Source: Candidatus Krumholzibacteriia bacterium (GTDB lineage: Bacteria; Krumholzibacteriota; Krumholzibacteriia; WVZY01; JAKEHA01). Taken from it: a stretch of DNA of 64,000 nt. Below are positions 1 to 64,000 of this stretch, piece after piece; within the stretch, counting starts at the first letter, position 1; every line of letters starts with the position of its first letter. The notes beneath the pieces are model-generated. The model saw only the letters and a program-made list of their open reading frames with translations, ran no database searches and was not told where the DNA came from. Made by a program: the position numbers and the translations under genes. The stretch lies in NCBI GenBank assembly GCA_036273975.1, contig DASUGO010000106.1, forward strand, positions 4,943 to 68,942. The letters run 5' to 3'.

Positions 1-849
1 GTAACCGGCCGGGTTGCAGGTGATCCAGTCGTTCGACGACGTCGCGTTGACGGTCTCGCCCTCGAAGTCTTCGAGAGCCAGGGTCTCACACGTCAGATCG
101 TCGATGTGAACCGCGCCGTTGGTGTTCCAGAGCGCGTCTTCATCCGACCAGGCACCGTCGGACGCGAAGTGGAAGCGGACCTTCACCGGACCCGTGGTGC
201 CGATGTTGTACGCGCTGCCCTGCGGGCCGGCCGCGATCGCGCCGTCCCACACGCCCGCGCCGCCGTCGATGACCGTCCAGCCGGAGAGGCCCGTGCAGTC
301 GGTCGTATATTCGAGCGACGTGGCGTCGTAGCTGGGCTCGGAGTCGAAACGGCCCGTGAAGCTGATGTCCAGCAGGCCGTCGCCGGAAACCGCGAAACAG
401 GTCTTCGTGCAGAAGGCCTGGTTCCACGCGTTACCGTAGCCCGGGAGGGCCTGGTAACCGCACAGCGGGCCCGTGACCTGCGGACGCGAACCGCACCACA
501 GCGACTTCGTACCGTTGAGCGGGAAGAAGTTCACCGGGTTCATCCCCGCATAGTCGTCAACATGGAAGAAGTTGCCGATCTGCGCGGTGATGTCAATCTT
601 GGTCCAACCTTCCTGCGTACAGCTTGCACCGGAGTCAAACGTGTACGTAGCGAGGACCGTCGTATTAGCGGCCGCGGATGTATTCAGACCATTCGTGCTC
701 ATGGAGTTGTCCCATGTGCGCGTCGTGGTCTGATTCATCGGGTCGTAATTGTATAGGGCACCATTGCTCGTACGCTTGGCGAACGCCGCCGACGCGACAA
801 GAGTCACGCCCAGCGCGAGCACGAGTGACCTACAGAAAGCTTTCTTCAT
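1..849 (-). CDS. Secreted hypothetical protein, N-terminal part. The gene runs off the window start and its C-terminus is not in the window.
   Basis: The reverse complement of 781-849 reads MKKAFCRSLVLALGVTLVASAAFA, a classic signal peptide. The frame stays open to position 1. Codon usage is GC3-rich like the neighbouring genes. It is absent from the ORF track only because no stop lies in the window. Confidence 0.5.
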   Translation of the reverse strand, partial: MKKAFCRSLVLALGVTLVASAAFAKRTSNGALYNYDPMNQTTTRTWDNSMSTNGLNTSAAANTTVLATYTFDSGASCTQEGWTKIDITAQIGNFFHVDDYAGMNPVNFFPLNGTKSLWCGSRPQVTGPLCGYQALPGYGNAWNQAFCTKTCFAVSGDGLLDISFTGRFDSEPSYDATSLEYTTDCTGLSGWTVIDGGAGVWDGAIAAGPQGSAYNIGTTGPVKVRFHFASDGAWSDEDALWNTNGAVHIDDLTCETLALEDFEGETVNATSSNDWITCNPAGY

Positions 850-1276
850 ACGTATTCCCCCATCGTTGCTGAGAAGGAATTTGAATACGCGAAACCCAAT
901 TTATTTGGTACTGCACGCTCCGCCGGGGCGCGACGGCGCGGAACTGAAGGCGTGGGCAAAACCGGTGTACTGAAACGACTCCCGCTTCAACTCACATCGT
1001 CCATCCAGGAACAGGTCTGTACTACCGTCGGTCGGTCAGGTGTCGGGTACTACACCAACGGCGGTCGGCGAACCTGGACGCCTTTATCGCGCGTCCGATT
1101 TGAGATGAAGCCATGCAAGGGGTCGGGTGGTTCCCCACCCCGATATAACCCTAATGCCCCTAGTCCACCAAAGAGGCTACCATACGGGACAATCCCCTGT
1201 CAACGTGTATGTCTAATCAGAATTTGTGCGTATCCGAATGTATGCGGCCGGCGCCATCCGGCGGCACGGGCGGGGC

Positions 1277-1299
1277 GTCCCCGGGGATCCCCCGGGGAC
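1277..1299 (-). terminator. Perfect 10-bp inverted repeat (gtccccgggg-atc-ccccggggac) 7 nt downstream of the glyS stop. Putative terminator hairpin without a U-tract.
   Basis: The palindrome was read directly from the sequence. It sits immediately 3' of the glyS stop at 1306-1308. No U-run follows, which is common in high-GC genomes. Confidence 0.3.
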
Positions 1300-1305
1300 G
1301 GTGAT

Positions 1306-3468
1306 TCAGGATCGGGTTCCCTGTTCGACAATGGCCTGGAAATCCGCGTAACGGCCGAACAGGCCGTAGATCGCGGCCATGAATGCGAGGCGGTTCTCCC
1401 GGACCGCAGGGTCCTGCGCATTCACGAGCACTTTCTCAAAATAATGATCGATCGGGTCCGCGAGGCCGGAAAGGGACCGCAGCACCTTCGCGATATCGCC
1501 GGCGTCCTCGGCAGGACCGATCCGTCCCAGTCCCTCGCGAACCGCCTCCAGCAGGCCGGTTTCCGCCGCGTCCTCGAAACGGTCGGCGCTGAACGCGGCC
1601 TCGACTCCCAGCCCGTCGCGGACCTCGCTCCACGCGTGGCCGAGGCGACGGCGGCCGGCAGGGAGAATATTCCCCACGCGCTTGACCCCGGTCACGAGGC
1701 GCTCGAAAACGGGGTTCCCACGCAGTTCCGCGATCGCGCGCGCGCGCACCAGCGCGGTGCCGGGCTCGCTCCACGCAACCGCCATCACTGCCGCGGCGAC
1801 GTCATAGGGAACTCCACTGTCTTTCAGGAATGCCTCCACCCGGCCGCGAAGGAATTCCTCCAGCTCGGCCCCGGTGCCGCCGGCCGTCCAGCGCTTCTCC
1901 ACCTCCTCCGGGCTCAGCGTGATGCCGAAGCTCGCGGAGGCGGCGGCGAGGATCTGGTCGAGGCGTACGCCCGGCATGACCGCCGCGAGGCGGACCAGCC
2001 CGTTGCCGCTCCGGCGCAATGCATACGGGTCCTGGGATCCGCTGGGCTTCAGGCCGGCCAGGAAACAGCCCACCAGCGTGTCGATCCGATCCGCCAGCGC
2101 CAGGATCCGCCCCAGCGGCGTCGCGGGCAGCGGGTCCGCCGCCGCGCGGGGCAGGTACTGCTCCGCGATCGCGTCCACCACCGCGGGCGCCTCGCCCGAG
2201 GCCTCCGCATAGCGGGCGCCGATGACGCCCTGCAGCGCGGTGAATTCCTTGCCGTCGCGGATCATCGTGCTGGCCAGGTCGGACTTCGCCAGACGGACCG
2301 CCCGCGTGAGCAGCTCGTCCGGAACCCGTTCCCCGGCCGGGGCCGCGTCGTTGACCGCGCGCGCCACCTCCAGCATCCGCCGCCATTTCTGCCCCACGGT
2401 TCCCAGCCCCTCGATGAACACGATACGGTCCAGTTCGTCGGCCAGAGTATCAACACCGCGTTTCAGATCATCGCGCCAGTAGAACCCGGCGTCGGCCAGC
2501 CGCGCGCGCAAGACCCGCTCGTTTCCCAGCACGACATCCTTCGGCCCCTTCACGGGTCCGTCGGTGAACGTGATGAAATGCGGCGACAACCCGCCCTTGC
2601 GGTCGGTCAACGCGATGTAGCGCTGGTGCGCGCGCATCGCCGTCACCACGACGTCGGCGGGAAGATCGAGATACGCGCGGTCGAACGAACCCACCAGCAC
2701 GCGCGGGTCTTCGGTCATATACGTGAGTTCGACCAGCAGATCCTCGTCCTCGACGAGGCGCAGCCCGTTCTTCGCAGCCGCCGCCACCGCCAGCGACCGG
2801 ATGCGCTCGCGGCGCGCATCGGGATCCAGAATGACCCCGAGCGACTTGAGACGCCCCGGGTACGAACGCGCGTCCGCAACCGACACGTGCTCGCCGCGCA
2901 TCCACGGCCGCCCGTGGCACACGCGCCCGCTGGTGACGCCGGCAAACGCGACCGGCACGACCTCGCGCCCGTGGAGTGCCACGATCCATCGCACCGGGCG
3001 GGCAAAGCGCGCGCCGGATGCTTCCCACTTCATCGTCTTGGGGAAACGCAGCCCGGCGATCAGCCCGGGGAGTTCCGCCTTGAGCACCACCGCCGCGGTT
3101 TTGCGCGCGAGCCGCTTGCGCAGGCCCAGGTACTCGCCCTTGGGGAGTTGAATGCGCTCGAGCTTCGCCACCGCGACGCCCTGTGTGCGCGCGAAACCTT
3201 CCGCGGCCGGCGTCGGGGTGCCGTCGTCCTGGAACGCCCGCGCAACCGGCGGCCCGGTGAGGACTTCTTCGCCCGCGTCCTGGCGGTCGGCGAGCCCGGT
3301 GACGGTCAGCACCAGGCGGCGCGGCGTACCCGCGGTGTCAATCTGTTCGTACACAAGGCGGTTGCGCGCGAACAGCGCGCGCGCGTCGTCGCGCAACTGC
3401 GCGACCGCCGGCGGAATGTACGACGCCGGAAGGTTCTCGACGCCGATCTCGAGGACGAAGTCGCTCAC
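1306..3468 (-). CDS. glyS: Glycine--tRNA ligase beta subunit
   Basis: The translation contains [25 protein letters not shown]...[17 protein letters not shown]...[20 protein letters not shown], typical of GlyS. It starts at GTG 3468, 4 nt inside the glyQ stop. The annotated 998-aa ORF is an upstream over-extension. Confidence 0.9.
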
Positions 3469-4403
3469 GCGCTCCTCCGTTTCTTTCCGCTCTTGAGCAG
3501 CGGGAATCCCAGCGCCTCGCGCTTTTCGATGTACGCGGTCGCGGCCCGGCGCGCGAGCGCGCGGATGCGGGCGATGTAACTCATGCGTTCGGTCACGCTG
3601 ATCGCACCGCGCGAATCCAGCAGGTTGAAGATGTGCGAAAGCTTCACGGCGTAGTCGTAGGCGGGCAGCACCAGTCCGGCGGCGAGCATCGCGGCCGCCT
3701 CGCGCTCGAATTCCTGAAACACGCGGAAGTACATGTCCGTGTTGGCGTGCTCGAAATGGAACGCGGAGAACTCCTGTTCGGCCTGGAGATTCATCTCGCC
3801 CCACGAGACACCCGGCGCCCACTCCACGTTGAGCACCGAGTCGACCTTCTGCAGGTACAGGCACAGGCGCAGCAATCCGTAGGTCAGTTCGGCGGTGATC
3901 GGCTCCAGTTCCAGCGAACCTGCCTGCTGGAAGTAGGTGAACTGCGTGATCTCCATGCCGTCCAGCCACACTTCCCACCCGAGCCCGGACGCGCCCAGCG
4001 TGGGCGCTTCCCAGTCGTCCTCGACCAGGCGGATATCGTGGTGCGCGGGGTCGATTCCGATGTAGCGCAGGCTCTCGAGATACAGCGCCAGGACGTCGTC
4101 CGGTGGCGGCTTCAGCACCACCTGGTACTGGAGAAACTGCTGCACGCGGTTGGGGTTTTCGCCGTAGCGCCCGTCGCGCGGCCGCTTGGACGGCTCGACG
4201 TAGGCGGCGCGCCACGGCTCCGGTCCCAGCACGCGCAGGAACGTGGCCGGGTTGAGCGTACCCGCGCCCACCTCGGAGTTGTATGGCTGCACGAGCACGC
4301 ACCCCTGCTTCGCCCAGAATTCGTGCAGACGGGTGATGATCTCCTGCTTGGTCGGCGCGGACGTTCGTTTCGACGTCGCGCGAGATGGTTTGCGCGTGGC
4401 CAA
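3465..4403 (-). CDS. glyQ: Glycine--tRNA ligase alpha subunit
   Basis: The motifs [36 protein letters not shown]...[26 protein letters not shown] match GlyQ across the full length. It is translationally coupled to glyS. Confidence 0.92.
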
Positions 4404-4461
4404 CGGGAATTCCTTTCGGGATCTCAGAACACGGCGCGGATCGCGCGCCCGTTCACCTTCA

Positions 4462-5196
4462 TCATATGAGGTTCAACGAACGAGGCAGGTGGTATCCCTG
4501 AACGTGGTAAGTATAGGTCCAGTGCACCAGCCGCCCCAACTCTTTTCTGGCCGCGCGCGATACCGTCCGGTCCGCGAGCGCGGGGAACGGATCGTCCGCG
4601 CACGAGGCCGCGGCGCTGACCACGTCGGGCGTGAGCGCCACCGCGTCCGGGTAGGGCGCGCGGTGTTCCGCACAGAAGCTGACGCCGTCGCGCGGGCTGT
4701 AGGTCCCGGCGTCCGGCGACACGCCGCAGCGCACGCACGCCACCGTATCCGGCGACACACCGAGGGCGGCGAGCAGCTTGATCTCGAACGCGAGGAAGAG
4801 CAGCAGCGGATCCCCCGAGCGCGGAGCGGACAGGAATGCCGTCGCGGTATCCACGATCGCCTCGTCCAGGCTGGCGTCGGGCACGCATACCTGGTCGAGC
4901 AATTCGAGCGCGGCGAGATTCGCGGCGAGGTGCGGGAGCGACTCGCGGCCGGCCAGCGGTGACGCGATCAGCGACGACTCCTTGAGATAGCGCGTCACAT
5001 AGCCTTCCCGCTGGTGGTACACCACCTCGATCTCGTTGCCGGGTTCGATGGCGCCGCGCGACGGGTGCCGGGTGCCAATCGCTCCCTTGGCCAACAAACG
5101 CACCTTCCCGCTGGTCCGCCCCAGGAAGACGAAGTACAGGCTCGACTCGCCGCTGCGCGCGACGGACAGAACCACGCCACTATCCTTGATCAGCAT
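4462..5196 (-). CDS. recO: DNA repair protein RecO
   Basis: A ~240-aa protein with the typical RecO layout: an N-terminal OB-fold region followed by a C-terminal Cys-rich zinc motif ([25 protein letters not shown]). Its position downstream of glyQS is common. Confidence 0.75.
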
Positions 5197-5229
5197 GCGC
5201 GTTCACCCCGGAGGACGACATCCCCGGCT

Positions 5230-6579
5230 TCAGTGGTTTCTAAGGTACGCCGTCGCGAGGGCGAGGTAAATTGCCATTCCGATGATATCGTTGGACACCG
5301 TGACAAACGGGCCCGACGCCAGCGCGGGATCGATCTTCAACCGGTTCAGGAACAGCGGAATCGCCGAACCCATTACCGCGGCCACGAACACGACCATCAG
5401 GAGTGTCACCCACAGGAGGCCGCCCAGCGCGGCATCCTGCCGCCACGCGTATACCAGCCCGAACAGCAGCGCGCCCAGCACCATCCCGTTCAGGAACGCG
5501 ACCTGGATCTCCTTGAACACGCGCTGGCCGGTACGCTTGAGGTCGATCTGGCCCAGCGCGATCTCGCGCACGACCACGACCGCGGCCTGCACACCGATGT
5601 TGCCGGCGGTGGCAACGATCAGCGGAATGAAGAACACCAGCACCACGAAGGTCGCGAGCGAGGCCTCATAGCGGCTCATCAGCACGGCCCCCACGACCTC
5701 GCCGAAGAAGCCGGTGAGCAGCCACGGGAGGCGGCTGCGCGAGACGCGCACAATGGAGGTTTCGCCCAGCTCTTCGTCGGTGGTGCCGGCGATGGCGGTG
5801 ATGTCCTCGGTGGCCTCCTCTTCCATGACGTCGATGATGTCGTCCATGGTGATGCGCCCAACCAGCCGCCCCCCCGTGTCGACCACCGGCATCGTGAACT
5901 CGTCGTACTTGGAGAACATGGCCGCCACCTGTTCCTGGTCCATGTCCACCGGGATGGCGGGCACGTTGCGCTCGATGACGTCGTGAACACGCACGTGCGG
6001 CGGCTTGAGTACGAGATCCATGATCGAGAGCACGCCCACCAGTTCGTCGCTCTCGCTCACCACGTAGACCCGCTGCGGGCTCTCCACTTCGTCCGCCACG
6101 CGGCGGACGAAATCAATTGCGTCCTGGATCGTGGCGTCCTCGCGCACCCATACGCGCTCCACCTGCATGAGTCCGCCCGCGGTTTCGGGGCCGAACTCGA
6201 GCAGTTCGTGGATCTCATCGCGGTCTTCACTGGGCAGCAGCGCTTCCACGCGCTCGGTGGTTTCCGGTGGCAGCGAGGAGATCAGGTCGGCGGCATCGTC
6301 GGAGGGGAGTTCTTCGAGCAGTGCCACCACTTCGTGGTCGGTGAGCAGTTGCAGCAGCGCGAGACCGGATTTGGAATCGAGTTCGGTGAGCACCTCCGCG
6401 GCGCGTTCGGTGCCGATGCGTTTGAGCATCGCCGCTTGTTCCTCGACCTCGAACTCGGTGAGAATTTCGGCGATATCCGCCGAATGCAGCGGCGCGAGGA
6501 AGCGATCGAGCTCCTCCACCCGGCCCGCCGCCAGCAACCCGCGCGCGGTTTCGATATCCTGGGTGCGATCCTGTTCCAT
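5230..6579 (-). CDS. mgtE: Magnesium transporter MgtE
   Basis: It has an N-terminal MgtE_N region, tandem CBS motifs and a C-terminal 5-TM domain (FFIPLIVATAGNIGVQAAVVVVREIALGQI; PFVTVSNDIIGMAIYLALA). Confidence 0.85.
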   Translation of the reverse strand: MEQDRTQDIETARGLLAAGRVEELDRFLAPLHSADIAEILTEFEVEEQAAMLKRIGTERAAEVLTELDSKSGLALLQLLTDHEVVALLEELPSDDAADLISSLPPETTERVEALLPSEDRDEIHELLEFGPETAGGLMQVERVWVREDATIQDAIDFVRRVADEVESPQRVYVVSESDELVGVLSIMDLVLKPPHVRVHDVIERNVPAIPVDMDQEQVAAMFSKYDEFTMPVVDTGGRLVGRITMDDIIDVMEEEATEDITAIAGTTDEELGETSIVRVSRSRLPWLLTGFFGEVVGAVLMSRYEASLATFVVLVFFIPLIVATAGNIGVQAAVVVVREIALGQIDLKRTGQRVFKEIQVAFLNGMVLGALLFGLVYAWRQDAALGGLLWVTLLMVVFVAAVMGSAIPLFLNRLKIDPALASGPFVTVSNDIIGMAIYLALATAYLRNH

Positions 6580-6646
6580 TGGGCGGCATCCTAGGGGAGC
6601 GCTTGCCGGTGTGGCAAGAACAGTTCGGCGGGGCGGGGGCGGGCGA

Positions 6647-7891
6647 TCAGCCGTCTTCGGCCGTCATGCGCTCCACCGATGACAGGCCGGTCAGGAGCAC
6701 GCGCATGACGCGCTGACGTTCCACGGTCTGGACCTCGAATTCCACCTTGTGGTGGCTCCAGCGGTCCCCCACCTTCGGAACGCGGCCGATCACGTGGTAG
6801 AGCAACCCGCCGAGCGTGTCCGCGTTCTCGTCGGGGAGCGCGAGCCCCAGGACTTCGTTCAGTTCTTCGATGTGGATGCGGGCGCTCACCAGCGCGCTGT
6901 CGCGGTCGAGGCGCCGCACGAGATCCTCTTCGGAATCGAACTCGTCGCGGATATCGCCCACCAGCTCCTCGATCACGTCCTCCAGCGTCACGATACCCGC
7001 CGTCCCGCCGTACTCATCCACGACGATCGAGAGATGCTGGCGCCGCACCTTGAACTCGGCGAGAAGCTCGGTGATCTTCTTGCTCTCGGGTACGAAGAAC
7101 GCGTCGCGCGCGAGATTGCGGATCGAAAATTCCTCGCCAGCCAGCACCTTCACCAGCAGATCCTGGGTGTGCAGCGTTCCGATGACATGGTCGATGGAGC
7201 GTTCGTACACCGGGATGCGCGAGTGTCCCGCGTCCATGATCGCCGCGAGTGCTTCCTCGCGGTCCATCGCCGCATCCACCGCGACGATATCGATACGGGG
7301 CACCATCACGTCGCGCGCCCGCGTCTCGCCGAAGTCGGCGATGCTCGACATGATGCGGCGCTCTTCTTCTTCCGCCGTACCGCCGTCGCCGTCGCCCATC
7401 AGCTCGATCTTCTCCGCCAGCGGAATCACATCGAACGCGAACAGCGCGGGCAACGCCGGCGCCGCGCGCGACAGCACGCGCGCGGCCAACCGGGCCGCGG
7501 GGCGCAGCGCATACACCGTCGGCACGGCCACCGGCGAGACGATCCGCACCAGCCGGGCTGCCCCCTCCAGCGCGAGTGCGCGCGCCGCGAACGCGGGGAG
7601 AAGCACCGAGGCGGCCGCGAACACACCCGCGCCCACCGCACCCGCCTCGTGCACCAGCGCAACCGCCGACACGATCACGAAGAGCGAGGCCAACGCCCGT
7701 GCCATCCCGAGCGCAAGCCCGGTGTTGACCGGTTCGTCGTCGGCACGCGCCACCAGCCAGTCCGGCTTGCTTTCCTCCGATTGCTCGATGCCGTGCAGCG
7801 AAATGACGCTCAATGCGGTGAGCGCCGCGGTGTACGCCGATAGCAGCGCCACCGATACGACGTAGAGTCCGACTGCCAGTCCTGTTTCCAT
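6647..7891 (-). CDS. CNNM/HlyC-CorC family transporter (DUF21-CBS-CorC_HlyC; TlyC/YbeX-like)
   Basis: An N-terminal 4-TM DUF21 domain, a CBS pair (RDVMVPRIDIVAVD...) and a C-terminal CorC_HlyC domain (GRVPKVGDRWSHHKVEFEVQTVERQRV). Confidence 0.8.
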   Translation of the reverse strand: METGLAVGLYVVSVALLSAYTAALTALSVISLHGIEQSEESKPDWLVARADDEPVNTGLALGMARALASLFVIVSAVALVHEAGAVGAGVFAAASVLLPAFAARALALEGAARLVRIVSPVAVPTVYALRPAARLAARVLSRAAPALPALFAFDVIPLAEKIELMGDGDGGTAEEEERRIMSSIADFGETRARDVMVPRIDIVAVDAAMDREEALAAIMDAGHSRIPVYERSIDHVIGTLHTQDLLVKVLAGEEFSIRNLARDAFFVPESKKITELLAEFKVRRQHLSIVVDEYGGTAGIVTLEDVIEELVGDIRDEFDSEEDLVRRLDRDSALVSARIHIEELNEVLGLALPDENADTLGGLLYHVIGRVPKVGDRWSHHKVEFEVQTVERQRVMRVLLTGLSSVERMTAEDG

Positions 7892-7909
7892 GCGCTGCGG
7901 TGCTTTCCG

Positions 7910-8419
7910 TCAGAAGAGTTTGCGCACGTCCGCCGCGGGCAGGATGCGTTTCAACACGGCGCGCTCGCGCCGCTCCATGCGGGCGGCGTCGGCGTCGTTC
8001 TCGTGATCGTAGCCGATGACGTGCAGCATGCCGTGGACGACGATGCGCAGCGCCAGATGGGACACGTCGACGCCGAGGCGGCGCGCGTCGCGCGCGAGCG
8101 TGTCCAGTGACACGTAGATGTCGCCCGCGGTGCCGTCGCGCGGCCCGGGATCGTCGCGATAGGAAAAGGAGAGCACGTCGGTGGGCTTGTCCTTCCCGCG
8201 GTAACGGCGGTTGAGCCGCCGGATCTCGCGGTCGTCCACGATCACGACATTGACGGCTTCCCGCGCGGGCCGCAGCCCCGCGGCCGCTTCCTCCACGCGC
8301 GCGAACCACGCGGCGGAGAGCCAGCGCGGGCGGGCGCGGCTAACCCGATTCAGCGACGCTTTCACCGGCCGCCTTCCAGTCCTCGGGGGCGAGCGCCTCG
8401 CTCTGCCCCGGGTACGCAA
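7910..8419 (-). CDS. ybeY: rRNA maturation endoribonuclease YbeY
   Basis: The motifs DVLSF and HGMLHVIGYDHEND (H3xH) are present. It overlaps the upstream pgpH-like gene, so the true start is probably an internal codon. Confidence 0.8.
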   Translation of the reverse strand: MRTRGRARRSPPRTGRRPVKASLNRVSRARPRWLSAAWFARVEEAAAGLRPAREAVNVVIVDDREIRRLNRRYRGKDKPTDVLSFSYRDDPGPRDGTAGDIYVSLDTLARDARRLGVDVSHLALRIVVHGMLHVIGYDHENDADAARMERRERAVLKRILPAADVRKLF

Positions 8420-10592
8420 CGCGCTTGTTGTAGATCGTCGTCAGCATCGCGATGAGCTTCTCCTTGATCACGTTGAGCTCGTACAACGTGATGCCGCTCT
8501 GGTCCAGCTCCCCCTCCTGGGCGCGCGAGTCCACCAGCCGGGTTACCATCGCGCGGATCTGCGCCGGCGCCGGATCGCGCAACGATCGCACCGCGGCCTC
8601 CACGGTGTCGGCACACATGAGGATCGCGGCCTCCCGCGTCCGGGGCCGCGGGCCGGGGTAACGGAAGTCGTCCCGGTTGACGCTCGCGTGCGAATCGGTC
8701 TCGAGCGCCTTCTGGTAGAAGAAGGCCATCACGGTGGTCCCGTGGTGTTCCCGAATCCCGTCGACGATCACCTCGGGCAGCTTCTCCTGCCGCGCCAGTT
8801 CGACGCCGTCCTTGACGTGCGACACGAGGATCAGCGCGCTCATCTGCGGCGTGATCTTTTCGTGCTTGTTGAACCCCGACTCCTGATTCTCGGCAAAGTA
8901 CTCCGGTTTGAAAATTTTCCCGATGTCGTGGTAATACGCCATCACGCGTGCGCGCAGCGCGTCGGCGCCGATGTCGCTCGCGATCGCGTCCACCAGGTTT
9001 CCGAGCAGCATGGAGTGGTGATACGTCCCCGCCGCCTCCATGTTCAGCCGCTTGAGAATCGGCTTGTTGAGATCGGTCAGCTCGAGCAGCGTAAAACGCG
9101 AGGCACGGTTGAACGCCTGCTCGAACACCGGCAGCAGAAACACCGTCGCCGCGCCCGTGATCAGACCGTTCACACCTCCCCACAGCACCTGCTCGCCAAT
9201 ATCGCGCAGCGCGGAGACCTCCCCGGGCTCGGCGGCCAGGATGCCGATCGCGTACGCGGCGGCGACAAACGCAAATACCGAGTAGCCGCGGCTGCGCGCG
9301 CGCATGCGTTCGATGCCCGCAACACCCGCCGCGGCCGCGAGCCAGGCGACGAATGCGGGTCCCGCACCGATCGGTGCCGCAAGCGGGAGGAACGCGGCCG
9401 CGAACCCGCCGCTGATCAAACCGAGCCGGTAGTCGAACAGCGCCGCGAGCATCACGGACACAAACGCCACCGGCGCCAGATACACGCTCCAGCCCAGGCG
9501 CACCACGAGCGCCACCACCACCACGTAGATGAGCATCACCACGAAGACCGCGCCGAGGCGCGTGACATCGTTGAATATGTGGCGCTGGAACACAAACAGG
9601 TAGACGCCGAACAACACGCAGAACAGGAGCACCCGCGTCGCCTCGGCGGCGTAGGCGCGCGCCAGCCGCCACGGCGTGTGATCCGCCGTCATCGCGATGC
9701 GCGCCTCTTCGAGCGCACGCAGCGCGGTTTCCTGCTCGCGCGTGACGCGTTCGTTGCGCGCGACGACTCGCTCGCCCTTGACCACCCCGAAGTAACCCTT
9801 CACCGCCTCCGCGGCCGCCTCGCGGCGGCGCGTGGTTTCGTCGGCGTCGAAGGCCAGACTCGGGAGCGAGTGTCCACGCACGAGATCGTAGAACAGCTGC
9901 CCGCGCGCGCGATCCTCACCGAAGCGCGCCACGGCTTCCGCGCGAATGATGTCGTCGATGCGCGTGGGATCCACCAGCCCCGACACCGGCCGGCGCTGTT
10001 CGCCGCTCTCGTCGAGGACGATGATCTCCCGGTAGTTGTTGCGGCGCAGAACGGCGGCGTTGTCAATCAGACCGCGGCTGGTGAGTTCGCGCTGGTAGTC
10101 GCGTACCGCCGCGCGCAGCGCGGAGAATTCGGCGGGCACCAGCGCGTCCTTCAACACCGGGCGCGACACCCCGGGCAGCCACTGCGATGCGCGTGCGACG
10201 CGCTGGTCGCCGTCGATACCCTTCGCGTAAACGATTGCGGCAACGGAATCGAGCAACGCGGACAGGTCGCGGCTGAGATCGCGTTCCACCTGCCGGTCGC
10301 GCCGGTAGACCGGTGCGATCGACAGCGACGCGCGCGCGCGCGCCACGCGCACCTCGTCGCCGGAGAGGGGGACCCGAAACGCGTACGGGGCGGTGACTTC
10401 GTGCGTCGCCGTGTCACCGGCCCGGAAGGCCGGTTCGACGCGCTCCCGCACCGGCGGCAGCATCAGGACGACGATCACGGTGAACGCGGCACCAAACAGG
10501 ATCCGCGGCAGCGTGTGCCGGAGCGACGGCCGGGGCCGCGCGGCGCGGGGCAGCTTGCGCCGCACGAGTCTGCCGAGTCGCGGCAACTTCAT
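8340..10592 (-). CDS. 7TM-receptor/HD-GYP-type HDIG-domain membrane protein (PgpH/YqfF family, c-di-AMP phosphodiesterase-like)
   Basis: An N-terminal extracytoplasmic region, a 7-TM block and a C-terminal HD domain (YHHSMLLGNLVDAIASD...AYYHDIGKIFKPEYF...REHHGTTV). The phoH–7TM-HD–ybeY order matches the conserved operon. Confidence 0.8.
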   Translation of the reverse strand: MKLPRLGRLVRRKLPRAARPRPSLRHTLPRILFGAAFTVIVVLMLPPVRERVEPAFRAGDTATHEVTAPYAFRVPLSGDEVRVARARASLSIAPVYRRDRQVERDLSRDLSALLDSVAAIVYAKGIDGDQRVARASQWLPGVSRPVLKDALVPAEFSALRAAVRDYQRELTSRGLIDNAAVLRRNNYREIIVLDESGEQRRPVSGLVDPTRIDDIIRAEAVARFGEDRARGQLFYDLVRGHSLPSLAFDADETTRRREAAAEAVKGYFGVVKGERVVARNERVTREQETALRALEEARIAMTADHTPWRLARAYAAEATRVLLFCVLFGVYLFVFQRHIFNDVTRLGAVFVVMLIYVVVVALVVRLGWSVYLAPVAFVSVMLAALFDYRLGLISGGFAAAFLPLAAPIGAGPAFVAWLAAAAGVAGIERMRARSRGYSVFAFVAAAYAIGILAAEPGEVSALRDIGEQVLWGGVNGLITGAATVFLLPVFEQAFNRASRFTLLELTDLNKPILKRLNMEAAGTYHHSMLLGNLVDAIASDIGADALRARVMAYYHDIGKIFKPEYFAENQESGFNKHEKITPQMSALILVSHVKDGVELARQEKLPEVIVDGIREHHGTTVMAFFYQKALETDSHASVNRDDFRYPGPRPRTREAAILMCADTVEAAVRSLRDPAPAQIRAMVTRLVDSRAQEGELDQSGITLYELNVIKEKLIAMLTTIYNKRVAYPGQSEALAPEDWKAAGESVAESG

Positions 10593-11605
10593 TACGTCGT
10601 CTCTTCCTCCCGCCGGTCACGCGCGTCGAACGCGTTGATGATCCGCTGCACGAGGCGATGGCGCACGACGTCGTCCTGCGTCAGTTGCACGAACGCGATG
10701 CCCTCGACATCCTTGAGTATCCGCTGCGCGGCGAGAAGCCCCGAGCGCGAGGGCGGATCGAGGTCGATCTGGGTGATGTCACCGTTCACGATGGCCTTGG
10801 CGTTGCGGCCCAGGCGGGTGAGGAACATCTTCATCTGCATTTCGGTGGTGTTCTGGGCCTCGTCGAGAATCACGAAGGCGTCATTCAGCGTGCGGCCGCG
10901 CATGTAGGCGAGCGGCGCGATTTCGATGGTTCCATTCTCCATCAGCTTGCCGGTTCGATCGTGGCCCATCATCTCCCCGAGCGCGTCGACCACCGGGCGC
11001 ACGTAGGGATCCAGTTTGGCCTGGAAGTCGCCCGGGAGAAACCCGAGGCTCTCGCCCGCCTCCACCACCGGGCGCACCAGGAAGACACGCTCGATGGCTC
11101 CCACGCGGAGCGCGGCCACCGCCGCCGCCACCGCGAGGTAGGTCTTGCCGGTGCCGGCCGGGCCGATCCCGAACACGATGTCGTGCGAACGGATGGCGTC
11201 GACGTAACGCTTCTGCCCGGGTGTGCGCGGCGTGATCGACGCGCCGCGGCGCGTGGAAACCACGACGTCCCGATCGAGACCGCTGTACTCGGCGGCCGGC
11301 GCGGGATCGCCGCCGTTGCCCCTGGCAAGGACGTACGCGAAGTCCTGCTCGCTGAGCGCGCGGCCCGCGCGCGCGATGTCGATTATTTCACGGAAGAATT
11401 CGGTGAGGCGATCGATCTGCTCGCCCGTGCCGTTGAGAATAATCTCGTCGCCACGCACCACGACCGCGCCGGGAAACTGGCGGTCGATGACGGCGAGGTG
11501 CCCGTCACGGGCGCCGAATAACTTGAGGGGGTCGACGCCGCTGAACGACAGCACCCTCCGCTTGGTCTTCAACCTGAACACACCTCCGGTAGCACGACGA
11601 TACAC
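10592..11605 (-). CDS. phoH: PhoH-like ATPase
   Basis: A Walker A motif (GPAGTGKTYLAVAAA) and PhoH-family motifs (DEAQNTTEMQMKMFLTRLG). It is the conserved neighbour of ybeY. Confidence 0.85.
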   Translation of the reverse strand: MYRRATGGVFRLKTKRRVLSFSGVDPLKLFGARDGHLAVIDRQFPGAVVVRGDEIILNGTGEQIDRLTEFFREIIDIARAGRALSEQDFAYVLARGNGGDPAPAAEYSGLDRDVVVSTRRGASITPRTPGQKRYVDAIRSHDIVFGIGPAGTGKTYLAVAAAVAALRVGAIERVFLVRPVVEAGESLGFLPGDFQAKLDPYVRPVVDALGEMMGHDRTGKLMENGTIEIAPLAYMRGRTLNDAFVILDEAQNTTEMQMKMFLTRLGRNAKAIVNGDITQIDLDPPSRSGLLAAQRILKDVEGIAFVQLTQDDVVRHRLVQRIINAFDARDRREEETT

Positions 11606-11669
11606 CGCGGGTGGCCCGCGGAAAAGGACGACTGAGAATATAGGCCAGGCGGGAGGCCGGAGCCAAGCA

Positions 11670-12356
11670 CTAGCGGGGGATCACGATAATCGTGTCCGGC
11701 TCCAAGTTGTTGGGATCACGCACCTTGTCCTTGTTGGCCTCGAACAGGCGCACCCACTGGGTGGGATCCCCGTAGATTTCCCAGTAACCCGCAATGATTT
11801 CAAGGGTTTCGTACGGTGCCACCCGGTGCTGGGTGGGCAGATCGCGCGGGATGGCGAGGGTCGTGTCGGGGTAGATCCAGACCGGATCTTCGATCTTGTC
11901 GAGATTGGCGCGGTAGATCCGCGGCCATTTGGTCCAGTCGGCGTAGATCTCGTCCTTCTCGGCGATGATCGAGAGACAGTCGCCGGCGACCACCTTGTAG
12001 TCGCGCGGCAGCGCCTCCAACTGGGCAATCTGGGCGGAGAGGGTACGGATATCGGACTCCACGCGGAGAATCTCCTTCTCCACCGGCGTGATCTGGTTGC
12101 GCAGCGATTCGATGCGCTTCTTGGTGTCCGCGAGTTCCTGCTGTTTGGAGTCGAGCGAAGCCTGCAGGTTGTTGCGCTCGCTCTCGAGGTTGTCGCAGTA
12201 CGCCTGCTGGTCGTTCTTGGGCAGCTCGGCGAACTCGTCTTCACCGTAGTACTCGCCCTCGTGAATATTCACGGTACGGCCGGTGGTCCGGCTGCACCCC
12301 AGCGAACCCAGCGCGACCATCACCCCGACACAGACCAACAGAATTGCGCGCGACAC
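11670..12356 (-). CDS. Lipoprotein with a coiled-coil region and two LysM-like domains
   Basis: A signal peptide ending in the lipobox LGSLGC, then a heptad-rich segment, then two LysM-like repeats (YKVVAGDCLSIIAE...; HRVAPYETLEIIAGYW...). Confidence 0.6.
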   Translation of the reverse strand: MSRAILLVCVGVMVALGSLGCSRTTGRTVNIHEGEYYGEDEFAELPKNDQQAYCDNLESERNNLQASLDSKQQELADTKKRIESLRNQITPVEKEILRVESDIRTLSAQIAQLEALPRDYKVVAGDCLSIIAEKDEIYADWTKWPRIYRANLDKIEDPVWIYPDTTLAIPRDLPTQHRVAPYETLEIIAGYWEIYGDPTQWVRLFEANKDKVRDPNNLEPDTIIVIPR

Positions 12357-12357
12357 G

Positions 12358-12711
12358 CTACGACGACTCCTTGGATGACTTGGCGCCGCCCTGGCTGGCG
12401 GGTGTTTTGGCGTCGGCCGGTTTCTTCTCGATCCTGCCGCTGCCGGCCTTCAACACCGCGAGGCGACGACGGAGTTCGGCGGGCTTGTCCTTCTTGGAAT
12501 CCAGGTCGGCCTGTTTCGCGGCCAGATCGTCCGAGAGCTGCTGCGCGCGTTCATTGACGCCCGCGAGGTCCTTGTCGATGATCGAGATGTCCTCACGGAG
12601 TTCTTCGATCTCGATGGGAGACACGTTGCACGTCTCCAGCTTGGAACACCCCGCGGACACCGCGACGACACATGCGACTCCTGCGAGCCATGCGCGAAAA
12701 GGCACTCGCAC
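12358..12711 (-). CDS. Small coiled-coil lipoprotein
   Basis: A signal peptide with the lipobox VSAGCS followed by a charged coiled-coil. It abuts the LysM lipoprotein gene. Confidence 0.45.
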   Translation of the reverse strand: MRVPFRAWLAGVACVVAVSAGCSKLETCNVSPIEIEELREDISIIDKDLAGVNERAQQLSDDLAAKQADLDSKKDKPAELRRRLAVLKAGSGRIEKKPADAKTPASQGGAKSSKESS

Positions 12712-12852
12712 GACCGGACTCCTTTCAAAATGTGGGGGTTAGAGGAAAATTACCCCGGTACCCTAGCAATCCCCCCGCACGACTGTCAAGGGGCGATCTC
12801 CCAACAAGGAGTCGGACGGCCCGGCCCGGTTCCCGCCCCCGCGCGCGGTCCA

Positions 12853-14652
12853 CTAGCGGCCGTCCTCCGGCTCGGGGATGACCTCGATATGGAGATCGCG
12901 CAACTGCCCGGGATCCACCGGCGATGGCGCGTCATCCATCAGCGACGTTGCCTTCTGTGTCTTGGGGAACGCAATCACGTCGCGAATCGACGGCGCGCCC
13001 ACCATGGTCATGATGAGACGGTCCACGCCGGGCGCGATACCGCCGTGCGGTGGCGCACCGAACTCGAGCGCGTCGAGCAGGAACCCGAAGCGGCGGGCCG
13101 CGTCCTCCTTCGTGATCCCGGTCACGGCCATCACGCGTTCCTGCAGCTCGCGGTTGTGGATGCGGATGCTGCCCGAGGCCAGTTCCATCCCGTTGCACAC
13201 CAGGTCGTAGAGATGCGCGCGCACGCGCAACGGATCGGACTCGAGGTGCTGGATGTCTTCCTCGAACGGCATCGAGAAGAGATGGTGGCACGGCGTGTAG
13301 CCACCGCGTTCCTCGTCGCGCTCAAACAGCGGAAACTCGTTCACCCACAGGAACTCAAAGTCGCCGCCGCGGTCGAGACCGAGGCGGCGGCCGGCTTCGA
13401 TCCGCAGCTTGCCCAGAATGACGTTGATGCCGGGTGCATTCCCGACCAGCGCAAGCAACAACGCGCCGTCTTCCATGCCGCACCCGTCGATGATCCGCGT
13501 CTCGATGGCCTCGCCGAGGAACTTGGCCGCGACGCCCGCGAGCCGCGAACCGTTGCGGCGCAGACTGAGCAGTCCGCCCGCGCCGGCCGCCTTCGCGATG
13601 GCTTCCAGTTCGTCGACGTCGCGCTTGACCAGGCGGGCGCCGTCCGGCACCACGAAGCCCCGCACTTCCCCGCCGCCGTCGAGAGCCTGCCGGATCACGC
13701 GAAATTCGGTGCCCGCGAACATCTCGCCGAGCGCGCGGATCTCCATGCCCAGGCGCAGGTCCGGCTTGTCGATTCCGTAGGTGGCGATCGCCTCGCGGTA
13801 CGGGATGATCCGGAACGGCGTCTTCAATTCCACGCCCGTGCCCGTGCGGAAGATGTCTTTCATCAGGTCTTCCACCAGCGCGAACACGTCGCGCTCCTCG
13901 ACGAAGCTCATCTCGATGTCGATCTGCGTGTGTTCGGGCTGACGGTCGGCGCGCAAATCCTCGTCGCGCATGCAGCGGGCGATCTGAAAGTAGCGGTCGA
14001 AACCGGCGACCATCAGGATCTGCTTGTAGAGCTGCGGGCTCTGCGGCAGCGCGTAGAAGCTCCCCGGGTGCAGGCGGCTCGGCACCAGGTAGTCGCGCGC
14101 GCCCTCGGGTGTCGCGCGCACCAGCATCGGCGTCTCGATCTCGTAGAAGTCGCGCGCGCTCATGAAATTGCGGATGGCCAATAACACCCGGTGACGGGTG
14201 CGAATGTTGTCCTGCATCGGCTGCCGGCGCAGGTCGAGGTAGCGGTATTTCAACCGCAGCTCTTCGCTGGCCTTCACGTCGTCGGCGATGTTGAACGGGA
14301 TCACCTCGGAGCGATTGAGCACCACCAGACGCGTCACCGCGACTTCGATAGCGCCGGCGGGCGAGTCGCCGCGCACCATGTCGGCCGGCCGCGCGCGCAC
14401 CTCGCCCTCCACCGCGATGACGTCCTCCATGCGCAAACTCGCCGCGAGTTCTCCCAGCTCCGCCTGCGCGGCATCGACCACCAGCTGCACGCGCCCGTAG
14501 CGATCGCGCAGCTCGACGAACCGCACACCGCCGAGGTCGCGCAGGCGTGCCACCCACCCCATCAACCGTACCGTCTGCCCCGCGAGCGCGGGGTTGAGAT
14601 CGCAGCACCGGTGCGACCGCGCGAATGGCAACCAGTAACCCGTCGTGCTCAC
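12853..14652 (-). CDS. aspS: Aspartate--tRNA ligase
   Basis: An N-terminal anticodon-binding OB domain ([31 protein letters not shown]), class II motifs ([20 protein letters not shown]; [12 protein letters not shown]) and a GAD insert. The likely start is GTG at 14652, overlapping the hisS stop as GTGA. The annotated ORF is an upstream over-extension. Confidence 0.9.
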
Positions 14653-15917
14653 CGCTGTTCTCCTTCGCTTTCCAGCGCACGGCGCGCATACGCGCCGAGT
14701 TCGATCTCCGGAACGGCCTGCTCGGTCTTCCGGTTCAAGTCGTGCCACTCCGCGACACCGGGGCGGTCCGCGTCCACCACCACGGCGACGCGTGCGCCAC
14801 TCTTGAGCGCCGCTTCCAGTTGCTTCTTGCGCGAACGCCCGGACAGGTCCGCCATCGCGCCGCCCGCGGGGCGCAGTGCTTGCGCGGCCGCGAGCCCGCG
14901 CGCCTCGGATCCGTCGCCCGCGCATACGACGTAGTGCCGCACGCCGACCTCGGTTCGCGGCGCGTCCGGTCCGGACGGCAAGGCATCCACGATACGCTCC
15001 AGGCCGGCGCTGAATCCAATCGCGGGGGTCGCGGGTCCGCCGCATTCGTGCACCAGATCGTCGTAGCGGCCGCCGCCGCACAGCGCGCTCTGCGCGCCGT
15101 GCTCGCCGTGATAGATCTCAAACACCGTCTTCGTATAATAGTCGAGGCCGCGCACGAGGAACGGGTCCTGGTGGAACGGAACCGACACCGCGGCCAGGGC
15201 GTCGCGCACGCGCGCAAAGTGATCGGCGTCCTCGTCGACGAGGTAGTCGGAAATCACCGGCAGCCTGCGCTTGAGCGCCTCACCGTATTCCTTGGAATCG
15301 AAGATCCGCAGCGGGTTCTGCTGGTATCGCGCCATCGCGGCCGGATCGATCTCCGAAGCGAGCCCCTGCAGCGCGTCCAGCAGCACCGTCCGGTAGCGCT
15401 GGCGCGACGCTTCCGCGCCGACCGAGTTGAGGCGCACGTCGAGGTTGGCAAACCCGAGTTCGGCGAGCACCTCGACCACCAGCTGGATGATCTCCGCGTC
15501 CAGCGCCGGGCTCGCGCTGCCGATGGCCTCGGCGCCGACCTGATGAAACTGCCGGTAGCGTCCCGCCTGCGGCCGGTCGTAACGGAACATCGGCCCCACG
15601 TACCACAGGCGTTGCACACCACCCCAGCGGTGCATGCCGTTTTCGAGGTACGCGCGGATGACCGACGCGGTGTTTTCCGGGCGCAGCGTGAGGCTGCGGC
15701 CGCCGCGGTCCTGGAACGTGTACATCTCCTTGGTGACGATATCCGACTGCTCGCCCACCGCGCGCACGAACAGGTCAGTGGACTCGAAGACGGGCGTCCG
15801 GATTCCGCGGTATCCGAACCCGTCGAATGCGCGTTCGAACGCCGATTCGACCCGCCGCCACGCGTCGATCTCTTTGGGCGTAACGTCGTGGGTGCCCCGG
15901 GGCCGCGTGTATTTCAT
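14649..15917 (-). CDS. hisS: Histidine--tRNA ligase
   Basis: It starts at ATG 15917 ([12 protein letters not shown]...). Class II HisRS motifs are present ([22 protein letters not shown]; GGGRYDDLV). The ORF track entry is over-extended to an upstream GTG. Confidence 0.9.
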
Positions 15918-16327
15918 GCCTGCGTTTCCTTGCCGCCGCGGCGCGGTCGCACCCGCCACAGCGTCAGCGCCGCGCCGATCGTGACACCGGTCACGTCGGC
16001 CAGCCAGTCCAGGATGTCCTTCTGGCGTCCGGGTACCGTCCCCTGAAAGAACTCGTCGACACCGGCGATGGTCGCGCACACCGCGATCACGAAGAACACC
16101 GTCACTACGCGCGAGCGGCTGAGTGTATTGCCCAGCGCGCGCACCACCAGCAGTCCCAGAATCCCGTACTCGGTGGCATGAATGAGTTTGTCCTTCATGT
16201 CGAAGTCGGGGCCCGGCGCGTTCAGGTAGGGACGCGACGACATGAAGAAGATCAACCCCACGTACGCGACGGTCAGCACGATCCACAGCGCGTTGCCGCG
16301 CGCCGTCCTGTTCCGGGTCCGGCCCAT
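15914..16327 (-). CDS. VanZ-family membrane protein
   Basis: A small 4-TM protein with a VanZ-like profile (ATEYGILGLL...IAGVDEFFQGTVPGRQKDILDWLADVTG). Its stop overlaps the hisS start as ATGA. Confidence 0.6.
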   Translation of the reverse strand: MGRTRNRTARGNALWIVLTVAYVGLIFFMSSRPYLNAPGPDFDMKDKLIHATEYGILGLLVVRALGNTLSRSRVVTVFFVIAVCATIAGVDEFFQGTVPGRQKDILDWLADVTGVTIGAALTLWRVRPRRGGKETQA

Positions 16328-16330
16328 GCG

Positions 16331-16789
16331 CTACCGGTCACCAAACCGGCGAAACACGTTCAGCACGCCGGGCGTGTCCGCGGCGCGGCGCAGTTCGTCA
16401 CGAAAGTCGGCGTTGCCGAGCAGCCGCGAAATCTTGGCGAGGATCCGGATATGTTCCCGCCGGCTCTGCGGCGGCCCCAGGATTACGAAGATCAGATCCA
16501 CGTCGAGGCTGTCGAGCGCGCCGAAGTCGATGGGCGGGCCGATGCGGTAGAAGCCCGCCACGAGCCGCTCGACGCCCGCCGTGTACGCGTGTGGAATGGC
16601 GACGCCGTGCCCGACGCCGGTCGACATGACGTCTTCCCGCGTCAGCACGTCCGCGGCGGCCGTCGGTGCGTCGGCGATGAACCCCTTCGCGTCGAGGTCG
16701 GCGACGATGGCGCGCAGCACCGGCTCCTTGCCCGTTCCGGGCATGTCGGTGACAACGGTCTCGGGCAGGAACAGCTCGGTTAGTCGCAT
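16331..16789 (-). CDS. PTS EIIA type-2 domain protein (PtsN/EIIA-Ntr-like)
   Basis: The EIIA-2 motif around the phospho-His (GVGHGVAIPHAYTAGVER) is present. The likely start is MRLTELF at 16789. Confidence 0.65.
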   Translation of the reverse strand: MRLTELFLPETVVTDMPGTGKEPVLRAIVADLDAKGFIADAPTAAADVLTREDVMSTGVGHGVAIPHAYTAGVERLVAGFYRIGPPIDFGALDSLDVDLIFVILGPPQSRREHIRILAKISRLLGNADFRDELRRAADTPGVLNVFRRFGDR

Positions 16790-16884
16790 GATTGGAACGG
16801 GTCGCCGGTCATTTCCGGACGGGAATAGAACGTACAACGATAGGTGCGGGCGCGCCGGGTGTCAAGCGCGGACGCCCACACCGC

Positions 16885-17826
16885 TCACGGCGACTCCGCG
16901 GGAACCACGCGCACCGAAAAGGTGTCCGCGCTGATTGCCGTCAGCCGGATCCCGGGGGGCAGAATGACCTCGGCCACGAGGCGGTGAAACGCCGGTGCCG
17001 GTCCGGTCACGGTGAGGAGCACCGAGACATCCCCCGACGACAGCGTATCCAGCACCGCCGACGGCCCTTCGAGGGTCAGCGATACGGTGGCCGGGTCCAC
17101 GGCCGCCTCGACATCGTCGGAATCGAGCAACACGGTGGGCGGCACATTGGGCAGCACACGTTCACCGCGCGTGCTCACCCGGAAGGTAACCGCCACCCGG
17201 TCCGGGTCGCACACCAGCCCGCGCTCGTCACAGACGAGATCGACTTCACGCGAGCCGGTTTCGCGAATCCGGCTGAGGTCGATGGGCTGGGTCGACACGT
17301 GCTGGATACGATCCACCCGCGACGCCGGGCCGCGCAGTGTCACCCACGCGGGGTCGATCACGGCGCCGCCGTCCAGCAGCACCAGGTTCGGAGCCAGCGA
17401 ACCCGTGGTCGCGAGCGACACCTGCAGCCGGCGGCTCGCCAGCGGTTCGAGATCCACTTCCAGAACCGCCGGGGTCAGCACCTGAATTCGTCCCGGCTCG
17501 AGTCCACCGACACCCCGCACGTCGTTTCCCGTCAGCGGAATCCGCTGCCGGCCGGGTCCGAAACCGGACAGATCGGCCTCGACCACGAGGCGCTTGAAGC
17601 CAAGCGCAACCATCTGGCGGCGGGTCGCGGCGAGCCGCACATCCGCCGACACCGGCACCGACGACGCGAGTGCCAGCGTGTCCGCGACACCATTGACCAC
17701 CAGCGACGCGCTGCGCACGCGCACCACTTCCTCCTGGCCGCTCGCGTTGAACCAGACCAGAATCGCCACCATCAGGGCGAGAATCTTGGCTCCGAGATTG
17801 TGCGTGAGCATGCGCGCGAGGTTCAT
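16885..17826 (-). CDS. YbbR-domain protein (CdaR-like)
   Basis: An N-terminal TM helix followed by repeated YbbR-like β-rich modules. The size and layout match CdaR-type proteins. Confidence 0.6.
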   Translation of the reverse strand: MNLARMLTHNLGAKILALMVAILVWFNASGQEEVVRVRSASLVVNGVADTLALASSVPVSADVRLAATRRQMVALGFKRLVVEADLSGFGPGRQRIPLTGNDVRGVGGLEPGRIQVLTPAVLEVDLEPLASRRLQVSLATTGSLAPNLVLLDGGAVIDPAWVTLRGPASRVDRIQHVSTQPIDLSRIRETGSREVDLVCDERGLVCDPDRVAVTFRVSTRGERVLPNVPPTVLLDSDDVEAAVDPATVSLTLEGPSAVLDTLSSGDVSVLLTVTGPAPAFHRLVAEVILPPGIRLTAISADTFSVRVVPAESP

Positions 17827-17852
17827 GACGTCCCATCGCCCCCGCCGGCGCG

Positions 17853-19226
17853 TCAGCGCCCGGGCTCGACGAGGATTTCCTGGCCCACGCGCAGGTCGTC
17901 CGAGCGGCGCATGCCGTTGAGCTGGCGCAGGCGGGCGACCGTGGTCTGATAGCGTTTCGAGAGGTCCCAGAGCGTATCACCGCGCTGGACGCGGTGCACG
18001 ACCGCGCGGCCGGACTGATCGTCCGCGCGCTGCGGCGGGTGGGCGCGGTGGAACGACTCGACGCCGTCGGCGATCGCGCGCGCAATCTTGTCGCGGCCCG
18101 CGGGATCGCGCAGAAGCTTCGCATCCGAGGCGTTGGTGAGAAAGCCACACTCGACGAGCACGGACGGCATCGAAATCGTGCGCAATACCGAAAACGACTT
18201 CTGCTTCACCGATCGAGTGGGCAACAGCCGGCGGTCGCGCACCGATTCGAGAATCGACTCCCCAAGTTGTTCGCTGCGAGCAAGAACCGACTGCTGGTTC
18301 ACGTCGAGCAGGATGTGGACGATGTCGTCGTTGCCGGCGTGGTCGAGTCCGAACTCGTGCGCGGCCTCACCGGACTTGAGCGCCTTGTTGGCGGCGCTTT
18401 CGGCACCCGCGGGCGCCACAAAGAAAATCTCGGCACCGCGCGCCGAGCTGCTGGGGGCCGAATTGAGATGGATGCTGACGAAGACATCGGCCTCTTTCTT
18501 CTCGGCCACCTCGTTGCGCGCCGGCAGCGTGAGATAGGTGTCGCCTTCGCGCGTCAGCACCGCGCGCACGTTGCCGTCGCCGCGGTTGAGAATCTCCGCG
18601 GTCCGGCGCGCGATGTCGAGGGTGAGTTTCTTTTCGACCAGGCCGTAGCGGCCACTCGCGCCGGCGTCGTGCCCGCCGTGTCCGGCGTCGATCGCCACCA
18701 CCAGCGGACGCGGGGCACCCCCGTCACGCCGCACCGGGTTGGATATCGCAGCGACGTCGCCCGTGTCCGCCACTTCGGCTGCGGCCGGGGCTGCCCCGGT
18801 GCCGGGCACCACGGGGATGAAATCCACGACGATACGGAACGGCTTCTGGCCCTGGGCGGGCAGGATGAAGTCATTCCAGCCCAGGCGTCCGGCGAGGTCA
18901 ACGACCACGTCGACACCGCCCGCACGATCGAACGCATTGATCGACCGGATCCCGTTCTGCTCCACCGGGCTCGCGCCGAGCGATGCGCTCCGCGCCGCGC
19001 CTTCGACGCGGATCAGTACCCCGGCCGAGTCGGGAAGATAGCTGACGGTGTAGTCACACGCGCGGGAGAGGTCGAGCACAAGACGGGTCTTTTCGGCCGA
19101 GGCCGAGTGCCGGACCGCTGTAACCAGTGGCCGGCCGGCGGCGAACGCGGTCAACGGGATGGCCACGGCCGCGGCCACCCAGAACGTTTTCCGGCAAAAG
19201 AACTTCAAGCGAAAGCGGTAACTCAT
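17853..19226 (-). CDS. N-acetylmuramoyl-L-alanine amidase (AMIN–Amidase_3–LysM; AmiC-like)
   Basis: A signal peptide, an AMIN-like N-terminal domain, an Amidase_3 core (VVAIDAGHGGHDAGASG...VFVSIHLNS) and a C-terminal LysM (VHRVQRGDTLWDLSKRYQTTVARLRQLN). Confidence 0.8.
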   Translation of the reverse strand: MSYRFRLKFFCRKTFWVAAAVAIPLTAFAAGRPLVTAVRHSASAEKTRLVLDLSRACDYTVSYLPDSAGVLIRVEGAARSASLGASPVEQNGIRSINAFDRAGGVDVVVDLAGRLGWNDFILPAQGQKPFRIVVDFIPVVPGTGAAPAAAEVADTGDVAAISNPVRRDGGAPRPLVVAIDAGHGGHDAGASGRYGLVEKKLTLDIARRTAEILNRGDGNVRAVLTREGDTYLTLPARNEVAEKKEADVFVSIHLNSAPSSSARGAEIFFVAPAGAESAANKALKSGEAAHEFGLDHAGNDDIVHILLDVNQQSVLARSEQLGESILESVRDRRLLPTRSVKQKSFSVLRTISMPSVLVECGFLTNASDAKLLRDPAGRDKIARAIADGVESFHRAHPPQRADDQSGRAVVHRVQRGDTLWDLSKRYQTTVARLRQLNGMRRSDDLRVGQEILVEPGR

Positions 19227-19307
19227 TCCACAAAATTGAGATAAGGAACGGGGGCGACCGCCCCAAGGTACGGGCGCGGGCCGCCCGCTGGCAAGAAGAA
19301 ATTCGGG

Positions 19308-20225
19308 TCAGTCCGCCAGGACAAAACGCATCGGGTCGATGCGCTCGCCGCCCTGCTCGATCTCGTAGTGGAGGTGGGAGAAGGTGGAACGGCCGGTGGA
19401 GCCGACACGGCCGATCACGTCGCCCCGGGTGACCCGCTGGCCCTTCTGGACCAGGCGGCGCTCGAGATGCGCGAAACGGGTGACGAAGCCCCCGCCGTGG
19501 GAGACCTCCACCACGTTGCCGTACGTCTGCCACACACCGGAGAAGGTCACCACCCCGTCCGCCGTGGCGTAAACGGGGGTCCCGAGGCGGGCCGAGAAGT
19601 CGACACCGCGATGCATCGTCCGGCGTCCCGTCATCGGGTCCATGCGCCACCCGAAGCGGCTGGAGATGAAACCCACGTCGACGGGCCGCAGCGACGGCGT
19701 CGTCCGGATCTTCTCGCTGGCGGATTCGAGTTCACCGAGGATCTGTTCGTAGTCGGCCTTCTGCAGGCGGGCCTGACGCAGCAGCTTGTCGATATCGCGG
19801 CGCGCCGAGAGCAGGCGCTCGCGCTCGCGCGGTCCCAGCGACGTCAACAGGTGCGTCGATCCGATCCCGGTGCCGCCGACACCGACCTGGGCGACATCAT
19901 CGTCGAGGTCATCCATGTTGGCAAGGATGCGCGCCTTCTTCTGAAAATCAAAATTCTGCGCAACCTGCCTGCGGAGCGTTTCGACCTCGGAGCCCAGCGT
20001 CTCGAGTTCGCCGCGCAGTTCGGTGTTCTGCGCCTCCAGCGACTCCACCATGTACGCGCCCTTGAGCCGGCTGGAATAGTGCAGCACGACCCACCCGGAA
20101 ACACCGAGCGCAACCATGACCGTGATCCCGAGCGCCATGAGGATGTTGCGCCGCACATGAAATGTGCGCGGCTCGTGGCTTCCCTCGGGAAGGTAGAGAA
20201 AAGTGAGAATCTTGTCGCGAATCAA
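19308..20225 (-). CDS. M23 family metallopeptidase (EnvC/NlpD-like murein hydrolase activator)
   Basis: An N-terminal TM, a coiled coil, and a C-terminal LytM/M23 domain (HRGVDFSARLGTPVYATADGVV...SHGGGFVTRFAHL...HLHYEI). Confidence 0.8.
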   Translation of the reverse strand: MIRDKILTFLYLPEGSHEPRTFHVRRNILMALGITVMVALGVSGWVVLHYSSRLKGAYMVESLEAQNTELRGELETLGSEVETLRRQVAQNFDFQKKARILANMDDLDDDVAQVGVGGTGIGSTHLLTSLGPRERERLLSARRDIDKLLRQARLQKADYEQILGELESASEKIRTTPSLRPVDVGFISSRFGWRMDPMTGRRTMHRGVDFSARLGTPVYATADGVVTFSGVWQTYGNVVEVSHGGGFVTRFAHLERRLVQKGQRVTRGDVIGRVGSTGRSTFSHLHYEIEQGGERIDPMRFVLAD

Positions 20226-20376
20226 CGTCTGCGATCTTCCTTCGGAATGCAGCCGGCGGAATACACCCGGGCGGGCGCGGCCCCGGGCAGGTGCGGATGG
20301 AGGCTACGCACGCCCCGCACCCCCGTCAAGACCATTCCAGCGCCTGGCGCAAGGTTCGTACCAACGACCGGGGCGG

Positions 20377-20409
20377 AAAAAAAGACCGGGTCCCCGAAGG
20401 GACCCGGTC
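20377..20409 (-). terminator. Rho-independent terminator of the htrA–sigma operon
   Basis: On the minus strand the RNA reads GACCGGGUCCC-UUCG-GGGACCCGGUC followed by UCUUUUUUU. That is an 11-bp perfect stem, a tetraloop and a U-tract, 27 nt after the sigma gene stop. Confidence 0.7.
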
Positions 20410-20435
20410 GAACGCACACTGCACGACGATCCCGG

Positions 20436-21383
20436 TCAGTTCTCCATGTATCCCTGGAGGAACTTGGCCCGTGTCGAGTGACGCAGGCGCTGGATCGCCT
20501 TCTCCTTGATCTGACGGATCCGCTCGCGCGTGAGCTTCAGACGCTTGCCGATGTCCTCGAGCGTCATCGGTTCGTCGCCGCCGAGCCCGAAGTACAACGC
20601 CAGGATCATCCGCTCGCGCTCCGAGAGCGTTCCCAGTGCCTTCTCGAGGTCGTCGCTCAGCGCGGCAACATACGTATCCTCGTCCGGGGCGGCCTGCTTC
20701 TCGTCGGTCAGATAGTCGACGAGCGCGGTGTCGTCCTTGTCCGCCGAATACGGGTCATCCAGCGACACGTGGGTGTTGGCGATCACCATCGTGTCTTCCA
20801 CTTCTTCGATCGATATCCCGAGCCGCGCGGCAATCTCTTCGGCGCTCGGTGCGCGTCCCAGTTCCTGGTCGAGTTGCCGGGACACCTTGCCGATGCGGTA
20901 CAACGTGCCAGCCCGGTTCAACGGGAGGCGCACGATGCGCGAGTGCTCGGCGAGCGCCTGCAGCATGGCCTGACGGATCCACCAGACCGCGTAGGAGATG
21001 AACTTGAAACCGCGCTCCTCGTCGAAGCGGTGCGCGGCCTTGATCAATCCGAGGTTACCCTCGTTGATCAGGTCTTCCAGCGACAGACCCTGGTTGGCGT
21101 ATTGCTTCGCGATCGATACCACGAAGCGCAGGTTCGCCTTCACCAGCCCGTCCAGCGCCTTCTGGTCGCCGGTGCGAATACGCTGGGCGAGGTCCCGCTC
21201 CTGCTCGCGCGTCAGCAACGGGGTCTTGTTGATTTCGTGGAGGTAAAGATCGAGGCTGCGCACGCCCCCGCCCGTGTCGGCTGCACGCCGCACGCTCTGA
21301 CTGCGCTCGCTGGCTTTCCTTTTCTCGGTACGCTCTTTCACCTGGCGTTCACTCATGAGCTTTCCCCTCCTGGTTCCAGCCAC
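20436..21383 (-). CDS. RNA polymerase sigma factor, σ70 family (RpoD/RpoS-like, short region 1)
   Basis: Regions 2–4 are recognisable (DLINEGNLGLIKAAHRFDEERGFKFISYAVWWIRQAM; LTRERIRQIKEKAIQRLR). It lies 7 nt downstream of htrA in the same operon. Confidence 0.85.
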   Translation of the reverse strand: MAGTRRGKLMSERQVKERTEKRKASERSQSVRRAADTGGGVRSLDLYLHEINKTPLLTREQERDLAQRIRTGDQKALDGLVKANLRFVVSIAKQYANQGLSLEDLINEGNLGLIKAAHRFDEERGFKFISYAVWWIRQAMLQALAEHSRIVRLPLNRAGTLYRIGKVSRQLDQELGRAPSAEEIAARLGISIEEVEDTMVIANTHVSLDDPYSADKDDTALVDYLTDEKQAAPDEDTYVAALSDDLEKALGTLSERERMILALYFGLGGDEPMTLEDIGKRLKLTRERIRQIKEKAIQRLRHSTRAKFLQGYMEN

Positions 21384-21390
21384 TGCCCGC

Positions 21391-22857
21391 TTACCTGCGC
21401 TCCGGGAAGACGGTCACGAACGTCGTGCTTCTTCCTCTCTTTACCAGGAAAGCGATGGGGTCTTTCCGCTCCTGCAGCTTCTTCGACACCGCGGCGTAAT
21501 CGTCGATACTCTTGACCTCGTGCGAATACACCTCGGTGATGATATCGCCTTCGCGCAATCCTGCATCCTCCGCGGGGCTTCCCTCTTCCACCTCGATCAC
21601 AACCACACCTTCCTGTCCCCGATCGAGCCGGTAGATCCGGCGAACTTCGCCCTTCGATGCGGCATCCACGTGCAATCCGAGCCACGCTTCACTGCGGGGC
21701 TCCGGTGCCGAGGCGACCGCCTCGTCTTCCGGGCGTTCACCCAGGGTGACGTCGATGGCCTGTTCCTTGCCATCGCGGTACACGACCACCGGTACTGTCT
21801 TTCCGACCGGCGTCGATGCGACCTTTAGACGGAACTTGCCATCGTCCCTTACATCCTCCCCGTCGTAGCGGACGATCACATCGCCGGTATGCAGGCCGGC
21901 CCTGGCGGCCGACGTCCCCGGCTGAACCTCACGCACCACGATGCCGTGCTTGAGGGCGATCCCCATTCCCTCGGCGAGGTCCGCGTCGAGTTCCTGCAGC
22001 ACGATGCCAAGATATCCATACTTGACCCGTCCGCTGGCGATCAGCTCGGCCATGATGCCCTTCGCCATGTTGATCGGAATGGCGAAGCCGATGCCCTGAC
22101 CCGACGGGTTGATCGCGGTGTTGATTCCGATCGCCTCACCATTGAGGTTCACCAGCGGCCCCCCGCTGTTCCCGAAATTGATCGACGCGTCGGTCTGGAT
22201 ATAGTTTTGATACGTCGCTTCGCCACCCACGATGTTGAGATCGCTGCGCTCCTTTGCGCTCACGATGCCGACCGTCACGGTACCCTGCAACTGGCCGAAC
22301 GGCGTGCCGATGGCCATCACCCAGTCGCCGACCCGCATCGCGTCCGAATCACCCAGCGTCACTTTCGGCAGCCCTTTCGCATCGTCCACCTGGATGATCG
22401 CGATGTCGGTGTGCCGGTCGAATCCCACCACGTGCGCATCGAACTCGGTGCCGTCGGAATCAGACTCGTCGCCGCTGTGGTCCAGAATGACCGTGATCTT
22501 GTCCGCGTCGCGGATCACATGATAATTGGTCAGGATGCGGCCCTCGTCGTCGAAGACGAAACCCGACCCGCCGCCGGGAACCCGGCGCCCGTGCGGCGAA
22601 CGCTCACCGTCCGGAAAAAACTCCCGGAAGAAATCAAAAGGCGTATCCGACGGTTCCCGGTCGTTGGCCGCCATCGCCCGTTCGGTCCGGATAAACACCA
22701 CCGCCGGGCGAACCTTCTCCGCCACATCCGCAAATATCGACGACCCGTCGGGCCGTATGGTCGCACTGCGATCCGCCGGAGCGGCCTCTACGGTTATTGT
22801 AGCCAGGACACATGCCCCGGCGAGTGTCAGAACCCATACGCTAGATTTCAAATTCAT
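21391..22857 (-). CDS. htrA: Periplasmic serine endoprotease DegP/HtrA (trypsin-like domain plus two PDZ domains)
   Basis: A signal peptide and the catalytic triad context (TNYHVI...DIAI...GNSGGPLVN), followed by two PDZ segments. Confidence 0.85.
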   Translation of the reverse strand: MNLKSSVWVLTLAGACVLATITVEAAPADRSATIRPDGSSIFADVAEKVRPAVVFIRTERAMAANDREPSDTPFDFFREFFPDGERSPHGRRVPGGGSGFVFDDEGRILTNYHVIRDADKITVILDHSGDESDSDGTEFDAHVVGFDRHTDIAIIQVDDAKGLPKVTLGDSDAMRVGDWVMAIGTPFGQLQGTVTVGIVSAKERSDLNIVGGEATYQNYIQTDASINFGNSGGPLVNLNGEAIGINTAINPSGQGIGFAIPINMAKGIMAELIASGRVKYGYLGIVLQELDADLAEGMGIALKHGIVVREVQPGTSAARAGLHTGDVIVRYDGEDVRDDGKFRLKVASTPVGKTVPVVVYRDGKEQAIDVTLGERPEDEAVASAPEPRSEAWLGLHVDAASKGEVRRIYRLDRGQEGVVVIEVEEGSPAEDAGLREGDIITEVYSHEVKSIDDYAAVSKKLQERKDPIAFLVKRGRSTTFVTVFPERR

Positions 22858-23300
22858 CGCTGATTTTGCTCCCATCATTTCATTTGTCTGACACCCGCAA
22901 CCGGACCATGTGCCCTCGGGGCTTCATGGGGCTTGCGGCGGCCGCACACAACGCGGCTCACTACCCGTGTACTGGCAGGGGGATTCGAAAGGACGATTCT
23001 CGGAAGGTTATTCGAGCACTCTCGACCAAGTGCATACATATTGTATCCCGGAACCGCCGATCCGTCAACCTTCTGGTTCCCACCCCTCTCCGCGGAACCT
23101 TTTTTCTTTCAAGAGGTTCCCCGCGCCCGGCCATCCCGGCCCTGGTAGCCGGACCCTACTTGTACGCGCCGGACCCCCTCCGGGTTCCTCGGCGCAAGGC
23201 ACTATGATTATTACGGTTGCAGGGCCTCGCCCCGATACGCCATCATGGCCCCGGCCCGGGACCGCAGCCCTCTGTCGTGGCGCGGGCCCCGGCCTTACCA

Positions 23301-24062
23301 ATGTCCGAAAACCCGGTCAACTTCATCCCGATTACCGCCAGCGACATACGTGTGGTGGCGGACACCCATTTCCGCGACCCCGGGCTGCCGGGCGAGGACG
23401 CCCGGCGCGAGCGCTTCCTGAAATTCGTGGATTCGCTGGCTCCCGGGACCTGCCTGGTGCTGCTCGGCGACATCTTCGACTTCTATTTCGAATACCGCTC
23501 GGTCGTCAGCCGCCGTTATCTCGACATCTACGAGGCGCTCGACCGCTGCCAGGCCCGCAACATCGACGTGCACTTCCTGGGGGGGAACCACGACCACTGG
23601 GTCGGCGAGTTCTTCTCGCGGGACCTGGGCGTGACCATCCATCAGACCGAGATCCCGATTGCGGCGCAGGGCCGCAAACTGATCCTGGCCCACGGCGATC
23701 TCGTGATGCCGCGCGACTACGGCTACAAGGTGCTCAAGGCCGTGATCCGCAACCGCGCCGTGGTCGGCGCCTCCCGCTGGATCCACCCCGACCTGCTGGA
23801 CGCGATCGCGCGCGGCGTCGCGCACGGCAGCCGCGAGTACTTCAGCGTCCCGCAGGACAAGCGGGCGCGGGCGGTTCTGGAACATGCGTGGGGGAACTAC
23901 TTTCGGCGTGGGAATGACGCGTTCGTCATGGGGCACGTGCACTACCCGATGCATGAAACCCGGGACGGGCGTGAGTTCATGATCCTCGGTGACTGGCTCC
24001 AGCACTTCACGTACGGCAGGCTCTCCGGCGGACGGCTCCGCCTGGAGACGGTCAGAAGCTGA
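23301..24062 (+). CDS. LpxH-family metallophosphoesterase (UDP-2,3-diacylglucosamine hydrolase-like)
   Basis: Calcineurin-like motifs are present (VVADTHF; GDIFDFYFEYR; GGNHDHW; AHGDL). The likely start is MSENPVNF at 23301. Confidence 0.7.
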   Translation: MSENPVNFIPITASDIRVVADTHFRDPGLPGEDARRERFLKFVDSLAPGTCLVLLGDIFDFYFEYRSVVSRRYLDIYEALDRCQARNIDVHFLGGNHDHWVGEFFSRDLGVTIHQTEIPIAAQGRKLILAHGDLVMPRDYGYKVLKAVIRNRAVVGASRWIHPDLLDAIARGVAHGSREYFSVPQDKRARAVLEHAWGNYFRRGNDAFVMGHVHYPMHETRDGREFMILGDWLQHFTYGRLSGGRLRLETVRS

Positions 24063-24966
24063 AGCCGACGCCGAAACGGTGGCTGTCGCCGAGGTCGTTC
24101 TCGACGGGCAGGAATGCGTAGTCGATGGCGACGTCGCGGTAGTTGACCCCGAGCCCGAACGTGGCGCCCTGCGAGTCGTACCCGGCCTTGTAACCCGCGC
24201 GCACCGCCACCGTCCGCCGGTACGAATACTCGGCGCCGATGTGCTGGCGGCCGTCGTCGTCGTTGGGGAACATCAGATCAACCGTGACGAGCACGCGTCC
24301 CTCCAGCGCGACCACCTCGCGCTCGTAGCTGCCCCCCACCTTGACATAGCGCGGCAGCGCGTACTCCTCGGTGTCGAATTTCATCGGCGCGCCGAGGTTT
24401 CCGGCCACCGCGGCCAGCTTGACGCCCTGGATGCGCGACGTATGGTAGATGCCGACGTCGAACGCCAGCCCCGCCGCCGAGAGCTCGTCGATCCGCTGAT
24501 AGACCGGCTTGATCGACAGACCAATGGAAACGTTGGGCACGATGTACCGCGCGAACGCGGCGGCGAACGCGACGTCGTAGGCCCCGAATTCGCCGAGCGC
24601 GACCGCCGAAGCGGCGTCATCGCGGCGCTCGAGATCATCCATGAACAGCCCGGTGAACATGAACCCCATCGTCCCCCACTTGGTCTCGTGCGTCACCGCG
24701 GCCTGCTCGAAGCGCAGGCTCTGGAAATACTCCACGTGCGACAGCGTGACCTTCGTCCCCAGCACCGCGGCCATCGCGCCGGGATTCCAGTAGACCGACG
24801 AGGCGTCTTCGGCAACACCGGTGTAGGCATCGCCCATCGCGGCGGCGCGCGCGCCGACACCGACGCGCAGGAACAGCGCGCCCGCCGAGCCGGGGTCGCC
24901 CGCCATCGCGGCACCGGGCAGCAGCATGATCACAATTGCCGTCAGGGCATGTTGCCAGCGCATCAT
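24052..24966 (-). CDS. PorV/PorQ-family outer-membrane β-barrel protein (T9SS-associated)
   Basis: A signal peptide, an alternating β-strand pattern, a C-terminal aromatic residue (GVGFSF) and the N-terminal segment AGALFLRVGVGARAAAMGDAYTGVAEDASSVYWNPGA are typical of the PorV/PorQ/UPF0164 family. It sits next to a T9SS cargo gene. Confidence 0.55.
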   Translation of the reverse strand: MMRWQHALTAIVIMLLPGAAMAGDPGSAGALFLRVGVGARAAAMGDAYTGVAEDASSVYWNPGAMAAVLGTKVTLSHVEYFQSLRFEQAAVTHETKWGTMGFMFTGLFMDDLERRDDAASAVALGEFGAYDVAFAAAFARYIVPNVSIGLSIKPVYQRIDELSAAGLAFDVGIYHTSRIQGVKLAAVAGNLGAPMKFDTEEYALPRYVKVGGSYEREVVALEGRVLVTVDLMFPNDDDGRQHIGAEYSYRRTVAVRAGYKAGYDSQGATFGLGVNYRDVAIDYAFLPVENDLGDSHRFGVGFSF

Positions 24967-24989
24967 GTTGATTCCTTGACCTTTCCGCT

Positions 24990-27900
24990 TCAGCGGCGAA
25001 TGGCGAACGGCTTGACCACGGAGCCGCTGCCGTTCTTTCCGTCGATCTTCAGACGCAGCATGTAAACGCCGCTCTTGAGTGCGCTCACGTCGATGACTTC
25101 GTCAAACGGAATCCCGGCGAGGCCGTTGGGATTGACGTTGAACGAACGTGTCACCGCCTCCTGTCCTTCGATCGTATAGATCGACAATCGGACCTGAGCG
25201 GAGGTGTTGGTCGCCACCCGGGCATGAACCTCGGTGCCCTTCACCGGGTTGGGATATATGATAAACGATCCGGGGTCGAATGTGCCCGTCGCGACGGCCG
25301 GCGCTCCGCCCGGGGCGGCCCGCCCGGTCCGCGCCAGGTCGGCGCGCGCCATGGTCCAGAACGGTGACGACACGTTGCTGTCGAGCGACTGCAACGACAA
25401 CGATGTCTCGTCGCTGGTGGACACCGAGTCGATCACGGCATCGAGCCCGCCAAAGAGGCGGTTGGCACCCAGCGACGCGAGCCGCCACTCGCCCGGCGCG
25501 ATCTCGGCGAGACTCGGCGCGGCACCCATTTCGGCGGGTCCCACCCGCGGGAAGCTCAGAGCCGGCTTGCCGGTCGCGGTCAACGCCACCATGGTTCCGT
25601 CGTCCAGCGGAAAGAGTGCGTCGACGGCGCCGTTGGCATCGATGTCCGCGAACAACGCGCTCTCCATTTCGCGTCGTGGACGAATTGCCGGTGCATCACC
25701 CGCTGCTTCGGGGCGAACGACCACGGGCCACTCCAGAAGCGTGCGCGCATTCGATTCCAGCAGATACATGTATTCCGAATCCCACACCGCGATCTCGAGC
25801 GCCCCGTCCCCATCGATGTCGCCCAGCGCCGGATCCGACGGATCGGTGGCGCGCAGTGCGCCCGACTCGATGCGCACGTCGTCATTGCTGGCCGAGAACG
25901 GGTCGAGGACAAACACGGTTCCGCGCGCAATCGCAACCACGATCTCATCGTCACCATCGCCGTCGATGTCGCCCACGGCCGGGGCCGACGGCCTGATCCC
26001 ACTGCCACTCGCGAGCGGGTACGACCACGCCACCGGCGCAAGCGCTGGCGCCGGTCCATTATAGGTGGCGGGTGTCCACGCGACGAACGCGCGCGCCGCG
26101 GTGCTGTCGAGACAGCTCGCGACGACGCCGAAGGTCTCGGTGGCACCATCGCTCATTTTCGACAGGCCGAGCGCCTGGACCTGCTGGGCGGGAAGCGTCA
26201 CCGGCCACAGCGGTCCCGTCTCCGGCGCCGACGGCACGACGAACGCGCCGGTGGCGTCGACGAAGCCCACGCGAATCGAACCGGCGACCCGTTCGGCCAC
26301 GACCACCTCGGGGCGTCCATCGCCGGTCACGTCGAGCAGCATCGGAGGCGCCGCCATCGGCTGGCCCGCGTAGAGCACGCCCGGCGTCGCGCCGTTGCCG
26401 TCGCCGTCCACCAACTCGGCGCCGTTCGCCTTCCACGCGTACACCAGGCCCGATTTCGAACTGGCGACGATCTCGATGTCGTTGCCGCCGTCCAGGTCGG
26501 CGAAGGCCGGCGGTCCGGTCCAGAACACGCCCGGCACCGCGATGAAGGGATCAATCGTTGCGGGATTCGCGTCGCCGTCCACCCATTCCCGGCCGGCCGC
26601 ATCAAAGACGTAGACGCCGGCGTCGTCCGACAGCACGACGACCTCCGCATCCCCGGTCCCGTCCAGGTTGACCACCGTGGCCGGCTGCGACGGCGACGCC
26701 GCTGCCCAGCGCGTGCGCACGTCGTCATAGTCGGATTCGCGGCTCACGCTGATGCGCATCGTGGTCCCGCGCGGAGAAAGTGTTTCGATGGTAACGCCGG
26801 TCGGCACGCCGGCGTTGGACAGCGAGGCCGGTTTGGTATCCGGCCCCAAACGCGCCGTGCCGCCGTCGCCCCTCCGGTAAGAATCGAAGTAACTCCCCAG
26901 CGAGAATGCGGCCGAACCGAGGCGGTCCATGTCCTGCACGCCGTCGGCCTCCTCGAGGTCCACGCCCTTGCGCGCGACGAAGTCGTCGGGCAGATACCCG
27001 TTCATCACGGCATCCACCACGACACGTTCATCGACGTGCCAGACATACACACCGCTACCCGTGTAACGAAACAGCACGCCGCCGTCGGCGTCGTAGATCG
27101 GGTACCGGGAATCCTTGCGCCGTTCCGCGGGGTTGGTGAGGTCGGTCAGAAAGAAATCGAACTCGGCACCGTCAAACGAATCCGTGTTGTCCGGAATGAG
27201 ATCGTCGTCGGCATCGCCGAACGTAAACAGGCTGTCGAAGTCGGCGTCGTGCTCGCGGTTGACCACGAGGTAATACTCGCTCTCGGTGATCGGCACCTTG
27301 ACGCACACGGTATCGGCATCGCTGCCGGTGTTGATGTCCGTCAGCCGGACCGTTGTGGCCCCGGTTGCCGCGTCGACCACCACCGGCTCGATCCATCCGG
27401 CGATGAGCCGGTTGAACGCGCAGGGAAATCCGGGCACGAATCCGTTCACGTTGAACAGGCCATAACCCATCAGGTCAAACCCGCCGACCCCCTGTGAATC
27501 GGGGCCGCCGCTCGGCGTCGAATCGAACATCGGCACCAGCCCGATGCGGCTCCCGATCTGGAACGACCAGATACCGAGCGTCCCAACGGTCGCGAAGTCC
27601 TGCGACGCGTGCGACGGGACGATGGAGAAGTTGTCGACGAAGAACGGTTCGCCGTTCAGCGAATCGGCGGTGGCCAGGCCGCCCGTGTTGTCGTCGTCGA
27701 GCGCGGCACGAATGTCGCCAAGGTCGTAGAAGCTCGACCAGATCTGGATCGGCGAATCGCCGTTGACGTCGGTCTCCTGTCCGGCACCGGCGTGGATGAT
27801 GAAGACATGATCGTAGGCGGAAAAATCGACCGCGCCGTCCGCCAGACCGATGACGGTCTGCGCGAGTTCGACGACACGGGTCTCCTCGTAGGTATCCGAG

Positions 27901-28355
27901 CCGTAGTAGCTCATCTTCTGCGGCAGCGTGTACAACACGCCGTCGATTTTCCACGGCATCTGCAGGTGGCCGCGCGACGCACCCCGAAAGTACTGCGCCA
28001 TGTGTTCGAGTTCGTTTCCAAACCAGAGGGAATCGCGGAGCTGGGGCCGGTTGCTGCCCGACTGACCGCCCATCAGGCTGTCCTGAAACTGGACCTGGAA
28101 CGCGAGAATTCGCAGCGTATCCTGGCTGGCCACGAGGCCGGGCTGCCCCAGCGAGCCGAGCAGCGTGCGCTGATAGACATTGAGCCGGGGCGGCGCCGAT
28201 GGCCGCATTTTCGCGGTAGCAGCCCGTCCGCCACCGGTCGACGTGTTGAACGCGGGAACGAGTCCCCCGGCGAACACGCCGGTTGTCGCGAACAACAACA
28301 GCAGGATACCGGCAGCCGCTGCACGCGGAAGGATACGGCGGGAGGAAAGATTCAA
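24990..28355 (-). CDS. Giant secreted protein with an M6 (immune inhibitor A)-like N-terminal region, multiple FG-GAP/VCBS-like repeats (DIDGDG, DLDGGND, DVTGDGRPE) and a C-terminal T9SS sorting domain
   Basis: A signal peptide, a repeated DxDGDG β-propeller signature, and a terminal ~80 aa (FIIYPNPVKG...GVYMLRLKIDGKNGSGSVVKPFAIRR) resembling a Por_Secre_tail. The start codon is TTG per the ORF track. Confidence 0.6.
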   Translation of the reverse strand: MNLSSRRILPRAAAAGILLLLFATTGVFAGGLVPAFNTSTGGGRAATAKMRPSAPPRLNVYQRTLLGSLGQPGLVASQDTLRILAFQVQFQDSLMGGQSGSNRPQLRDSLWFGNELEHMAQYFRGASRGHLQMPWKIDGVLYTLPQKMSYYGSDTYEETRVVELAQTVIGLADGAVDFSAYDHVFIIHAGAGQETDVNGDSPIQIWSSFYDLGDIRAALDDDNTGGLATADSLNGEPFFVDNFSIVPSHASQDFATVGTLGIWSFQIGSRIGLVPMFDSTPSGGPDSQGVGGFDLMGYGLFNVNGFVPGFPCAFNRLIAGWIEPVVVDAATGATTVRLTDINTGSDADTVCVKVPITESEYYLVVNREHDADFDSLFTFGDADDDLIPDNTDSFDGAEFDFFLTDLTNPAERRKDSRYPIYDADGGVLFRYTGSGVYVWHVDERVVVDAVMNGYLPDDFVARKGVDLEEADGVQDMDRLGSAAFSLGSYFDSYRRGDGGTARLGPDTKPASLSNAGVPTGVTIETLSPRGTTMRISVSRESDYDDVRTRWAAASPSQPATVVNLDGTGDAEVVVLSDDAGVYVFDAAGREWVDGDANPATIDPFIAVPGVFWTGPPAFADLDGGNDIEIVASSKSGLVYAWKANGAELVDGDGNGATPGVLYAGQPMAAPPMLLDVTGDGRPEVVVAERVAGSIRVGFVDATGAFVVPSAPETGPLWPVTLPAQQVQALGLSKMSDGATETFGVVASCLDSTAARAFVAWTPATYNGPAPALAPVAWSYPLASGSGIRPSAPAVGDIDGDGDDEIVVAIARGTVFVLDPFSASNDDVRIESGALRATDPSDPALGDIDGDGALEIAVWDSEYMYLLESNARTLLEWPVVVRPEAAGDAPAIRPRREMESALFADIDANGAVDALFPLDDGTMVALTATGKPALSFPRVGPAEMGAAPSLAEIAPGEWRLASLGANRLFGGLDAVIDSVSTSDETSLSLQSLDSNVSSPFWTMARADLARTGRAAPGGAPAVATGTFDPGSFIIYPNPVKGTEVHARVATNTSAQVRLSIYTIEGQEAVTRSFNVNPNGLAGIPFDEVIDVSALKSGVYMLRLKIDGKNGSGSVVKPFAIRR

Positions 28356-28380
28356 AACGTGTTTTCGGGCTTCTCGTTAA

Positions 28381-28407
28381 TGAGTCAGGACCGTTGAGTC
28401 AGGGACC
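28381..28407. promoter_or_regulatory. Tandem direct repeat TGAGTCAGG(G)ACC x2, 25-55 nt upstream of the giant T9SS cargo gene
   Basis: The repeats tgagtcaggacc and tgagtcagggacc are separated by 2 nt. This is the typical geometry of a winged-helix response-regulator binding site. Confidence 0.25.
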
Positions 28408-28610
28408 ACGCAACTCAATTGTAACACGGGGCGCGGACGGGGGACCGGAACGGTTGGACTGTAGGGGTAAAGCTCTATGGGGTCAATGGTAAAGGGGAGT
28501 TGTCGCCCGTAATTCGCCGCCCCTGATCGACGCTTACTCCGGCGCAACTCCCCCCCACCTGGTCGGCTCCTAACCAGCCTACTCGACGCTACCAGCCAAC
28601 CAAACTTTCT

Positions 28611-29714
28611 CTACTGAGCCTTCCCGACGCGCTTGCCGCTGGCCTTGTTGTTGGCGGCGGTCTTCTGCGCGCCCTTCTTTGCGGCACTCGCGCTCTTCAC
28701 GCTCGAACTCCTGGCGCTGACAACCTTCTCCGGCGCGGCCTTGGCGACCGGTGCCGGGCGGGTTGCGACGCGCGCTGTCGACTTCACGGCGGCCTTGTTG
28801 TCGGCACCCTGGCGGCTCGTCGACACGACGCGCACGCGTTCGGTTGTGGCCAGCGGGCGCGGCTCGCGCGTCTTGATCGCGGCACCCGTCGCGCGCGACA
28901 CGGTCGCGCGCTGCTTCGCCGCCTTGACGCCCGTGGACTCGCGGGCAGTCCGAACCGGAACCGCTTCGACGCGTCCCACCGACGCCACCCCGCCGCGATC
29001 CGGATAGGTCTGCTTGAACTTCACCGGACGCAGCACCTCGTACGGACTCGCGGCATTGCTGCGATACGACGCGTACACCGCGTTGCATTCGCGGCAGTGG
29101 TCGCCGATGCGCACGTGCACACCCACGCCGGCCCGGCACAGGTACGACGGGTAGCGGACCCACTCGTGCACATAGAAACGAGCGAAGCCGACACCCACGT
29201 AGTCCCAGCGGCACGACGCCGGAAGCAGCGACAGATAGAAGTCGTGGCAGGCCACGTACGGGTCGCCGTAAATACGGTAGCCGAAGCCGCCGACGAAGAC
29301 CGACGCGCCGTAGCACGAGTAATCGAACGGCACCGGACTGCCGACCGCGAACAGATGGGCAATGCCCACGCCGTCGAGCCGGTCGAGTCCCAGGTCGCAC
29401 GCCGCGTAGCGGTACGTGCGCCCGCCGTGCAACCACGCGCGGTCGTACGGCGAGGACGGATACAGCACATGCACGTACCCGGCCGTATCGACCAGCAGGA
29501 GCGTCGCGTAACAATCGTTGTCGGACCGCAGGTAGATCGACACGTCGCGGTATGAGGAGAACACGTCTCCGCCGTCCACCCACACCCGGACACCCGCCCG
29601 GCCACTGACCGCGAAGTCATTGTCGTGGGCCTGCGCGGTGGCAATTGTTCCCGCCGTCGCGGCCAGCGCGATCGCGGCCGCACCAATCCATAGATTCAAG
29701 GTTGAGCGTTTCAT
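28611..29714 (-). CDS. Secreted Cys/aromatic-rich protein with a Lys/Ala-rich, histone H1-like C-terminal tail
   Basis: A signal peptide (AAIALAATAGTIATAQA), about 14 Cys within ~200 aa, then a ~110-aa low-complexity basic K/A/S/T tail (AKAAPEKVV...KKGAQKTAANNKASGKRVGKAQ). It overlaps the upstream gene by 4 nt. Confidence 0.45.
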   Translation of the reverse strand: MKRSTLNLWIGAAAIALAATAGTIATAQAHDNDFAVSGRAGVRVWVDGGDVFSSYRDVSIYLRSDNDCYATLLLVDTAGYVHVLYPSSPYDRAWLHGGRTYRYAACDLGLDRLDGVGIAHLFAVGSPVPFDYSCYGASVFVGGFGYRIYGDPYVACHDFYLSLLPASCRWDYVGVGFARFYVHEWVRYPSYLCRAGVGVHVRIGDHCRECNAVYASYRSNAASPYEVLRPVKFKQTYPDRGGVASVGRVEAVPVRTARESTGVKAAKQRATVSRATGAAIKTREPRPLATTERVRVVSTSRQGADNKAAVKSTARVATRPAPVAKAAPEKVVSARSSSVKSASAAKKGAQKTAANNKASGKRVGKAQ

Positions 29715-30559
29715 CGCATGGCACCTCCTGTTATCGGGGCGAGCTCGGGGTTGTTTTCGACCGCCTGATACGCCCAGTCCAGCGTGGCGGTGGTCGTCGT
29801 GACCGCCTTCACCTGAACCTTCGCCATGTTGAAATCACCCTGACCGTCCAGAATCCGAACAATGTAGCTGTGGCCCTCGATCGCTTCCGCCTGTCCCGAC
29901 GGGGACCACCCCGTATCCGGGGCCCAATCGACGTAAACCAGGTCGATCAGACCGTAATCCTGGATATCGACTCCGGTCTTCGCGCGGAGAAAACGCGCTC
30001 CGCTCTGGGACTCGAAGTAGATATCCGTGGTGCCCAACGCCGCGGCTTGCGGGAGCCCTGACAGACTCGAAAAGTCATATCCCGCCCGCGACGGGTCTTG
30101 CCCCAACTCGACCAGCACCAAACCCGTACCTTCCGGCCTGGGGGTGTCGAACACCGTCTCCAGGCTCAACTCGCTCTCGTTACCCGCGCGATCAAACGCG
30201 GTCACTGCGTAAAACCATGTTTCGCCGTTCACGACATCCGTGTCGTCATAGTAGGTCTGATCCGTCGGTACCTCTCCGAGATAGAAGTAGGGACCGGGAT
30301 TCGTGGTCGACCGGTAAACGGCATAGCCCCCCAGGTCATCCTCCCAGTTCGCGTTCCAGTAAATGCTTACGACGCCATCACCCGTGATGCTGAAGACCCC
30401 GTCGGGCGGAAACGGAGCAGGATCCGCCGCCACGACGGGGCCATCATTCTTGCAACCAGCAACGAAAGGAAGCATCACTGCGGTAATCGCCACCACGGCA
30501 CCCGACAGCCGTACGGCGCGATCAATTGGGTTTCTTATGCGCAGGTGGTGCGTCATCAC
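29711..30559 (-). CDS. Lipoprotein with a fibronectin type-III-like domain
   Basis: A signal peptide with the lipobox LPFVAGC, and an Fn3 signature (YAVYRS...GETWFYAVTAFDRAGNES). It is the first gene of a two-gene operon. Confidence 0.55.
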   Translation of the reverse strand: MMTHHLRIRNPIDRAVRLSGAVVAITAVMLPFVAGCKNDGPVVAADPAPFPPDGVFSITGDGVVSIYWNANWEDDLGGYAVYRSTTNPGPYFYLGEVPTDQTYYDDTDVVNGETWFYAVTAFDRAGNESELSLETVFDTPRPEGTGLVLVELGQDPSRAGYDFSSLSGLPQAAALGTTDIYFESQSGARFLRAKTGVDIQDYGLIDLVYVDWAPDTGWSPSGQAEAIEGHSYIVRILDGQGDFNMAKVQVKAVTTTTATLDWAYQAVENNPELAPITGGAMR

Positions 30560-30572
30560 GAGGGTTCCCTAG

Positions 30573-30588
30573 CGCAAGCCATGTGCCA
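30573..30588 (-). promoter_or_regulatory. σ54 (RpoN) -24/-12 promoter: TGGCAC-atggc-TTGCg
   Basis: On the minus strand this reads TGGCACatggcTTGCg, a full consensus match with GG–N10–GC spacing. It lies directly upstream of the Fn3-lipoprotein operon. Two σ54 activators are encoded within 6 kb. The predicted TSS falls only ~5 nt before the annotated start codon. Confidence 0.45.
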
Positions 30589-31035
30589 CGCGACCGGCAA
30601 AACCTGCCGCGCGGTGCCACCGCCCCTCATAACTCATTGTAACTTATATGATTAAAAACTGGAAATCGTGCCCGGCGGATGGATTTTGGGCGCCTTTCCG
30701 GGCCCCGGCAACCCGGGAAAGCGTTGTGACTGGATTACACGACTGCCCCCAAAAGTGGACAATCGTGGTGGTTGAGCGGCCGGAGACGGTGCGGGCGGTG
30801 GCAGTCGGCGGGCGGGCCAGGAACCGGCGGGCATAAAAAACGCCGACGCCCCGATCCGCTCCATCGTTAAGTTCGAGACCCCACCTCTCGAATTCAACTT
30901 ACTCCGCAAAGCCAGCAGCTTGCTTAGGAACGAAATCAGGGCATCGGCTAACTCGGAAGCCCGAAGGCTCCGAATTCTTGGTCGAGAGTAATCTCTCCTT
31001 CGCTACGGTCCTGTCGTTTTCTTTTCAGTTCGGGA

Positions 31036-31063
31036 TTCTTGGGGAGCTTGCACTCCCCAAGAA
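31036..31063. promoter_or_regulatory. Perfect 11-bp inverted repeat (ttcttggggag-cttgca-ctccccaagaa) in an AT-rich intergenic island
   Basis: Read directly from the sequence. No flanking U/T-tract on either strand, so it is probably not a classical intrinsic terminator. Confidence 0.3.
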
Positions 31064-31249
31064 CCCGTCCCCCACCAGATGGAAGTACATTTTACGCACG
31101 GGATGACTTCCGAGGAGGTGCTATCGCAACCGATGTGCCAAACCGGCAAGTTGTTCCCAATGATTACGAGCAGGTCATAACAGACTTTTTAACATACGGT
31201 TACGAGCGCCGGAGCGGCCCGGCGCACGTGGGCTGGAGCCACCCCCAAC

Positions 31250-31346
31250 AGAGGGGTATTAAAAACGTTTGTATGGTGTCCCGGGAGGAAAGGGTCAACC
31301 AATTAGAATACAAACGGTTAGCGGGGCCGAAGAGGGGTATTAAAAA
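31250..31346. repeat. Two copies of a 16-bp direct repeat (agaggggtattaaaaa) 81 bp apart, with an intervening 9-10 bp inverted repeat (aaacgtttgtat / atacaaacgg)
   Basis: Read directly from the sequence. They sit 50-150 bp downstream of the stop of the σ54-activator gene, in the lowest-GC stretch of the host part of the window. Confidence 0.4.
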
Positions 31347-31397
31347 TTTTTACAAAGCGGGCCGTCTACAACGACCGGTGGCAGCGCGGGGCAGGGA

Positions 31398-34300
31398 CTA
31401 CTGGATATTGTAGCGTTTGATCTTCGAAAGCAGATTCGGATAGCTGATCCCGAGGTGCATGGCGACCTGGGACTTGTTCCCGGAATGACGGCGCATCGCG
31501 TCCAGGATCATCGTCTGTTCGATCTGTTCGATCCGCTGGCGCAGCGTGGCGGTCTCCCGGTCGATCGACTCCACCGGCTCGTGCACGCGCATCACCTCGG
31601 GGGCCAGGTGGCGGATGTCGAGCAACTCGTGCTCGTCGGCCAGGATGATGGCGCGCTTGATGACCTTCTCGAGTTCGCGAACGTTGCCCGGCCAGTGATA
31701 GTCCGACAGCTTTGCGATGAAATCGGGCGTCGCGTCTTCGATCTCCTTGTCCATCTCGCGCGACAGCTTCGCGATGTAATGATGCATCAGGAGCGGAATG
31801 TCCTCACGGCGTTCGCGCAGCGGCGGCACCGTCAGCGGAAAATCGTTGATCCGGTAGAAGAAGTCCTCGAGGAAACGGCCCTCTTCGACCAGCTTCAGCA
31901 GGTTGCCCTTGGATGCACATACAACGCGCACATCCACCGGCATCAGGTCGTTGGAACCGACGCGGCGCACTTTCCCGGAATCCAGGAAGTGCAGCAGCTT
32001 GCCCTGCATCGCCATCGAGGTCTTGCCGATCTCGTCGAGGAAGATCGTACCGCCGTTGGCCTCGGTCAGAAGGCCGTCCTTGTCGAAATAGGCGTTCGTG
32101 AAAGCGCCACGAACGTGCCCGAACAGCTCGGACTCGAGCAGGTGCTCGGGCAATGCCGCGCAGTTGACGTGAACGAAGGGGCGATCACGGCGCTCACTCA
32201 ACAGGTGCACGGCGTACGCGATGAGACCTTTGCCGGTCCCGGTCTCGCCCTGAAGCAGAACGGTCGCATCCGAGTGCGCCACCCGCTCCGCCAGGTTGAG
32301 GAGCTGAATCATGTCCTTGTTGTCAGTGACGATGCTCTCGAAGCCCTTGCCCGCGCTTCCCCGCGTCCGCGTGGCGCGTCCACGCTGCTCGGTGCGCAGC
32401 AGTTCGAACACCGACAACGAAATCAAGCTCGAGTACGCGGCGACGAAATGCAGGTCGTCCTGTCCGATCGGGCCGCAGGCCGGATCCGAACCCTTCAGGA
32501 TGCAAAGGGCTCCGAGACGTTCGCGGTCGAACCCGAGGTCCTGGACGAGCAGCGTTCCGCGCGCGCTGATCTTGTCACGCAATTCGGCAAGCGACGGGTC
32601 ATGGTCGATGTCGGCTACCAGCACCGCGCCCTGCTCACGATTCGCGCGCCGCGAATACCAGGTCTCGATGGCCTGCGCCTCGCGGGCGCCGATCCCGAGC
32701 CGCGATATGGCCTGGAAGCCGCGGCCGCTGGCTGCCGGCACCGCGACGAATCCCGCGGCGGCACCGAGCTTTTCGACAATCAGCGCGAGCGTGGAGTCGA
32801 GGCCTTTGGCGAGCTGTTCCCGCGAGCGCGCGCCGTTCTGCATCTCGCCGAGCACGGAGAATTGATCGATCACGCGGCGGGTCGCGTTCGACATCTGCGC
32901 TTCGACCCGGCGGCGCAACGCACCAACGGCCCTGCGGAAACGCGGGCAATCCTCGTCGGACGCGATGCGATCGGCCTCGTACACCGCGAGCAGCGCGTCG
33001 TCCAGGTTGCCGAGGCGGCGTTCGACACCGGCCAGCAGCACATGCGAAATGATCAACTCGCGCGGCTCGTCGATTTTACCCAGTTCGACCAGACTGTCCG
33101 TGAGCATCGACTTCGCCCTGAGCAAAGCGGCCTCGGCACGCGAGCGGCCGCACACGCGCGCGAGCAACTGCTGGCTCACGACGCGTTCGTAGGAATTCCC
33201 GTATTCGCCGAACACGTTGACGCTCTCGGTCAGCGCTTCGACCGCGCCGTCGATGTCGCCCAGCCGCGCCCGGCACAGGCCGCGTGTGCGGTGGAAGAAC
33301 CCGACCTCGTAGAGTTCGCCGCAGGCGGTCGCGATGCGCAGCCCCTCTTCGATCGACGCCAGCGCGTCGTTGGGCGCTCCGGAGCGGTACTGGGTGTCAC
33401 CCAGACGGCGCAGGCACTCGGCGACGATGTCACCTTCGGGTGACAGTTTACGTGCGCGTTCCAGCGCCGCATCGAGGTTCGCGCGCGCCCCTCGCAGGTC
33501 GCTGCGGGCGATCATCAATTCACCGATGTACTCATCGGCCAGCGCGGACTCGCGCTCGTAACCGAGCTCGCCGCACATCGCCTGCGCGCGCAGCAGCGCC
33601 TTTTCACCGCGGCTGTACGTGCCGCGCGCGACCTGGGTGCGGCCGAGCATCAGCAGCGCACGCGCAAGACTCGCCTGATCGCCAAAACGCTCCGCGCCGG
33701 CCGCGGCGGCATCGAATGCGCTGATCGCGTCTTCGAAGCGGCGCAGCTTGGCGTAGACAACCCCCAGGTTCAGCTGCACCACGATGAGGTGCTGCGAGAG
33801 CCCGAGCGTCTTGGCCAGATCGATGGACTTGGAAAGCGACGCGAGCGCGCGCGTCCAGCGGCACGCGTTCTTATGCAGGAGTCCCAGACTGTTGTAAACG
33901 TACGCGATGCCAACCTTGTCCTCGGCGCGCCGGTACGACGACAGCGCATCCATGAAGAACTCCTCCGCCTCGGACACCAGGCCGAGACGTTGGTAGCAGT
34001 TGGCGATCAGGAGCTGAACGTAGGCGACTTCGGAATGCGACGGTGACCGCTTGAGCTTGCGGTACGCCGCGAAGGCGGTCTTGAGCGCCGCGTCGTAGGA
34101 GCCCTGCCAGAGTAACAGGTAGCCTTCGCGGTACTCGATCTGTCCCCGGGCCTCGTCGGTGAGGGCCACCGGCAGGCGGGCTGCTTCGGCCAGACATTCC
34201 CGGGAAGCGGCGTAGTCACCGCGCTTGCGGTGGCAGTCGCTGATGCGCATGAGCAACCGGAAGCGATCCGGATAGACCGGAAGGTCCGGCTGCTCAAGCG

Positions 34301-34463
34301 CACCCCGGAAGTAGTCCAAAGCCGTTGAGAAGTTCTCAGTCGCGAAGTGCATCTCTCCGATTTCCTCGCCTGGCGAGCAAACCGAATCGTGCGCGTTGTC
34401 GCGGCTTCCCTTCTCCAGCCACTCTCTCTCGTCCCGTGCGTCGGACATAGAATCCTCGAGCAA
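31398..34463 (-). CDS. σ54-dependent transcriptional activator with N-terminal TPR repeats and a GAF-like sensor (TPR–GAF–AAA+ σ54 interaction–Fis HTH)
   Basis: The AAA+ σ54 core is recognisable (LLQGETGTGKGLIA, ESELFGH, GAFTNA, GGTIFLDEIG, RVVCAS, the GAFTGA-like motif, WPGNVREL). The C-terminal HTH is QVAMHLGISYPNLLSKIKRYNI. The first ~520 aa carry TPR-like repeats. Confidence 0.8.
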   Translation of the reverse strand: MLEDSMSDARDEREWLEKGSRDNAHDSVCSPGEEIGEMHFATENFSTALDYFRGALEQPDLPVYPDRFRLLMRISDCHRKRGDYAASRECLAEAARLPVALTDEARGQIEYREGYLLLWQGSYDAALKTAFAAYRKLKRSPSHSEVAYVQLLIANCYQRLGLVSEAEEFFMDALSSYRRAEDKVGIAYVYNSLGLLHKNACRWTRALASLSKSIDLAKTLGLSQHLIVVQLNLGVVYAKLRRFEDAISAFDAAAAGAERFGDQASLARALLMLGRTQVARGTYSRGEKALLRAQAMCGELGYERESALADEYIGELMIARSDLRGARANLDAALERARKLSPEGDIVAECLRRLGDTQYRSGAPNDALASIEEGLRIATACGELYEVGFFHRTRGLCRARLGDIDGAVEALTESVNVFGEYGNSYERVVSQQLLARVCGRSRAEAALLRAKSMLTDSLVELGKIDEPRELIISHVLLAGVERRLGNLDDALLAVYEADRIASDEDCPRFRRAVGALRRRVEAQMSNATRRVIDQFSVLGEMQNGARSREQLAKGLDSTLALIVEKLGAAAGFVAVPAASGRGFQAISRLGIGAREAQAIETWYSRRANREQGAVLVADIDHDPSLAELRDKISARGTLLVQDLGFDRERLGALCILKGSDPACGPIGQDDLHFVAAYSSLISLSVFELLRTEQRGRATRTRGSAGKGFESIVTDNKDMIQLLNLAERVAHSDATVLLQGETGTGKGLIAYAVHLLSERRDRPFVHVNCAALPEHLLESELFGHVRGAFTNAYFDKDGLLTEANGGTIFLDEIGKTSMAMQGKLLHFLDSGKVRRVGSNDLMPVDVRVVCASKGNLLKLVEEGRFLEDFFYRINDFPLTVPPLRERREDIPLLMHHYIAKLSREMDKEIEDATPDFIAKLSDYHWPGNVRELEKVIKRAIILADEHELLDIRHLAPEVMRVHEPVESIDRETATLRQRIEQIEQTMILDAMRRHSGNKSQVAMHLGISYPNLLSKIKRYNIQ

Positions 34464-34512
34464 GTGGTTGACGGTTGGGAATCGATCTCAACCGTTCGTT
34501 ACGATTTATACC

Positions 34513-34836
34513 CTACCGATTCCACAGTACGAACTTCCACCAATTCTCCAGCGCAATCATGACTCTCGTCACTCCAGCGGTCATGCTGCTCTGCATGCTG
34601 CTTACCGGAGGACGTCCCTTCAGTCCCGACAACCCATCGGCATCACCCTGGTTCGAACCCCCGCCACTGTCCGTGGCGCCGCCAATCGAAGTGCCGCCGG
34701 CGGACACAATTGTCACGCTGGGACCGGACTTGGATGTAGCGATGGAATTCGACGTATCGGCGAGCGAGGGGGCGGAAGGATAGCCAATCAGCACGAGAGT
34801 GGCGATCGCGATGATAAAAATCGCCGCCCGCTTCAT
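34513..34836 (-). CDS. Small secreted Gly/Ser-rich protein (hypothetical)
   Basis: A signal peptide (MKRAAIFIIAIATLVLIGYPSAPSLA) then a G/S/T-rich region. It lies between the two σ54 regulator genes, and the antisense frame also has an ORF, so this call is tentative. Confidence 0.3.
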   Translation of the reverse strand: MKRAAIFIIAIATLVLIGYPSAPSLADTSNSIATSKSGPSVTIVSAGGTSIGGATDSGGGSNQGDADGLSGLKGRPPVSSMQSSMTAGVTRVMIALENWWKFVLWNR

Positions 34837-34940
34837 ACCTGAACCATCTCCTTCCTCAACACGGAAACGAACTACTCTGGGGCTCTAGATCAATAGATAC
34901 ACCACGAACGAATATAGTCCCGGAACCCCTTCTGCGTCAA

Positions 34941-36326
34941 TCAGTTTTCCGATTCTTCCCCGTCGTCGTCGCGGCCACTTTTGTATGGTATCCCGTATTT
35001 CTCGAGCTTCTTATACAGGTTGCTGCGTTGCATACCCAATCTGCGGGCAGTCTTGCTGACGTTGTGGTTGAAAAGCCGCAGCTTCCGCTCGAAAAACTCC
35101 TTCTCCGTGGCGTCTTTGAACTCGATGTACGTCTGTATGTCGAAGTACCGCCCCTCGACCTTTTCCGAAGACGCCAGGTCCGGGAGGTCGGAAACCTCGA
35201 TGGTGCTGCCGGCTGTCAGGATCACCAGCCGTTCAACCAAATTCTTCAATTCCCGCACGTTACCGGGCCAGGCGTACTCCCGCAGCACATCCATCGCCGC
35301 CCGGGACACCTTCCTGGGGGCCTGCCCCAGTTCGCGTCCGGTCTCCTGCAGGAAATGGTCCACCAGGAGCGGGATGTCGCTCGAACGCTCCCGCAGCGGG
35401 GGGACGGTGATCGGCACCACGTTGAGACGATAATAGAGATCTTCCCGGAAGCCACCCTCGCGGCTGGCCCTCAGCAGGTCCTTGTTGGTGGCGGCCACCA
35501 CACGGACGTCAACCCGCATTGTCTCGGTTCCCCCCACCCGCTCGAAGACGGACTCCTGCAGGACCCGGAGCACCTTGGCCTGGGCGTTGAGACTCATGTC
35601 CCCCACCTCGTCCAGAAACAGGGTCCCCCCATCGGCCATCTCAAAGCGGCCGACCCGCCGGCCAACCGCGCCGGTGAACGCGCCGCGTTCATGGCCAAAC
35701 AGCTCACTCTCGATCAGTTCTTCGGGAATGGCCGCACAGTTGACCTCGATGAACGGCTCTTCGGCGCGCGGGCTCAGTTCGTGGAGCGCGCGGGCCACCA
35801 TCTCCTTGCCGGTCCCGTTCTCCCCCATGATCAGCACGCGCGCGTTGGATGCGGCCACCTTGCGGATGGTCTCGAGGATGCGCAGAATCTCGGGATGCTC
35901 GCCGACGACGCGTGTCTTCTGGCGGACAGCCGCCTTCAGCGAGACATTCTCCCGCAGCAGCCGGCGCTGGGCGAGGCCGTTGCGAATGACGAGCAACAGC
36001 CGGTCCGCGTCGATGGGTTTCTCGACAAAGTCAAAGGCGCCGAGACGCGTCGCCTCGACGGCGGTCTGGATGGTGCCGTGGCCGGAGATGATCACCACGG
36101 GAAGCTGGGGGTTGTCGCCGTGAATCCGCGACAGGACCTCGAGACCGTCCATGCCGGGCATCTTGATATCGAGCAGCACCAGGTCGACGCTGCGATCGCG
36201 GACGGCGGTGAGCGCCGAGGGTCCGTCCTCGACCAGGATGACGCGGTACGACTCGAACTCGAGCAACCGCTGGAGGGAGTTGCGAACTCCCTGCTCGTCA
36301 TCGGCGATCAGAATGGTCCTGGGCAT
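34941..36326 (-). CDS. σ54-dependent response regulator (NtrC family: REC–AAA+–HTH)
   Basis: The receiver domain has the phospho-Asp context (LVLLDIKMPGMDG). AAA+ σ54 motifs are present (GENGTGKE, ESELFGHERGAFTGA). The C-terminal Fis-type HTH is VSKTARRLGMQRSNLYKKL. Confidence 0.85.
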   Translation of the reverse strand: MPRTILIADDEQGVRNSLQRLLEFESYRVILVEDGPSALTAVRDRSVDLVLLDIKMPGMDGLEVLSRIHGDNPQLPVVIISGHGTIQTAVEATRLGAFDFVEKPIDADRLLLVIRNGLAQRRLLRENVSLKAAVRQKTRVVGEHPEILRILETIRKVAASNARVLIMGENGTGKEMVARALHELSPRAEEPFIEVNCAAIPEELIESELFGHERGAFTGAVGRRVGRFEMADGGTLFLDEVGDMSLNAQAKVLRVLQESVFERVGGTETMRVDVRVVAATNKDLLRASREGGFREDLYYRLNVVPITVPPLRERSSDIPLLVDHFLQETGRELGQAPRKVSRAAMDVLREYAWPGNVRELKNLVERLVILTAGSTIEVSDLPDLASSEKVEGRYFDIQTYIEFKDATEKEFFERKLRLFNHNVSKTARRLGMQRSNLYKKLEKYGIPYKSGRDDDGEESEN

Positions 36327-36433
36327 GCCTGCAATCCATTAGGAGTAAACAACATTCGGGCTTTTGTACGGATAGCATATTGCCTATCATTCAGGCTACG
36401 CCTAATTGCGGCATTGCCGGGCGTGGGAACCCT

Positions 36434-37504
36434 ATGCAGCAACTTCATCTTCGCAACCTTTCTCTCGCGGACCTCCGCCAATGGGTGGCCGACGCGGGCG
36501 AGCCGGAGTATCGCAGCCGGCAGCTCGCGACGTGGATCTACGCCCGGCTGGAAGACGACCCTGCCCGGATGACCAACCTGCCCCAGGCGTTCCGGGACCG
36601 GCTCGCGGGGCAGACGCGGGTGCGCGCCCTCGCAACCGCGGCGGTGCAGGAGTCGGCGATTGATGGCACACGCAAGTTCCTGTTCCAGTTGCCGGACGGC
36701 AACCGGGTCGAATCGGTGTTGATGCGTTACGACAAGCGCAACACGGTGTGCATCTCGTCACAGGTGGGATGCCCGCTCGATTGTGTATTCTGCGAAACGG
36801 CGAAGGGACGCTACCAGCGCAACCTGACAAGCGGCGAGATCCTCGACCAGATCTGCGTGCTCAAACGCGAGGCAGGGCCGCCGTCGGAGAAGATCAACAT
36901 CGTGTTCATGGGCATGGGCGAACCGCTTCTGAACCTCGCGGCGCTGATTCCGGCCATCCGGACGCTCAACGATCCCGCCGGATTGAACCTGGGAGAAAAG
37001 CGCATCACCGTTTCCACGTCGAGCTTCCCGGATCGCATCCGCGAACTGGCGGACTCGGACGCGGCGTGCTCGCTGGCGCTGTCGCTGAACGCCCCCAACG
37101 ACGAGGTTCGCGCCCGCCTGATGCCGAAGGCGGCGCGCTTCCCGATCGACGAACTGCTCGACGCCGCGCGTTACTTCGCCGCGTCCGGCAAGCGGCGCGT
37201 CACCATGGAATACGTGCTGATTCCCGGGCTCACGATGGGTGACGACGCGGCCGACCAGTTGGGGCGTCTGGTCCGCCACCAGCCGTTCAAGGTGAACCTG
37301 ATTCCGTACAACCCGGGCCGGGTGGATCCGTTTCCGCGCCCGGGCGAGCCGGAAATCGAACGCTTCGTGCGGCGGCTGCTCCCGGTGGCCCCGGCGGTCA
37401 CCGTGCGGCGCAGCCGCGGAGTCGACATCGACGCGGCGTGCGGTCAGTTGTGGAATCTGAGCTTGAATCAGAAGAAGAAGCGGCCTGTGGAAGGGGCGGC
37501 ATGA
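36434..37504 (+). CDS. rlmN: 23S rRNA/tRNA (adenine-C2)-methyltransferase RlmN (radical SAM)
   Basis: The radical-SAM CPLDCVFCETAK cluster is present, and the RlmN-specific N-terminal and C-terminal regions (LIPYNPGRVDPFPRP, MGMGEPLLN). The likely start is MQQLHL at 36434. Confidence 0.85.
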   Translation: MQQLHLRNLSLADLRQWVADAGEPEYRSRQLATWIYARLEDDPARMTNLPQAFRDRLAGQTRVRALATAAVQESAIDGTRKFLFQLPDGNRVESVLMRYDKRNTVCISSQVGCPLDCVFCETAKGRYQRNLTSGEILDQICVLKREAGPPSEKINIVFMGMGEPLLNLAALIPAIRTLNDPAGLNLGEKRITVSTSSFPDRIRELADSDAACSLALSLNAPNDEVRARLMPKAARFPIDELLDAARYFAASGKRRVTMEYVLIPGLTMGDDAADQLGRLVRHQPFKVNLIPYNPGRVDPFPRPGEPEIERFVRRLLPVAPAVTVRRSRGVDIDAACGQLWNLSLNQKKKRPVEGAA

Positions 37505-37554
37505 CCCGTCGGGGAGGAGAACGTCAGCACCCCCCTCCACAGGCACCATAGACG

Positions 37555-38601
37555 TTACTTGAGGAGCAGCAGTTTCACCGTCTCGCGGGCATCGCCCACC
37601 TGGACGGCCGCATAGTACGTGGAACTCGCCACCGGATTGCCGGCGCGATCCGTCCCATCCCAACGCACCACGAAGTCACCCGACGCACGCCCCGCATACA
37701 GGTCGCGCACCAGCGCGCCGTTGACCGCGTAGATCTTCACCGACACCGGTTCGGCCATGTCGGCCAGCTCGGACGGCATGGTCACGCGAATCTCGGTATC
37801 CGGGTTGAACGGATTCGGATAGCTGGTCGCCGCGATGGCCGGGCCGCGTTCCGCGGTGCCGCGTGCGACGCGCACGAAGAAATTCTCCAGCCCGCTCACC
37901 GAACCCGGCGACGCCACCTCGATGTTCTCGACACGACCGTCGGTGCGCGCATCGCTGCCGCCGAACAACACACGGAAGTCCTCGGCGAAAATTTCCTTCG
38001 GGCGGTAGGCGTGACTCGCGGTGTCCGAGAAGCGCGCATCGTCAATACCACGGATGCGGCGATACTCGCCCCACGCCGCCGATCCATCCGGCATGTAACG
38101 GTTGTGGAAAACGTGTCCGATCTCATGCGTCACGATGTACGCGGCCACGGCCGGATCGATATCCAGCACGTGCGGACTCAGAAACACGTCCTTGCCGCTC
38201 GTCGCGCTCACGAGCAGGTTGCGGCGCGGATACGGCAGCAGGTACACGCGCACCGAGAGTCGCAGCGACGGGTGGTCGATCTCGCGCAACGACTCGCTGA
38301 CCAGGGCATCGGTGAACGGGTGAAACTGGCCGTCACCCTTGTTGTAAATCGACGGATCGTTGATGTCGGTGATGACGGGCAGGTAGCGGCCGTCGTCCAG
38401 TTGAATCGCCGGGTCGCCGGCCAGCGTCGTGAGGCGGTCAGTCAGGTACTCGGCGTCGTAGATGGTCACCGAGAGGCCGTTGGCGAGTTCCATATGCCGG
38501 GGGGAGGATGCCTCGGCCCGATCAACGGCGGCCAGCGACACGGTCGCCACTGCGACCAGCACCGCTTTTTGCGCCATACCGTATATAATCCGACGGACCA
38601 T
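37555..38601 (-). CDS. Secreted zinc metallopeptidase-like protein (HEIGH motif) with a C-terminal T9SS sorting domain
   Basis: A signal peptide (AVLVAVATVSLAAVDRAEA), the motif VTHEIGHVFHN, and a C-terminal ~80 aa (SYPNPFNPDTEIRVT...YYAAVQVGDARETVKLLLLK) typical of a Por_Secre_tail. The start is either M at 38601 or M at 38577. Confidence 0.55.
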   Translation of the reverse strand: MVRRIIYGMAQKAVLVAVATVSLAAVDRAEASSPRHMELANGLSVTIYDAEYLTDRLTTLAGDPAIQLDDGRYLPVITDINDPSIYNKGDGQFHPFTDALVSESLREIDHPSLRLSVRVYLLPYPRRNLLVSATSGKDVFLSPHVLDIDPAVAAYIVTHEIGHVFHNRYMPDGSAAWGEYRRIRGIDDARFSDTASHAYRPKEIFAEDFRVLFGGSDARTDGRVENIEVASPGSVSGLENFFVRVARGTAERGPAIAATSYPNPFNPDTEIRVTMPSELADMAEPVSVKIYAVNGALVRDLYAGRASGDFVVRWDGTDRAGNPVASSTYYAAVQVGDARETVKLLLLK

Positions 38602-38897
38602 TAATTTCTCCTCCAACCCGGTATCTGCATTGGACATTCCCGGGTGGACGGAGGCGCCCCACCGCGGGTCCTGCGGGGGCGCTTCGGGCCGGACCATTCA
38701 AAATTAAGTAGTTACAGGAGCCGAGGTTGTGAGGCAGGCAACGGCCAGTCCGATTTGCACAAATGTTGCGCGAGCCGAGTCGGGGCGGACCCGTGAACCC
38801 GTTGGGCCAGAGAGAGTTGGGAGGTTTTCCACAGGCGCCGGGGGGGACGATGGGGCCGGGCACCCAGGTCGGGGCCGGAACGGTGGACCTGCAGCGG

Positions 38898-40223
38898 CTA
38901 GAAGTTCGCCCCGGTGGAGAAGTAGGGGCGGATGCGGCCGCGGGCGCCGTAGGCAAGGTCCAGCCGGACGACGTCCTGAATCGGCGAAAAGAGGCGGACC
39001 CCGACGCCGAACCCGCTGTGGAAATTGTCGTAGCGGAACTCCTCCGGCGTCGTCCACGCGATCCCGGTGTCGACAAACGCGACCACGCCGAGCTGGAAGT
39101 CGGTGATGCCGATGAACGGGATCCGGTACAGCACCTTCGGCCACGGCATCATACGCACCTCCAGCGACTGCACCCAGCGGTGCGCGGCGCGGAAGTCACT
39201 GCGCTCATAGCCGCGGATGGTGCCGGGACCACCGATACCAAAGCGGATGTAGCTCGGGTATTCGCCGAGCTGGATATTCGCGACCGAGTTCAACCCGACC
39301 ACGGTGGTGCGATCGAGAGGAAAGAAGAAGCGCACGTCGTTATCGACGCGATAATAGGTGTCCTGCGAGGCGTTCAACACCTGATTGGACAACAGGTTGA
39401 TGTAGAAGTAGGAGCCGTTGCGCGGCTTCAGGCTGGCGTCGCGGTTGTCAAAGCGGAAGCCGATCGAGGGGCTGAGCAGGTCCTCATCGACCTTGTCGGT
39501 GTTTCGCGCGCCCACGCGGTTGTGCGCGAGCGCCAGCCCGAAAATCAGCTGCGAGAACGCAATCCGGCTGCGTGTCAGCGGCACCGACGTGCTCACCTGG
39601 CCGCGCGTCTGCTCGATGATGTTGGGCTCGATCGCCGGCTCCTGCCGGTTGAAGTACGAGACACGCGCGCCCAGGCCGATATGATTCCACCCGAGCCACG
39701 CCGTCGACCACGCCGCGGCGGCGGAGTCGTTGTTGCGGTTGTCGCGCAGTGCATCGAGCGAGAAGTTCTCCAGCCGCCTTCGGAAGTTGCGGTCCTTCCA
39801 CTTCAATCCGTACACGATGCGTTCGGTGTTGATGTCGTAGTCGAGCACCGGGTAGATGAGATTCAACAGCAGCGTGGGACGCTCGGTGACCACCACGTGG
39901 ATGATGCAGCGGTCGGCAGCAATCGGTTCCACGTGCACCGCCACGGTGGCGAACGGACTCAGGTCCGAGATGTAGCGCTGGTCGCGCTCCACCGAACGCG
40001 CCTCCAGTCGGTTGCCCTGGCGCGACTCCATCTCGCGGACCACGGCGAAGGACTTCACGCGCGTGTTGCCGTGGACGTAGACGGTATCGATCATGCGCCC
40101 CTGGGCCCACTGGTATGCCTCGCTCTCGAAGCGCTGCACCGTGGCGCTGGAACTCGCAGGGGAAAGACCGGCCATCAGGGGCACGAGGAAAAACAAGGCC
40201 CCTCTCCATAGGGAAAACTGCAT
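38898..40223 (-). CDS. Omp85/BamA/TamA-family outer-membrane protein (one POTRA-like region plus a surface-antigen β-barrel)
   Basis: A signal peptide from the internal start MQFSLWRGALFFLVPLMAGLSPASSSA. The C-terminal barrel has an Omp85 signature (RGYERSDFRAAHRWVQSLEVR...GVAFVDTGIAW...SGFGVGVRLFSP...RLDLAY) and ends with an aromatic residue (GANF). Confidence 0.6.
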   Translation of the reverse strand: MQFSLWRGALFFLVPLMAGLSPASSSATVQRFESEAYQWAQGRMIDTVYVHGNTRVKSFAVVREMESRQGNRLEARSVERDQRYISDLSPFATVAVHVEPIAADRCIIHVVVTERPTLLLNLIYPVLDYDINTERIVYGLKWKDRNFRRRLENFSLDALRDNRNNDSAAAAWSTAWLGWNHIGLGARVSYFNRQEPAIEPNIIEQTRGQVSTSVPLTRSRIAFSQLIFGLALAHNRVGARNTDKVDEDLLSPSIGFRFDNRDASLKPRNGSYFYINLLSNQVLNASQDTYYRVDNDVRFFFPLDRTTVVGLNSVANIQLGEYPSYIRFGIGGPGTIRGYERSDFRAAHRWVQSLEVRMMPWPKVLYRIPFIGITDFQLGVVAFVDTGIAWTTPEEFRYDNFHSGFGVGVRLFSPIQDVVRLDLAYGARGRIRPYFSTGANF

Positions 40224-40291
40224 CCCAACAAGGATACGCCCCCGGTGAACGGGGGCGAAAGTGCAAATACAGATGAGGACGGGGCGCCCGC

Positions 40292-41482
40292 TCAGGAGAC
40301 CGGGTTCACCGAGAGGTCGCCAACCGGAGATCCGGGGGGCTGAACGCCCACCGGGGGCCGTGTCCCGAAGCGGCTGAGGACGATCGAACCCAGACCGACG
40401 ATGTAACCGAACAGCCACACGACGGCGCTGACGATCTGCAGGAAGATGTAGAAATTGATGGGGCCGTGCCCGACGGAATCGAACAGGAACGCCACCAGTT
40501 CCGGAACCGATAGCGCGAGGAACCCAACCAGCAGCCGCACCATGACTCCCCCGGTCAGCCCCACGCGCGCGCTGATCGCGCGCCCCACCGCGTACGCAAA
40601 CACGGTGCACGCGATCACGAACACGCCGATGTAACTCAGGAACAGAATGATGGCGAGCGGAATGCCAATCACCGTGATGACCAGCGGGATAATGACGATG
40701 AGAATGGCAAACTGCAACGCAATCGACGCGAGCACGCCGGCGCCGAAGCTGCGCAGCACGCCCGCGGAAAGGTGCTCGCTGGTGCGCTCCACGCGCCCGC
40801 GCAGGAACAGCATGGTGATGAGGAACATGATCAGCCCGACGAACAGCATGAAGGCGGAACCGATGGCGCGCAGCTTGTCGCCTTCCAGGTTGAGTGCGTC
40901 GCCCACGTGCGTCGCGATGCCGCCCACGAGAATCTTTTCGCCGCGGATCACGACGTCGTCGTCTTCGACGATCTTGCCCCCGATAGCAACGATGTCGCCC
41001 TTGACCTCGGCGCCGTTGCGGACGCGAATCTCGCCGCCCAGCACAACCACCGAGCCGGCCACCGTGCCCTCGATGATGGCGTTTCCGCCAAACACGACCA
41101 CGTCGCCGGGGATCACTTCGCCGGGGGCCACGTAGACGCTCTCGCCCACGCGCACGATACTGTCGTCACCACCATGGTCGTCGGTGGAGCCGAAGTTGAA
41201 GTCGTACTGCAGCGCACCCGTGGAGTCGGAACCCTCACCCTCGATGCGCACGCCGCTGCCGCCGATCACGATTCTCTTCTTCACGGTCGGCGCCGGCGGC
41301 GCTGGCGGCGCCGTAACGCCGGAAACCGGCGGAGCCTCCGGAATGTCCGGGATGTCCACGATTATGGTGTCGGGGGATGCGACGGCCGAGGTGTGCACGG
41401 CGGGCGTCAGCGTTGCAAACGACGCCGCCAGCACGAACAACCCCGGCATCATGGCCAGGCGACTAAAGCGAGAACATGGCAT
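40292..41482 (-). CDS. Membrane protein with a bactofilin-like (polymer-forming β-helix) repeat domain and a C-terminal multi-TM region
   Basis: A signal/anchor segment, then repetitive GxxVxVxGxVxGxV runs (VVVFGGNAIIEGTVAGSVVVLGGEIRVRNGAEVKGDIVAIGGKIV), then 5-6 predicted TM helices. It overlaps the anti-sigma gene by 20 nt. Confidence 0.5.
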   Translation of the reverse strand: MPCSRFSRLAMMPGLFVLAASFATLTPAVHTSAVASPDTIIVDIPDIPEAPPVSGVTAPPAPPAPTVKKRIVIGGSGVRIEGEGSDSTGALQYDFNFGSTDDHGGDDSIVRVGESVYVAPGEVIPGDVVVFGGNAIIEGTVAGSVVVLGGEIRVRNGAEVKGDIVAIGGKIVEDDDVVIRGEKILVGGIATHVGDALNLEGDKLRAIGSAFMLFVGLIMFLITMLFLRGRVERTSEHLSAGVLRSFGAGVLASIALQFAILIVIIPLVITVIGIPLAIILFLSYIGVFVIACTVFAYAVGRAISARVGLTGGVMVRLLVGFLALSVPELVAFLFDSVGHGPINFYIFLQIVSAVVWLFGYIVGLGSIVLSRFGTRPPVGVQPPGSPVGDLSVNPVS

Positions 41483-42086
41483 GACCCGACGGCCTCTTCC
41501 TGCGCCCGGAGCGCGTGGTGGAAAGCACGATGGCGGCGGCCACAACACCCGCGGCGATCAGCATCGCCGGGGAGACGTATGCGGTGACGGCGTGGAAGAC
41601 CGTCCGTGCCGCACGGAAATAGGGTTCCAGCGCGGAGATGGTCGAAATGGATCCCAGCACTCCCTGTGCCCACAGCACCGCGCGCGCAAAGCCCTCGGCC
41701 GCGCCCGCCAGCGATCCACGGGTGCCGGAGAGAATCACAGCCACGGGGACGTACAGCGCAAGAACCAGCGCAGCGGCGGTCAACGGGTGCCGTACCCGCG
41801 CCGGCACGGCAAAGTAACGGTCGGCCATGCGGCGCGCCCACGGGAAGCGCGGTTCGTGGATAAGCCCTTCCGCGTGGAGGTGCGCCATCACCGCGACACC
41901 GAGGCGGGCCGGCGGGTCGAAGCGCGGCATCTCGCGCAGACTCCGGAACACGTCGCGGTACGCGATGACATCGGACTCGCACGCGGCGCACTCGGTCACG
42001 TGGTAAACAAAATCGTTGCGCTCGAGGGTCGGCAGGCGTCCCTCGAGGTAGTTCTGCATCAGGCTTCTGGCGGTTTCGCAGTTCAT
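41463..42086 (-). CDS. Putative zinc-finger (zf-HC2/ZAS) anti-sigma factor, single-pass membrane protein
   Basis: The N-terminal Cx20HxxxCxxC pattern (CETARSLMQNYLEGRL...HVTECAACE), one TM helix (LTAAALVLALYVPVAVIL) and an extracytoplasmic C-terminus. Confidence 0.55.
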   Translation of the reverse strand: MNCETARSLMQNYLEGRLPTLERNDFVYHVTECAACESDVIAYRDVFRSLREMPRFDPPARLGVAVMAHLHAEGLIHEPRFPWARRMADRYFAVPARVRHPLTAAALVLALYVPVAVILSGTRGSLAGAAEGFARAVLWAQGVLGSISTISALEPYFRAARTVFHAVTAYVSPAMLIAAGVVAAAIVLSTTRSGRRKRPSGHAMFSL

Positions 42087-42110
42087 TACAATCCGGTCCC
42101 CCGACCGGCG

Positions 42111-43205
42111 TCAGCGTGTGGCGGACTCGGTCCGCTCCAGTATACTCACGTTGCCGCTCGCCGTCTCTATATCGACGCGCGCGGCGCCCGATCCAACGAC
42201 TCCCTGCAGCCGGCGCCGGTCGACGCGGCTGACCTTGATCGGGAGGTCGCCTTCAATTGATCCGCTCGACGTCTGCACGTCGAGCTTGAATCCAAAATCT
42301 TTCACGGCCACGTACAGAACATCGATGTCGCCGCTGGACGAACTCAACTCGAAGATGCGTCCGGCGCTCGGCACGATCATCACTTCAATATTACCGCTGG
42401 ATGATGTGGCGTCCACGTTGCCGGTGACTTCGTGAATGGTCCCGTCGCCACTCGCGGCGCGGAAACTCACGCTCCCGGAGCAGCCGTCCAGCGTGAAATT
42501 CCCGCTGGTGAGGCTGACCTCGGCGTCCTTCCCGATGCGGCTGACGCGGGCGTCGCCACTGGTGGCCTCCAGCTGGAGCTTGCCCGTGACGTTGTCGACG
42601 GTAATATTGCCGCTCGTCGCGCTGGCTTCCAGGTCTCCCCCTGCCTCGGCCACTTCGAGATCGCCGCTCGTCACGCGCGCCTCGACGCCTCCGGTCACCG
42701 CGCGCACCGACACATTGCCGCTGGTCGCGGTCGCGGCCACGGACCCGCCGATATTGGAAATGCGCACGTCGCCGCTCGACGCCGACGCATCCACTGAAAA
42801 TGCATAGGGGACTTCAATGGTGTAGTCGACCCAGGCGGACCGGCGGTCGCCCTTGACCAGCGACATCAGGCCGTGGCTGCCGTGGCGATCCTCGTGCGTA
42901 TCGATGACGACCTTGTCGCCATGGGTCTCGATCTCAACTTGCAGCTGATCGAGTATTTCGGCCGCCTCGTCGTTGTCCTTGCCGTTGACGGTCTTGACCG
43001 CAATGATGGAAACCGCATCCAGCCCGGCCTTGCCCACGATCACCGTGCGGCCGGACCCGTTGCGGATCACCAGCGACGTCCTGCCGGCCGCGTCGACCGT
43101 CTGTTTTTCTTCGCGTTCGACGCGGTTTCCGGGGTCCGCCCCGGCGCTGGTCGCGGTCAGGAGCGCCAGAACCAGCGGCGCCATCTGCAAAATCCCGTGC
43201 TTCAT
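42111..43205 (-). CDS. DUF4097-family β-repeat protein (putative adhesin/LiaG-YvlB-like), secreted
   Basis: A signal peptide from MKHGILQMAPLVLALLTATSAGA, then many repeats of the (T/S)SG(D/N)(V/I/L)xV type spanning ~250 aa. Confidence 0.6.
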   Translation of the reverse strand: MKHGILQMAPLVLALLTATSAGADPGNRVEREEKQTVDAAGRTSLVIRNGSGRTVIVGKAGLDAVSIIAVKTVNGKDNDEAAEILDQLQVEIETHGDKVVIDTHEDRHGSHGLMSLVKGDRRSAWVDYTIEVPYAFSVDASASSGDVRISNIGGSVAATATSGNVSVRAVTGGVEARVTSGDLEVAEAGGDLEASATSGNITVDNVTGKLQLEATSGDARVSRIGKDAEVSLTSGNFTLDGCSGSVSFRAASGDGTIHEVTGNVDATSSSGNIEVMIVPSAGRIFELSSSSGDIDVLYVAVKDFGFKLDVQTSSGSIEGDLPIKVSRVDRRRLQGVVGSGAARVDIETASGNVSILERTESATR

Positions 43206-43374
43206 CGTGGGGTAACCTCCATCTCCACCACCCGCCCCGGCAACCGGGGTCTGTAACTCGTGGAGTCTACGGAAAGGCCACCGGAAATGTTCGCCCCGCG
43301 GCCATTTTTCCGCGCAACGCCGGGCCGGGCGCCGGAAGTACGGCATATCCGATTAATTAACAATGAGTTACACA

Positions 43375-43950
43375 TCATGACAGAAAGTCCTCATTCCCGA
43401 GCAGATTCTTGAGCATCTCCCGCGCCCGGTGGATGCGGGCCTTGACCGTCCCGAGCGGGACCGACAGGTGGTCGGCAATCTCCTCATAGGAGAGGTCCTC
43501 CTGGTGGCGGAGGATCAGCATGATCCGGTAGTGCTCGGGGAGCGAGGTGATGGCGGCCTCGAGCCGCTCCATCTTCTGGTTGCGATCCAGGCGCTCCTCG
43601 GGGGTCGGATCCGCGGTCGCGTACTGGCGCTGGATCTCGCCCTTCTCGCCATCGATGGGCTGGTCCATCGGGAGCGTGTCGATGCGCCGCTTGCGCAGAT
43701 AGTCGATGCAGAGGTTGGACGTGATCTTGAAGAGCCAGCTCGAGAACGCATACGCGGAGTTGTAGCGGTCGAGCGAGGCGAACACTTTAATGAAGGACTC
43801 CTGGGCCAGATCGGTGGCCTCGTCGCGGTTGCGGACCATGCGCAGGCAAATGCTGAACACCGCGCGCTCGTACTTTTCGAGCAACGCCCGGTAGGCACGC
43901 TCGTCTCCCGAGCGCGCTCTCGCGACCAGCTGGATGTCCTCTTCTTTCAC
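43375..43950 (-). CDS. ECF-type RNA polymerase sigma factor (σ70 family group 4, RpoE-like)
   Basis: Region 2 (DLAQESFIKVFASLDRYNSAYAFSSWLFKITSNLCIDYLRKRR) and region 4 (LSYEEIADHLSVPLGTVKARIHRAR). The likely start is GTG at 43950 (VKEEDIQLV), and the upstream extension in the ORF track is probably spurious. Confidence 0.8.
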   Translation of the reverse strand: MKEEDIQLVARARSGDERAYRALLEKYERAVFSICLRMVRNRDEATDLAQESFIKVFASLDRYNSAYAFSSWLFKITSNLCIDYLRKRRIDTLPMDQPIDGEKGEIQRQYATADPTPEERLDRNQKMERLEAAITSLPEHYRIMLILRHQEDLSYEEIADHLSVPLGTVKARIHRAREMLKNLLGNEDFLS

Positions 43951-44161
43951 GGCGATTGAGTCGTGTTGATGGACACGCGCGTGCCGCGCCCGAGCCCGGG
44001 CGCACCACCCCGTCGCACCCAGGGGGCGCCGGAGTGGATCGTAAAGGTGTGCCGGTCCAGCGCGCTGCGGCACGCCCGCGCCGGAAACCGGATGACATGC
44101 GAGGCCGTTCGGATACTCCGCGCTCCAGGGCCATCGCCCCAAGCGCTGAAAGTGATTTATG

Positions 44162-44191
44162 TTGACACATTTTGGAAGCGGTTTCTACAGT
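44162..44191 (+). promoter_or_regulatory. Putative σ70-type promoter for eno (TTGACA–N18–TACAGT)
   Basis: A -35 hexamer ttgaca at 44162-44167 and a -10-like tacagt at 44186-44191, ~40 nt upstream of the eno ATG. Confidence 0.35.
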
Positions 44192-44220
44192 CAGATGGTC
44201 GCTGTCCCAACTTCCCCTAG

Positions 44221-45516
<1,296 letters not shown>

Positions 45517-45530
45517 GCGAGGAGGGTCGC

Positions 45531-45980
45531 ATGCGTTACTGGGAGTATGATCGCGAGGGTGGCGTGGAAAAACGAGGCGCGTTCAAGGATTACAAACCGC
45601 AGAGCCGTTGCGCGGGAACGTCGGTGGTCACCAGCGGCGGCAGCGTGGGTCCGTTCCTGCGCAAGGTCTACCAGCACCAGGTCGCCGTCAGCGCGCCCGT
45701 ACAGCGTTTCTTCCTGTTTCTGCTGCTCGCCGGCGTGATCTACGCGTTCGTGCTGGGCGACGGCGGCGCCATCCGCATCGCAATGCTGCGCCACGAGCGC
45801 GCGTCGCTCGACCGCGACATCGCGGAACTCGAACACAATGCGAGTCTCCTGCAGACCGAAATCGCGCGGCTCGACAACGATCCCCTCTACATCGAGAAGG
45901 TCGCGCGCGAGCGCTATGGCTACATCCAGAAGGGTGATCGCGTCTACAAGCTCGTCCCCACCGACGCGAAGTCCAACTAG
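45531..45980 (+). CDS. Septum formation initiator family protein (FtsB/DivIC-like)
   Basis: It starts at ATG 45531 with a gaggaggg RBS. One TM helix (FFLFLLLAGVIYAFVL) is followed by a coiled-coil (LRHERASLDRDIAELEHNASLLQTEIARLDNDPLYIEKVARERYGY). It is a common neighbour of eno. Confidence 0.65.
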   Translation: MRYWEYDREGGVEKRGAFKDYKPQSRCAGTSVVTSGGSVGPFLRKVYQHQVAVSAPVQRFFLFLLLAGVIYAFVLGDGGAIRIAMLRHERASLDRDIAELEHNASLLQTEIARLDNDPLYIEKVARERYGYIQKGDRVYKLVPTDAKSN

Positions 45981-46073
45981 CCCCGTAACTTCCTAGAAAA
46001 TCGCTGTTTTCGTCCGCCCCGGGGGCTTGACAGGAGCCCCCGCATGAGCGACACTACCCCTCCAAAGAATTGT

Positions 46074-47950
<1,877 letters not shown>

Positions 47951-48214
47951 AACATCATTGGCAACAATCGGTTATCCCATATTTGCTCTGAAGCCCCGGG
48001 GCATCAAGTCCGTTCTCCGCTCTCCTCGGGCTGTAACCGGCGATTCTTGCGACTCTTGCGGGCCCCACCGGCTATCCCCGACCGCTCCTTCGCGATTCTT
48101 TGGGCTCGCCGCGTGGCCCAGCGGCGGAGAAGGGAAAGCACTATTTCGGCCTGCCCAGAATCCATCGGAGCCACGTCCGAAGCAATGAGCGACCAAACCG
48201 GTGCAGCCCGCGAT

Positions 48215-48397
48215 CTACCGCCCACGATCGTCCTCACCCGCAAGGTATTCCACCGTCACGCCGAGAGCTGCCGCGAGCCGTTCGAGGAGGGCTCTGCTCG
48301 GGGTCACGCGCTCTGTTTCGATCCGGCTCACGTAGCCCTCCGCAACGCCGGCCACACGGGCAATGTCGATTTGGCGCAGGCCTCGCTCCAACCGAAT
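48215..48397 (-). CDS. XRE-family helix-turn-helix transcriptional regulator (phage repressor-like)
   Basis: The HTH_3 motif is present (MIRLERGLRQIDIARVAGVAEGYVSRIETERVTPSRALLERLAAALGV). The likely start is the internal Met at 48397. Confidence 0.55.
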   Translation of the reverse strand: MRLERGLRQIDIARVAGVAEGYVSRIETERVTPSRALLERLAAALGVTVEYLAGEDDRGR

Positions 48398-48547
48398 CAT
48401 TTTGAATCTGCTCAGGCGCGTCACGGCGTTCCTCCATGTGAATTTCAATACCCACATGTAGCGTGGCCGCCAACGCAGCGCCCGTCCAGCAGATCAGGCC
48501 CGGATGGCGCTTAAGCACGTCAATTCTGTATGCTGAAAAAGGGGGGC

Positions 48548-49612
48548 TTAGCTCGAAGGGTCGTTTTCAGAAACAGAGAGGGATTTCCTGGCGTATCGAT
48601 ACGCGTTCAGGGCCCGTTTTGTGTGGCCCGCTTTGAAGGGATCATCGCCGGCTCGCTCCCGAGCATCAACGAAGATGAAGTAGACCAGCTGATCGGCCAG
48701 TCCCGCCGCCTTGTAGGTCGTGAGACCCCCACTTTTGACGAGTTCGTCGGTGAGAGCAACAAAGACCGCCTTGTCTACCCGCCGCACAAGTTGGCTACGG
48801 CTCGGCTGCCCCCTCCGGTCGCGGAGCAGTTTCCTGTGGGTGCCGGCGGCGGTACGAAGGTCATCGTCGGCAATTTCGTCAAAACGCTGCTTCCGGCGAC
48901 GCTTGTACTCCTCGACGAATGCTCCGTACTCGCGCAACTCCGGCTCGATACGCAAACGCACATCCGCCGAAACGGCGCTGGTCTCCGCAGCAATTTCCTG
49001 CAAGGCGGCAAACGTCCTCTGTAGTCGTTTGGGCACATGATCCCCGAGAGCCTTGTAGTCCCTCGCGCGCTCGACCTGCAAGGGGTCCACGTCGCGCAGC
49101 GATCGTAGACGCCCGATCGGGACCCCAGCTCCGTGGAGTTCATGGAGCAGGCCACACGCCCGGTCCACCCATGTTTTCTTCCACGCCTTCCGGTGGAGCG
49201 CGTATACGAGGATCGCATAGAGAATTGCGCGATCCTCCTTGATCGAACTCCATGCCGAAGCAGCTACCGGGCGTTGCAGCAGGTGCGCTTCATGTTCCAG
49301 CATGTCCTTCGCCATATCGTCCACTGGGGGATACTCGAATGATGAGGGGCCACTTCCCTGCCGCTGGATCGAAAAGAGAAAGCTCAGGAGGTGGGTTTCA
49401 GTCACGGAACTACCGACCCCGCCATCCCAGATATCGTCGTCGAATGCGATGAGGCCTGCGGGACACAGATAGTCGCCGTCGTCACGATAAGCAACCCACG
49501 CCATTCCGGCATCGGCACAGCGCCAGGCTTCTCGGTAGTCGTCGACCGTTAGGAGCTTCCGAAGCCCGTCGCACCGAAAGTCCGGTCTTGCTTCCCTGCT
49601 AGTCATCACCAT
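48548..49612 (-). CDS. Hypothetical protein (354 aa), mobile-element associated
   Basis: A long ORF in the dominant minus-strand orientation with host-like codon usage. No domain was recognised by eye. It overlaps the next gene by 14 nt. Confidence 0.4.
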   Translation of the reverse strand: MVMTSREARPDFRCDGLRKLLTVDDYREAWRCADAGMAWVAYRDDGDYLCPAGLIAFDDDIWDGGVGSSVTETHLLSFLFSIQRQGSGPSSFEYPPVDDMAKDMLEHEAHLLQRPVAASAWSSIKEDRAILYAILVYALHRKAWKKTWVDRACGLLHELHGAGVPIGRLRSLRDVDPLQVERARDYKALGDHVPKRLQRTFAALQEIAAETSAVSADVRLRIEPELREYGAFVEEYKRRRKQRFDEIADDDLRTAAGTHRKLLRDRRGQPSRSQLVRRVDKAVFVALTDELVKSGGLTTYKAAGLADQLVYFIFVDARERAGDDPFKAGHTKRALNAYRYARKSLSVSENDPSS

Positions 49613-50498
49613 TCTCCGTGTTTACCGTGCCGTGCGACTGCGGCCAAGCAAGTCCCTGCCAGTGCTTGTTAAAATCACCCACGAACGCCTCTGCCTCAGT
49701 TAGGGCAACCCTCCAGCACGGATGCCACAGCACAGCGCCCATGACGGTTCGGGTTGCCCGATGGTACCCCAGCGTTCGTACCACAAACATGATTCCTACG
49801 CCCGGGCCCCGTCTCGTCCGCCCGGCAGCCCGAAGAAAGGCCCTCTCGATGGGCTGTGCGGTTTCCTGGAGCAGTTGTCCCAGTCTCAGACTCTGCCCTT
49901 TGAGATATCGCAATGAGGAGATCGCCCGTGACTCAGTGTCGACTTCGTACATTCGGTCATGCGGGAACACATTGGTAAGGTCAACAGCTACCAGACCATA
50001 GTCCACGTTGACCCGACGCAACTGGCGAAACCCTTCACTCACTCGGCCAGCTACGGTTTCGGGCTTGCCATATCCAACTTTGCACGCAATGCCCCAACAT
50101 CGTCCCCGATGTGTTGCCAATACGTCGGGAGGGTCCTGCAGCGTTGCCCCGGGCGCAAACTTGTTGCAATTGAAAGCGCAAACCAGCTCGAACAACAAAT
50201 CGCGTCCCCTCGATCGCCGCCCCGGAGTAAGAAGGCCCGGGTCTCCAGCTTGAACCAGAGGGAGATACTTAAGAACTTGCTCCTCGAACGGAGTGCCGAT
50301 CGAGTCAAGCACCACGGCCGCGAGAGCTGACATGTTCGCGAGATGGTTGAGCGCCTCGTGGTGAGGATAGTCATCCGGAAAAGCCCGCTTTTCGTACAAG
50401 CACAGCAGCTCCCGGGATGACGCGATCGACTTGACCAAGGTCGAGGCGGGGCGGAACCTGATATTGTGCGAGACGAGATAGTTCTCAAAGTTCATCAA
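49599..50498 (-). CDS. Hypothetical protein (299 aa), mobile-element associated
   Basis: A long ORF co-oriented and overlapping with the 354-aa ORF. No recognisable motif. Confidence 0.4.
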   Translation of the reverse strand: MMNFENYLVSHNIRFRPASTLVKSIASSRELLCLYEKRAFPDDYPHHEALNHLANMSALAAVVLDSIGTPFEEQVLKYLPLVQAGDPGLLTPGRRSRGRDLLFELVCAFNCNKFAPGATLQDPPDVLATHRGRCWGIACKVGYGKPETVAGRVSEGFRQLRRVNVDYGLVAVDLTNVFPHDRMYEVDTESRAISSLRYLKGQSLRLGQLLQETAQPIERAFLRAAGRTRRGPGVGIMFVVRTLGYHRATRTVMGAVLWHPCWRVALTEAEAFVGDFNKHWQGLAWPQSHGTVNTENGDD

Positions 50499-50589
50499 TG
50501 CTGCTCAAGATGGCAGCAAACGATCTATCTTCCCGAAACAAATCCACTTAGCCCCTCAATCGTTCACCATTGATACCCATTGTCCTTCA

Positions 50590-52119
50590 CTACCACGAGC
50601 CACGCCTGAACGAACGCAGCGAGTTCCATCGTTCCTCCGCCTCCCACCGTTCCCTTAAGGAGGGCACAACGAAGGCGCCACAGTCTCCGCCCGAAACGAC
50701 CGACATTGCGCCCTCCATCATCGTCTGAAGCCCGTCAAAGAAGTCGTCGTGCTCGCCCTGCGGGAACAGGAGGAGCTCGTCCATCAGCGCTTGCCAGTCA
50801 ACCCACGGGCCATGGGCGATATGCTTGGCTGGCAAGAGAATCTGCCCGTTCTCCAGGAACGCCTGTAACCAGTAGGCGCGCGCCACCTTGTCGGTCGTCC
50901 GCTCCATGCGGCGGACCGGCATGTGTTTCTCCGCATCCTGCGCCAGATACTCCTGTGCCGCCACGGTCTCGATCATGACTTTCAAGGGCTTGTACTTCTG
51001 GTTCAACTGCTTGAGCTTGTCCAGGTACTCTTCCTTCGTGCACCGCCCGCGCCAGATTTCCCGCACGTAGACTTCCGAGGCATACTTCTGCTCTTTGAAC
51101 GGCCGCGCACCCACGACAATGGTCCACCAGTCCGTGTCGCTGCGCCCTGCGGAAATGATGGCCTCACGCTTCGTCGCCGCCGGGTCACAGCCAATGAAAT
51201 GGTGCATCTCGGCCCAGTTGGGCTCCTCGTCGTAGAACCGAAACCACTCTTCGCGGAAGATGTGACCCTTCATGAGGCTGGTGTCATTCTGATACTGGGC
51301 GTTGAAGATGATAGAGCCCGCCTGGCGCCGGTGCTCCTCCAACCACTCGAGCGAGAACTTCTCGGGCCATGGCGTGGCTCCGTCCGGCGCAATCGCACGG
51401 ATGATCTGGTGCTTCTCCGCGTACTCGTTTCGGATGAGGTGTCCGTAGAGGTCGAGGTGGTGGTACCGCGTCCCGATGACGAAAAGCCGCCCGTCGGGCT
51501 CCAGGCAAGGAAGCAGCGTCTGGTACCACCACGTTTTCACCCGCTCACGCTGGGTCTCGGTGCGGGCGTTCTCCTCGTCCACCAGATCGTCCGCGATGAT
51601 GAGGTCATAGTGGCGAGAGGCCACCGGGCCACCCACGCCCACGCACGTGATCGTACTCTCCTTCGCGGTTGATGTCCGAGGACCGACCACAATCTCGCGT
51701 GTGTCCCACTTGTCCTCCGAGGCGAAGTTGCCGAAGTATTCCTTCAGCCGATCGTTTTTCTCGAAGTGCGCTTTAATCTCGCGCAGAAACACCTCGGCCT
51801 GGATCTGCGTGTTTGAGGAGATCAGAATGCGGATGTTGGGGTTCTTGAGGATCTCGAAGATCACCCGGGTGATCGTGAGGATCGTCGACTTGCCGTACCC
51901 CCGTGGTGCCAGCTGGAGGCAGGTGTCCGGCGCTGCCCCCTGAAAGTCGATCATCTCCTGGTGGAACGGACGAACGTCGTAGCCGAGCACGTGGGACGCG
52001 AGGAGACCAACTCCACCCTGCCGAACAATCTCGCGCCGGACCGTCTCGCGGCGCAGAGCGCGAAGGCGGAGGACGGTCTGGCGCAGGTCACCTGATCTCG
52101 ATCTCATAGCTATCGGCAC
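50590..52119 (-). CDS. Phage terminase large subunit (TerL)
   Basis: An N-terminal ATPase with Walker A (LAPRGYGKSTILT) and Walker B/coupling motifs (DLIIADDLVDEEN), and a C-terminal RNaseH-like nuclease region (HHFIGCDPAAT...D). At ~509 aa it is typical of TerL. Confidence 0.75.
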   Translation of the reverse strand: MPIAMRSRSGDLRQTVLRLRALRRETVRREIVRQGGVGLLASHVLGYDVRPFHQEMIDFQGAAPDTCLQLAPRGYGKSTILTITRVIFEILKNPNIRILISSNTQIQAEVFLREIKAHFEKNDRLKEYFGNFASEDKWDTREIVVGPRTSTAKESTITCVGVGGPVASRHYDLIIADDLVDEENARTETQRERVKTWWYQTLLPCLEPDGRLFVIGTRYHHLDLYGHLIRNEYAEKHQIIRAIAPDGATPWPEKFSLEWLEEHRRQAGSIIFNAQYQNDTSLMKGHIFREEWFRFYDEEPNWAEMHHFIGCDPAATKREAIISAGRSDTDWWTIVVGARPFKEQKYASEVYVREIWRGRCTKEEYLDKLKQLNQKYKPLKVMIETVAAQEYLAQDAEKHMPVRRMERTTDKVARAYWLQAFLENGQILLPAKHIAHGPWVDWQALMDELLLFPQGEHDDFFDGLQTMMEGAMSVVSGGDCGAFVVPSLRERWEAEERWNSLRSFRRGSW

Positions 52120-52150
52120 AACAACACCTCCTGCCGGCTCGCTTTCGCCG

Positions 52151-53068
52151 CTATTCCCACCCGAGGACTTCTTGCAGGTATTCCAACGCCGGGCGCCCTT
52201 CTCTGTCGAGTTGGATACGATAGCCCGACTCGATCCTCTCCTTCACGCGTTGCCCTACCTTATAGGCGGATCCATGCAGGGTCGTCAGGCCGTGGTCCTC
52301 GGTAACCCCGAGTCGTCGGAGATTGAGGTCATCATAGCCAAACCCCAGGAAGTGAATCGCCCTGTAACTGCCTAGATGAAGAGACACATGCCTGAACGGC
52401 TCTCGCGTGATCCCAGGATCATAGGGGATCCGCAAGCACTCCGCGCATCCAGCTATGGCGTCACACGCTACCTCCATACCGTACGGCCGGCTGTAGCTGC
52501 TCGCGGTATCCTGCGCGTTTGGCTGTTCCCACGGGAGATGCCCTAACTTGCCATACATGTGGTCGATCGTAAGCGAATTAACGAAGCGCGCAGCGTCGGC
52601 CTCGGTGCGATTCAATCGGTTCACGATCCACGTGAACAGAAAATGCTCGAGCGAACGATCGTAATTGAACGTGACAAAACCGATTCTCCGATTATCAAGA
52701 TCGGAAGGTCCTGGGAAGAAATGCCGCGCTAGCAGCGCGTACCAGTTCCCGTTCTTCCTATCAAACAGCCTCGCCTCGTCCTCCCGGCGCGCAAGCTCAT
52801 GCGCCATGATCGCCCGGCCCATATCCGAATAGCGCCAGTTGTGCTCCAAGAACTGATCAATCGTCCCCGCCACAGAACGCGTAAGGCGGTCCCGAAAGTC
52901 ACCTATGTCCTCGTCACCATACCCGAGTTCGCCGAGAGTGCGACGAATCGGCGAACTGTCATCGGCTAGCCCGTCAATGATGGAGTCGCAAAGGTCCCGG
53001 CCGGTGGGAAACCCGAAGGGAACGCTGGCACCGGCTCCCAAGACCAGCAGAATCGGTTCATCCGGCAT
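52151..53068 (-). CDS. SIR2_2-family (defence-type sirtuin-like, predicted NAD+-consuming) protein
   Basis: It opens with the SIR2_2 hallmark LLVLGAGASVPFGFPTGRDL. The conserved TFNYDRSLE (N-Y-D) motif and a downstream KLGH (KLHG-like) motif are also present. The start could be any of several Met codons between 53068 and 53167. Confidence 0.6.
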   Translation of the reverse strand: MPDEPILLVLGAGASVPFGFPTGRDLCDSIIDGLADDSSPIRRTLGELGYGDEDIGDFRDRLTRSVAGTIDQFLEHNWRYSDMGRAIMAHELARREDEARLFDRKNGNWYALLARHFFPGPSDLDNRRIGFVTFNYDRSLEHFLFTWIVNRLNRTEADAARFVNSLTIDHMYGKLGHLPWEQPNAQDTASSYSRPYGMEVACDAIAGCAECLRIPYDPGITREPFRHVSLHLGSYRAIHFLGFGYDDLNLRRLGVTEDHGLTTLHGSAYKVGQRVKERIESGYRIQLDREGRPALEYLQEVLGWE

Positions 53069-53085
53069 CCTGATTCCCCAAGCCG

Positions 53086-53745
53086 TCATAGGATTGATCG
53101 CCACCATTTCTTTGGCGGCCATAAGAGCTTCACTTGTGGTTTCCAGAACATCGGATCGACCATGCAAACGCCGTCCTGCCCCTCGACGTGCGTGATCATG
53201 ACGTTTGATTCTCCATGGTACTCAGGCCGCTGGGCGAAGCCGAGGTAGGCCGCAAACTGGTCGAAGGCGTGGTGCTCGAAAAACTCCTTGGGAACGATCT
53301 TGTGAAGCGCCCCGAACTCGCCAGACCTTGCCCAGACCCTCAGGCGCCCGGTATGTGCCGCTTCCCGCACCTCTTGCGCTATTCTCAAGTATGGATCGAC
53401 GAGAGCGTCAATCTGCCTGTCGGTGAGTTCAGGTTCATCTTTGGGTGCAATACTCACCATCGGGCGAAGCCCCGATCCGATCCGGCTCTCATTCCCCAGG
53501 TAGTGCAACAACTCATCCATCGTGAAGTTCGGCCGCGGCCACGCGTACCACCAGAGCCAAATCGTCGCTCGCACGCCAAGATAGACGAACAACACGGTCG
53601 CACCGAGAAGTGCAGGAATCAGATAAGCGGGCACGCGATCAATCACAGCGAGAACGGTCGCGCACCCCGCTAGAACCCAGATCACTACCTGTCCAGCAAA
53701 AGCAAGCTCGCCAAGAACCTGTAACGAGCGTCTAAGTCTGTTCAT
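53086..53745 (-). CDS. Two-TM membrane protein with a ~130-aa cytoplasmic domain (hypothetical), operonic with the SIR2-like gene
   Basis: Two N-terminal hydrophobic helices (VVIWVLAGCATVLAVI; LIPALLGATVLFVYLGVRATIWLWWYAW) then a soluble domain. Its stop lies within ~20 nt of the SIR2 start, and its start overlaps the upstream Zn-ribbon ORF by 4 nt. Confidence 0.45.
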   Translation of the reverse strand: MNRLRRSLQVLGELAFAGQVVIWVLAGCATVLAVIDRVPAYLIPALLGATVLFVYLGVRATIWLWWYAWPRPNFTMDELLHYLGNESRIGSGLRPMVSIAPKDEPELTDRQIDALVDPYLRIAQEVREAAHTGRLRVWARSGEFGALHKIVPKEFFEHHAFDQFAAYLGFAQRPEYHGESNVMITHVEGQDGVCMVDPMFWKPQVKLLWPPKKWWRSIL

Positions 53746-54266
53746 TCTCTGTCCGCGTCATTCGTGATCTTGTTGTTCCGATGCTTGTCGCGGCCATGCC
53801 CTCGGTGCTCCGACAACGGCTCGTCGCATTCGTGAATGATCTCGCCCGTTTCCAGATCGGTCACCTTCTCTTTGTATAGATTGCGATCGCGGTCGGCCGA
53901 CCACTCCCGCCACACACGCGTCCCTCGGTCGCGCGACAACTCGTCCGCTGCCTTGAAACGCTGCCGCGCCTTTTCTCTGCTCGGCCTGCTCGGGTCCTTG
54001 ATCGTGCTGGAGATGGTTTCAAATGCCGTCGGGCCCGTGTCGTTGATCTCAAGCGAATCAGACACCTTCACCGCGCCACCCCCACATCGGGGGCACGTCC
54101 GATCATCGATCGGATCGCCGCCCTTCGAGACAGCGCCGCACGCTGAACAGATGATAATTGTGGACACCGCACCTCCTTCCTTCAGCCCGGAGCCTGGCCC
54201 CGTTGCGCAGATTATGGCCGCCCAGAACCACAAGCACAAGGGCCTCGGGGCGCTCGGAGTCCCCAT
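53742..54266 (-). CDS. Zinc-ribbon protein (CxxC...CPRCGG) with a charged C-terminal tail (hypothetical)
   Basis: The motif IICSACGAVSKGGDPIDDRTCPRCGGG, then a highly charged region (REKARQRFKAADELSRDRGTRVWREW...). The start codon is uncertain. Confidence 0.4.
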   Translation of the reverse strand: MGTPSAPRPLCLWFWAAIICATGPGSGLKEGGAVSTIIICSACGAVSKGGDPIDDRTCPRCGGGAVKVSDSLEINDTGPTAFETISSTIKDPSRPSREKARQRFKAADELSRDRGTRVWREWSADRDRNLYKEKVTDLETGEIIHECDEPLSEHRGHGRDKHRNNKITNDADRE

Positions 54267-54357
54267 ATCTTGGGGGGTTGACTCCCGCGCCCCCGGGAAG
54301 CGTTCATGAACCAGCCCCGGCCCGCGGCGCGCCGCCCGGCGGTGCCAACAGGGACCC

Positions 54358-54993
54358 ATGCTGGACTTCGCATCCCAAGAAGAGATCGCCCGCGCGATGC
54401 TGGCGATGGTGCGCTACCTGCCCGCCCTCGTCCGGGCGTTCGAGGCGGGTGTTATCGACCTCGGCCTCACCATCACCGAGCGGGCCTTGAGCCGCGACGC
54501 GGAAGGCACTGTGCTCCCCACGCTCGTGGTCAAGGGCGGGCACCTCACCTACCACCTCGGCCTCCGGAACGCCATTGAGGACTTCCTCGCCGTCGACCGC
54601 GAGGCCCGGCCGGTTCACGTGGACCCCGGCCTCGATGACGACACTTACGCGCAAGCGAAGATCGCCGACATCATCTCCGGGCGGCTGGCGCTCGTAAAGC
54701 TCGTCGAGGAGAGCTCGGACCTCGCGGAGGCGCAACAACGCATGAAGGACCTGGGCAAGGGGTTTGCCTGGCTCCGCTCGGTTGTCGTGGACGGCCCAGA
54801 GAACGTCGAGAGACCCGTGTGCAAACTGGTTGGGACCGACGGCAACGTGTTCGCCGTCATCGGTCGGGTCCGAGAGACACTCCAACGTGCGGGGCAGACT
54901 AGCAGTGCGTCGGAGTTCGTGAAGCGAGCATTTGCCGCTCGGTCCTACGACGAGGTGCTCCGGCTGTGCATGGAATACGTGGAGGTTCGATGA
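54358..54993 (+). CDS. Hypothetical protein (211 aa), translationally coupled to the tyrosine integrase
   Basis: An ORF with good codon usage. Its stop overlaps the integrase start as ATGA. It is the first gene of a plus-strand block within a minus-strand region. Confidence 0.45.
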   Translation: MLDFASQEEIARAMLAMVRYLPALVRAFEAGVIDLGLTITERALSRDAEGTVLPTLVVKGGHLTYHLGLRNAIEDFLAVDREARPVHVDPGLDDDTYAQAKIADIISGRLALVKLVEESSDLAEAQQRMKDLGKGFAWLRSVVVDGPENVERPVCKLVGTDGNVFAVIGRVRETLQRAGQTSSASEFVKRAFAARSYDEVLRLCMEYVEVR

Positions 54994-55886
54994 TGCAAGC
55001 GATGACGCTTCAGGCAGCGATCCAACGATTCGAGGTCCAGCTCCGGGCGGACGGGAAGAGCCCCCGGACCCGGGAGTGCTACCTCTGGGACCTGGAACGC
55101 CTCGCCCGGGCTCTGGGCCCCAGGACTGCGGTGCGGTCTATCACGCCCCACCGGCTGGCCCTGTTCGTCAACTCCTCGGGGTTCGCCTTGACCCCGGCCG
55201 GCCGGCCCAAGAAGCCCGCGTCCGTCAACCGCTCAAAGACCGCCCTCCGGGTGTTCTTCCGGTTCCTCGTCGACTCGGACTACTTGACCCGAAACCCGGC
55301 CCGACTTGTGCGATACGCGCGCCTGCAGCAGCTCCCAGCGCGGGCGATGAAAGCCGCGGAAGTGGATCAGCTGCTCAAGACGATCGGCAAGCACCGCGGG
55401 CCGCTCGCCCGGCGCGACGAACTGATGTTCCGGCTCATGCTGGGTACGGGAATCCGGCTGGGGTCGCTGGTCGGCTTGAACCTCGGGGATCTGGACTTGA
55501 AGGCGGGGACGCTGCGTATCAAGGCGAAGGGGGGCGTCGAGCAAACGGTATACCTGAACGCAGGCCTTCGGCGGGACCTCGGCCTTCACGTCAAGACGCA
55601 GACGGGCGGTGAAGGTTCTGTCTTCCGCTCGCACGGGGGTGGTCGAATCGGCCCCCGCCAGGTCCAGATTCGGTTTGCGCATTGGCGGGACCGGGTGGGA
55701 CTCGGTCAGGTCTTTACGGTGCATTCCCTTCGCCACACCTTCGCGACCCGGCTCTATCAACAGACCCGCGATCTGCACCTCGTTCGGGAGGCTCTCGGTC
55801 ATGCGAGCGTCGGGACAACTCAACGGTACGCGGTGGTGGACAAGCGGAGCCTTCGATCTGCCATTACTCGCCTGTCAGTCCCGTGA
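54990..55886 (+). CDS. Tyrosine-type site-specific recombinase/integrase (XerC/XerD-like)
   Basis: An N-terminal SAM-like core-binding domain (CYLWDLERLARAL) and the catalytic domain R...HSLRHTFATRLY...LGHASVGTTQRY with the catalytic Tyr context. Confidence 0.85.
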   Translation: MMQAMTLQAAIQRFEVQLRADGKSPRTRECYLWDLERLARALGPRTAVRSITPHRLALFVNSSGFALTPAGRPKKPASVNRSKTALRVFFRFLVDSDYLTRNPARLVRYARLQQLPARAMKAAEVDQLLKTIGKHRGPLARRDELMFRLMLGTGIRLGSLVGLNLGDLDLKAGTLRIKAKGGVEQTVYLNAGLRRDLGLHVKTQTGGEGSVFRSHGGGRIGPRQVQIRFAHWRDRVGLGQVFTVHSLRHTFATRLYQQTRDLHLVREALGHASVGTTQRYAVVDKRSLRSAITRLSVP

Positions 55887-56039
55887 TGCTCTCCCTGAGA
55901 AAGTCCCTCGCTGACCCGCCAAGGCAAGGCGCTCGATTCTTTCCTATGCTATTCTGATAGTCTGACCAACCGGACCTTCAGTTTCTTGTACCCATCGGAA
56001 ACGCAGTGGTTACAACGCTCATGACGTGCACCGCGACCG

Positions 56040-56786
56040 ATGGAGCCTGGCGGTAGGTTGACGGCCGGTCGGCACTGGGCCTCATCCGAAGGAACCATTG
56101 TATTGCTGCGAGTCAGCGTCGTCTTTGTCTTGCGCGCGCTGGTACGTTCCGAGTGGCGCATGGTGCGCCTCCGAGTCGAGCTTGAGCGCACACGCCTTGC
56201 CAACCGCGTCGACGTTGCTCCGCCTCTGATCGCCCAGCAGTTGCTTGTCTCGGGCGAGGATCACAGACACGCCCGGCATCCAGGCTTCGATCTATTCGCA
56301 ATTGGCCGCGCACTCTGGCGGCGTGTGGCACATGGATCGCGTGAAGGTGCCAGCACAATCGAGCAGCAGGTAGTCCGTACAATCACAGGGCGATACGAGC
56401 GCACCCTTCGTCGCAAATTGAAGGAGATACTGCTCGCCATCCTCGTGGCCCAGTCCTTTCCGAAGGAGATCCTCCCATCTGTATATCTCCAGATCGCTTA
56501 TTATGGTTGGCGTATGAATGGTTATCAGCAGGCGTGCCAGCGGCTTGGGCTGCATCCCAGCTCCTTGGCGCTGGACGAAGCCGCCGGTTTGGTCGCGCGG
56601 CTGAAGTATCCCGAGCCGAGAACCGCACCGTCCACGCGAACGCTTCAGATCGGTTACCGTACGGAGCACCTACTTGGCCTTTATCGGCGGCACGTGCATG
56701 AAGGGAATTACAGGCATCTCAATGGCAAGACCGTTTGCAATAGAGCCTCGGCTCATGCAGCTACTGAGCCCATACCCGAGCGCTGA
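56040..56786 (+). CDS. Monofunctional peptidoglycan glycosyltransferase (GT51 transglycosylase)-like protein
   Basis: An N-terminal TM (IVLLRVSVVFVLRALV) and GT51 motifs (GEDHRHARHPGFDLFAIGRALWRRVAHG...GASTIEQQVVR...RRKLKEILLAILVAQSFPKEILPSVYLQIAYYG). It lies in the lower-GC cargo region. Confidence 0.55.
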   Translation: MEPGGRLTAGRHWASSEGTIVLLRVSVVFVLRALVRSEWRMVRLRVELERTRLANRVDVAPPLIAQQLLVSGEDHRHARHPGFDLFAIGRALWRRVAHGSREGASTIEQQVVRTITGRYERTLRRKLKEILLAILVAQSFPKEILPSVYLQIAYYGWRMNGYQQACQRLGLHPSSLALDEAAGLVARLKYPEPRTAPSTRTLQIGYRTEHLLGLYRRHVHEGNYRHLNGKTVCNRASAHAATEPIPER

Positions 56787-57405
56787 CGAGCTCCGCGCGG
56801 CGTTATCCGGAGGCACGCGCCGTAGCCGAGAGATCGTCACGCGTCTCTGGCTGACCGAAGGCCTCCCCGCTGCCTTCCGAGGTTGCCCCGCGATATACGA
56901 AGAAGTGCGCGGCTGGCTCGGCACTCAACTTGGCATCCATCCGAAGGAGATTACGCTCATCGGGAGCGCGAGAGTCGGCTACTCACTCGCCCCAGCGCCC
57001 GATTTCGGAAGGCGCTTTGGCAAACACTCTGACCTCGATCTGAGCGTCATTTCCGCGCAGCTATTCGCACGTTTGGTTACGGCGTTCAACCTTTTCGCAG
57101 ACGATTACAGACAGAACTCCGCGGTCCCCAGGAGCGATCGCGAGCGTGAGCTCTGGGACGACAATCTCCAATTCGGTCGGCGCAACATTCCTCGAGGCTT
57201 TCTGGACGCCAGAAAGATACCGAACTTCGCCCGTTACTCGGATTCTCAAAACATCAACCAAACAATGTGGGTGCTGCTGAAAAAGTTTGAAGTCACTCCT
57301 GGAGCACCCGAGGTTCGGAGGGTTTCCGTCCGCGTGTACCGAGATTGGCAATGCTTCATCGACCAAGTTTCGCTGAATCTTCGAAGCGCGCTTCCCACAG
57401 CGTAA
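56755..57405 (+). CDS. Pol-β-fold nucleotidyltransferase (minimal NTase; SMODS/CD-NTase-like or MNT-like)
   Basis: The signature LIGSARVGYSLAPAPDFGRRFGKHSDLDLSVI matches the hG[GS]...D.D motif of pol-β NTases. Downstream acidic candidates (FADDY, WDDN) could supply the third catalytic residue. The start (56722 or 56755) is uncertain because it overlaps the GT51-like ORF. Confidence 0.45.
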   Translation: MQLLSPYPSADELRAALSGGTRRSREIVTRLWLTEGLPAAFRGCPAIYEEVRGWLGTQLGIHPKEITLIGSARVGYSLAPAPDFGRRFGKHSDLDLSVISAQLFARLVTAFNLFADDYRQNSAVPRSDRERELWDDNLQFGRRNIPRGFLDARKIPNFARYSDSQNINQTMWVLLKKFEVTPGAPEVRRVSVRVYRDWQCFIDQVSLNLRSALPTA

Positions 57406-57632
57406 TCTGCGTTAGGGCAAATACGCGCTACGCCTTTAGGGCAACGCCTCCCCGGCATCCCGAATCCCTCGGGCGGCATCAGGGCAATGCAGGGCTTCGC
57501 TGTGATCGACAACCGGGGCCCGCCCGCTGCCGTAATTGGTCCTCTCCTTGTTGCAGTCCATTCAACTCCGTTTCCGAACAGGCATCCATGCAGACTTGCG
57601 AAACGCTGTGCTCGCGCCAAGACGCCTGACTG

Positions 57633-58352
57633 ATGATCTGCGCGCTCATCGACTACTGGCGCTATAGGCGACGCCCAGGGCGATTCGGCATCATTGGCCA
57701 GAGGAGCCTGATGACCTCGGCGTACAATGGGACGTTGCCGGACGCCTTAGTCGACCGCCTTCGGCCGGGAGACATCCTGTTTATCCAGAGCCTGCATTCC
57801 TTCCCGGCCTGGCTGGTTATGTACCTCACCAAGTCCGAGGTCAGCCATGTCGCTTCGTATATCGGTGGCAAACGTATCATTCACGCAACTTTCAGCGGCG
57901 TTACCGAGGAGCCACTGGCCGTGCTATTCACGCCTAACACGCTCCTATTCGCCTGCGGAACGCGCTCCACGTCCGAGCAGCAAACTTCCTTCGTTCCAGC
58001 TGCGAGAGCGCGTGTGGGGAGGCGCTATGGTTGGTTCTGGGTTGTTCTCAAGGGGCTATTTATCTTCACCGGCCGGGACCCGCTTTACTTCCGATGGAGC
58101 TTCTTTCTTGATTTCGCGGTCCTATTTGTCGCCCTTGGCGCACCGTTCGTTGCCCTAGAATGGTTCCCTTTTCCATTGCTGCTGTTTCCTATGTACTTCC
58201 TCGTTGTTATTATGAACTCGCTGATTGCACACCACCGACCGCTGCCCGTCGTCGGACTACTTGCCAAGCCCGTTGAGGTACTCATGATCGCGTGGGCGGA
58301 AGGGTGGGACTTCTACCTGAATCCAGCGGGTGGCGCGGATCCCGATTCCTAG
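57633..58352 (+). CDS. Membrane protein with an N-terminal permuted papain-fold (LRAT/YaeF/NlpC-P60-like) domain and C-terminal multi-TM region
   Basis: A His-first permuted NlpC/P60 pattern (RPGDILFIQS...SHVASYIGGKRIIHA, then a Cys in LLFACGT). The C-terminal ~110 aa form 3-4 hydrophobic helices (WFWVVLKGLFIF; FLDFAVLFVALGAPFVAL; LLLFPMYFLVVIMNSLIA). Confidence 0.4.
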   Translation: MICALIDYWRYRRRPGRFGIIGQRSLMTSAYNGTLPDALVDRLRPGDILFIQSLHSFPAWLVMYLTKSEVSHVASYIGGKRIIHATFSGVTEEPLAVLFTPNTLLFACGTRSTSEQQTSFVPAARARVGRRYGWFWVVLKGLFIFTGRDPLYFRWSFFLDFAVLFVALGAPFVALEWFPFPLLLFPMYFLVVIMNSLIAHHRPLPVVGLLAKPVEVLMIAWAEGWDFYLNPAGGADPDS

Positions 58353-58403
58353 GGCATTGGTACAGATCTGCACCCCCGGCGGGCTAATTCTTGCTCTCAG
58401 CAA

Positions 58404-58557
58404 GGCCTCCGCCACCGTTGCCACCCGGCTTTGCCTTCAGACTCGCGATCTCCATCTCGTTCGAGAGGCCCTCGGGCACGCGGGCGTCGGGACGACACAG
58501 CGGCACGCTGTCGTGGACCGGAAAAGCCTCCGCACCGCCATCGCGCGTCTCCGATAG
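58404..58557 (+). pseudogene. Degenerate 3' fragment of a tyrosine integrase gene, paralogous to 55738-55886
   Basis: The translation VATRLCLQTRDLHLVREALGHAGVGTTQRHAVVDRKSLRTAIARLR aligns with the intact integrase C-terminus FATRLYQQTRDLHLVREALGHASVGTTQRYAVVDKRSLRSAITRLSVP. The nucleotide similarity is roughly 70% by eye. It has no N-terminal part. Confidence 0.55.
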
Positions 58558-58592
58558 CCGGGAGACCTCTGTTTGGCTACCAGATCCCCCTC

Positions 58593-60155
58593 CTAGAGAA
58601 TGTCGTCTAAATACTTGACGACCCCCAGCCGCAAGCGGTGTGGAAAGACCAGCAAGAACAGGGGTAGGAGCTGAGGACACTGGCCAATACCCACCGGTAG
58701 TTCATCGGCGGCCTTCGCAGCCTCTTCAACCAGTTGCTTCCAGCTCTGCGTTTGATTCGGAAATCGACTCCGCAGTTCGCCGTGTCGTGCACGATACGTG
58801 TAATACTCCCAAGTATCCTTGGGCACAAACTCAGACATGTTGCTTCGACTTATCGGTCGCCACTTCGTTTCAAGGTATTTTCGCATGCCGCTTCGTACGG
58901 CAAGCGTGACCAGTGAGTCAAGCGCATACGAGTTGCCTGCAAATGTTTCATCCGCAGCCTCAACCGCGAGGCCCATCTGCCCCCGAACGATTGACTCGAG
59001 TTCGTAATACGGGCTCATCAGTTCATACTGGTCGTGCTCGTTGGCGGCGATAATCGAATTGATCAGTTTCTGCAAGAGCTTCATCGCCCACTCCACTTTC
59101 TCCGTCGCCTCAAGGTACCAGATGATGTTCAAGAAGCACGGAAACGCCGCTTCCGAGTACAGCATGAACGCTTCTTGATGCTGTTCGATGAACTGACTCG
59201 TATCATCGGATCTCCAATCCGACTTCCCCAAGAGCTTCCTGGTCAAGCCGAGAGCCGCCAAGTATCCAGCAATGAGTGTCGCCCGGTACCTAACAAACCG
59301 ACCGTCGAAGAAACTCGTTCCCATCAGCAGATCGGGGCTATTCGCTGCCTCTTTTTCGAGCTCCCCGAGCGCGCGTTCCACGCCCTCCAAACACAAGGAG
59401 ATAGTCGTCCTGAACTCTCCATAACTCCCTACTTTTTCTGCAAGAGCACAGGCCGTCGCCGCAACAATGACCAAGCTGTCGGCAACCGCCCACCAGTTCT
59501 TTTCCCGTTCGTGCGGGGCAATCAGATAGCTTCCGATCAGCAATCCACTAGCTGCAGCGCGGCAGCCATGTTTCGCATCTGTCTCGGTGTCGAGTCCCGT
59601 CAGGGACCGGAGAATCTGAGCGAGATCGCTTCTGGGAGCCGGAGCACGCCCATCGCGCGCATAAAGGTTAAGGAACGATCGCAGATCACTGACTTCCCGG
59701 GGCAAGAAGTGTTCGCTTGCATTCGTGAACTGAGTGAGCAATTGGCCCTTCACAAGCACATCGAGGGTGTTCCCTCCCGAACGCCTCCGGTCCTCGTTCC
59801 GGTCGTCGATCTGGCGTCTTACAGGATCTTTCAGATCTCCGGAGACGACCAGACAAGCTCGGTGGCGTTTGGACTTGTCGACGCTGGGGTGATGGATTGC
59901 AATATCGAGAAGCTCTTCAACCTCCCCGACTATCTGACGCCATCGGGCAAGTGTAATGTCTCCGACTTTCAGCTGGTAGGCGCACGGCGTACCGTCTGGA
60001 TGGATGGTGATGACGTCTTTGCCTTGCTCGTCCGGTCCGTGCGGAGACAGGTGCACTATCTCATGCCCTTGCAACGCGAGCAGCTGACAGAACGGGACCT
60101 GAAAGGCGCGCTCCTCGACATCAGTCAACCAGTTTTCGATTACCCTCTCGATCAT
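58593..60155 (-). CDS. Hypothetical 520-aa protein with a putative N-terminal PD-(D/E)xK-like nuclease motif
   Basis: In the first ~70 aa the N-terminus (VEERAF...HLSPHGPDEQGKDVITIHPDGTPCAYQLK) has an E...PD...Q-x-K arrangement reminiscent of restriction-endonuclease-fold nucleases. The rest is a long α-helical region. It lies in the lowest-GC part of the window. Confidence 0.4.
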   Translation of the reverse strand: MIERVIENWLTDVEERAFQVPFCQLLALQGHEIVHLSPHGPDEQGKDVITIHPDGTPCAYQLKVGDITLARWRQIVGEVEELLDIAIHHPSVDKSKRHRACLVVSGDLKDPVRRQIDDRNEDRRRSGGNTLDVLVKGQLLTQFTNASEHFLPREVSDLRSFLNLYARDGRAPAPRSDLAQILRSLTGLDTETDAKHGCRAAASGLLIGSYLIAPHEREKNWWAVADSLVIVAATACALAEKVGSYGEFRTTISLCLEGVERALGELEKEAANSPDLLMGTSFFDGRFVRYRATLIAGYLAALGLTRKLLGKSDWRSDDTSQFIEQHQEAFMLYSEAAFPCFLNIIWYLEATEKVEWAMKLLQKLINSIIAANEHDQYELMSPYYELESIVRGQMGLAVEAADETFAGNSYALDSLVTLAVRSGMRKYLETKWRPISRSNMSEFVPKDTWEYYTYRARHGELRSRFPNQTQSWKQLVEEAAKAADELPVGIGQCPQLLPLFLLVFPHRLRLGVVKYLDDIL

Positions 60156-60720
60156 GCCAGTCCTTCCGCTTGCGCTCCATCAACTCGGTAAAACGCCGCT
60201 TGCAGTCTTCCTTCTGTTCCCATGCGGGCATCTCCTTCCGGATGTGCGCACCCAATTCCGGACTAACGACGAGCGCCGGCATCTTCGGCTTTCCGCTTCC
60301 TTCATCAAAATCAATTTCCAAACGCTCCAGCGCTTCGAGAAACAGATCAAAGGAAAACGGCTTTCCGCATCCATCAACAGCGGTACCCGCTTCCTCAGAA
60401 ACACGCGATACAGTGGAATACATCATTCGGGCAAGGTTCCCCGCCATTTCCTCGGCGACTTTGTCAAACTTCTCCATGATCTCGGCAACAGATAGGTCTT
60501 TCAATTCCTCATGAGTTATCGTGAAGTCCACGCCGAGATCCTTGTAATCCATTTGACGCCGCCCACCCTCCACGGTTCTGTAGGCGCGCGTGTCTCCTTC
60601 GTGTTGCGCCGAACGCCCCACTGTCGCAAGGAATGGGTCGGCCGAATGAACGCGCGCGCGTACGCGCTGATTGACCAAGTTCATGAGTTCGCGATGTATC
60701 GCCGGGAAGTCTGGAAGCAT
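60121..60720 (-). CDS. Hypothetical 199-aa protein, overlapping upstream partner of the 520-aa gene
   Basis: An ORF co-oriented with the 520-aa gene and overlapping it by 35 nt. Acidic and helical, with no recognised motif. Confidence 0.35.
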   Translation of the reverse strand: MLPDFPAIHRELMNLVNQRVRARVHSADPFLATVGRSAQHEGDTRAYRTVEGGRRQMDYKDLGVDFTITHEELKDLSVAEIMEKFDKVAEEMAGNLARMMYSTVSRVSEEAGTAVDGCGKPFSFDLFLEALERLEIDFDEGSGKPKMPALVVSPELGAHIRKEMPAWEQKEDCKRRFTELMERKRKDWHDREGNRKLVD

Positions 60721-61264
60721 AGGTTCTTTCTTGTTCTAAGTCCTTTTGTGCATTTGGACGAGGGGCACACCGCGTCGGCTTTTCGCGGTGTCAGGCGCAT
60801 CTCCGTCCGGTTTCCTCTGCATCAGGAGGCCATTCGTTCTTAGAGCGGCAGCCGGGTCGGAGAACCATTCCAGGACATCCCGGCAGCGAACGGGAAAGTC
60901 ATGAACGAAGTCGCGGTAGTGCGTCATGGGAGCGGTGTCAGAGTCTATCGGGCGCGCTGCCCAGGGTCTAGCAAAACGCCCCGTTTCTGACCCATTTGCT
61001 GTACCGAGGGATAGCGCCCCGTCGGGGGGCTGGGATCGGCGTAACTGGCTTTGGGGGAATGTGATAGGCGGACCGCCCCGGGCGGTCGAGAGCCCCTGGA
61101 GGCCCAAACTAGCCCGTTTCTGAAAAACCCTTCTTACGGTCTACTTAGGGACAGCAGATTTCCCTCCATTATAGCGATCTGATAGAACGCATTAGGCGAA
61201 ATCGGGGGATAGCAGGGGGACAGCAGCGGTACAGCACGCGCCCGCTCGCCTTCTCCACGAGCAC

Positions 61265-61549
61265 TCACCGTCGCTTCGAGCGCGACGCGCGCTGCGCCCG
61301 TCGCCGCGCCGCACGGTTCATCGGTGCGTCGGCCGCCGGCGCATCGACCCCCGGGTGCTTGCGCCGAAACTCCACGGCCGCACACCGCTCGCACCAGTAC
61401 TCGCCGCCCGACATCGTGTAGCCGTCCTCTCCGAGGGAGATCACCACGTTGCATTTCGCGCAATGCGTGGGCTCGAACGCCGGCGGGTTCTCCAGCTTCT
61501 CGAAGTTGTATTCGTTGGTCCCGTAGTAGACGTACAGCTCCGTCTCCAA
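61265..61549 (-). CDS. Small zinc-ribbon-like protein (two CxxC pairs), hypothetical
   Basis: HCAKCNV...YWCERCAAV, followed by a basic tail. The call is tentative. Confidence 0.3.
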   Translation of the reverse strand: METELYVYYGTNEYNFEKLENPPAFEPTHCAKCNVVISLGEDGYTMSGGEYWCERCAAVEFRRKHPGVDAPAADAPMNRAARRRAQRASRSKRR

Positions 61550-61776
61550 CTCGCCGCGACATTGCTCGCAGTCCTGCCAGCGCCCGGCGTGCTCTTCCGC
61601 CCAATGGGACCCGCAGAGAGATCGAAGTTGGGGAGCAGGTCACTGCTTGAGGTGGAATGACGGGCACAAGCTCGATCTCGCCCCTCGAGGGCGCCGGGCG
61701 GGACCACTATACCTGAGGACATCATGCCCTTCGGCTTGCCGTACGAGCTAGAATACGCGAAACGAACAAGATCCGA

Positions 61777-64000
61777 CTACTGACCTCGCGGTGCCTTCTG
61801 AAGCTGCCGATCGAAGTCTGCGAGCATCTCCTTGATCTCCGCGTCGTCCGGGTGGCGTGTGAGCCACTCGGTCAGGTAGCCGCGCGCACGGTCGTACATT
61901 CCCGCGCGCACTCCAAGTGTGTAGCCCATCATGACGAGTTCCTGACTCTCCGGGTCCACGCGCAAGATGGGATCGATCAGCTCCAGCGCCGCGGGGTAAT
62001 CACCGATTTTCTCGTAAACACCCGCGAGCCGGTACATCAGCTGCATGTCACCCGGACTCTCGCGCAGGGCATCCAGATAGAACTGCACCGCCTGCGTGGT
62101 ATCGCCAGCATCGAGATAGTAGAGCCCCAGCAACTGGCGAGGCGGCTCGAGCTGCGGAGAAATCTGCCCCGACACTGCCATGTATCGCGCCGCCTGCTGG
62201 TAGTCCCCTTCCCGGTGCTTCTCATAGGCGAGCTGCACAAACGCGGCCGAGTAGTTCTGAATCAGGTGCTCGATGTACGGCTGCAGGTAGATACTGTTGT
62301 CCCGCTTCCAGTTCTTGTCGAGAATACCGCCGTAGGTGAACTCGTTGACGATACAATTCTCAAGCTTCGGCACGTTCACCATGTTCTCGCCCTTGCGACG
62401 CACCACCTTGTACGCCAACCCTTCCATCTCCAGAATGTCCCGGTATGGCGCAAAGGTGCTGGACGGGATCGTCACCGCAAAGTAGATGGGGCGCTCGAAC
62501 TTGTTCGTGCGAAGGATGTGGTCTACAGCGAGGTCGCGCGGTAGTAACCACCGATCCCCTGACGGGACCATCTCAATATTGTCGATTTGCTCGTCGCTCC
62601 AAGCGATAGGCACCCTTGGCTCGTTGTCCCGACACTGTTTCATATACCACGGCGTGCTGAGCAGGCTTAGATTCACGACGCGCACATCCTTCCGATACCC
62701 CTCCACCTCCTGGATGTACCATAGCGGAAACGTGTCATTATCGCCGTTGGTAAACAGAATGGCGTTCGGCTCCAAGCAAACAAGCATGTTGCGACCGTAC
62801 TCGGCGCAGGTGTGGTTCTTCGACCGGTCGTGCATGAAGTAGTGCTGCCGGAGCGTGGTGAAAGGCATCGCAAGCAGCAACGCAACGCACGCCACAGTGG
62901 TCGGAACCGCGTACCCGCCACGCGCAAACAGATTGCGAAGTTCCGCCAGCACACTGCACGCACCAATGCCGATATAGATCGCAAAGTAGTAGAATGCCGG
63001 GGAGTAGAAGTAGTCGCGCTCACGCACCTCGCTGTCTGAAAAATTCAGAAAGATGATCAACCCAACGCTCATTACCAGCAATGTTGTAAACAACATTATG
63101 AACGTCTTCCGATGCTTGGCAAACTGGTCGACCATACCCCAGATGCCGAGTCCCACAGGAATCAGCGAACCTAGGTTGACATTCCCGACGTACGCTTGGA
63201 ACATCTGGAACTGGGCTTGGAAGTACGCGTTGAAATGTTGAAATTGAAAGGCCCAGGTCGCCTTGCGATGGATCATACTGGTGGGCGGGTACTGCTCGCG
63301 GCGAATCACCGCGTACAGGTTGCGCCACGACTCCGGGTCCGCCTCATCGAGGGCAGGGTTGTGCAAAGAGCGTATGAGCAGCATGAGGTGCACGCTGAGA
63401 CCGAGGATGAAAAGCCCCGTGCATACGGCGGCGAACGGTCGACCACGACCGTAAAGCCAAATTGTAGCCGCCGCCAGCCCAACCAAAAAGAATAGCGTGA
63501 GCCCGCTGTCACGGTAGATGGTTACGTCAGCGACAAATATTCCCAACGCCCCGCTAGCAATGAACCACTCCAACGTGAAAAAAGGACGATCTTTCGACAT
63601 CAGCACGAAAACAAATATCCCCGAGAAGACGAGCACGGTGCCGAGGTGGAAGCCCACACTCAACGCGAGCAGGTAGAAGGTGAGATAAATAAGCGACGTC
63701 GACCGCGTCGTCTTGGGCATATCACCCCACTTGATGGTGAGCCAGGTCATGAAGCCCATGAACGCGGTGCTCATGCTGTAGACCTCGGCCTCTGTGGAGT
63801 TCGTCCAATAGGTGTCACTGAAAGCAAGGAACAGAGCCCCAGTCAACGCCCCACCAACACGCACAACCTGGTCCGCGGTCGTTTGACTGCGCCCCTGCAT
63901 GTCATCCAAAAGACGAACAATCAATGCGTAAACAAGGAGTACTCCGGCCGCGCCACAAAACGCGGAGAGGAGATTGACGCGTTGAGCTACCGAGAGAAAC
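61777..64000 (-). CDS. DUF2723-family integral membrane protein (putative glycosyltransferase) with C-terminal TPR repeats. The 5' end runs off the window.
   Basis: About 11 TM helices in the first ~450 aa with a DUF2723-like layout, then TPR repeats (YYLDAGDTTQAVQFYLDALRESPGDMQLMYRLAGVYEKIGDYPAALE). The frame stays open upstream of the annotated TTG to the window end (..LLSAFCGAAGVLLVYAL). Confidence 0.7.
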   Translation of the reverse strand, partial: FLSVAQRVNLLSAFCGAAGVLLVYALIVRLLDDMQGRSQTTADQVVRVGGALTGALFLAFSDTYWTNSTEAEVYSMSTAFMGFMTWLTIKWGDMPKTTRSTSLIYLTFYLLALSVGFHLGTVLVFSGIFVFVLMSKDRPFFTLEWFIASGALGIFVADVTIYRDSGLTLFFLVGLAAATIWLYGRGRPFAAVCTGLFILGLSVHLMLLIRSLHNPALDEADPESWRNLYAVIRREQYPPTSMIHRKATWAFQFQHFNAYFQAQFQMFQAYVGNVNLGSLIPVGLGIWGMVDQFAKHRKTFIMLFTTLLVMSVGLIIFLNFSDSEVRERDYFYSPAFYYFAIYIGIGACSVLAELRNLFARGGYAVPTTVACVALLLAMPFTTLRQHYFMHDRSKNHTCAEYGRNMLVCLEPNAILFTNGDNDTFPLWYIQEVEGYRKDVRVVNLSLLSTPWYMKQCRDNEPRVPIAWSDEQIDNIEMVPSGDRWLLPRDLAVDHILRTNKFERPIYFAVTIPSSTFAPYRDILEMEGLAYKVVRRKGENMVNVPKLENCIVNEFTYGGILDKNWKRDNSIYLQPYIEHLIQNYSAAFVQLAYEKHREGDYQQAARYMAVSGQISPQLEPPRQLLGLYYLDAGDTTQAVQFYLDALRESPGDMQLMYRLAGVYEKIGDYPAALELIDPILRVDPESQELVMMGYTLGVRAGMYDRARGYLTEWLTRHPDDAEIKEMLADFDRQLQKAPRGQ

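Follow-up and report, generated by a model that had tools for sequence, protein, structure and literature searches.

ECF sigma factors constitute the third-largest bacterial signalling system, and we know of no input mechanism for most ECF groups. The B. subtilis σW-RsiW pair is of the ECF01 type and is encoded by a two-gene autoregulated operon, and RsiW undergoes regulated proteolysis by PrsW/RasP. In E. coli, σE and its membrane anti-sigma factor RseA are clustered with periplasmic and inner-membrane accessory proteins, RseB and RseC; rpoE is positively autoregulated, the Omp85 gene bamA is a σE target, and RseA is not a zinc anti-sigma factor. Cupriavidus CnrY-CnrX-CnrH and B. subtilis σM-YhdL-YhdK are ECF systems of three components each, whose membrane-bound anti-sigma factor is minimal and needs a separate membrane or periplasmic partner. 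Bactofilins (PF04519; BacA, 2n3d, and T. thermophilus 6ria) are cytoplasmic polymer-formers built from a small right-handed β-helix repeat. In Lia/Psp-type Toastrack systems (LiaG, LiaF, VraT and YvlB), a DUF4097 β-helix protein lies inside an envelope-stress signalling cluster with two-component or PadR regulators; Toastrack neighbourhoods with sigma factors have also been noted, and the Toastrack has been argued to be intracellular (PMC11237479).

The window (the whole 64-kb stretch of DNA that was analysed) carries six genes, all on the minus strand, at coordinates 37555-43950, as determined from its open reading frames and their profile matches. In order of transcription they encode an ECF sigma factor, a Toastrack protein, a zinc anti-sigma factor, a probable DUF8173-family membrane protein, an Omp85-family protein and a putative tailed peptidase. 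This gene content, order, strand and position agree with what the earlier note had described, as do the DUF4097 gene inserted between the sigma and anti-sigma genes and an overlap of exactly 20 nt in which the anti-sigma stop codon lies over the ATG of the next gene; its general reading of an ECF sigma/anti-sigma envelope module is likewise supported. Because the same six genes recur in the same order in more than 20 Krumholzibacteriia/Latescibacterota genomes, the arrangement, judged by synteny, is not due to chance. Flanking eno, rlmN and σ54 activator genes are conserved too in the three long contigs examined, so adjacency within the clade is weak evidence of function.

The first gene (43375-43950, minus strand, GTG start) encodes a 191-aa SigW/RpoE-like sigma factor, recognised by Pfam, NCBIfam and solved-structure matches; its orthologs are 191 aa as well. 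It matched Sigma70_r2 (66 bits), Sigma70_r4_2 (61.6 bits) and TIGR02937 (124.8 bits, cut-off 42.9), and its content of regions 2 and 4 only, in about 190 aa, is that of ECF group 4. SigW is the nearest sigma factor by sequence, both among solved structures (B. subtilis SigW 5wuq, E=2.7e-33) and in NCBIfam, where the top match was SigW PRK09641. The score of that match, 176.5 bits, is under the cut-off of 209, and TIGR02948 reached 154.8 against 243 bits; SigW equivalog status was rejected on these values. Given its promoter type, the sigma factor would be expected to work like SigW, yet it is no ortholog by the equivalog cut-offs.

The promoter type is read from the 166-nt spacer between the sigma and Toastrack genes, which contains a σW-type ECF motif, GAACATTT-N13-CGTA (GAAC-N17-CGTA), at 43268-43292 on the minus strand, about 60 nt 5' of the Toastrack ATG. 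The strict motif had a single match in the 64-kb window, compared with 0.08 in shuffled sequences, and its alignment over orthologous loci reads GCGAACtTTT-N12/13-CGTAGA. With its T-tract included, the window motif agrees with the B. subtilis σW consensus, tGAAACnTTTt...CGTA (PMC5758882), and an ECF promoter at 43292-43268 is predicted from it. The earlier note had such a motif upstream of the sigma gene in mind; a strict match was found, but 3' of that gene. Among the 24 six-gene loci, the motif was downstream of sigma in 22 and upstream in none, whereas in 51 other loci it preceded sigma in 32 and followed it in 2, making its position mutually exclusive between the two groups. In most phyla the σW-type motif thus precedes sigma, and in the Krumholzibacteriia lineage it follows sigma and stands directly before the Toastrack, anti-sigma and DUF8173 genes. 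This layout differs from the autoregulated sigW-rsiW operon. A terminator scan found none after the sigma gene, so sigma may be co-transcribed with the downstream genes as well. The gene order that had been called unusual is explained by a lineage-specific Toastrack insertion 3' of a putative sigma-dependent promoter that has changed its place.

The inserted gene (42111-43205, minus strand) encodes a 364-aa Toastrack protein predicted to be secreted, with an N-terminal signal peptide (hydrophobic residues 6-24). Its match to Pfam DUF4097 (PF13349; 86.4 bits, cut-off 22.9) places it in that family, and the NCBI record of an identical protein (P0386), from a Krumholzibacteria MAG, also names DUF4097. 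The LiaG equivalog (NF049997) was rejected at 99.4 versus 285 bits. Pairing of a Toastrack with DUF8173 recurs independently at two other loci. At L089 a Toastrack gene overlaps a DUF8173 gene by 4 nt. L090 encodes sigma, DUF8173 and two Toastrack proteins, one secreted and one LiaF-like; its sigma gene is preceded by TGAAAC-N16-CGTA, and no anti-sigma gene is recognisable there. The Toastracks of the window, L089 and L090 carry signal peptides and are paired with DUF8173 and an ECF sigma factor, in contrast to those of the Lia/Psp-type systems.

The anti-sigma gene starts 24 nt after the Toastrack stop codon (41463-42086, minus strand) and encodes 207 aa, comprising a cytoplasmic N-domain, two TM segments (102-120 and about 163-190) and an outside loop of about 45 aa. 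Its assignment as a class I zinc (ZAS) anti-sigma factor rests on a match to Pfam zf-HC2 (PF13490; 25.2 bits, cut-off 22.2) and on the HxxxCxxC motif, with residues C3, H29, C33 and C36 (H29-x3-C33-x2-C36) read from the sequence; binding and inhibition of sigma are predicted from this class. RsiW is likewise a membrane anti-sigma factor with HxxxCxxC, but the window protein differs from the σW-RsiW system by its pair of TM segments and a nearly absent outside domain. The window locus also adds to the σW-RsiW plan a conserved third protein (DUF8173) and a fourth (Toastrack).

The third protein is encoded at 40292-41482 on the minus strand, and the -20 spacing between anti-sigma and DUF8173 is shared by most orthologous loci, in which the gaps are conserved. 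Its 396 aa comprise a signal peptide, a Pro-rich linker, a β-helix (109-186) and a five-helix membrane domain (201-369). The AF2 model has a mean pLDDT of 80, rising above 94 in the β-helix and membrane domain. With a signal peptide ahead of it and a positive-inside pattern consistent with the model, the β-helix is predicted to lie outside the cytoplasm, and identity with a cytoplasmic bactofilin was rejected on this ground. PF26514 (DUF8173) is found on homologs that match the window protein at E = 1e-20 to 1e-7, and hhalign of the family against further members gave probabilities of 99.8-99.9%; the record of an identical protein (P0001) lists no PF26514. The earlier note had described a fusion of bactofilin repeats to a membrane domain. 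The fusion is real, but the window protein itself is sub-threshold for Pfam Bactofilin (PF04519; 15.8 bits, cut-off 27.9, E=0.017). As long members of the family score 28-53 bits, the repeat type is bactofilin-like at the family level; the family profile matched the PDB bactofilin 6ria at E=0.0084, and the top Foldseek match was BacA at a non-significant E=0.32. DUF8173 and bactofilins share this type of small right-handed β-helix repeat, but in DUF8173 the helix is joined to a domain of five TM helices and is predicted to be extracytoplasmic. PspC (PF04024) had no match on the window protein, and homologs reached 24.3 and 20.5 bits against a cut-off of 25, although JGI labels some of them PspC. 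None of 10 long members is fused to an anti-sigma domain.

DUF8173 is a large family: counted in clusters of 50% identity, it reaches about 21,600 at E<=1e-3 and still about 4,400 when the threshold is tightened to E<=1e-30. A full-text literature search found no papers on it. We compared 53 distant loci from Chloroflexota, Gemmatimonadota, Armatimonadota, Vulcanimicrobiota and Acidobacteriota. In 47 of the 53, the DUF8173 gene had an ECF sigma gene 700-1500 nt 5' of it in the same orientation, and an ORF with HxxxCxxC lay between the two in 39 of 49. Judged from these neighbourhoods, the ancient core of the locus is the sigma factor, the zinc anti-sigma factor and DUF8173. We consider it probable that the locus is a Krumholzibacteriia/Latescibacterota elaboration of this widespread three-gene ECF module, in which regulation is by negative feedback only and sensing is by DUF8173, together with the Toastrack. 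It would share its three-component layout with CnrYXH and σM-YhdL-YhdK, but neither of these has a partner related to DUF8173, and their genes and promoters are arranged differently.

In such a circuit, the zinc-binding N-domain of the anti-sigma factor would tether sigma at the membrane. Because only about 45 residues of the anti-sigma factor are outside, envelope sensing may be supplied or modulated by DUF8173, through its β-helix, Pro-rich stalk and five TM segments, and here by the secreted Toastrack. Stress would inactivate the anti-sigma factor via proteolysis or conformational change, and free sigma would then act on the internal promoter to yield more Toastrack, anti-sigma factor and DUF8173, with Omp85 probably raised in part through read-through past a hairpin. 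With negative feedback and no positive autoregulation of sigma, the response would be self-limiting. More tentatively, DUF8173 may possibly represent a large unrecognised class of extracytoplasmic sensors or co-anti-sigma partners of SigW-like ECF systems in many phyla, reading envelope state via an outward bactofilin-type β-helix that possibly self-associates; Krumholzibacteriota would have rewired the system to negative feedback only and coupled it to a Toastrack and a dedicated Omp85.

It is rather doubtful, if still credible, that Toastrack, DUF8173 and Omp85 are instead the output of sigma, providing Psp/Lia-like membrane protection or envelope repair, with the anti-sigma gene in the transcript for feedback only. 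All three genes are 3' of the putative sigma-dependent promoter, which has no second match in the 64 kb, and the Toastrack proteins LiaG, LiaF and YvlB belong to envelope-stress effector/regulator sets (PMC11237479). The DUF8173 homologs just under the PspC cut-off (24.3 vs 25 bits), along with their JGI name, point the same way, and L090, with sigma, Toastrack and DUF8173 and no anti-sigma gene, fits an output role as much as an input role. However, in phylum after phylum DUF8173 is tied almost one-to-one to sigma/anti-sigma pairs, and its translation is often coupled to that of the anti-sigma factor, a pattern more typical of a signalling partner, and the anti-sigma factor is almost without an outside domain. 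Input and output roles are not mutually exclusive.

Downstream of the core, the Omp85 gene (38898-40223, minus strand) encodes 441 aa with a signal peptide, an N-region of about one POTRA length and a β-barrel. Pfam Omp85 (PF01103; 69.7 bits, cut-off 24) supports membership of the superfamily. The match to the BamA model (TIGR03303) covers positions 324-720, which correspond to POTRA5 and the barrel, and scores 92 bits (cut-off 297); the BamA equivalog was rejected on this score, as was TamA (29 versus 625 bits). About 130 aa precede the barrel, a single POTRA length compared with the five POTRA of BamA, and one Omp85 ortholog has a weak POTRA match. Among solved structures, the barrels of TamA and BamA come nearest (E = 4e-5 to 1e-3). 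This envelope/OMP theme, with an ECF sigma factor, a membrane anti-sigma factor and clustered periplasmic and inner-membrane accessory proteins, recalls σE-RseABC, but the folds of the accessory proteins there are unrelated to those in the window. The DUF8173-to-Omp85 spacer (62-68 nt according to the way of counting, the higher figure being that from the gene coordinates) contains a conserved hairpin. In the window, two adjoining hairpins lie at 40220-40257 on the minus strand, the second spanning the Omp85 start codon; the region is terminator-like in the scan and folds as RNA at -32.7 kcal/mol (z = -2.67). Orthologs keep a GC hairpin followed by CGTATCCTTG, their stem sequences differ, and RNAalifold gave no consensus structure. 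The hairpin may be a terminator, and Omp85 would then be outside the sigma-dependent unit.

The last gene (37555-38577, minus strand) encodes a 340-aa putative secreted gluzincin-like metallopeptidase with a FlgD_ig/T9SS-type C-terminal domain (HEIGHVFHN ... PKEIFAEDFR). Across 41 orthologs, H151, E152, G154, H155, H158, N159 and E195-R202 do not vary, and the AF2 model has a pLDDT of 88. No Pfam or NCBIfam peptidase family matched the protein; Foldseek of the catalytic part found M1 aminopeptidases, with low TM-scores and E values of 2e-4 to 2e-3. The tail matched Pfam FlgD_ig (PF13860) at 35.2 bits (cut-off 27) and, by Foldseek, the CTDs of PorU and PorZ and FlgD (prob 1.0, E from 2.4e-4). 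The gene is separated from Omp85 by 293-320 nt, according to start codon choice (320 to the annotated ATG at 38577), and elsewhere by 199-612 nt in most loci and by 2231 nt in L034. This spacer contains a σ54-type -24/-12 element, GGAATGTCCAATGCA (GG-N10-GC; 38626-38640, minus strand), some 50 nt before the start codon of the peptidase gene. The element is unique in the window (0.1 expected), has GG and GC exactly 10 nt apart and, in 20 of 27 loci, is kept ahead of the orthologous peptidase gene in the form GGGGAA(T/C)A-N4-TTGCA, its GGGAAT departing from TGGCAC. Two σ54 activator genes lie next to the locus in conserved synteny, and no ECF motif was found in the gap. The peptidase is thus probably a separately controlled, σ54-dependent neighbour. 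A palindrome, TGGGTG...CCCA (38850-38867, minus strand), just past the Omp85 stop codon, forms a conserved block in the spacer alignment about 210 nt upstream of the σ54-type element; an enhancer site and a transcript end are candidate roles.

Judged by promoter motifs, the six genes do not look like one operon. The earlier note had proposed a single operon running into Omp85 and the protease; the motifs put the first and sixth genes outside the sigma-dependent unit. Its further proposal, a circuit dedicated to envelope stress or secretion quality control of T9SS cargo, we regard as improbable, also in a form in which function centres on Omp85 and the tailed protease. At essentially every Krumholzibacteriia locus, Omp85 and the tailed peptidase do come after DUF8173, the tail is similar to the C-terminal domains of PorU and PorZ, and a related tailed protein follows the module in L007 and L071, both lacking Omp85. 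However, Chloroflexota and other phyla commonly have the core module with neither an Omp85 nor a tailed peptidase gene, the peptidase has its own gap and σ54-type element rather than an ECF motif, and the conservation extends to the flanking genes. The T9SS type A sorting domain model (TIGR04183) scored 14 bits (cut-off 23), the tail is present on no other ORF of the window, and no T9SS machinery gene was seen linked to the module. Likewise improbable is a self-contained export pair of transporter and substrate, like two-partner secretion or PlpD-like, standing beside the ECF module by chance: the two genes co-occur across the clade and the Omp85 N-region is unlike that of five-POTRA BamA, but their putative promoters differ, L007 and L071 have a peptidase-like gene without Omp85, and the tail is of T9SS/FlgD_ig type with no TpsA TPS domain.

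The locus points to a very large DUF8173 family, without literature, that is nearly always wired to an ECF sigma/anti-sigma pair. It also offers a natural experiment in circuit design, in which the same sigma factor, promoter motif and partners occur with the promoter either before or behind sigma. The sigma/anti-sigma/DUF8173 module is probably a widespread, unstudied three-part stress switch, and in its Krumholzibacteria version the predicted promoter stands before the inhibitor instead of before sigma.

Six consecutive minus-strand genes occupy positions 37555-43950, and ORF listing together with profile searches confirmed the coordinates that the earlier note had given them. The genes encode, in order, an ECF σ factor (43375-43950; GTG start, 191 aa, equal in length to its orthologs), a DUF4097 (Toastrack) protein with a signal peptide (42111-43205), a zf-HC2 anti-σ with C3, H29, C33 and C36 present (41463-42086), a 396-aa DUF8173 protein (40292-41482), an Omp85 protein (38898-40223) and a 340-aa peptidase with a HEIGH motif and a FlgD_ig tail (37555-38577). 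A divergent enolase gene flanks the cluster on one side and a convergent rlmN on the other. The sequence itself also bears out the reported 20-nt overlap between the anti-σ stop codon and the DUF8173 AUG. Intergenic gap sizes are conserved among orthologous loci: 104-236 nt between σ and Toastrack, 6-26 nt between Toastrack and anti-σ, usually -20 nt between anti-σ and DUF8173, 34-108 nt between DUF8173 and Omp85, and 199-612 nt between Omp85 and the peptidase (2231 nt in one homologous locus, L034).

All six genes and their flanks recur in three long contigs with close homologs, an agreement that on its own only shows conservation within the clade. GTDB species genomes were scanned, giving 80 loci, and the six window proteins served as queries against the ORFs of 88 loci in all. 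Of 53 loci beyond the Krumholzibacteriia group, 47 had an ECF σ gene on the same strand, 700-1500 nt upstream of the DUF8173 gene, the loci coming from, among others, Anaerolineae, Ktedonobacteria, Caldilineae, Gemmatimonadota, Armatimonadota, Vulcanimicrobiota and Acidobacteriota. In 39 of 49 cases the intervening ORF carried HxxxCxxC close to its N-terminus. Presence of Toastrack, Omp85 and the tailed peptidase was restricted to Krumholzibacteriia/Latescibacterota loci, among which L029 and L033 have no Toastrack and L007 and L071 neither Toastrack nor Omp85. The order is σ, zf-HC2 anti-σ, DUF8173-like protein and tailed protein in L007; σ, a small ORF and DUF8173 in L006; and σ, a gap and DUF8173 in L008. 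The six-gene feature is real and conserved, and its conserved core is σ, zinc anti-σ and DUF8173, because distant loci keep these three and the remaining genes are confined to the clade.

A search for an ECF-type promoter motif upstream of the σ gene (43,950) had been suggested; no such motif was present there, nor upstream of Omp85, upstream of the peptidase gene or elsewhere in the window; the window's strict match instead follows σ. Alignment of the σ-Toastrack spacers revealed a conserved bipartite motif, GCGAACtTTT-N12/13-CGTAGA, present here as GAACATTTCCGGTGGCCTTTCCGTA (43292-43268, minus strand). In its strict form it matches once in the 64 kb window, compared to 0.08 matches in shuffled sequence. 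The σW promoter type of B. subtilis is tGAAACnTTTt ... CGTA (PMC5758882). As judged by sequence, the window motif is a predicted promoter of this type, which agrees with SigW proteins being the closest relatives of this σ. Loci outside the Krumholzibacteriia carry a near-identical motif, TGCAACTTTT-N12-CGTA, 43-285 nt upstream of σ. Six-gene loci had the motif after σ in 22 of 24 cases and ahead of it in none (0/24); among 51 other loci it preceded σ in 32 and followed it in 2. The position counts of the two groups are mutually exclusive.

A looser motif follows σ in several FCB and Gemmatimonadota loci that have no Toastrack gene (L007, L008, L036, L040, L062 and L071). Within L029 and L033, also without Toastrack, TTGAAAC-N16-CGTA stands directly between σ and anti-σ; in L026 and L028 it lies just upstream of anti-σ, within the 3'-terminal portion of Toastrack. 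L026 keeps the usual copy upstream of Toastrack as well, and L028 has only a GAAT variant there. The pattern in these four loci is the remnant to be expected if the Toastrack gene had been inserted ahead of an internal promoter that was already in place.

The region upstream of σ contains the canonical enolase promoter, TTGACA-18-TACAGT (44162-44191, plus strand), which is nearly invariant across Krumholzibacteriia loci and suggests that the phylum uses classical σ70-type promoters. Also upstream of σ is a hairpin, GCGCTTGG..CCTGGAGCGC (44094-44146, minus strand), whose stem is preserved by differing ortholog sequences. Adjoining it is TATCCGAACGGCCTCGCATGTC, a 22-nt block conserved across about 15 loci. 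Read as a σ54, σ70 or ECF promoter, this block has mismatched spacings, and the hairpin likewise falls outside the spacing of all three. Rfam returned no family within 37000-44400.

Among distant Toastrack homologs outside the Krumholzibacteriia, secreted Toastrack proteins are again neighbours of DUF8173 genes. At locus L090 (2279-6014), TGAAAC-N16-CGTA precedes σ, which is accompanied by genes for a secreted Toastrack protein, DUF8173 and a LiaF-like Toastrack protein; because no recognisable anti-σ gene is present there, σ may be controlled by one of these proteins. The Toastrack and DUF8173 genes of L089 (5001-7474) overlap by 4 nt, and a further contig carries σ, a 282-aa ORF, two Toastrack proteins and a σ54 activator. 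A survey of PSP systems recorded Toastrack-σ neighbourhoods and argued that Toastrack is intracellular (PMC11237479); in contrast, the Toastrack proteins here bear signal peptides.

The fourth protein, described in the earlier note as a fusion of bactofilin-type repeats to a membrane domain, has hypothetical proteins of Krumholzibacteria and Latescibacteria as its nearest homologs, and PF26514 (DUF8173) is assigned by Pfam to more distant ones, with or without Bactofilin. In an AlphaFold2 model built with 56 homologs (mean pLDDT 80), a signal helix at the N-terminus is followed by a disordered Pro-rich linker, then by a short β-helix (109-186; pLDDT >95) and a five-helix membrane domain (201-369). 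The model fits a predicted topology with the β-helix outside and the C-terminus inside, with which the charge distribution agrees. Profile searches support the bactofilin-like repeats at the level of the family, not in the window protein, which scored 15.8 bits against Pfam Bactofilin, under the 27.9 cut-off. Longer members with several β-helix segments scored 28-53 bits, and bactofilin was the top PDB match of the family profile (E=0.0084). Foldseek of the model against the PDB gave no significant match (best, BacA, E=0.32) and none for the membrane domain. The β-helices of DUF8173 and Toastrack are not detectably homologous, since hhalign found no relationship between the family and the window Toastrack protein. 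None of ten long members fuses DUF8173 to an anti-σ domain; they carry extra bactofilin repeats instead.

Relative to BamA, the alignment of the Omp85 protein begins at POTRA5; the protein's nearest barrels are TamA and BamA. Two hairpins occupy the spacer upstream of its gene (40220-40257, minus strand), the first a GC hairpin that the scan scored as terminator-like and the second pairing across the Omp85 AUG. This second pairing is kept by different ortholog sequences (GTATCC/GGGTAT, TATGC/GCGTA, GTATC/GATAC) and may indicate translational control of Omp85; RNAalifold found no consensus structure in the spacer.

The earlier note had also run one operon through to the protease. The peptidase's spacer, however, holds no ECF motif and instead a conserved GGGGAA(T/C)A-N4-TTGCA, with GG-N10-GC spacing as in σ54 promoters (38640-38626, minus strand), unique in the window and present upstream of the peptidase gene in 20 of 27 loci. 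Two σ54 activator genes lie just past rlmN in conserved synteny. These signals suggest that the peptidase is a separately regulated neighbour, probably σ54-dependent. A conserved palindrome just past the Omp85 stop (38850-38867, minus strand), about 210 nt upstream of the σ54-type element, lies where an enhancer-binding-protein site would be expected. The perfect σ54 consensus TGGCAC-N5-TTGC occurs twice nearby (30574-30588 and 31126-31140, minus strand), the former preceding a lipoprotein-like ORF (29711-30559) by about 15 nt and lying downstream of a TPR-containing σ54 activator gene (31398-34463).

The predicted peptidase has HExGHxxHN and PxEIxAEDFR invariant in 41 orthologs, and the latter motif resembles the third-ligand helix of lethal-factor and MtfA peptidases. 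Its AF2 model has a pLDDT of 88; the catalytic part matches M1 aminopeptidases weakly, and the tail matches the C-terminal domains of PorU and PorZ as well as FlgD. Such a tail was found in no other ORF of the window. A circuit dedicated to T9SS cargo, as proposed earlier, is unsupported, Omp85 and the peptidase being outside the core and the latter apparently regulated apart.

Farther along, a serine-recombinase-like gene, divided between two minus-strand ORFs (46739-47950 and 46107-46742), directly adjoins tRNA-Met (46074-46150, plus strand). It has the appearance of a large serine recombinase that suffered a frameshift and sits at an integration site in a tRNA (46074-47950); orthologous loci have other genes at this position.

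Taken together, these data support an ECF envelope-signalling module in which DUF8173 is the universal third component. All readings of transcription at the locus are motif-based. In this lineage the targets of the σ-dependent promoter would be Toastrack, anti-σ, DUF8173 and perhaps, by read-through, Omp85; σ itself would not be among them. Because the promoter would drive the anti-σ unit and not σ, the predicted outcome is negative feedback without positive autoregulation of σ. The downstream genes may also be reached by read-through from σ's own promoter, since a terminator scan found none after σ. The case for DUF8173 as a putative sensing partner rests on the tiny outside loop of the anti-σ, on translational coupling and on linkage across phyla; an effector role instead is a live rival. 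The family comprises 21,636 clusters at 50% identity at E<=1e-3 (4,380 at E<=1e-30), and a literature search found no paper naming DUF8173 and nothing relevant joining Toastrack with anti-σ, or ECF with bactofilin or polymer-forming cytoskeletal proteins. The main value of the locus lies in the size and anonymity of this family and in a natural relocation of a promoter.

Follow-up and report, generated by a model that had tools for sequence, protein, structure and literature searches.

A putative two-cassette array downstream of a Xer-like integrase carries a widespread GT51-like/nucleotidyltransferase gene pair

On balance, we read the region downstream of a Xer-like tyrosine integrase on a small mobile element as an array of two gene cassettes, the first of which holds a GT51-like/nucleotidyltransferase (NTase) module that is probably of the toxin–antitoxin (TA) or abortive-infection type. 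The region lies in a stretch of 64,000 nucleotides from a Candidatus Krumholzibacteriia contig, hereafter the window, whose features are listed in Table 1.

Table 1. Element backbone, cassette genes and integrase-3′ repeats in the window
Feature	Positions	Strand	Evidence or remark
tRNA-Met	46074-46150		Abutted by the serine recombinase
Large serine recombinase	46107-47950	−	Island left end; split into two ORFs; PF00239, PF07508, Zn_ribbon_recom; phrog_95
Terminase-large-subunit-like (TerL-like) gene	50590-52119	−	Element backbone; phrog_38 4.9e-97
Xer-like tyrosine integrase, 298 aa	54990-55886	+	PF00589 (Phage_integrase) 1.9e-31; PF02899 2.8e-5
Repeat copy 1	55740-55886	+	Last ~46 codons of the integrase, inside the intact gene
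Divergent GT51 peptidoglycan glycosyltransferase-like gene	56040-56786	+	Cassette 1, gene 1; PF00912 2.1e-29
Divergent minimal pol-β-type NTase	56719-57405	+	Cassette 1, gene 2; overlaps the GT51-like gene; database gene call starts at 56755
Repeat copy 2, degenerate integrase 3′ end	57462-57540	+	Boundary of cassettes 1 and 2; nhmmer E 4.2e-5, 18.0 bits
Rare membrane protein	57633-58352	+	Cassette 2; weak YaeF/C92-like (permuted NlpC/P60) N-terminal region; sub-threshold HMM matches
Repeat copy 3, integrase 3′-end pseudogene fragment	58413-58557	+	Residue ~252 to stop; nhmmer 8.9e-36

The integrase, the three co-oriented plus-strand genes behind it and the diverged repeat of the integrase's 3′ end, all described in an earlier sequence-only reading of this DNA, were confirmed. 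The direct repeat pairs positions 55736-55873 with 58413-58550 at 75% identity across 138 nt. Copy 3 keeps the integrase frame and stops two codons ahead of the integrase's own stop, and its catalytic RY reads RH, with the catalytic Tyr replaced by His. Comparison of copy 3 with the integrase end gave a dN/dS of 0.12 (pS 0.61), indicating that the fragment was formerly a working C-terminus. A search with an nhmmer profile built from 20 integrase-3′ copies, run against 51 shuffled or reversed controls, detected a further copy (copy 2) between the NTase gene and the membrane-protein gene, at 18.0 bits versus 10.5 bits for the top control. Its translation, QGFAVIDNRGPPAAVIG, was compared with QRYAVIDKRSLRAAVSR. 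The sequence-only reading had missed this copy and had described a single cassette; the position of copy 2 indicates that the region consists of two.

Close relatives of the integrase (70-77% amino acid identity) recurrently have variable cargo downstream, bearing out the earlier suggestion of an insertion hotspot or cassette-exchange site. In this slot, where type I and type II restriction-modification (R-M) systems both occur, we found AbiEi/AbiEii between two repeats (locus L040), a type I R-M system (L037), a Panacea-domain gene and a BamHI-like R-M system (L053), an MmeI R-M system (L055) and a TerB/BrxCD-like/helicase cluster (L056), together with genes of unknown type. Same-orientation repeats bounding cassettes, the feature by which we recognize an array, number three in the window, all on one strand, and cargo at six further independent loci (L036/L040, L039, L044/L048, L047, L053 and L054) is bounded by integrase-3′ fragments on the strand of the integrase. 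Every fragment in those six loci extends to the stop codon; most span just 25-46 codons, with start points between residues 163 and 271 of 298. The sequence available for L037, L038, L055 and L056 contains no integrase fragment. Identity among integrase orthologues is 75-90% as far as residue ~280 and then drops to random by the stop codon. Codon identity among the intact orthologues had no clear peak in the 3′ end and singled out no conserved nucleotide core. Taken together, the variable cargo and the stop-reaching 3′ fragments in related loci lead us to read the locus as a cassette array of an integron-like or tandem-accretion kind.

The recombination site appears to lie in the 3′ end of the integrase gene itself. 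The direct repeats between cassettes would duplicate the gene's final 25-46 codons, and the simplest mechanism would be site-specific recombination within its 3′ coding end, directly after the catalytic Tyr codon. The incoming unit would supply a replacement C-terminal tail and the earlier tail would be displaced downstream as a fragment, in a process resembling integron or tandem-island accretion. Alternatively, the fragments may be debris from tandem insertion of whole related elements at a single attachment site, followed by deletion of most of the older copies, with no recombination at the level of cassettes. Several observations are consistent with such debris: L053 carries a tandem pair of full integrases along with a TerL fragment and an integrase fragment of 134 aa (residues 163-296), in L038 a second copy of the integrase lies 2.2 kb downstream, and the serine recombinase of the window is split. 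However, random deletion would be expected to leave 5′ and internal pieces as well, whereas the fragments found are all 3′ pieces in the orientation of the integrase, extend to the stop codon and are mostly 25-46 codons long; no true 5′ or internal integrase fragment was seen among those in related loci. In addition, the fragment in L036/L040 lies just ~60 nt past the intact integrase gene, and L039 has single-gene units that are each followed by a fragment. We therefore consider debris somewhat unlikely and favor the cassette array.

Such an array shares with integrons (IntI with attI and attC) a tyrosine recombinase beside promoter-proximal cassettes inserted at the same site, repeated putative recombination sites and adaptive cargo. 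It differs in that the repeats are the integrase's own 3′ coding end rather than attC hairpins, and in the position of the array, which here follows the integrase but in integrons is upstream and divergent. The window integrase was also rejected as an integron integrase, scoring 74.8 bits on TIGR02249 against a cut-off of 265, with the match in two separate stretches. Tandem island arrays at gene 3′ ends are formed by tRNA-targeting islands, tycheposons and the Xer-exploiting IMEX arrays at dif; integration regenerates the 3′ end of the target and leaves a displaced partial copy, so that cargo units lie between partial target repeats. The cargo units described here are likewise separated by partial target repeats, but the repeated target is the end of the integrase gene rather than a tRNA or dif, and several units have no recombinase of their own. 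A literature search for cassette arrays at integrase 3′ ends returned no description.

The integrase is carried by a small mobile element, ordered serine recombinase, TerL-like gene, SIR2-like gene and integrase, which sits beside tRNA-Met in a Krumholzibacteria-type chromosome. It is XerC/XerD-like, matching TIGR02224 (XerC) at 4.8e-47 yet far under the model cut-off, and has the tyrosine recombinase motifs HSLRH...LGH...RY together with an N-terminal SAM-like domain (PF02899); database protein P0273 is identical to it. The TerL-like gene is linked to this type of integrase in six other loci (L037, L039, L053, L054, L055 and L056; 77-85% amino acid identity), and L039, L053 and L055 have serine recombinase homologues at the corresponding position. 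A comparison of the island right end with the rest of the window for att-type exact repeats yielded only chance 12-13-mers.

The GT51-like/NTase pair of cassette 1 is a widespread, mobile two-gene module that is undescribed and has neither an annotation nor a defense-database entry. The GT51-like gene, which the sequence-only reading had regarded as an oddity, is the invariant partner of the NTase: the two adjoin in 21/21 independent fetched loci, on one plasmid and on one viral contig. These loci span many phyla, in a patchy distribution; gene order is constant, the two genes often overlap, and at least five proteins are GT51 (Transgly)-NTase fusions, P0133, P0224 and P0244 being natural fusions of this kind. 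The family comprises 1255 clusters at 50% identity. Across the fetched loci, neither a third conserved gene nor any other conserved envelope gene accompanies the pair, which is a stand-alone insertion. On an Aliarcobacter plasmid it lies beside TIR, PLD, DUF4365 and DUF4917 genes, and in L010 beside Lit-peptidase and Schlafen-like genes. Most of the 117 neighboring ORFs tallied were housekeeping genes, some matched R-M or other defense functions, and defense models were matched by single neighbors only; given this mixed survey, we do not claim defense-island enrichment for the pair. The NTase had no match in cultured-phage genomes and matched one contig in IMG/VR. PADLOC, including its CBASS/SMODS, MNT-HEPN, AbiE and other defense models, matched none of the three cargo genes, and a literature search for a GT51 plus NTase system returned no description. 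One cultured species, Cohnella fermenti CC-MHH1044 (NZ_SSOB01000001.1, about 295.3-296.6 kb), has the pair, as does the Aliarcobacter plasmid pM830MA (WP_148572020.1 and WP_148572019.1), so that it is directly testable.

The earlier call of a GT51-like transglycosylase was upheld by the PF00912 match. The motifs ED, GxSTxxQ and RKxxE are invariant across 25 family members, as are residues E73, D74, H80, G82, G103, T106, Q110, R125, K126 and E129. The protein thus has the complete GT51 catalytic motif set of MtgA and class A PBPs, but it scores far under the cut-offs of all NCBIfam equivalogs (for MtgA, 61 bits versus 182), is always coupled or fused to the NTase, and is accessory and mobile. 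It also mostly lacks the N-terminal transmembrane (TM) anchor or signal peptide of canonical GT51 enzymes: by a hydropathy estimate only (Kyte-Doolittle mean ≥1.6 over an N-terminal 19-residue window), 22/25 members have no N-terminal membrane anchor. The window copy, taken from the longest ORF start, is among the three exceptions with a hydrophobic N-terminus. In the GT51-NTase fusions, hydropathy indicated no hydrophobic segment between the domains.

The pol-β signature and third acidic residue proposed for the NTase were both borne out: G70-S71, D93xD95 and D151 are invariant across 42 homologues, and an AF2 model places them on strand 66-68/helix 71-74, strand 93-99 and strand 149-151, respectively. 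Its best structural neighbors are minimal NTases of the MNT antitoxin type, as weak matches. A profile search against PDB sequences gave nothing meaningful, a Foldseek search against PDB and BFVD gave no significant match, no cGAS/DncV-like structural match was obtained, and Pfam SMODS did not match. The sequence-only reading had named an MNT antitoxin with a nearby HEPN partner as the alternative to a signaling enzyme. Half of this was found, in that MNT enzymes are the (weak) structural neighbors, yet an HMM search of the ORFs near the NTase in the window detected no HEPN domain. The resemblance to HepT/MntA (HEPN-MNT, a type VII TA system) ends at the minimal NTase, whose conserved partner is the GT51-like gene and which adjoins no HEPN gene.

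We infer a TA or abortive-infection role for the pair. The effector would be a cytoplasm-facing GT51 domain, which, on the wrong face of the membrane, may consume or sequester lipid II and the undecaprenyl carrier, and the NTase may restrain it through nucleotidylylation or a nucleotide product. Zeta/PezT provides a precedent, as a cytoplasmic TA toxin that kills by poisoning the supply of peptidoglycan precursors (reviewed in PMC10532202). The parallel with the proposed GT51-like toxin is mechanistic only, as Zeta/PezT is a kinase acting on UDP-GlcNAc, with an unrelated fold and chemistry.

The pair might instead be an accessory cell-envelope module rather than a conflict system, with a glycan polymerase and an NTase-fold transferase of the LicD/fukutin style that decorates the polymer. 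The catalytic residues kept in both proteins, the housekeeping genes in many neighborhoods and the RefSeq name of the NTase's partner, ‘biosynthetic peptidoglycan transglycosylase’, would all suit an envelope function. Its improbability, in our judgment, comes from the patchy, stand-alone occurrence of the pair apart from other envelope genes, the missing anchor or signal peptide in most members as estimated from hydropathy, the TIR and PLD genes beside the plasmid pair, and its place in an integrase slot that at other loci contains AbiE and R-M systems. A reversal of roles, in which the NTase is the toxin and the GT51-like protein an antitoxin or sensor, is very improbable. MenT and AbiEii are NTase toxins that nucleotidylylate tRNA, and AbiEii occupies the equivalent slot in L040; antitoxin genes in general commonly lie upstream, the position of the GT51-like gene here. 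However, the NTase has no likeness to AbiEii or MenT by sequence or structure, and a mere antitoxin would not be expected to keep the GT51 catalytic motifs so strictly.

The most far-reaching version of our preferred reading joins a cassette-capture platform with its recombination site inside the integrase 3′ coding end to a new abortive-infection or TA system, gated by the MNT-like NTase, that kills through peptidoglycan glycosyltransferase chemistry on lipid II at the cytoplasmic face. We regard this combination as speculative and, as a whole, doubtful. If it holds, each captured cassette would give the integrase a new C-terminal tail, with the old tail becoming a spacer, and the element would represent a new integron-like shuttle of defense genes in soil FCB-group bacteria. 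Active repeats would offer mobile elements a simple self-templating route for gathering and swapping defense genes, and would make integrase tails a new search handle for cargo. The coupling of an NTase to a GT51 enzyme in the cytoplasm would be a new biochemical theme, be it for immunity or for envelope biology.

Cassette 2 encodes a rare membrane protein that is unrelated to cassette 1 and has a degenerate YaeF-like domain. The sequence-only reading had paired this protein with the NTase as a CBASS/SMODS-like effector, to be activated by an NTase nucleotide signal; this idea, to which the conserved NTase triad, the hydrophobic segments and the weak C92/NlpC-P60 matches lend themselves, is now barely credible and largely refuted, as the other 23 NTase loci all lack the membrane protein and both homologue contexts read lack the NTase, an integrase repeat separates the two genes, and PADLOC found no such system. 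The permuted papain fold and the three to four TM helices attributed to the protein proved weaker than first described. HMM matches to its His-containing N-terminal part are present but weak and below curated cut-offs (PF05708, 7e-5, 23.4 bits versus 27; NF008552 YaeF, 2.9e-7, 29.9 bits versus 279), and hydrophobic segments are present but number two to three. The protein had no phmmer match in PDB, and its AlphaFold model (pLDDT 41) was too poor for use. The candidate catalytic Cys109 is not conserved, being Val in P0124 and in a paralogue encoded in L013. Among just three homologues, His72 and His84 are invariant, and the protein shares the pattern GDxLF ... SHV ... IHAT with the YaeF/YiiX C92 and LRAT families; the C-terminal catalytic Cys helix of those families appears to have been swapped for hydrophobic segments.

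The NTase-like protein is one of a large family without characterised members: a word-indexed search returned 147 matches, typically about 224 aa long and none with a Pfam domain, and an exhaustive search returned 1255 cluster representatives at E <= 1e-3. All 21 independent loci drawn from long contigs and 20 GTDB species genomes have a GT51-like gene directly upstream of the NTase gene and co-directional with it; the two genes overlap by up to ~70 nt or are separated by no more than ~90 nt. The pair was also present on an Aliarcobacter plasmid and one IMG/VR contig. Its hosts include delta-, alpha- and betaproteobacteria, Nitrospirae, Acidobacteria, Bacteroidota, Ignavibacteria, Aminicenantes and the firmicute Cohnella fermenti, and no third conserved gene was found beside it in the loci examined. 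At least five representatives (P0133, P0224, P0240, P0244 and P0205) are single-polypeptide Transgly-NTase fusions. Adjacency in every locus examined, together with these fusions, indicates that the GT51-like protein and the NTase almost certainly work together. The P0205 fusion has an additional C-terminal region of ~180 residues (454-634) with no Pfam match, and a 497-aa ORF of a Bacteroidota locus (L032, 316-1809) is possibly an N-terminal fusion of the GT51-like region to another domain. In a Logan contig (L009), positions 4145-4888 are the same DNA as 56040-56786 of the window; the public gene calls missed the GT51-like gene and placed two antisense ORFs there, so the pair would be invisible in that annotation.

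The sequence-only reading had instead paired the NTase with the membrane protein, as a CBASS-like enzyme and its papain-fold effector. This pairing was not borne out. The membrane protein has only three homologues and is absent from all examined loci carrying the GT51-like/NTase pair elsewhere, and the two homologues with readable context both lack the pair; thus, NTase and membrane protein were never co-located outside the window, and the partner of the NTase is the GT51-like gene. Of those two contexts, one adjoins QatABC and other defence-like genes and the other is an unrelated neighbourhood. The membrane protein is a separate cassette. The database matches to its proposed papain fold are sub-threshold, and the papain-like catalytic Cys seems to have been lost. 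The closest homologue (L012, 1047-1682; 64% identity) lies <10 kb from QatA/QatB/QatC-like, HNH_5, ASCH and LRAT-domain genes, in a defence-island-like setting. Another locus (L013) encodes a homologue and, about 600 nt off on the opposite strand, a diverged paralogue with 31% identity and a longer C-terminus (10001-10714; 11327-12247 on the minus strand).

Features of the island and its boundary in the window
Feature	Position	Strand	Remarks
Large serine recombinase	46107-47950	-	two ORFs
TerL-like (terminase large subunit) gene	50590-52119	-	phrog_38 4.9e-97
SIR2-like gene	52151-53167	-	weak PADLOC SIR2 matches, E about 1e-3
Tyrosine integrase	54990-55886	+	PF00589 1.9e-31
GT51/Transgly protein	56040-56786	+	PF00912 2.1e-29
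NTase-like protein	56719/56755-57405	+	no family match in Pfam, NCBIfam or PADLOC
Hydrophobic membrane protein	57633-58352	+	239 aa; sub-threshold YaeF/C92 matches
Two genes without assigned family	58593-60720	-	520 aa and 199 aa
TMEM260-like/TPR gene	61777-63924		taken as host, after island

The duplication of the integrase 3' end was confirmed: the 138-nt stretches 55736-55873 and 58413-58550 are read in one frame on one strand and share 75% identity. At 58500-58505 of the distal fragment (codons for RH in QRHAVVD) the catalytic Tyr codon is now His, and the rest of the tail is well conserved. A DNA profile built from 20 copies revealed a degenerate third copy (57462-57540; E 4.2e-5; 18.0 bits, versus <=10.5 bits for the best of 51 reversed or shuffled controls) that lies in the intergenic stretch separating the NTase and membrane-protein genes. 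The order in the window is integrase, GT51-like and NTase genes, repeat, membrane-protein gene, repeat. The third copy thus divides the cargo into two repeat-bounded units, a layout that agrees with the independent distributions of the pair and the membrane protein.

Repeat copies and slot cargo at loci with related integrases
Locus	Repeat copies	Slot cargo
L036/L040	same-strand copy ~60 nt downstream of integrase	
L037		type I R-M
L039	two copies, each following one uncharacterised gene	
L040	as listed for L036/L040	AbiEi/AbiEii between two repeats
L044/L048	short same-strand copy downstream of integrase	
L047	two copies flanking 962-aa gene	
L053	134-aa copy and 25-aa copy	DUF5677, Panacea-domain gene, NOV_C/SNF2, BamHI-like R-M
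L054	single copy 1.5 kb downstream	
L055		MmeI-type R-M
L056		SEC-C / DEAD-DUF2779 / BrxCD-like / TerB cluster

All fragments lie downstream of the integrase on its strand and extend as far as its stop codon position. At the 5' side they begin anywhere from aa 163 to aa 271 of 298, most of them from 252 to 271, and no true 5' or internal integrase fragments were seen among the loci with fragments. In L037, L038, L055 and L056, cargo was present and the repeat was not detected in the sequence at hand. A comparison of the integrase end with the distal fragment gave a dN/dS of 0.12, and synonymous sites were close to saturation (pS 0.61). The distal fragment therefore stems from another integrase end that was once functional, and did not arise by local duplication in recent times. 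Orthologous integrases share 75-90% of their nucleotides as far as the catalytic Tyr, at about codon 280, and identity then drops to random between codon ~283 and the stop, indicating that the conserved backbone ends, and the variable region begins, within the last dozen codons. Given this drop and the one-sided, same-strand fragments, the simplest reading would be recombination at a site within the integrase 3' end, although a crossover core could not be defined there. The incoming unit would bring a compatible tail, in the manner of tRNA-targeting islands, which bring a replacement tRNA end. Insertion of whole elements in tandem, followed by decay, also happens, as shown by L053 with its two full integrases, TerL fragment and long integrase fragment. 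At 5709-19418 of this 194-kb contig, the two full integrase copies and a third, partial copy stand in tandem, interleaved with DUF5677, a Panacea-domain gene, NOV_C and SNF2-like genes and a BamHI/BglII-type R-M system, so that much defence cargo has accumulated at a single site. The array is akin to integrons and to tandem island arrays, but its repeat is the integrase's own coding end.

The integrase itself is a simple Xer-like tyrosine recombinase; it matched the XerC model far below the cut-off (4.8e-47) and failed the integron-integrase model. A metagenome scan found 13 contigs with relatives whose best segments show 70-87% aa identity, and 19 full-length relatives with 70-76% identity came from a word-indexed search. 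Very long contigs of Eisenbacteria, Zixibacteria and Latescibacteria carry a single copy of integrases with ~50% identity, so the element's integrase may derive from a chromosomal Xer recombinase of such bacteria.

In the predicted NTase, the residues of the pol-beta signature (G70-S71, D93xD95 and D151) do not vary among 42 sequences. A confident AlphaFold model (pLDDT 92.7) shows a minimal NTase topology in which they occupy the beta1/helix turn, beta2 and beta3. Foldseek against PDB and BFVD gave no significant match, the leading, insignificant PDB matches being the NTases TUT4 and CutA. These features point to a pol-beta NTase that is divergent and has helical additions specific to its family, and not to a CD-NTase. 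The GT51 catalytic motifs (ED...H.G, GxSTxxQ, RKxxE, YL and ARLKYP) are invariant in 25 members, including fusions, and selection maintains the protein as an enzyme. The hydrophobic stretch at its N-terminus spans only ~10-14 residues and is missing in some members; 22 of the 25 lack an N-terminal 19-residue window with a Kyte-Doolittle mean of at least 1.6, and the fusions have no hydrophobic segment between the Transgly and NTase domains. Since NTases need NTPs, we infer that both domains act on the cytoplasmic side, which would be unusual for GT51.

By gene content, the slot is mainly a site for defence and toxin-antitoxin cargo; in relatives it also carries several genes without assigned function. 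This cargo is the main contextual argument for reading the pair as a conflict module. Further hints come from its neighbours on the Aliarcobacter plasmid (IS21, DUF4365, PLD, TIR and DUF4917) and at another locus, L010 (Lit peptidase U49, DUF2726 and Schlafen/AlbA). Among 117 ORFs neighbouring the pair at 18 loci, housekeeping families dominate and matches to R-M and other defence genes are scattered; therefore, we claim no defence-island enrichment. On balance, the pair is somewhat more likely than not a mobile module of the toxin-antitoxin or abortive-infection type, as opposed to an accessory of envelope biosynthesis. It fails the membership tests for CBASS and HEPN-MNT; its sole likeness to the latter is the minimal NTase, for which no HEPN partner exists, and no PADLOC model matches the cargo genes. 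A specific model, doubtful in its particulars and drawn by analogy with MntA/HepT (PMC7641770), would place an anchorless GT51 effector at the inner leaflet, restrained by an MNT-like NTase. The GT51 domain would polymerise or sequester lipid II there, starving wall synthesis, and the NTase would restrain it via nucleotidylylation or a nucleotide ligand. A second analogy for such an effector is the way in which PezT-type toxins poison wall precursors. The literature searched, incomplete in coverage so that an earlier description is possible, held no description of the pair or of the integrase-tail array.

As a chromosomal contig of a Krumholzibacteria-type MAG, the window has ordinary host genes from 1 to ~45 kb (GlyS, MgtE, AspS, HtrA, sigma-54 activators, Omp85 and an ECF sigma factor) and the island from tRNA-Met (46074-46150) to ~61.7 kb. 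The island also carries uncharacterised genes between the serine recombinase and the integrase and after the three cargo genes. The element backbone runs serine recombinase, g354, TerL-like, SIR2-like, integrase, and is conserved in parts in the window, L037, L039 and L053-L056. Across these loci, the TerL-like gene (77-85% aa identity) shares a conserved backbone of ~10 kb with the integrase and the serine recombinase; its surroundings held no recognisable portal, capsid or tail genes, which suggests a satellite-like or non-phage use of the TerL-type ATPase/nuclease. The serine recombinase is split into two overlapping ORFs on the minus strand (46107-46742 and 46739-47950); the catalytic and recombinase domains come first, followed by the zinc-ribbon/C-terminal part, whose ORF overlaps tRNA-Met. 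Because the same split recurs in related elements (L039, 1194-3062; L053, 1-1165), a conserved frameshift or an arrangement as two proteins may explain it, and not a pseudogene. The SIR2-like protein, in which only the N-terminal GAGxS motif is present, is kept at the same backbone position in L055 (7259-8179; 55% identity) and may serve the element as a resident defence gene. The two minus-strand genes without assigned family separate the final integrase repeat from the TMEM260-like/TPR gene, the first recognisable one after it, and the 199-aa product weakly matches a Wolbachia T4SS-associated family.

Follow-up and report, generated by a model that had tools for sequence, protein, structure and literature searches.

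A widespread two-gene cassette encoding a predicted Mrr-type nuclease and a partner with remote similarity to HK97-fold capsid proteins: a candidate anti-phage defence system

What kind of system is encoded by two overlapping, AT-rich genes at the far end of a mobile region in a Candidatus Krumholzibacteriia genome? A reading of the sequence alone (hereafter the first-pass annotation) had pointed to a nuclease with an accessory protein and to an anti-phage or toxin-immunity function. In this study, the pair was investigated in a 64,000-nt stretch of contig DASUGO010000106.1, hereafter the window, using sequence searches, family alignments, structure models and comparison of homologous loci. 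The two-gene cassette most likely represents an anti-phage defence system that has not been described before.

Both ORFs were recovered as two co-oriented overlapping genes, in agreement with the first-pass annotation. The large gene (58593..60155, minus strand) encodes 520 aa, and the small partner gene (60121..60720, minus strand), which is the upstream member of the pair, encodes 199 aa; positions 60121-60155 (35 nt) are common to both. Coding on the opposite strand had been named as a possible refutation, and the minus strand was upheld by 83 and 57 homologues (E down to 1e-171) and by confident AlphaFold models, with a mean pLDDT of 88.5 for the large protein and 85.5 for the small protein. 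A 385-aa plus-strand ORF (59034..60191) lies opposite the true coding strand and was rejected as an antisense shadow.

The GC content of the module is 0.553, compared with 0.637 for the whole window. The module had been described as the most AT-rich stretch of the window, and this holds at the scale of ~2.1 kb, because the sliding windows of module length with lower GC (2/1238) both overlap the module. In a 1-kb profile, the kilobase 63001-64000 has a GC content of 0.548, slightly below that of the module. The integrase remnant that had been placed beside the module was also found: positions 58400-58557 (plus strand) match the 3′ end of an intact integrase gene (54966-55886) with ~80% identity over ~130 nt, and 36 nt separate the end of this remnant from the stop codon of the large gene. 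A search for island borders revealed neither a repeated tRNA-Met 3′ end nor long flanking repeats. The 545 bp upstream of the module gave no Rfam match, and promoter and terminator motifs in this segment did not exceed their frequency in shuffled sequence.

The N-terminal ~147 residues of the large protein (residues 1-147; 59715..60155, minus strand) are predicted to be an Mrr-type PD-(D/E)xK nuclease with an intact catalytic set, on the basis of invariant residues, the AlphaFold model, Foldseek matches and a link to the Mrr_cat family. The residues E15, E43, D47, Q61 and K63, whose codons all lie within 59967-60113, are invariant in alignments of 41 and 68 sequences; the 68 orthologues share a mean identity of 34%, yet the catalytic set is 100% conserved. 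The first-pass annotation had proposed an E...PD...QxK arrangement, of which E15 (in VEERAF) and Q61 and K63 (in AYQLK) were borne out as invariant, whereas the catalytic Asp is not located in the literal PD. The P41-D42 position varies across homologues, and the catalytic Asp is D47 in an invariant GKD just ahead of strand β2. The D/E/K triad sought in an alignment of homologues is thus present as E15, D47 and Q61-x-K63 in 68/68 sequences. In the AlphaFold model, the domain comprises a helix (15-28), three strands (32-36, 48-51 and 57-63), a second helix (69-84) and a further strand (99-104), which corresponds to the α-β-β-β-α-β core with an acidic residue in helix 1, the Asp where strand 2 begins and QxK in strand 3. 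The expected nuclease-fold similarity was likewise recovered in Foldseek local matches to NucS (2vld, prob 0.98) and EcoO109I (1wtd, prob 0.85).

Assignment to a named family was approached through the homologues. The large protein of the window had no match to Pfam Mrr_cat (PF04471) at E≤1 and did not reach the gathering threshold, and Mrr_cat was matched by one of the 41 family members (E 0.0076). A Rhodococcus orthologue passes Mrr_cat with 22.8 bits against the gathering threshold of 21, and it aligns with the family alignment at an hhalign probability of 99.2% (E 9.5e-20); therefore, homology to Mrr_cat is supported transitively, and membership by threshold is not. The NCBI name of the Rhodococcus orthologue is 'restriction endonuclease'.

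The remainder of the large protein (residues 148-520 and the stop codon; 58593..59714, minus strand) is modelled as a mostly α-helical domain with a pLDDT mostly above 85. A helical part of ~430 aa had been described; its α-helical nature stood, but its length is ~370 aa. Invariant residues in this domain are N220, Y383 (in PYY), W432, W472 and P505-H506-R507. The domain has no Pfam match, and its Foldseek matches are weak and correspond to generic repeats (HAT, TPR, NprR, RapI and IFIT; E>0.03). A profile search with the C-terminal domain returned 12 matches, all of which were full-length family members, and no other effector domains. We presume that it serves as a sensor or partner-binding domain. 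No Walker A motif was found in the large protein and no NTPase match was obtained in Pfam or PADLOC, and on these grounds a STAND protein was rejected.

The junction between the two genes (60121..60170, minus strand) comprises the 35-nt overlap and a purine-rich, Shine-Dalgarno (SD)-like stretch, which lies inside the small gene and directly upstream of the ATG of the large gene. The overlap is exactly 35 nt in 82/82 scorable loci, with hardly any variation in the junction DNA, and a GGAGG-like motif is located ~7 nt 5′ of the start codon of the large gene in the family loci. This junction is a predicted translational-coupling signal. Programmed frameshifting into a fusion was rejected, given that at every locus the large gene, which lies in the +1 frame, has a start codon and an SD-like motif of its own; a fused-protein reading was also rejected, since no fused small-large proteins occur among the family matches. 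A small upstream gene that overlaps the toxin gene is the usual layout of type II toxin-antitoxin systems, and the present loci have a small upstream gene with predicted coupling to the downstream gene (82/82).

Both proteins belong to large unnamed families, as judged by sequence searches. At E≤1e-3, the small-protein family contains 2,519 cluster representatives, of which almost every one is ~198 aa long. Searches of Pfam, NCBIfam, PHROGs and PADLOC with the two window proteins gave nothing significant, and in PADLOC-DB v2.0.0 no family was matched by either protein at E≤1. The conserved pairing on which the first-pass annotation depended was confirmed, with the small gene directly upstream of the large gene in 80/81 loci. 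The protein distance matrices of the pair correlate at r=0.85, a value attained in 0/999 permutations; the small and large proteins co-diverge. No third conserved component was found across 81 loci, where neighbourhood clustering yielded antisense shadow ORFs alone. An AAA_15/21 ATPase, which lies upstream in some loci, was considered for this role and rejected, being confined to a few related genomes.

The pair is distributed patchily: it was found in ~20 bacterial phyla and five archaeal lineages, and one genome holds two copies at most. The pair of Rhodococcus qingshengii pdjl-6-4, M0639_RS31050/RS31045, is carried on a megaplasmid, and in one genome an IS-associated 2.9-kb cassette that contains the module is duplicated with 99.9% identity. 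The two-gene cassette has spread horizontally. In searches of phage genomes, the small protein (tblastn, 50,697 genomes), its family consensus (tblastn) and the large protein gave no match; among 2.9 million viral contigs there was one locus, again with both genes paired.

Both ends of the small protein are invariant, the N-terminus as MLPDFP and the C-terminus as a basic helix (…RKxxW.DRE.NRKLVD), and the last 60 residues form two long helices in the AlphaFold model. The pI of residues 171-199 is 9.1, and both whole proteins are acidic (pI ~5.6). No recognisable DNA-binding domain of the antitoxin type was detected in the small protein. In PDB sequence searches with single sequences, profiles and the consensus, chance matches alone were obtained (for example, glutathione transferase, pArc and a designed protein).

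Comparison with viral protein families suggests that the small protein is remotely similar to HK97-fold major capsid proteins over part of the fold. The family consensus matched NCBIfam NF042927 (capsid_Caudo_2) at E 1.4e-7, a figure to be read with caution, since this charged helical protein seems to draw E-values that are too favourable (12 matches at E≤0.01 vs ~0.3 expected). The alignment pairs residues 25-136 (60313..60648, minus strand) with positions 53-164 of the 280 in the model, and this part contains a β-hairpin (44-58; E-loop-like), a long helix (78-111; spine-helix-like) and a Gly-rich loop. Consensus sequences of three sub-clades matched NF042927 in the same register, giving a collinear 112-residue alignment. 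NF042927 was the family most often matched, and the next best family for the consensus had E 0.017. Individual members matched NF042927 in 4/34 cases (best E 0.0017), and 5/34 members matched PHROG major-head-protein families (544, 3922 and 1650). Among the viral models of BFVD, the top Foldseek match was a coat protein (prob 0.99, TM 0.47-0.50, 187 columns). The best NF042927 score, 30.8 bits for the family consensus, lies below the curated cut-off of 80 bits; comparison of the small family with the P22 coat protein alone by hhalign gave a negative result (prob 0.2%), and Foldseek against the PDB gave no convincing capsid, with an encapsulin at rank 48 (prob 0.13). A complete HK97 fold (N-arm, E-loop, P-domain and A-domain; ~280 aa or more) is not encoded, as the protein has 199 aa and covers model positions 53-164. 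Nor is the setting that of virion morphogenesis: no portal, terminase, protease or scaffold neighbours are conserved across the 81 loci.

The resemblance could instead be a chance or convergent likeness of a helix-rich adaptor, in which case the pair would still be a nuclease and a regulator with no link to capsids. The sub-threshold NF042927 score, the negative P22 comparison, the lack of a noteworthy PDB capsid match, the inflated E-values and the empty consensus tblastn against phages are all compatible with this explanation. We nevertheless regard it as doubtful, for NCBIfam, PHROG and BFVD Foldseek point independently to the same protein class, and NF042927 stands far ahead of the next family, with a collinear match in the same register in four consensus sequences.

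Genomic context bears on the function of the pair. Flanking ORFs in the family loci match Type ISP/IIG restriction-modification (R-M) enzymes, DrmA/DrmD (DISARM), BrxH, PbeA, MADS, Schlafen-AlbA_2 and Mrr_cat_2. Single loci lie beside GmrSD with AAA_15/21 and a PRTRC element, beside an SNF2/DUF1156/DUF499 cluster, beside AbiEi/AbiEii, and beside GIY-YIG, Hypoth_Ymh and a kinase. Many of the ORFs in these flanks are ordinary or lack annotation. Enrichment of defence genes among the neighbours was judged solely against a literature figure of ~1.5% of bacterial genes as predicted defence genes (PMC13434031). The cassette recurs in defence islands and mobile elements and is spread patchily and horizontally, as is typical of a defence-type setting. 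A defence role is therefore supported by this context, that is, by guilt by association. The anti-phage or toxin-immunity interpretation of the first-pass annotation is accordingly retained with respect to the defence-type flanking genes, which constitute contextual evidence, but no PADLOC model matches the module. A classical R-M system was rejected: the conserved genes are two, and methyltransferase or methylase domains occur in 2/140 flanking ORFs.

With slightly better than even confidence, we propose that the module is a self-contained mobile defence unit of the toxin-antitoxin or abortive-infection type, with a nuclease effector and a capsid-like regulatory partner. The 520-aa protein would be the effector, an Mrr-type PD-(D/E)xK DNase joined to a protein-recognition (sensor) domain of ~370 aa, and the 199-aa protein would be its obligatory partner, translated from the same mRNA, with the fixed 35-nt overlap and the internal ribosome-binding site coupling the synthesis of both. 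In uninfected cells, the partner may bind the helical domain and silence the nuclease, until a phage-derived cue removes or alters the partner. Given that the partner is similar to the half of an HK97 capsid protein that holds the N-arm, E-loop and spine helix, the most plausible cue would be either the capsid protein of the phage or its machinery for capsid assembly. The released nuclease would then cut DNA. Binding of the partner, inhibition by it, the trigger, the DNA substrate and the defence phenotype are inferred in this proposal.

A more specific version sees in the small protein a truncated HK97 capsid protein, exapted as a built-in capsid mimic, which would be displaced when capsids are produced in an infected cell, thereby freeing the Mrr-type nuclease. 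We consider this version unlikely. The small protein might then be a pseudo-ligand that occupies the helical sensor domain of the nuclease, or it might co-assemble with the capsid subunits of an incoming phage, using E-loop and N-arm contacts like the native ones. If this version were true, a capsid fragment domesticated from a virus would serve as the sensor or antitoxin, and it would have been conserved in Archaea and Bacteria alike together with an uninterrupted 35-nt dual-coding junction.

The same components could also be assembled into other functions. The pair may be a modification-dependent Type IV enzyme of the Mrr kind, in which the nuclease is always on but cleaves modified foreign DNA alone, and the helical domain and small protein provide specificity for DNA or its modification instead of detecting a phage protein. 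The Mrr_cat relationship, the presence of other restriction systems among the neighbours and the absence of a conserved adjoining methyltransferase, as expected of Type IV enzymes, agree with such an enzyme, and the invariant basic C-terminal helix of the small protein (pI 9.1) could touch nucleic acid. However, no DNA-binding or modified-base-reading domain (such as winged helix, SRA or YTH) was found in either protein, and both are acidic overall. To our knowledge, a large helical repeat domain with a capsid-like partner is without precedent among Type IV enzymes, which also counts against this assignment, and we hold it to be quite unlikely. A selfish toxin-antitoxin (addiction) pair that stabilises mobile elements and has no role in phage defence is very unlikely in our estimation, since dedicated defence genes appear enriched among the neighbours and simple addiction needs no large sensor-like domain, even though gene order, overlap, the small-upstream and large-downstream layout, the plasmid location, adjacent integrase and IS fragments and duplication of the 2.9-kb cassette would all suit it. 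Many toxin-antitoxin modules turned out to be defence systems, and the addiction reading therefore overlaps the defence unit proposed here.

Finally, among solved structures the nuclease domain matches NucS best, which might indicate a housekeeping nuclease of DNA repair or recombination (NucS/EndoMS-like) with an accessory factor. This match is limited to the generic catalytic core, and the patchy spread over distant phyla and archaea, a copy number of up to two per genome, the variable defence-rich neighbours, the low GC beside an integrase remnant and the occurrence on a plasmid all speak against a housekeeping role, which we regard as highly improbable. The mobile defence unit with a nuclease effector and a capsid-like regulatory partner remains the reading that we prefer.

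The first-pass annotation included neither the capsid likeness of the partner nor the wide spread of the family and its constant 35-nt overlap. The family comprises ~2,500 sequence clusters at 50% identity, and the module is missing from curated Pfam, NCBIfam, PHROGs and PADLOC-DB 2023. If the proposed reading is correct, a two-gene immune module is widespread across many bacterial phyla and several archaeal lineages, the theme of 'sensor plus PD-(D/E)xK nuclease' known from Avs and Upx is extended to a minimal NTPase-free form, and a virus-capsid-derived protein is added as a further type of host-encoded component. The question is thereby raised of whether a domesticated capsid fragment serves as a decoy, a bait or an antitoxin for capsid sensing. 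Independently of function, the strict 35-nt overlap provides a clean natural case of long-term dual-coding constraint. The cultured carriers Rhodococcus qingshengii (plasmid) and Jidongwangia harbinensis exist, and experiments are therefore feasible.

Several known systems share parts of this architecture, and no precedent for a capsid-derived, host-encoded system component was found in the literature searched. With Type IV enzymes of the Mrr/Mrr_cat (PF04471) type, the module shares the catalytic type (PD-(D/E)xK core, D…QxK and helix-1 glutamate) and the lack of a cognate methyltransferase. The catalytic domain is N-terminal here and C-terminal in Mrr; moreover, the module has no winged-helix DNA-binding domain and adds the ~370-aa helical domain and an apparently obligatory overlapping partner gene. 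In Avs7, Avs8 and Avs10, helical sensors enclose HK97 capsid proteins and set off nuclease effectors (bioRxiv 10.64898/2026.01.04.697583), and Mrr-like effectors occur in most Avs2 proteins (PMC13601566). The module resembles Avs in having its nuclease effector at the N-terminus, ahead of a helical repeat domain, in the HK97 capsid as the proposed ligand class, and in a defence-island lifestyle in bacteria and archaea. It differs in having no STAND NTPase or Walker A motif, in its length (520 aa vs >1,000 aa for Avs) and in the lack of a PADLOC Avs match; in addition, a capsid-like protein is encoded by the module itself, whereas the capsid is encoded by the phage in Avs. Upx, a broadly distributed system that responds to a structural or packaging protein of the phage, joins a sensor to a PD-(D/E)xK nuclease and contains no NTPase (PMC13601566). 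The module is similar to Upx (Gao_Upx) in pairing a sensor-type domain with such a nuclease in NTPase-free form and in its broad distribution, but Upx consists of one polypeptide of ~1,200 aa in which the nuclease is C-terminal and a β-rich sensor recognises terminase, and no sequence match exists between them.

The proposed logic of a toxin restrained by a capsid-responsive antitoxin would, by analogy, recall CapRel(SJ46), and the gene layout recalls type II toxin-antitoxin systems. CapRel(SJ46) is a fused single protein, the toxin of which pyrophosphorylates tRNA and the antitoxin element of which responds to a phage capsid protein. There is no homology between CapRel(SJ46) and the module, in which the antitoxin-like partner itself is capsid-like. 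With regard to HK97 capsids, the part of the HK97 model to which the small protein aligns comprises the E-loop, the spine helix and the early P-domain, but the protein is 199 aa long and lacks the A-domain and the C-terminal P-domain sheet. Like encapsulins, it is the product of a cellular gene outside any virion module; truncated encapsulins of family 4 keep the A-domain, which is the opposite part of the fold to that represented in the small protein.

The two genes lie on the minus strand, the small gene (60121..60720, 199 aa) upstream of the large gene (58593..60155, 520 aa), and 35 nt are common to both, the overlap that the first-pass annotation had read. The 2,128-bp module (58593-60720) has a GC content of 0.553 against 0.637 for the window, and no stretch of that length is lower in the GC profile, which bears out the earlier remark that the window is most AT-rich here; its GC3 (0.60-0.64) is under that of typical neighbours (0.74-0.87). 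A 715-aa ORF with many hydrophobic segments (61777-63924, minus strand) has an overall GC of 0.568 but a GC3 of 0.746, and low GC alone is thus an unreliable sign of foreign origin in the window. The minus strand is the coding one: its products have database homologues (83 for the large and 57 for the small protein, E down to 1e-171 and 1e-60) and confident structure models (pLDDT 88.5 and 85.5), and a 385-aa plus-strand ORF was rejected as their antisense shadow. Both proteins, computed from sequence to be soluble and acidic, are named 'hypothetical protein' from a Candidatus Krumholzibacteria MAG in the source annotation.

The two genes form a strict unit. In a pattern scan that covered one genome for each species, 80 loci encoded a large-protein relative; they belong to Bacteria (Acidobacteriota, Poribacteria, Latescibacterota, Chloroflexota, Nitrospirota, Planctomycetota, Verrucomicrobiota, Bacteroidota, Actinomycetota, Proteobacteria, Desulfobacterota, Gemmatimonadota, Saccharibacteria and others) and Archaea (Bathyarchaeia, Aenigmatarchaeota, Nanoarchaeota, Nitrososphaerota and Methanosarcinales). 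The small gene stands immediately upstream of the large gene in 80 of 81 loci, the sole exception being cut by a contig end, and the proposed pairing is therefore conserved. The overlap is exactly 35 nt in 82/82 scorable loci (start codons GTG 46, ATG 24, TTG 9), with a GGAGG-like motif about 7 nt ahead of the large gene's start. The DNA of this dual-coding junction (60121-60170 in the window; L001-L091 elsewhere) is almost invariant from Archaea to Bacteria (…GAATGGCGTGATCGAGAGAGYAATCGAAAACTGGTTGACTAR), and no lineage with a resolved overlap was found among the junctions of L001-L091. Pairwise distances of the small and large proteins are correlated (r=0.85; 0/999 permutations as high), and the two proteins are therefore inherited and diverging together. 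Among 1.84 billion cluster representatives, a profile search counted 2,519 small-protein relatives at E<=1e-3 and 2,063 at 1e-10, virtually all of about 198 aa. Clustering of all flanking ORFs gave no third conserved gene, the next 'families' being antisense shadows of the pair. An AAA_15/AAA_21 (OLD/Gabija-type) ATPase gene immediately precedes the pair in some loci, and a fragment of one does so on the Rhodococcus plasmid (L089 6211-7392; L082 6989-8125; L085 2894-3322); it was rejected as a core component by tblastn, being confined to a few related genomes. At one locus beside AbiEi/AbiEii (L090), just a 44-aa small-gene remnant is called (7901-8035) upstream of an intact large gene; the copy may be decaying, or the start may be mis-called.

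The large protein has no match in Pfam, NCBIfam, PHROGs or PADLOC, and its assignment as a nuclease follows from motif, fold and transitive homology. Its invariant residues concentrate at the N-terminus, where E15, E43, D47, Q61 and K63 are conserved in 68/68 orthologues at a mean identity of 34%. In the structure model, E15 lies on the first long helix, D47 right before strand 48-51, and Q61-x-K63 ends strand 57-63; by alignment and model, this predicted layout is the PD-(D/E)xK arrangement in its Mrr form (D…QxK). Foldseek against PDB locally matched about 130 residues to NucS/EndoMS (2vld, prob 0.98) and EcoO109I (1wtd, prob 0.85). Tblastn of plasmids gave a single relative, a 511-aa gene of Rhodococcus qingshengii pdjl-6-4 that NCBI names 'restriction endonuclease' and that shares 35 nt with an overlapping 195-aa hypothetical gene. 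The 511-aa protein passes the Pfam Mrr_cat threshold (22.8 vs 21 bits, residues 12-121), which the window protein does not reach, and aligns with the family profile over 415 columns (hhalign probability 99.2%, E 9.5e-20); its 195-aa partner aligns with the small family at 96.8%. The N-terminal nuclease proposed earlier is thereby upheld, with one correction: D42 varies, so that P41-D42, the literal 'PD', are not the conserved residues. Residues 148-520 are mostly helical, with invariant N220, Y383 (the tyrosine of PYY), W432, W472 and PHR 505-507; Foldseek gave just generic likeness to HAT/TPR/RRNPP/IFIT-type repeats, and a motif check found no Walker A motif.

The small-protein model has a helix at the N-terminus, followed by a beta-hairpin (44-58), a helix of 34 residues (78-111) and a Gly-rich loop, and closes with helices at the C-terminus; it has no fold match in PDB. 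Its best match among predicted viral structures is a 181-aa 'coat protein' entry (prob 0.99, TM 0.47/0.50, 187 columns). With E-values that are optimistic for a charged protein, 5/34 members weakly matched three PHROG 'major head protein' families (best E 0.002), 4/34 matched NF042927 'HK97-fold major capsid protein', the NCBIfam family matched by most members (best E 0.0017), and the family consensus matched NF042927 over 112 collinear residues (25-136 vs 53-164 of 280; E 1.4e-7) at 30.8 bits, far under the model's 80-bit cut-off and with only part of the fold present. Three sub-clade consensus sequences match in the same register, and in the HK97 fold the aligned span 53-164 takes in the E-loop and the spine helix and reaches into the beginning of the P-domain. 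The hhalign comparison of the small family with P22 coat protein alone was negative. None of 50,697 phage genomes matches the small protein, and its gene occurs on 1 of 2.9 million viral contigs, there too as the pair; it is not a virion gene. A further weak NCBIfam match, to NF049850 'WBM0748 family T4SS-associated protein', was given by the window's small protein (residues 8-100; E 5e-6) and by the consensus of its sub-clade (E 1.7e-4); WBM0748 reportedly figures in work on Wolbachia T4SS effector candidates and transcriptomics.

An integrase-marked segment of low GC (about 49-61 kb, GC 0.56-0.61), at whose edge the module sits, follows the sole tRNA of the window, a tRNA-Met (46074-46150, plus strand) whose 3' end is not repeated elsewhere within the window. 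The integrase remnant reported beside the module was recovered just downstream of the large gene (58400-58557, plus strand), 2.5 kb past an intact tyrosine integrase gene (54966-55886, plus strand) whose 3' end it matches at about 80% identity. Bracketed between them are a monofunctional transglycosylase-like gene (56040-56786), a 243-aa gene with a weak phrog_32008 match (56674-57405) and a C92/NlpC-P60-like amidase whose C-terminus is hydrophobic (57633-58352); the whole (54966-58557) has the look of insertions, nested or in tandem, at an integrase-associated site. No gene is called in the roughly 545 bp upstream of the small gene (60721-61264), which gave no Rfam match and promoter/terminator motifs at chance level. 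Next comes a GC-rich, zinc-ribbon-like 94-aa ORF with two CxxC pairs (61265-61549), a gene call that recurs on an independent contig (L086).

For 140 ORFs directly next to the pair in other genomes, Pfam most often matched helicase/ResIII, Type ISP restriction, Mrr_cat_2, Schlafen-AlbA_2, UvrD and DNA methylases, and PADLOC most often matched PbeA, MADS, Type IIG/I R-M, DrmA/DrmD, BrxH and Hachiman helicase. Single loci carry GmrSD with AAA_15/21 adjoining a PRTRC mobile element, an SNF2/DUF1156/DUF499 cluster, AbiEi/AbiEii, or GIY-YIG with Hypoth_Ymh and a large kinase; other loci have unremarkable neighbours. The MAG OZ244870.1 holds two 99.9%-identical 2,908-bp cassette copies 660 kb apart (L021 9332-12239; L022 9332-12238), each made up of the pair with about 110 bp of upstream and about 650 bp of downstream sequence, the latter containing a 104-aa ORF; the left end of the L021 copy adjoins an rve-type transposase fragment and a 130-bp repeat.

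The pair is best read as a defence module of toxin-antitoxin or abortive-infection type, in agreement with the nuclease and accessory pair first suggested, for which a defence or toxin-immunity role had been named. The effector would be an Mrr-type DNase with a helical protein-recognition domain, controlled by its translationally coupled small partner. The partner would inhibit the nuclease, because a capsid-like partner made constitutively alongside the nuclease would be lethal if it were an activator, and authentic capsid protein or capsid-assembly machinery would take it off. In this scheme we infer the partner binding, the trigger, the substrate and the defence phenotype.

As less probable readings, the pair may be a modification-dependent Type IV enzyme or, improbably, a repair nuclease. 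The duplicated cassette and the fixed overlap could likewise be those of a purely selfish addiction module. A spurious capsid likeness would remove the proposed trigger; from the profile matches and the model, we consider a real HK97 relationship probable.

The defence module is proposed to work like Avs, Upx and CapRel-type sensor-effector systems. No PADLOC model matches it, and literature searches turned up neither a system in which an Mrr-type nuclease is paired with a capsid-like protein nor a text that names the Rhodococcus accessions. Working precedents are published: the helical sensors of Avs7/8/10 close around HK97 capsid proteins and switch nucleases on (10.64898/2026.01.04.697583), the majority of Avs2 proteins have Mrr-like effectors, and in Upx, which has no NTPase, a sensor is coupled to a PD-(D/E)xK nuclease (PMC13601566). 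The module shares its catalytic domain with Mrr, although the window protein is under the Pfam threshold; unlike Avs it has no NTPase, and its small protein matches HK97 capsid proteins partially and under the cut-off. It would be a nuclease-based defence module with an unusual, possibly virus-derived partner, whose capsid link is sub-threshold.
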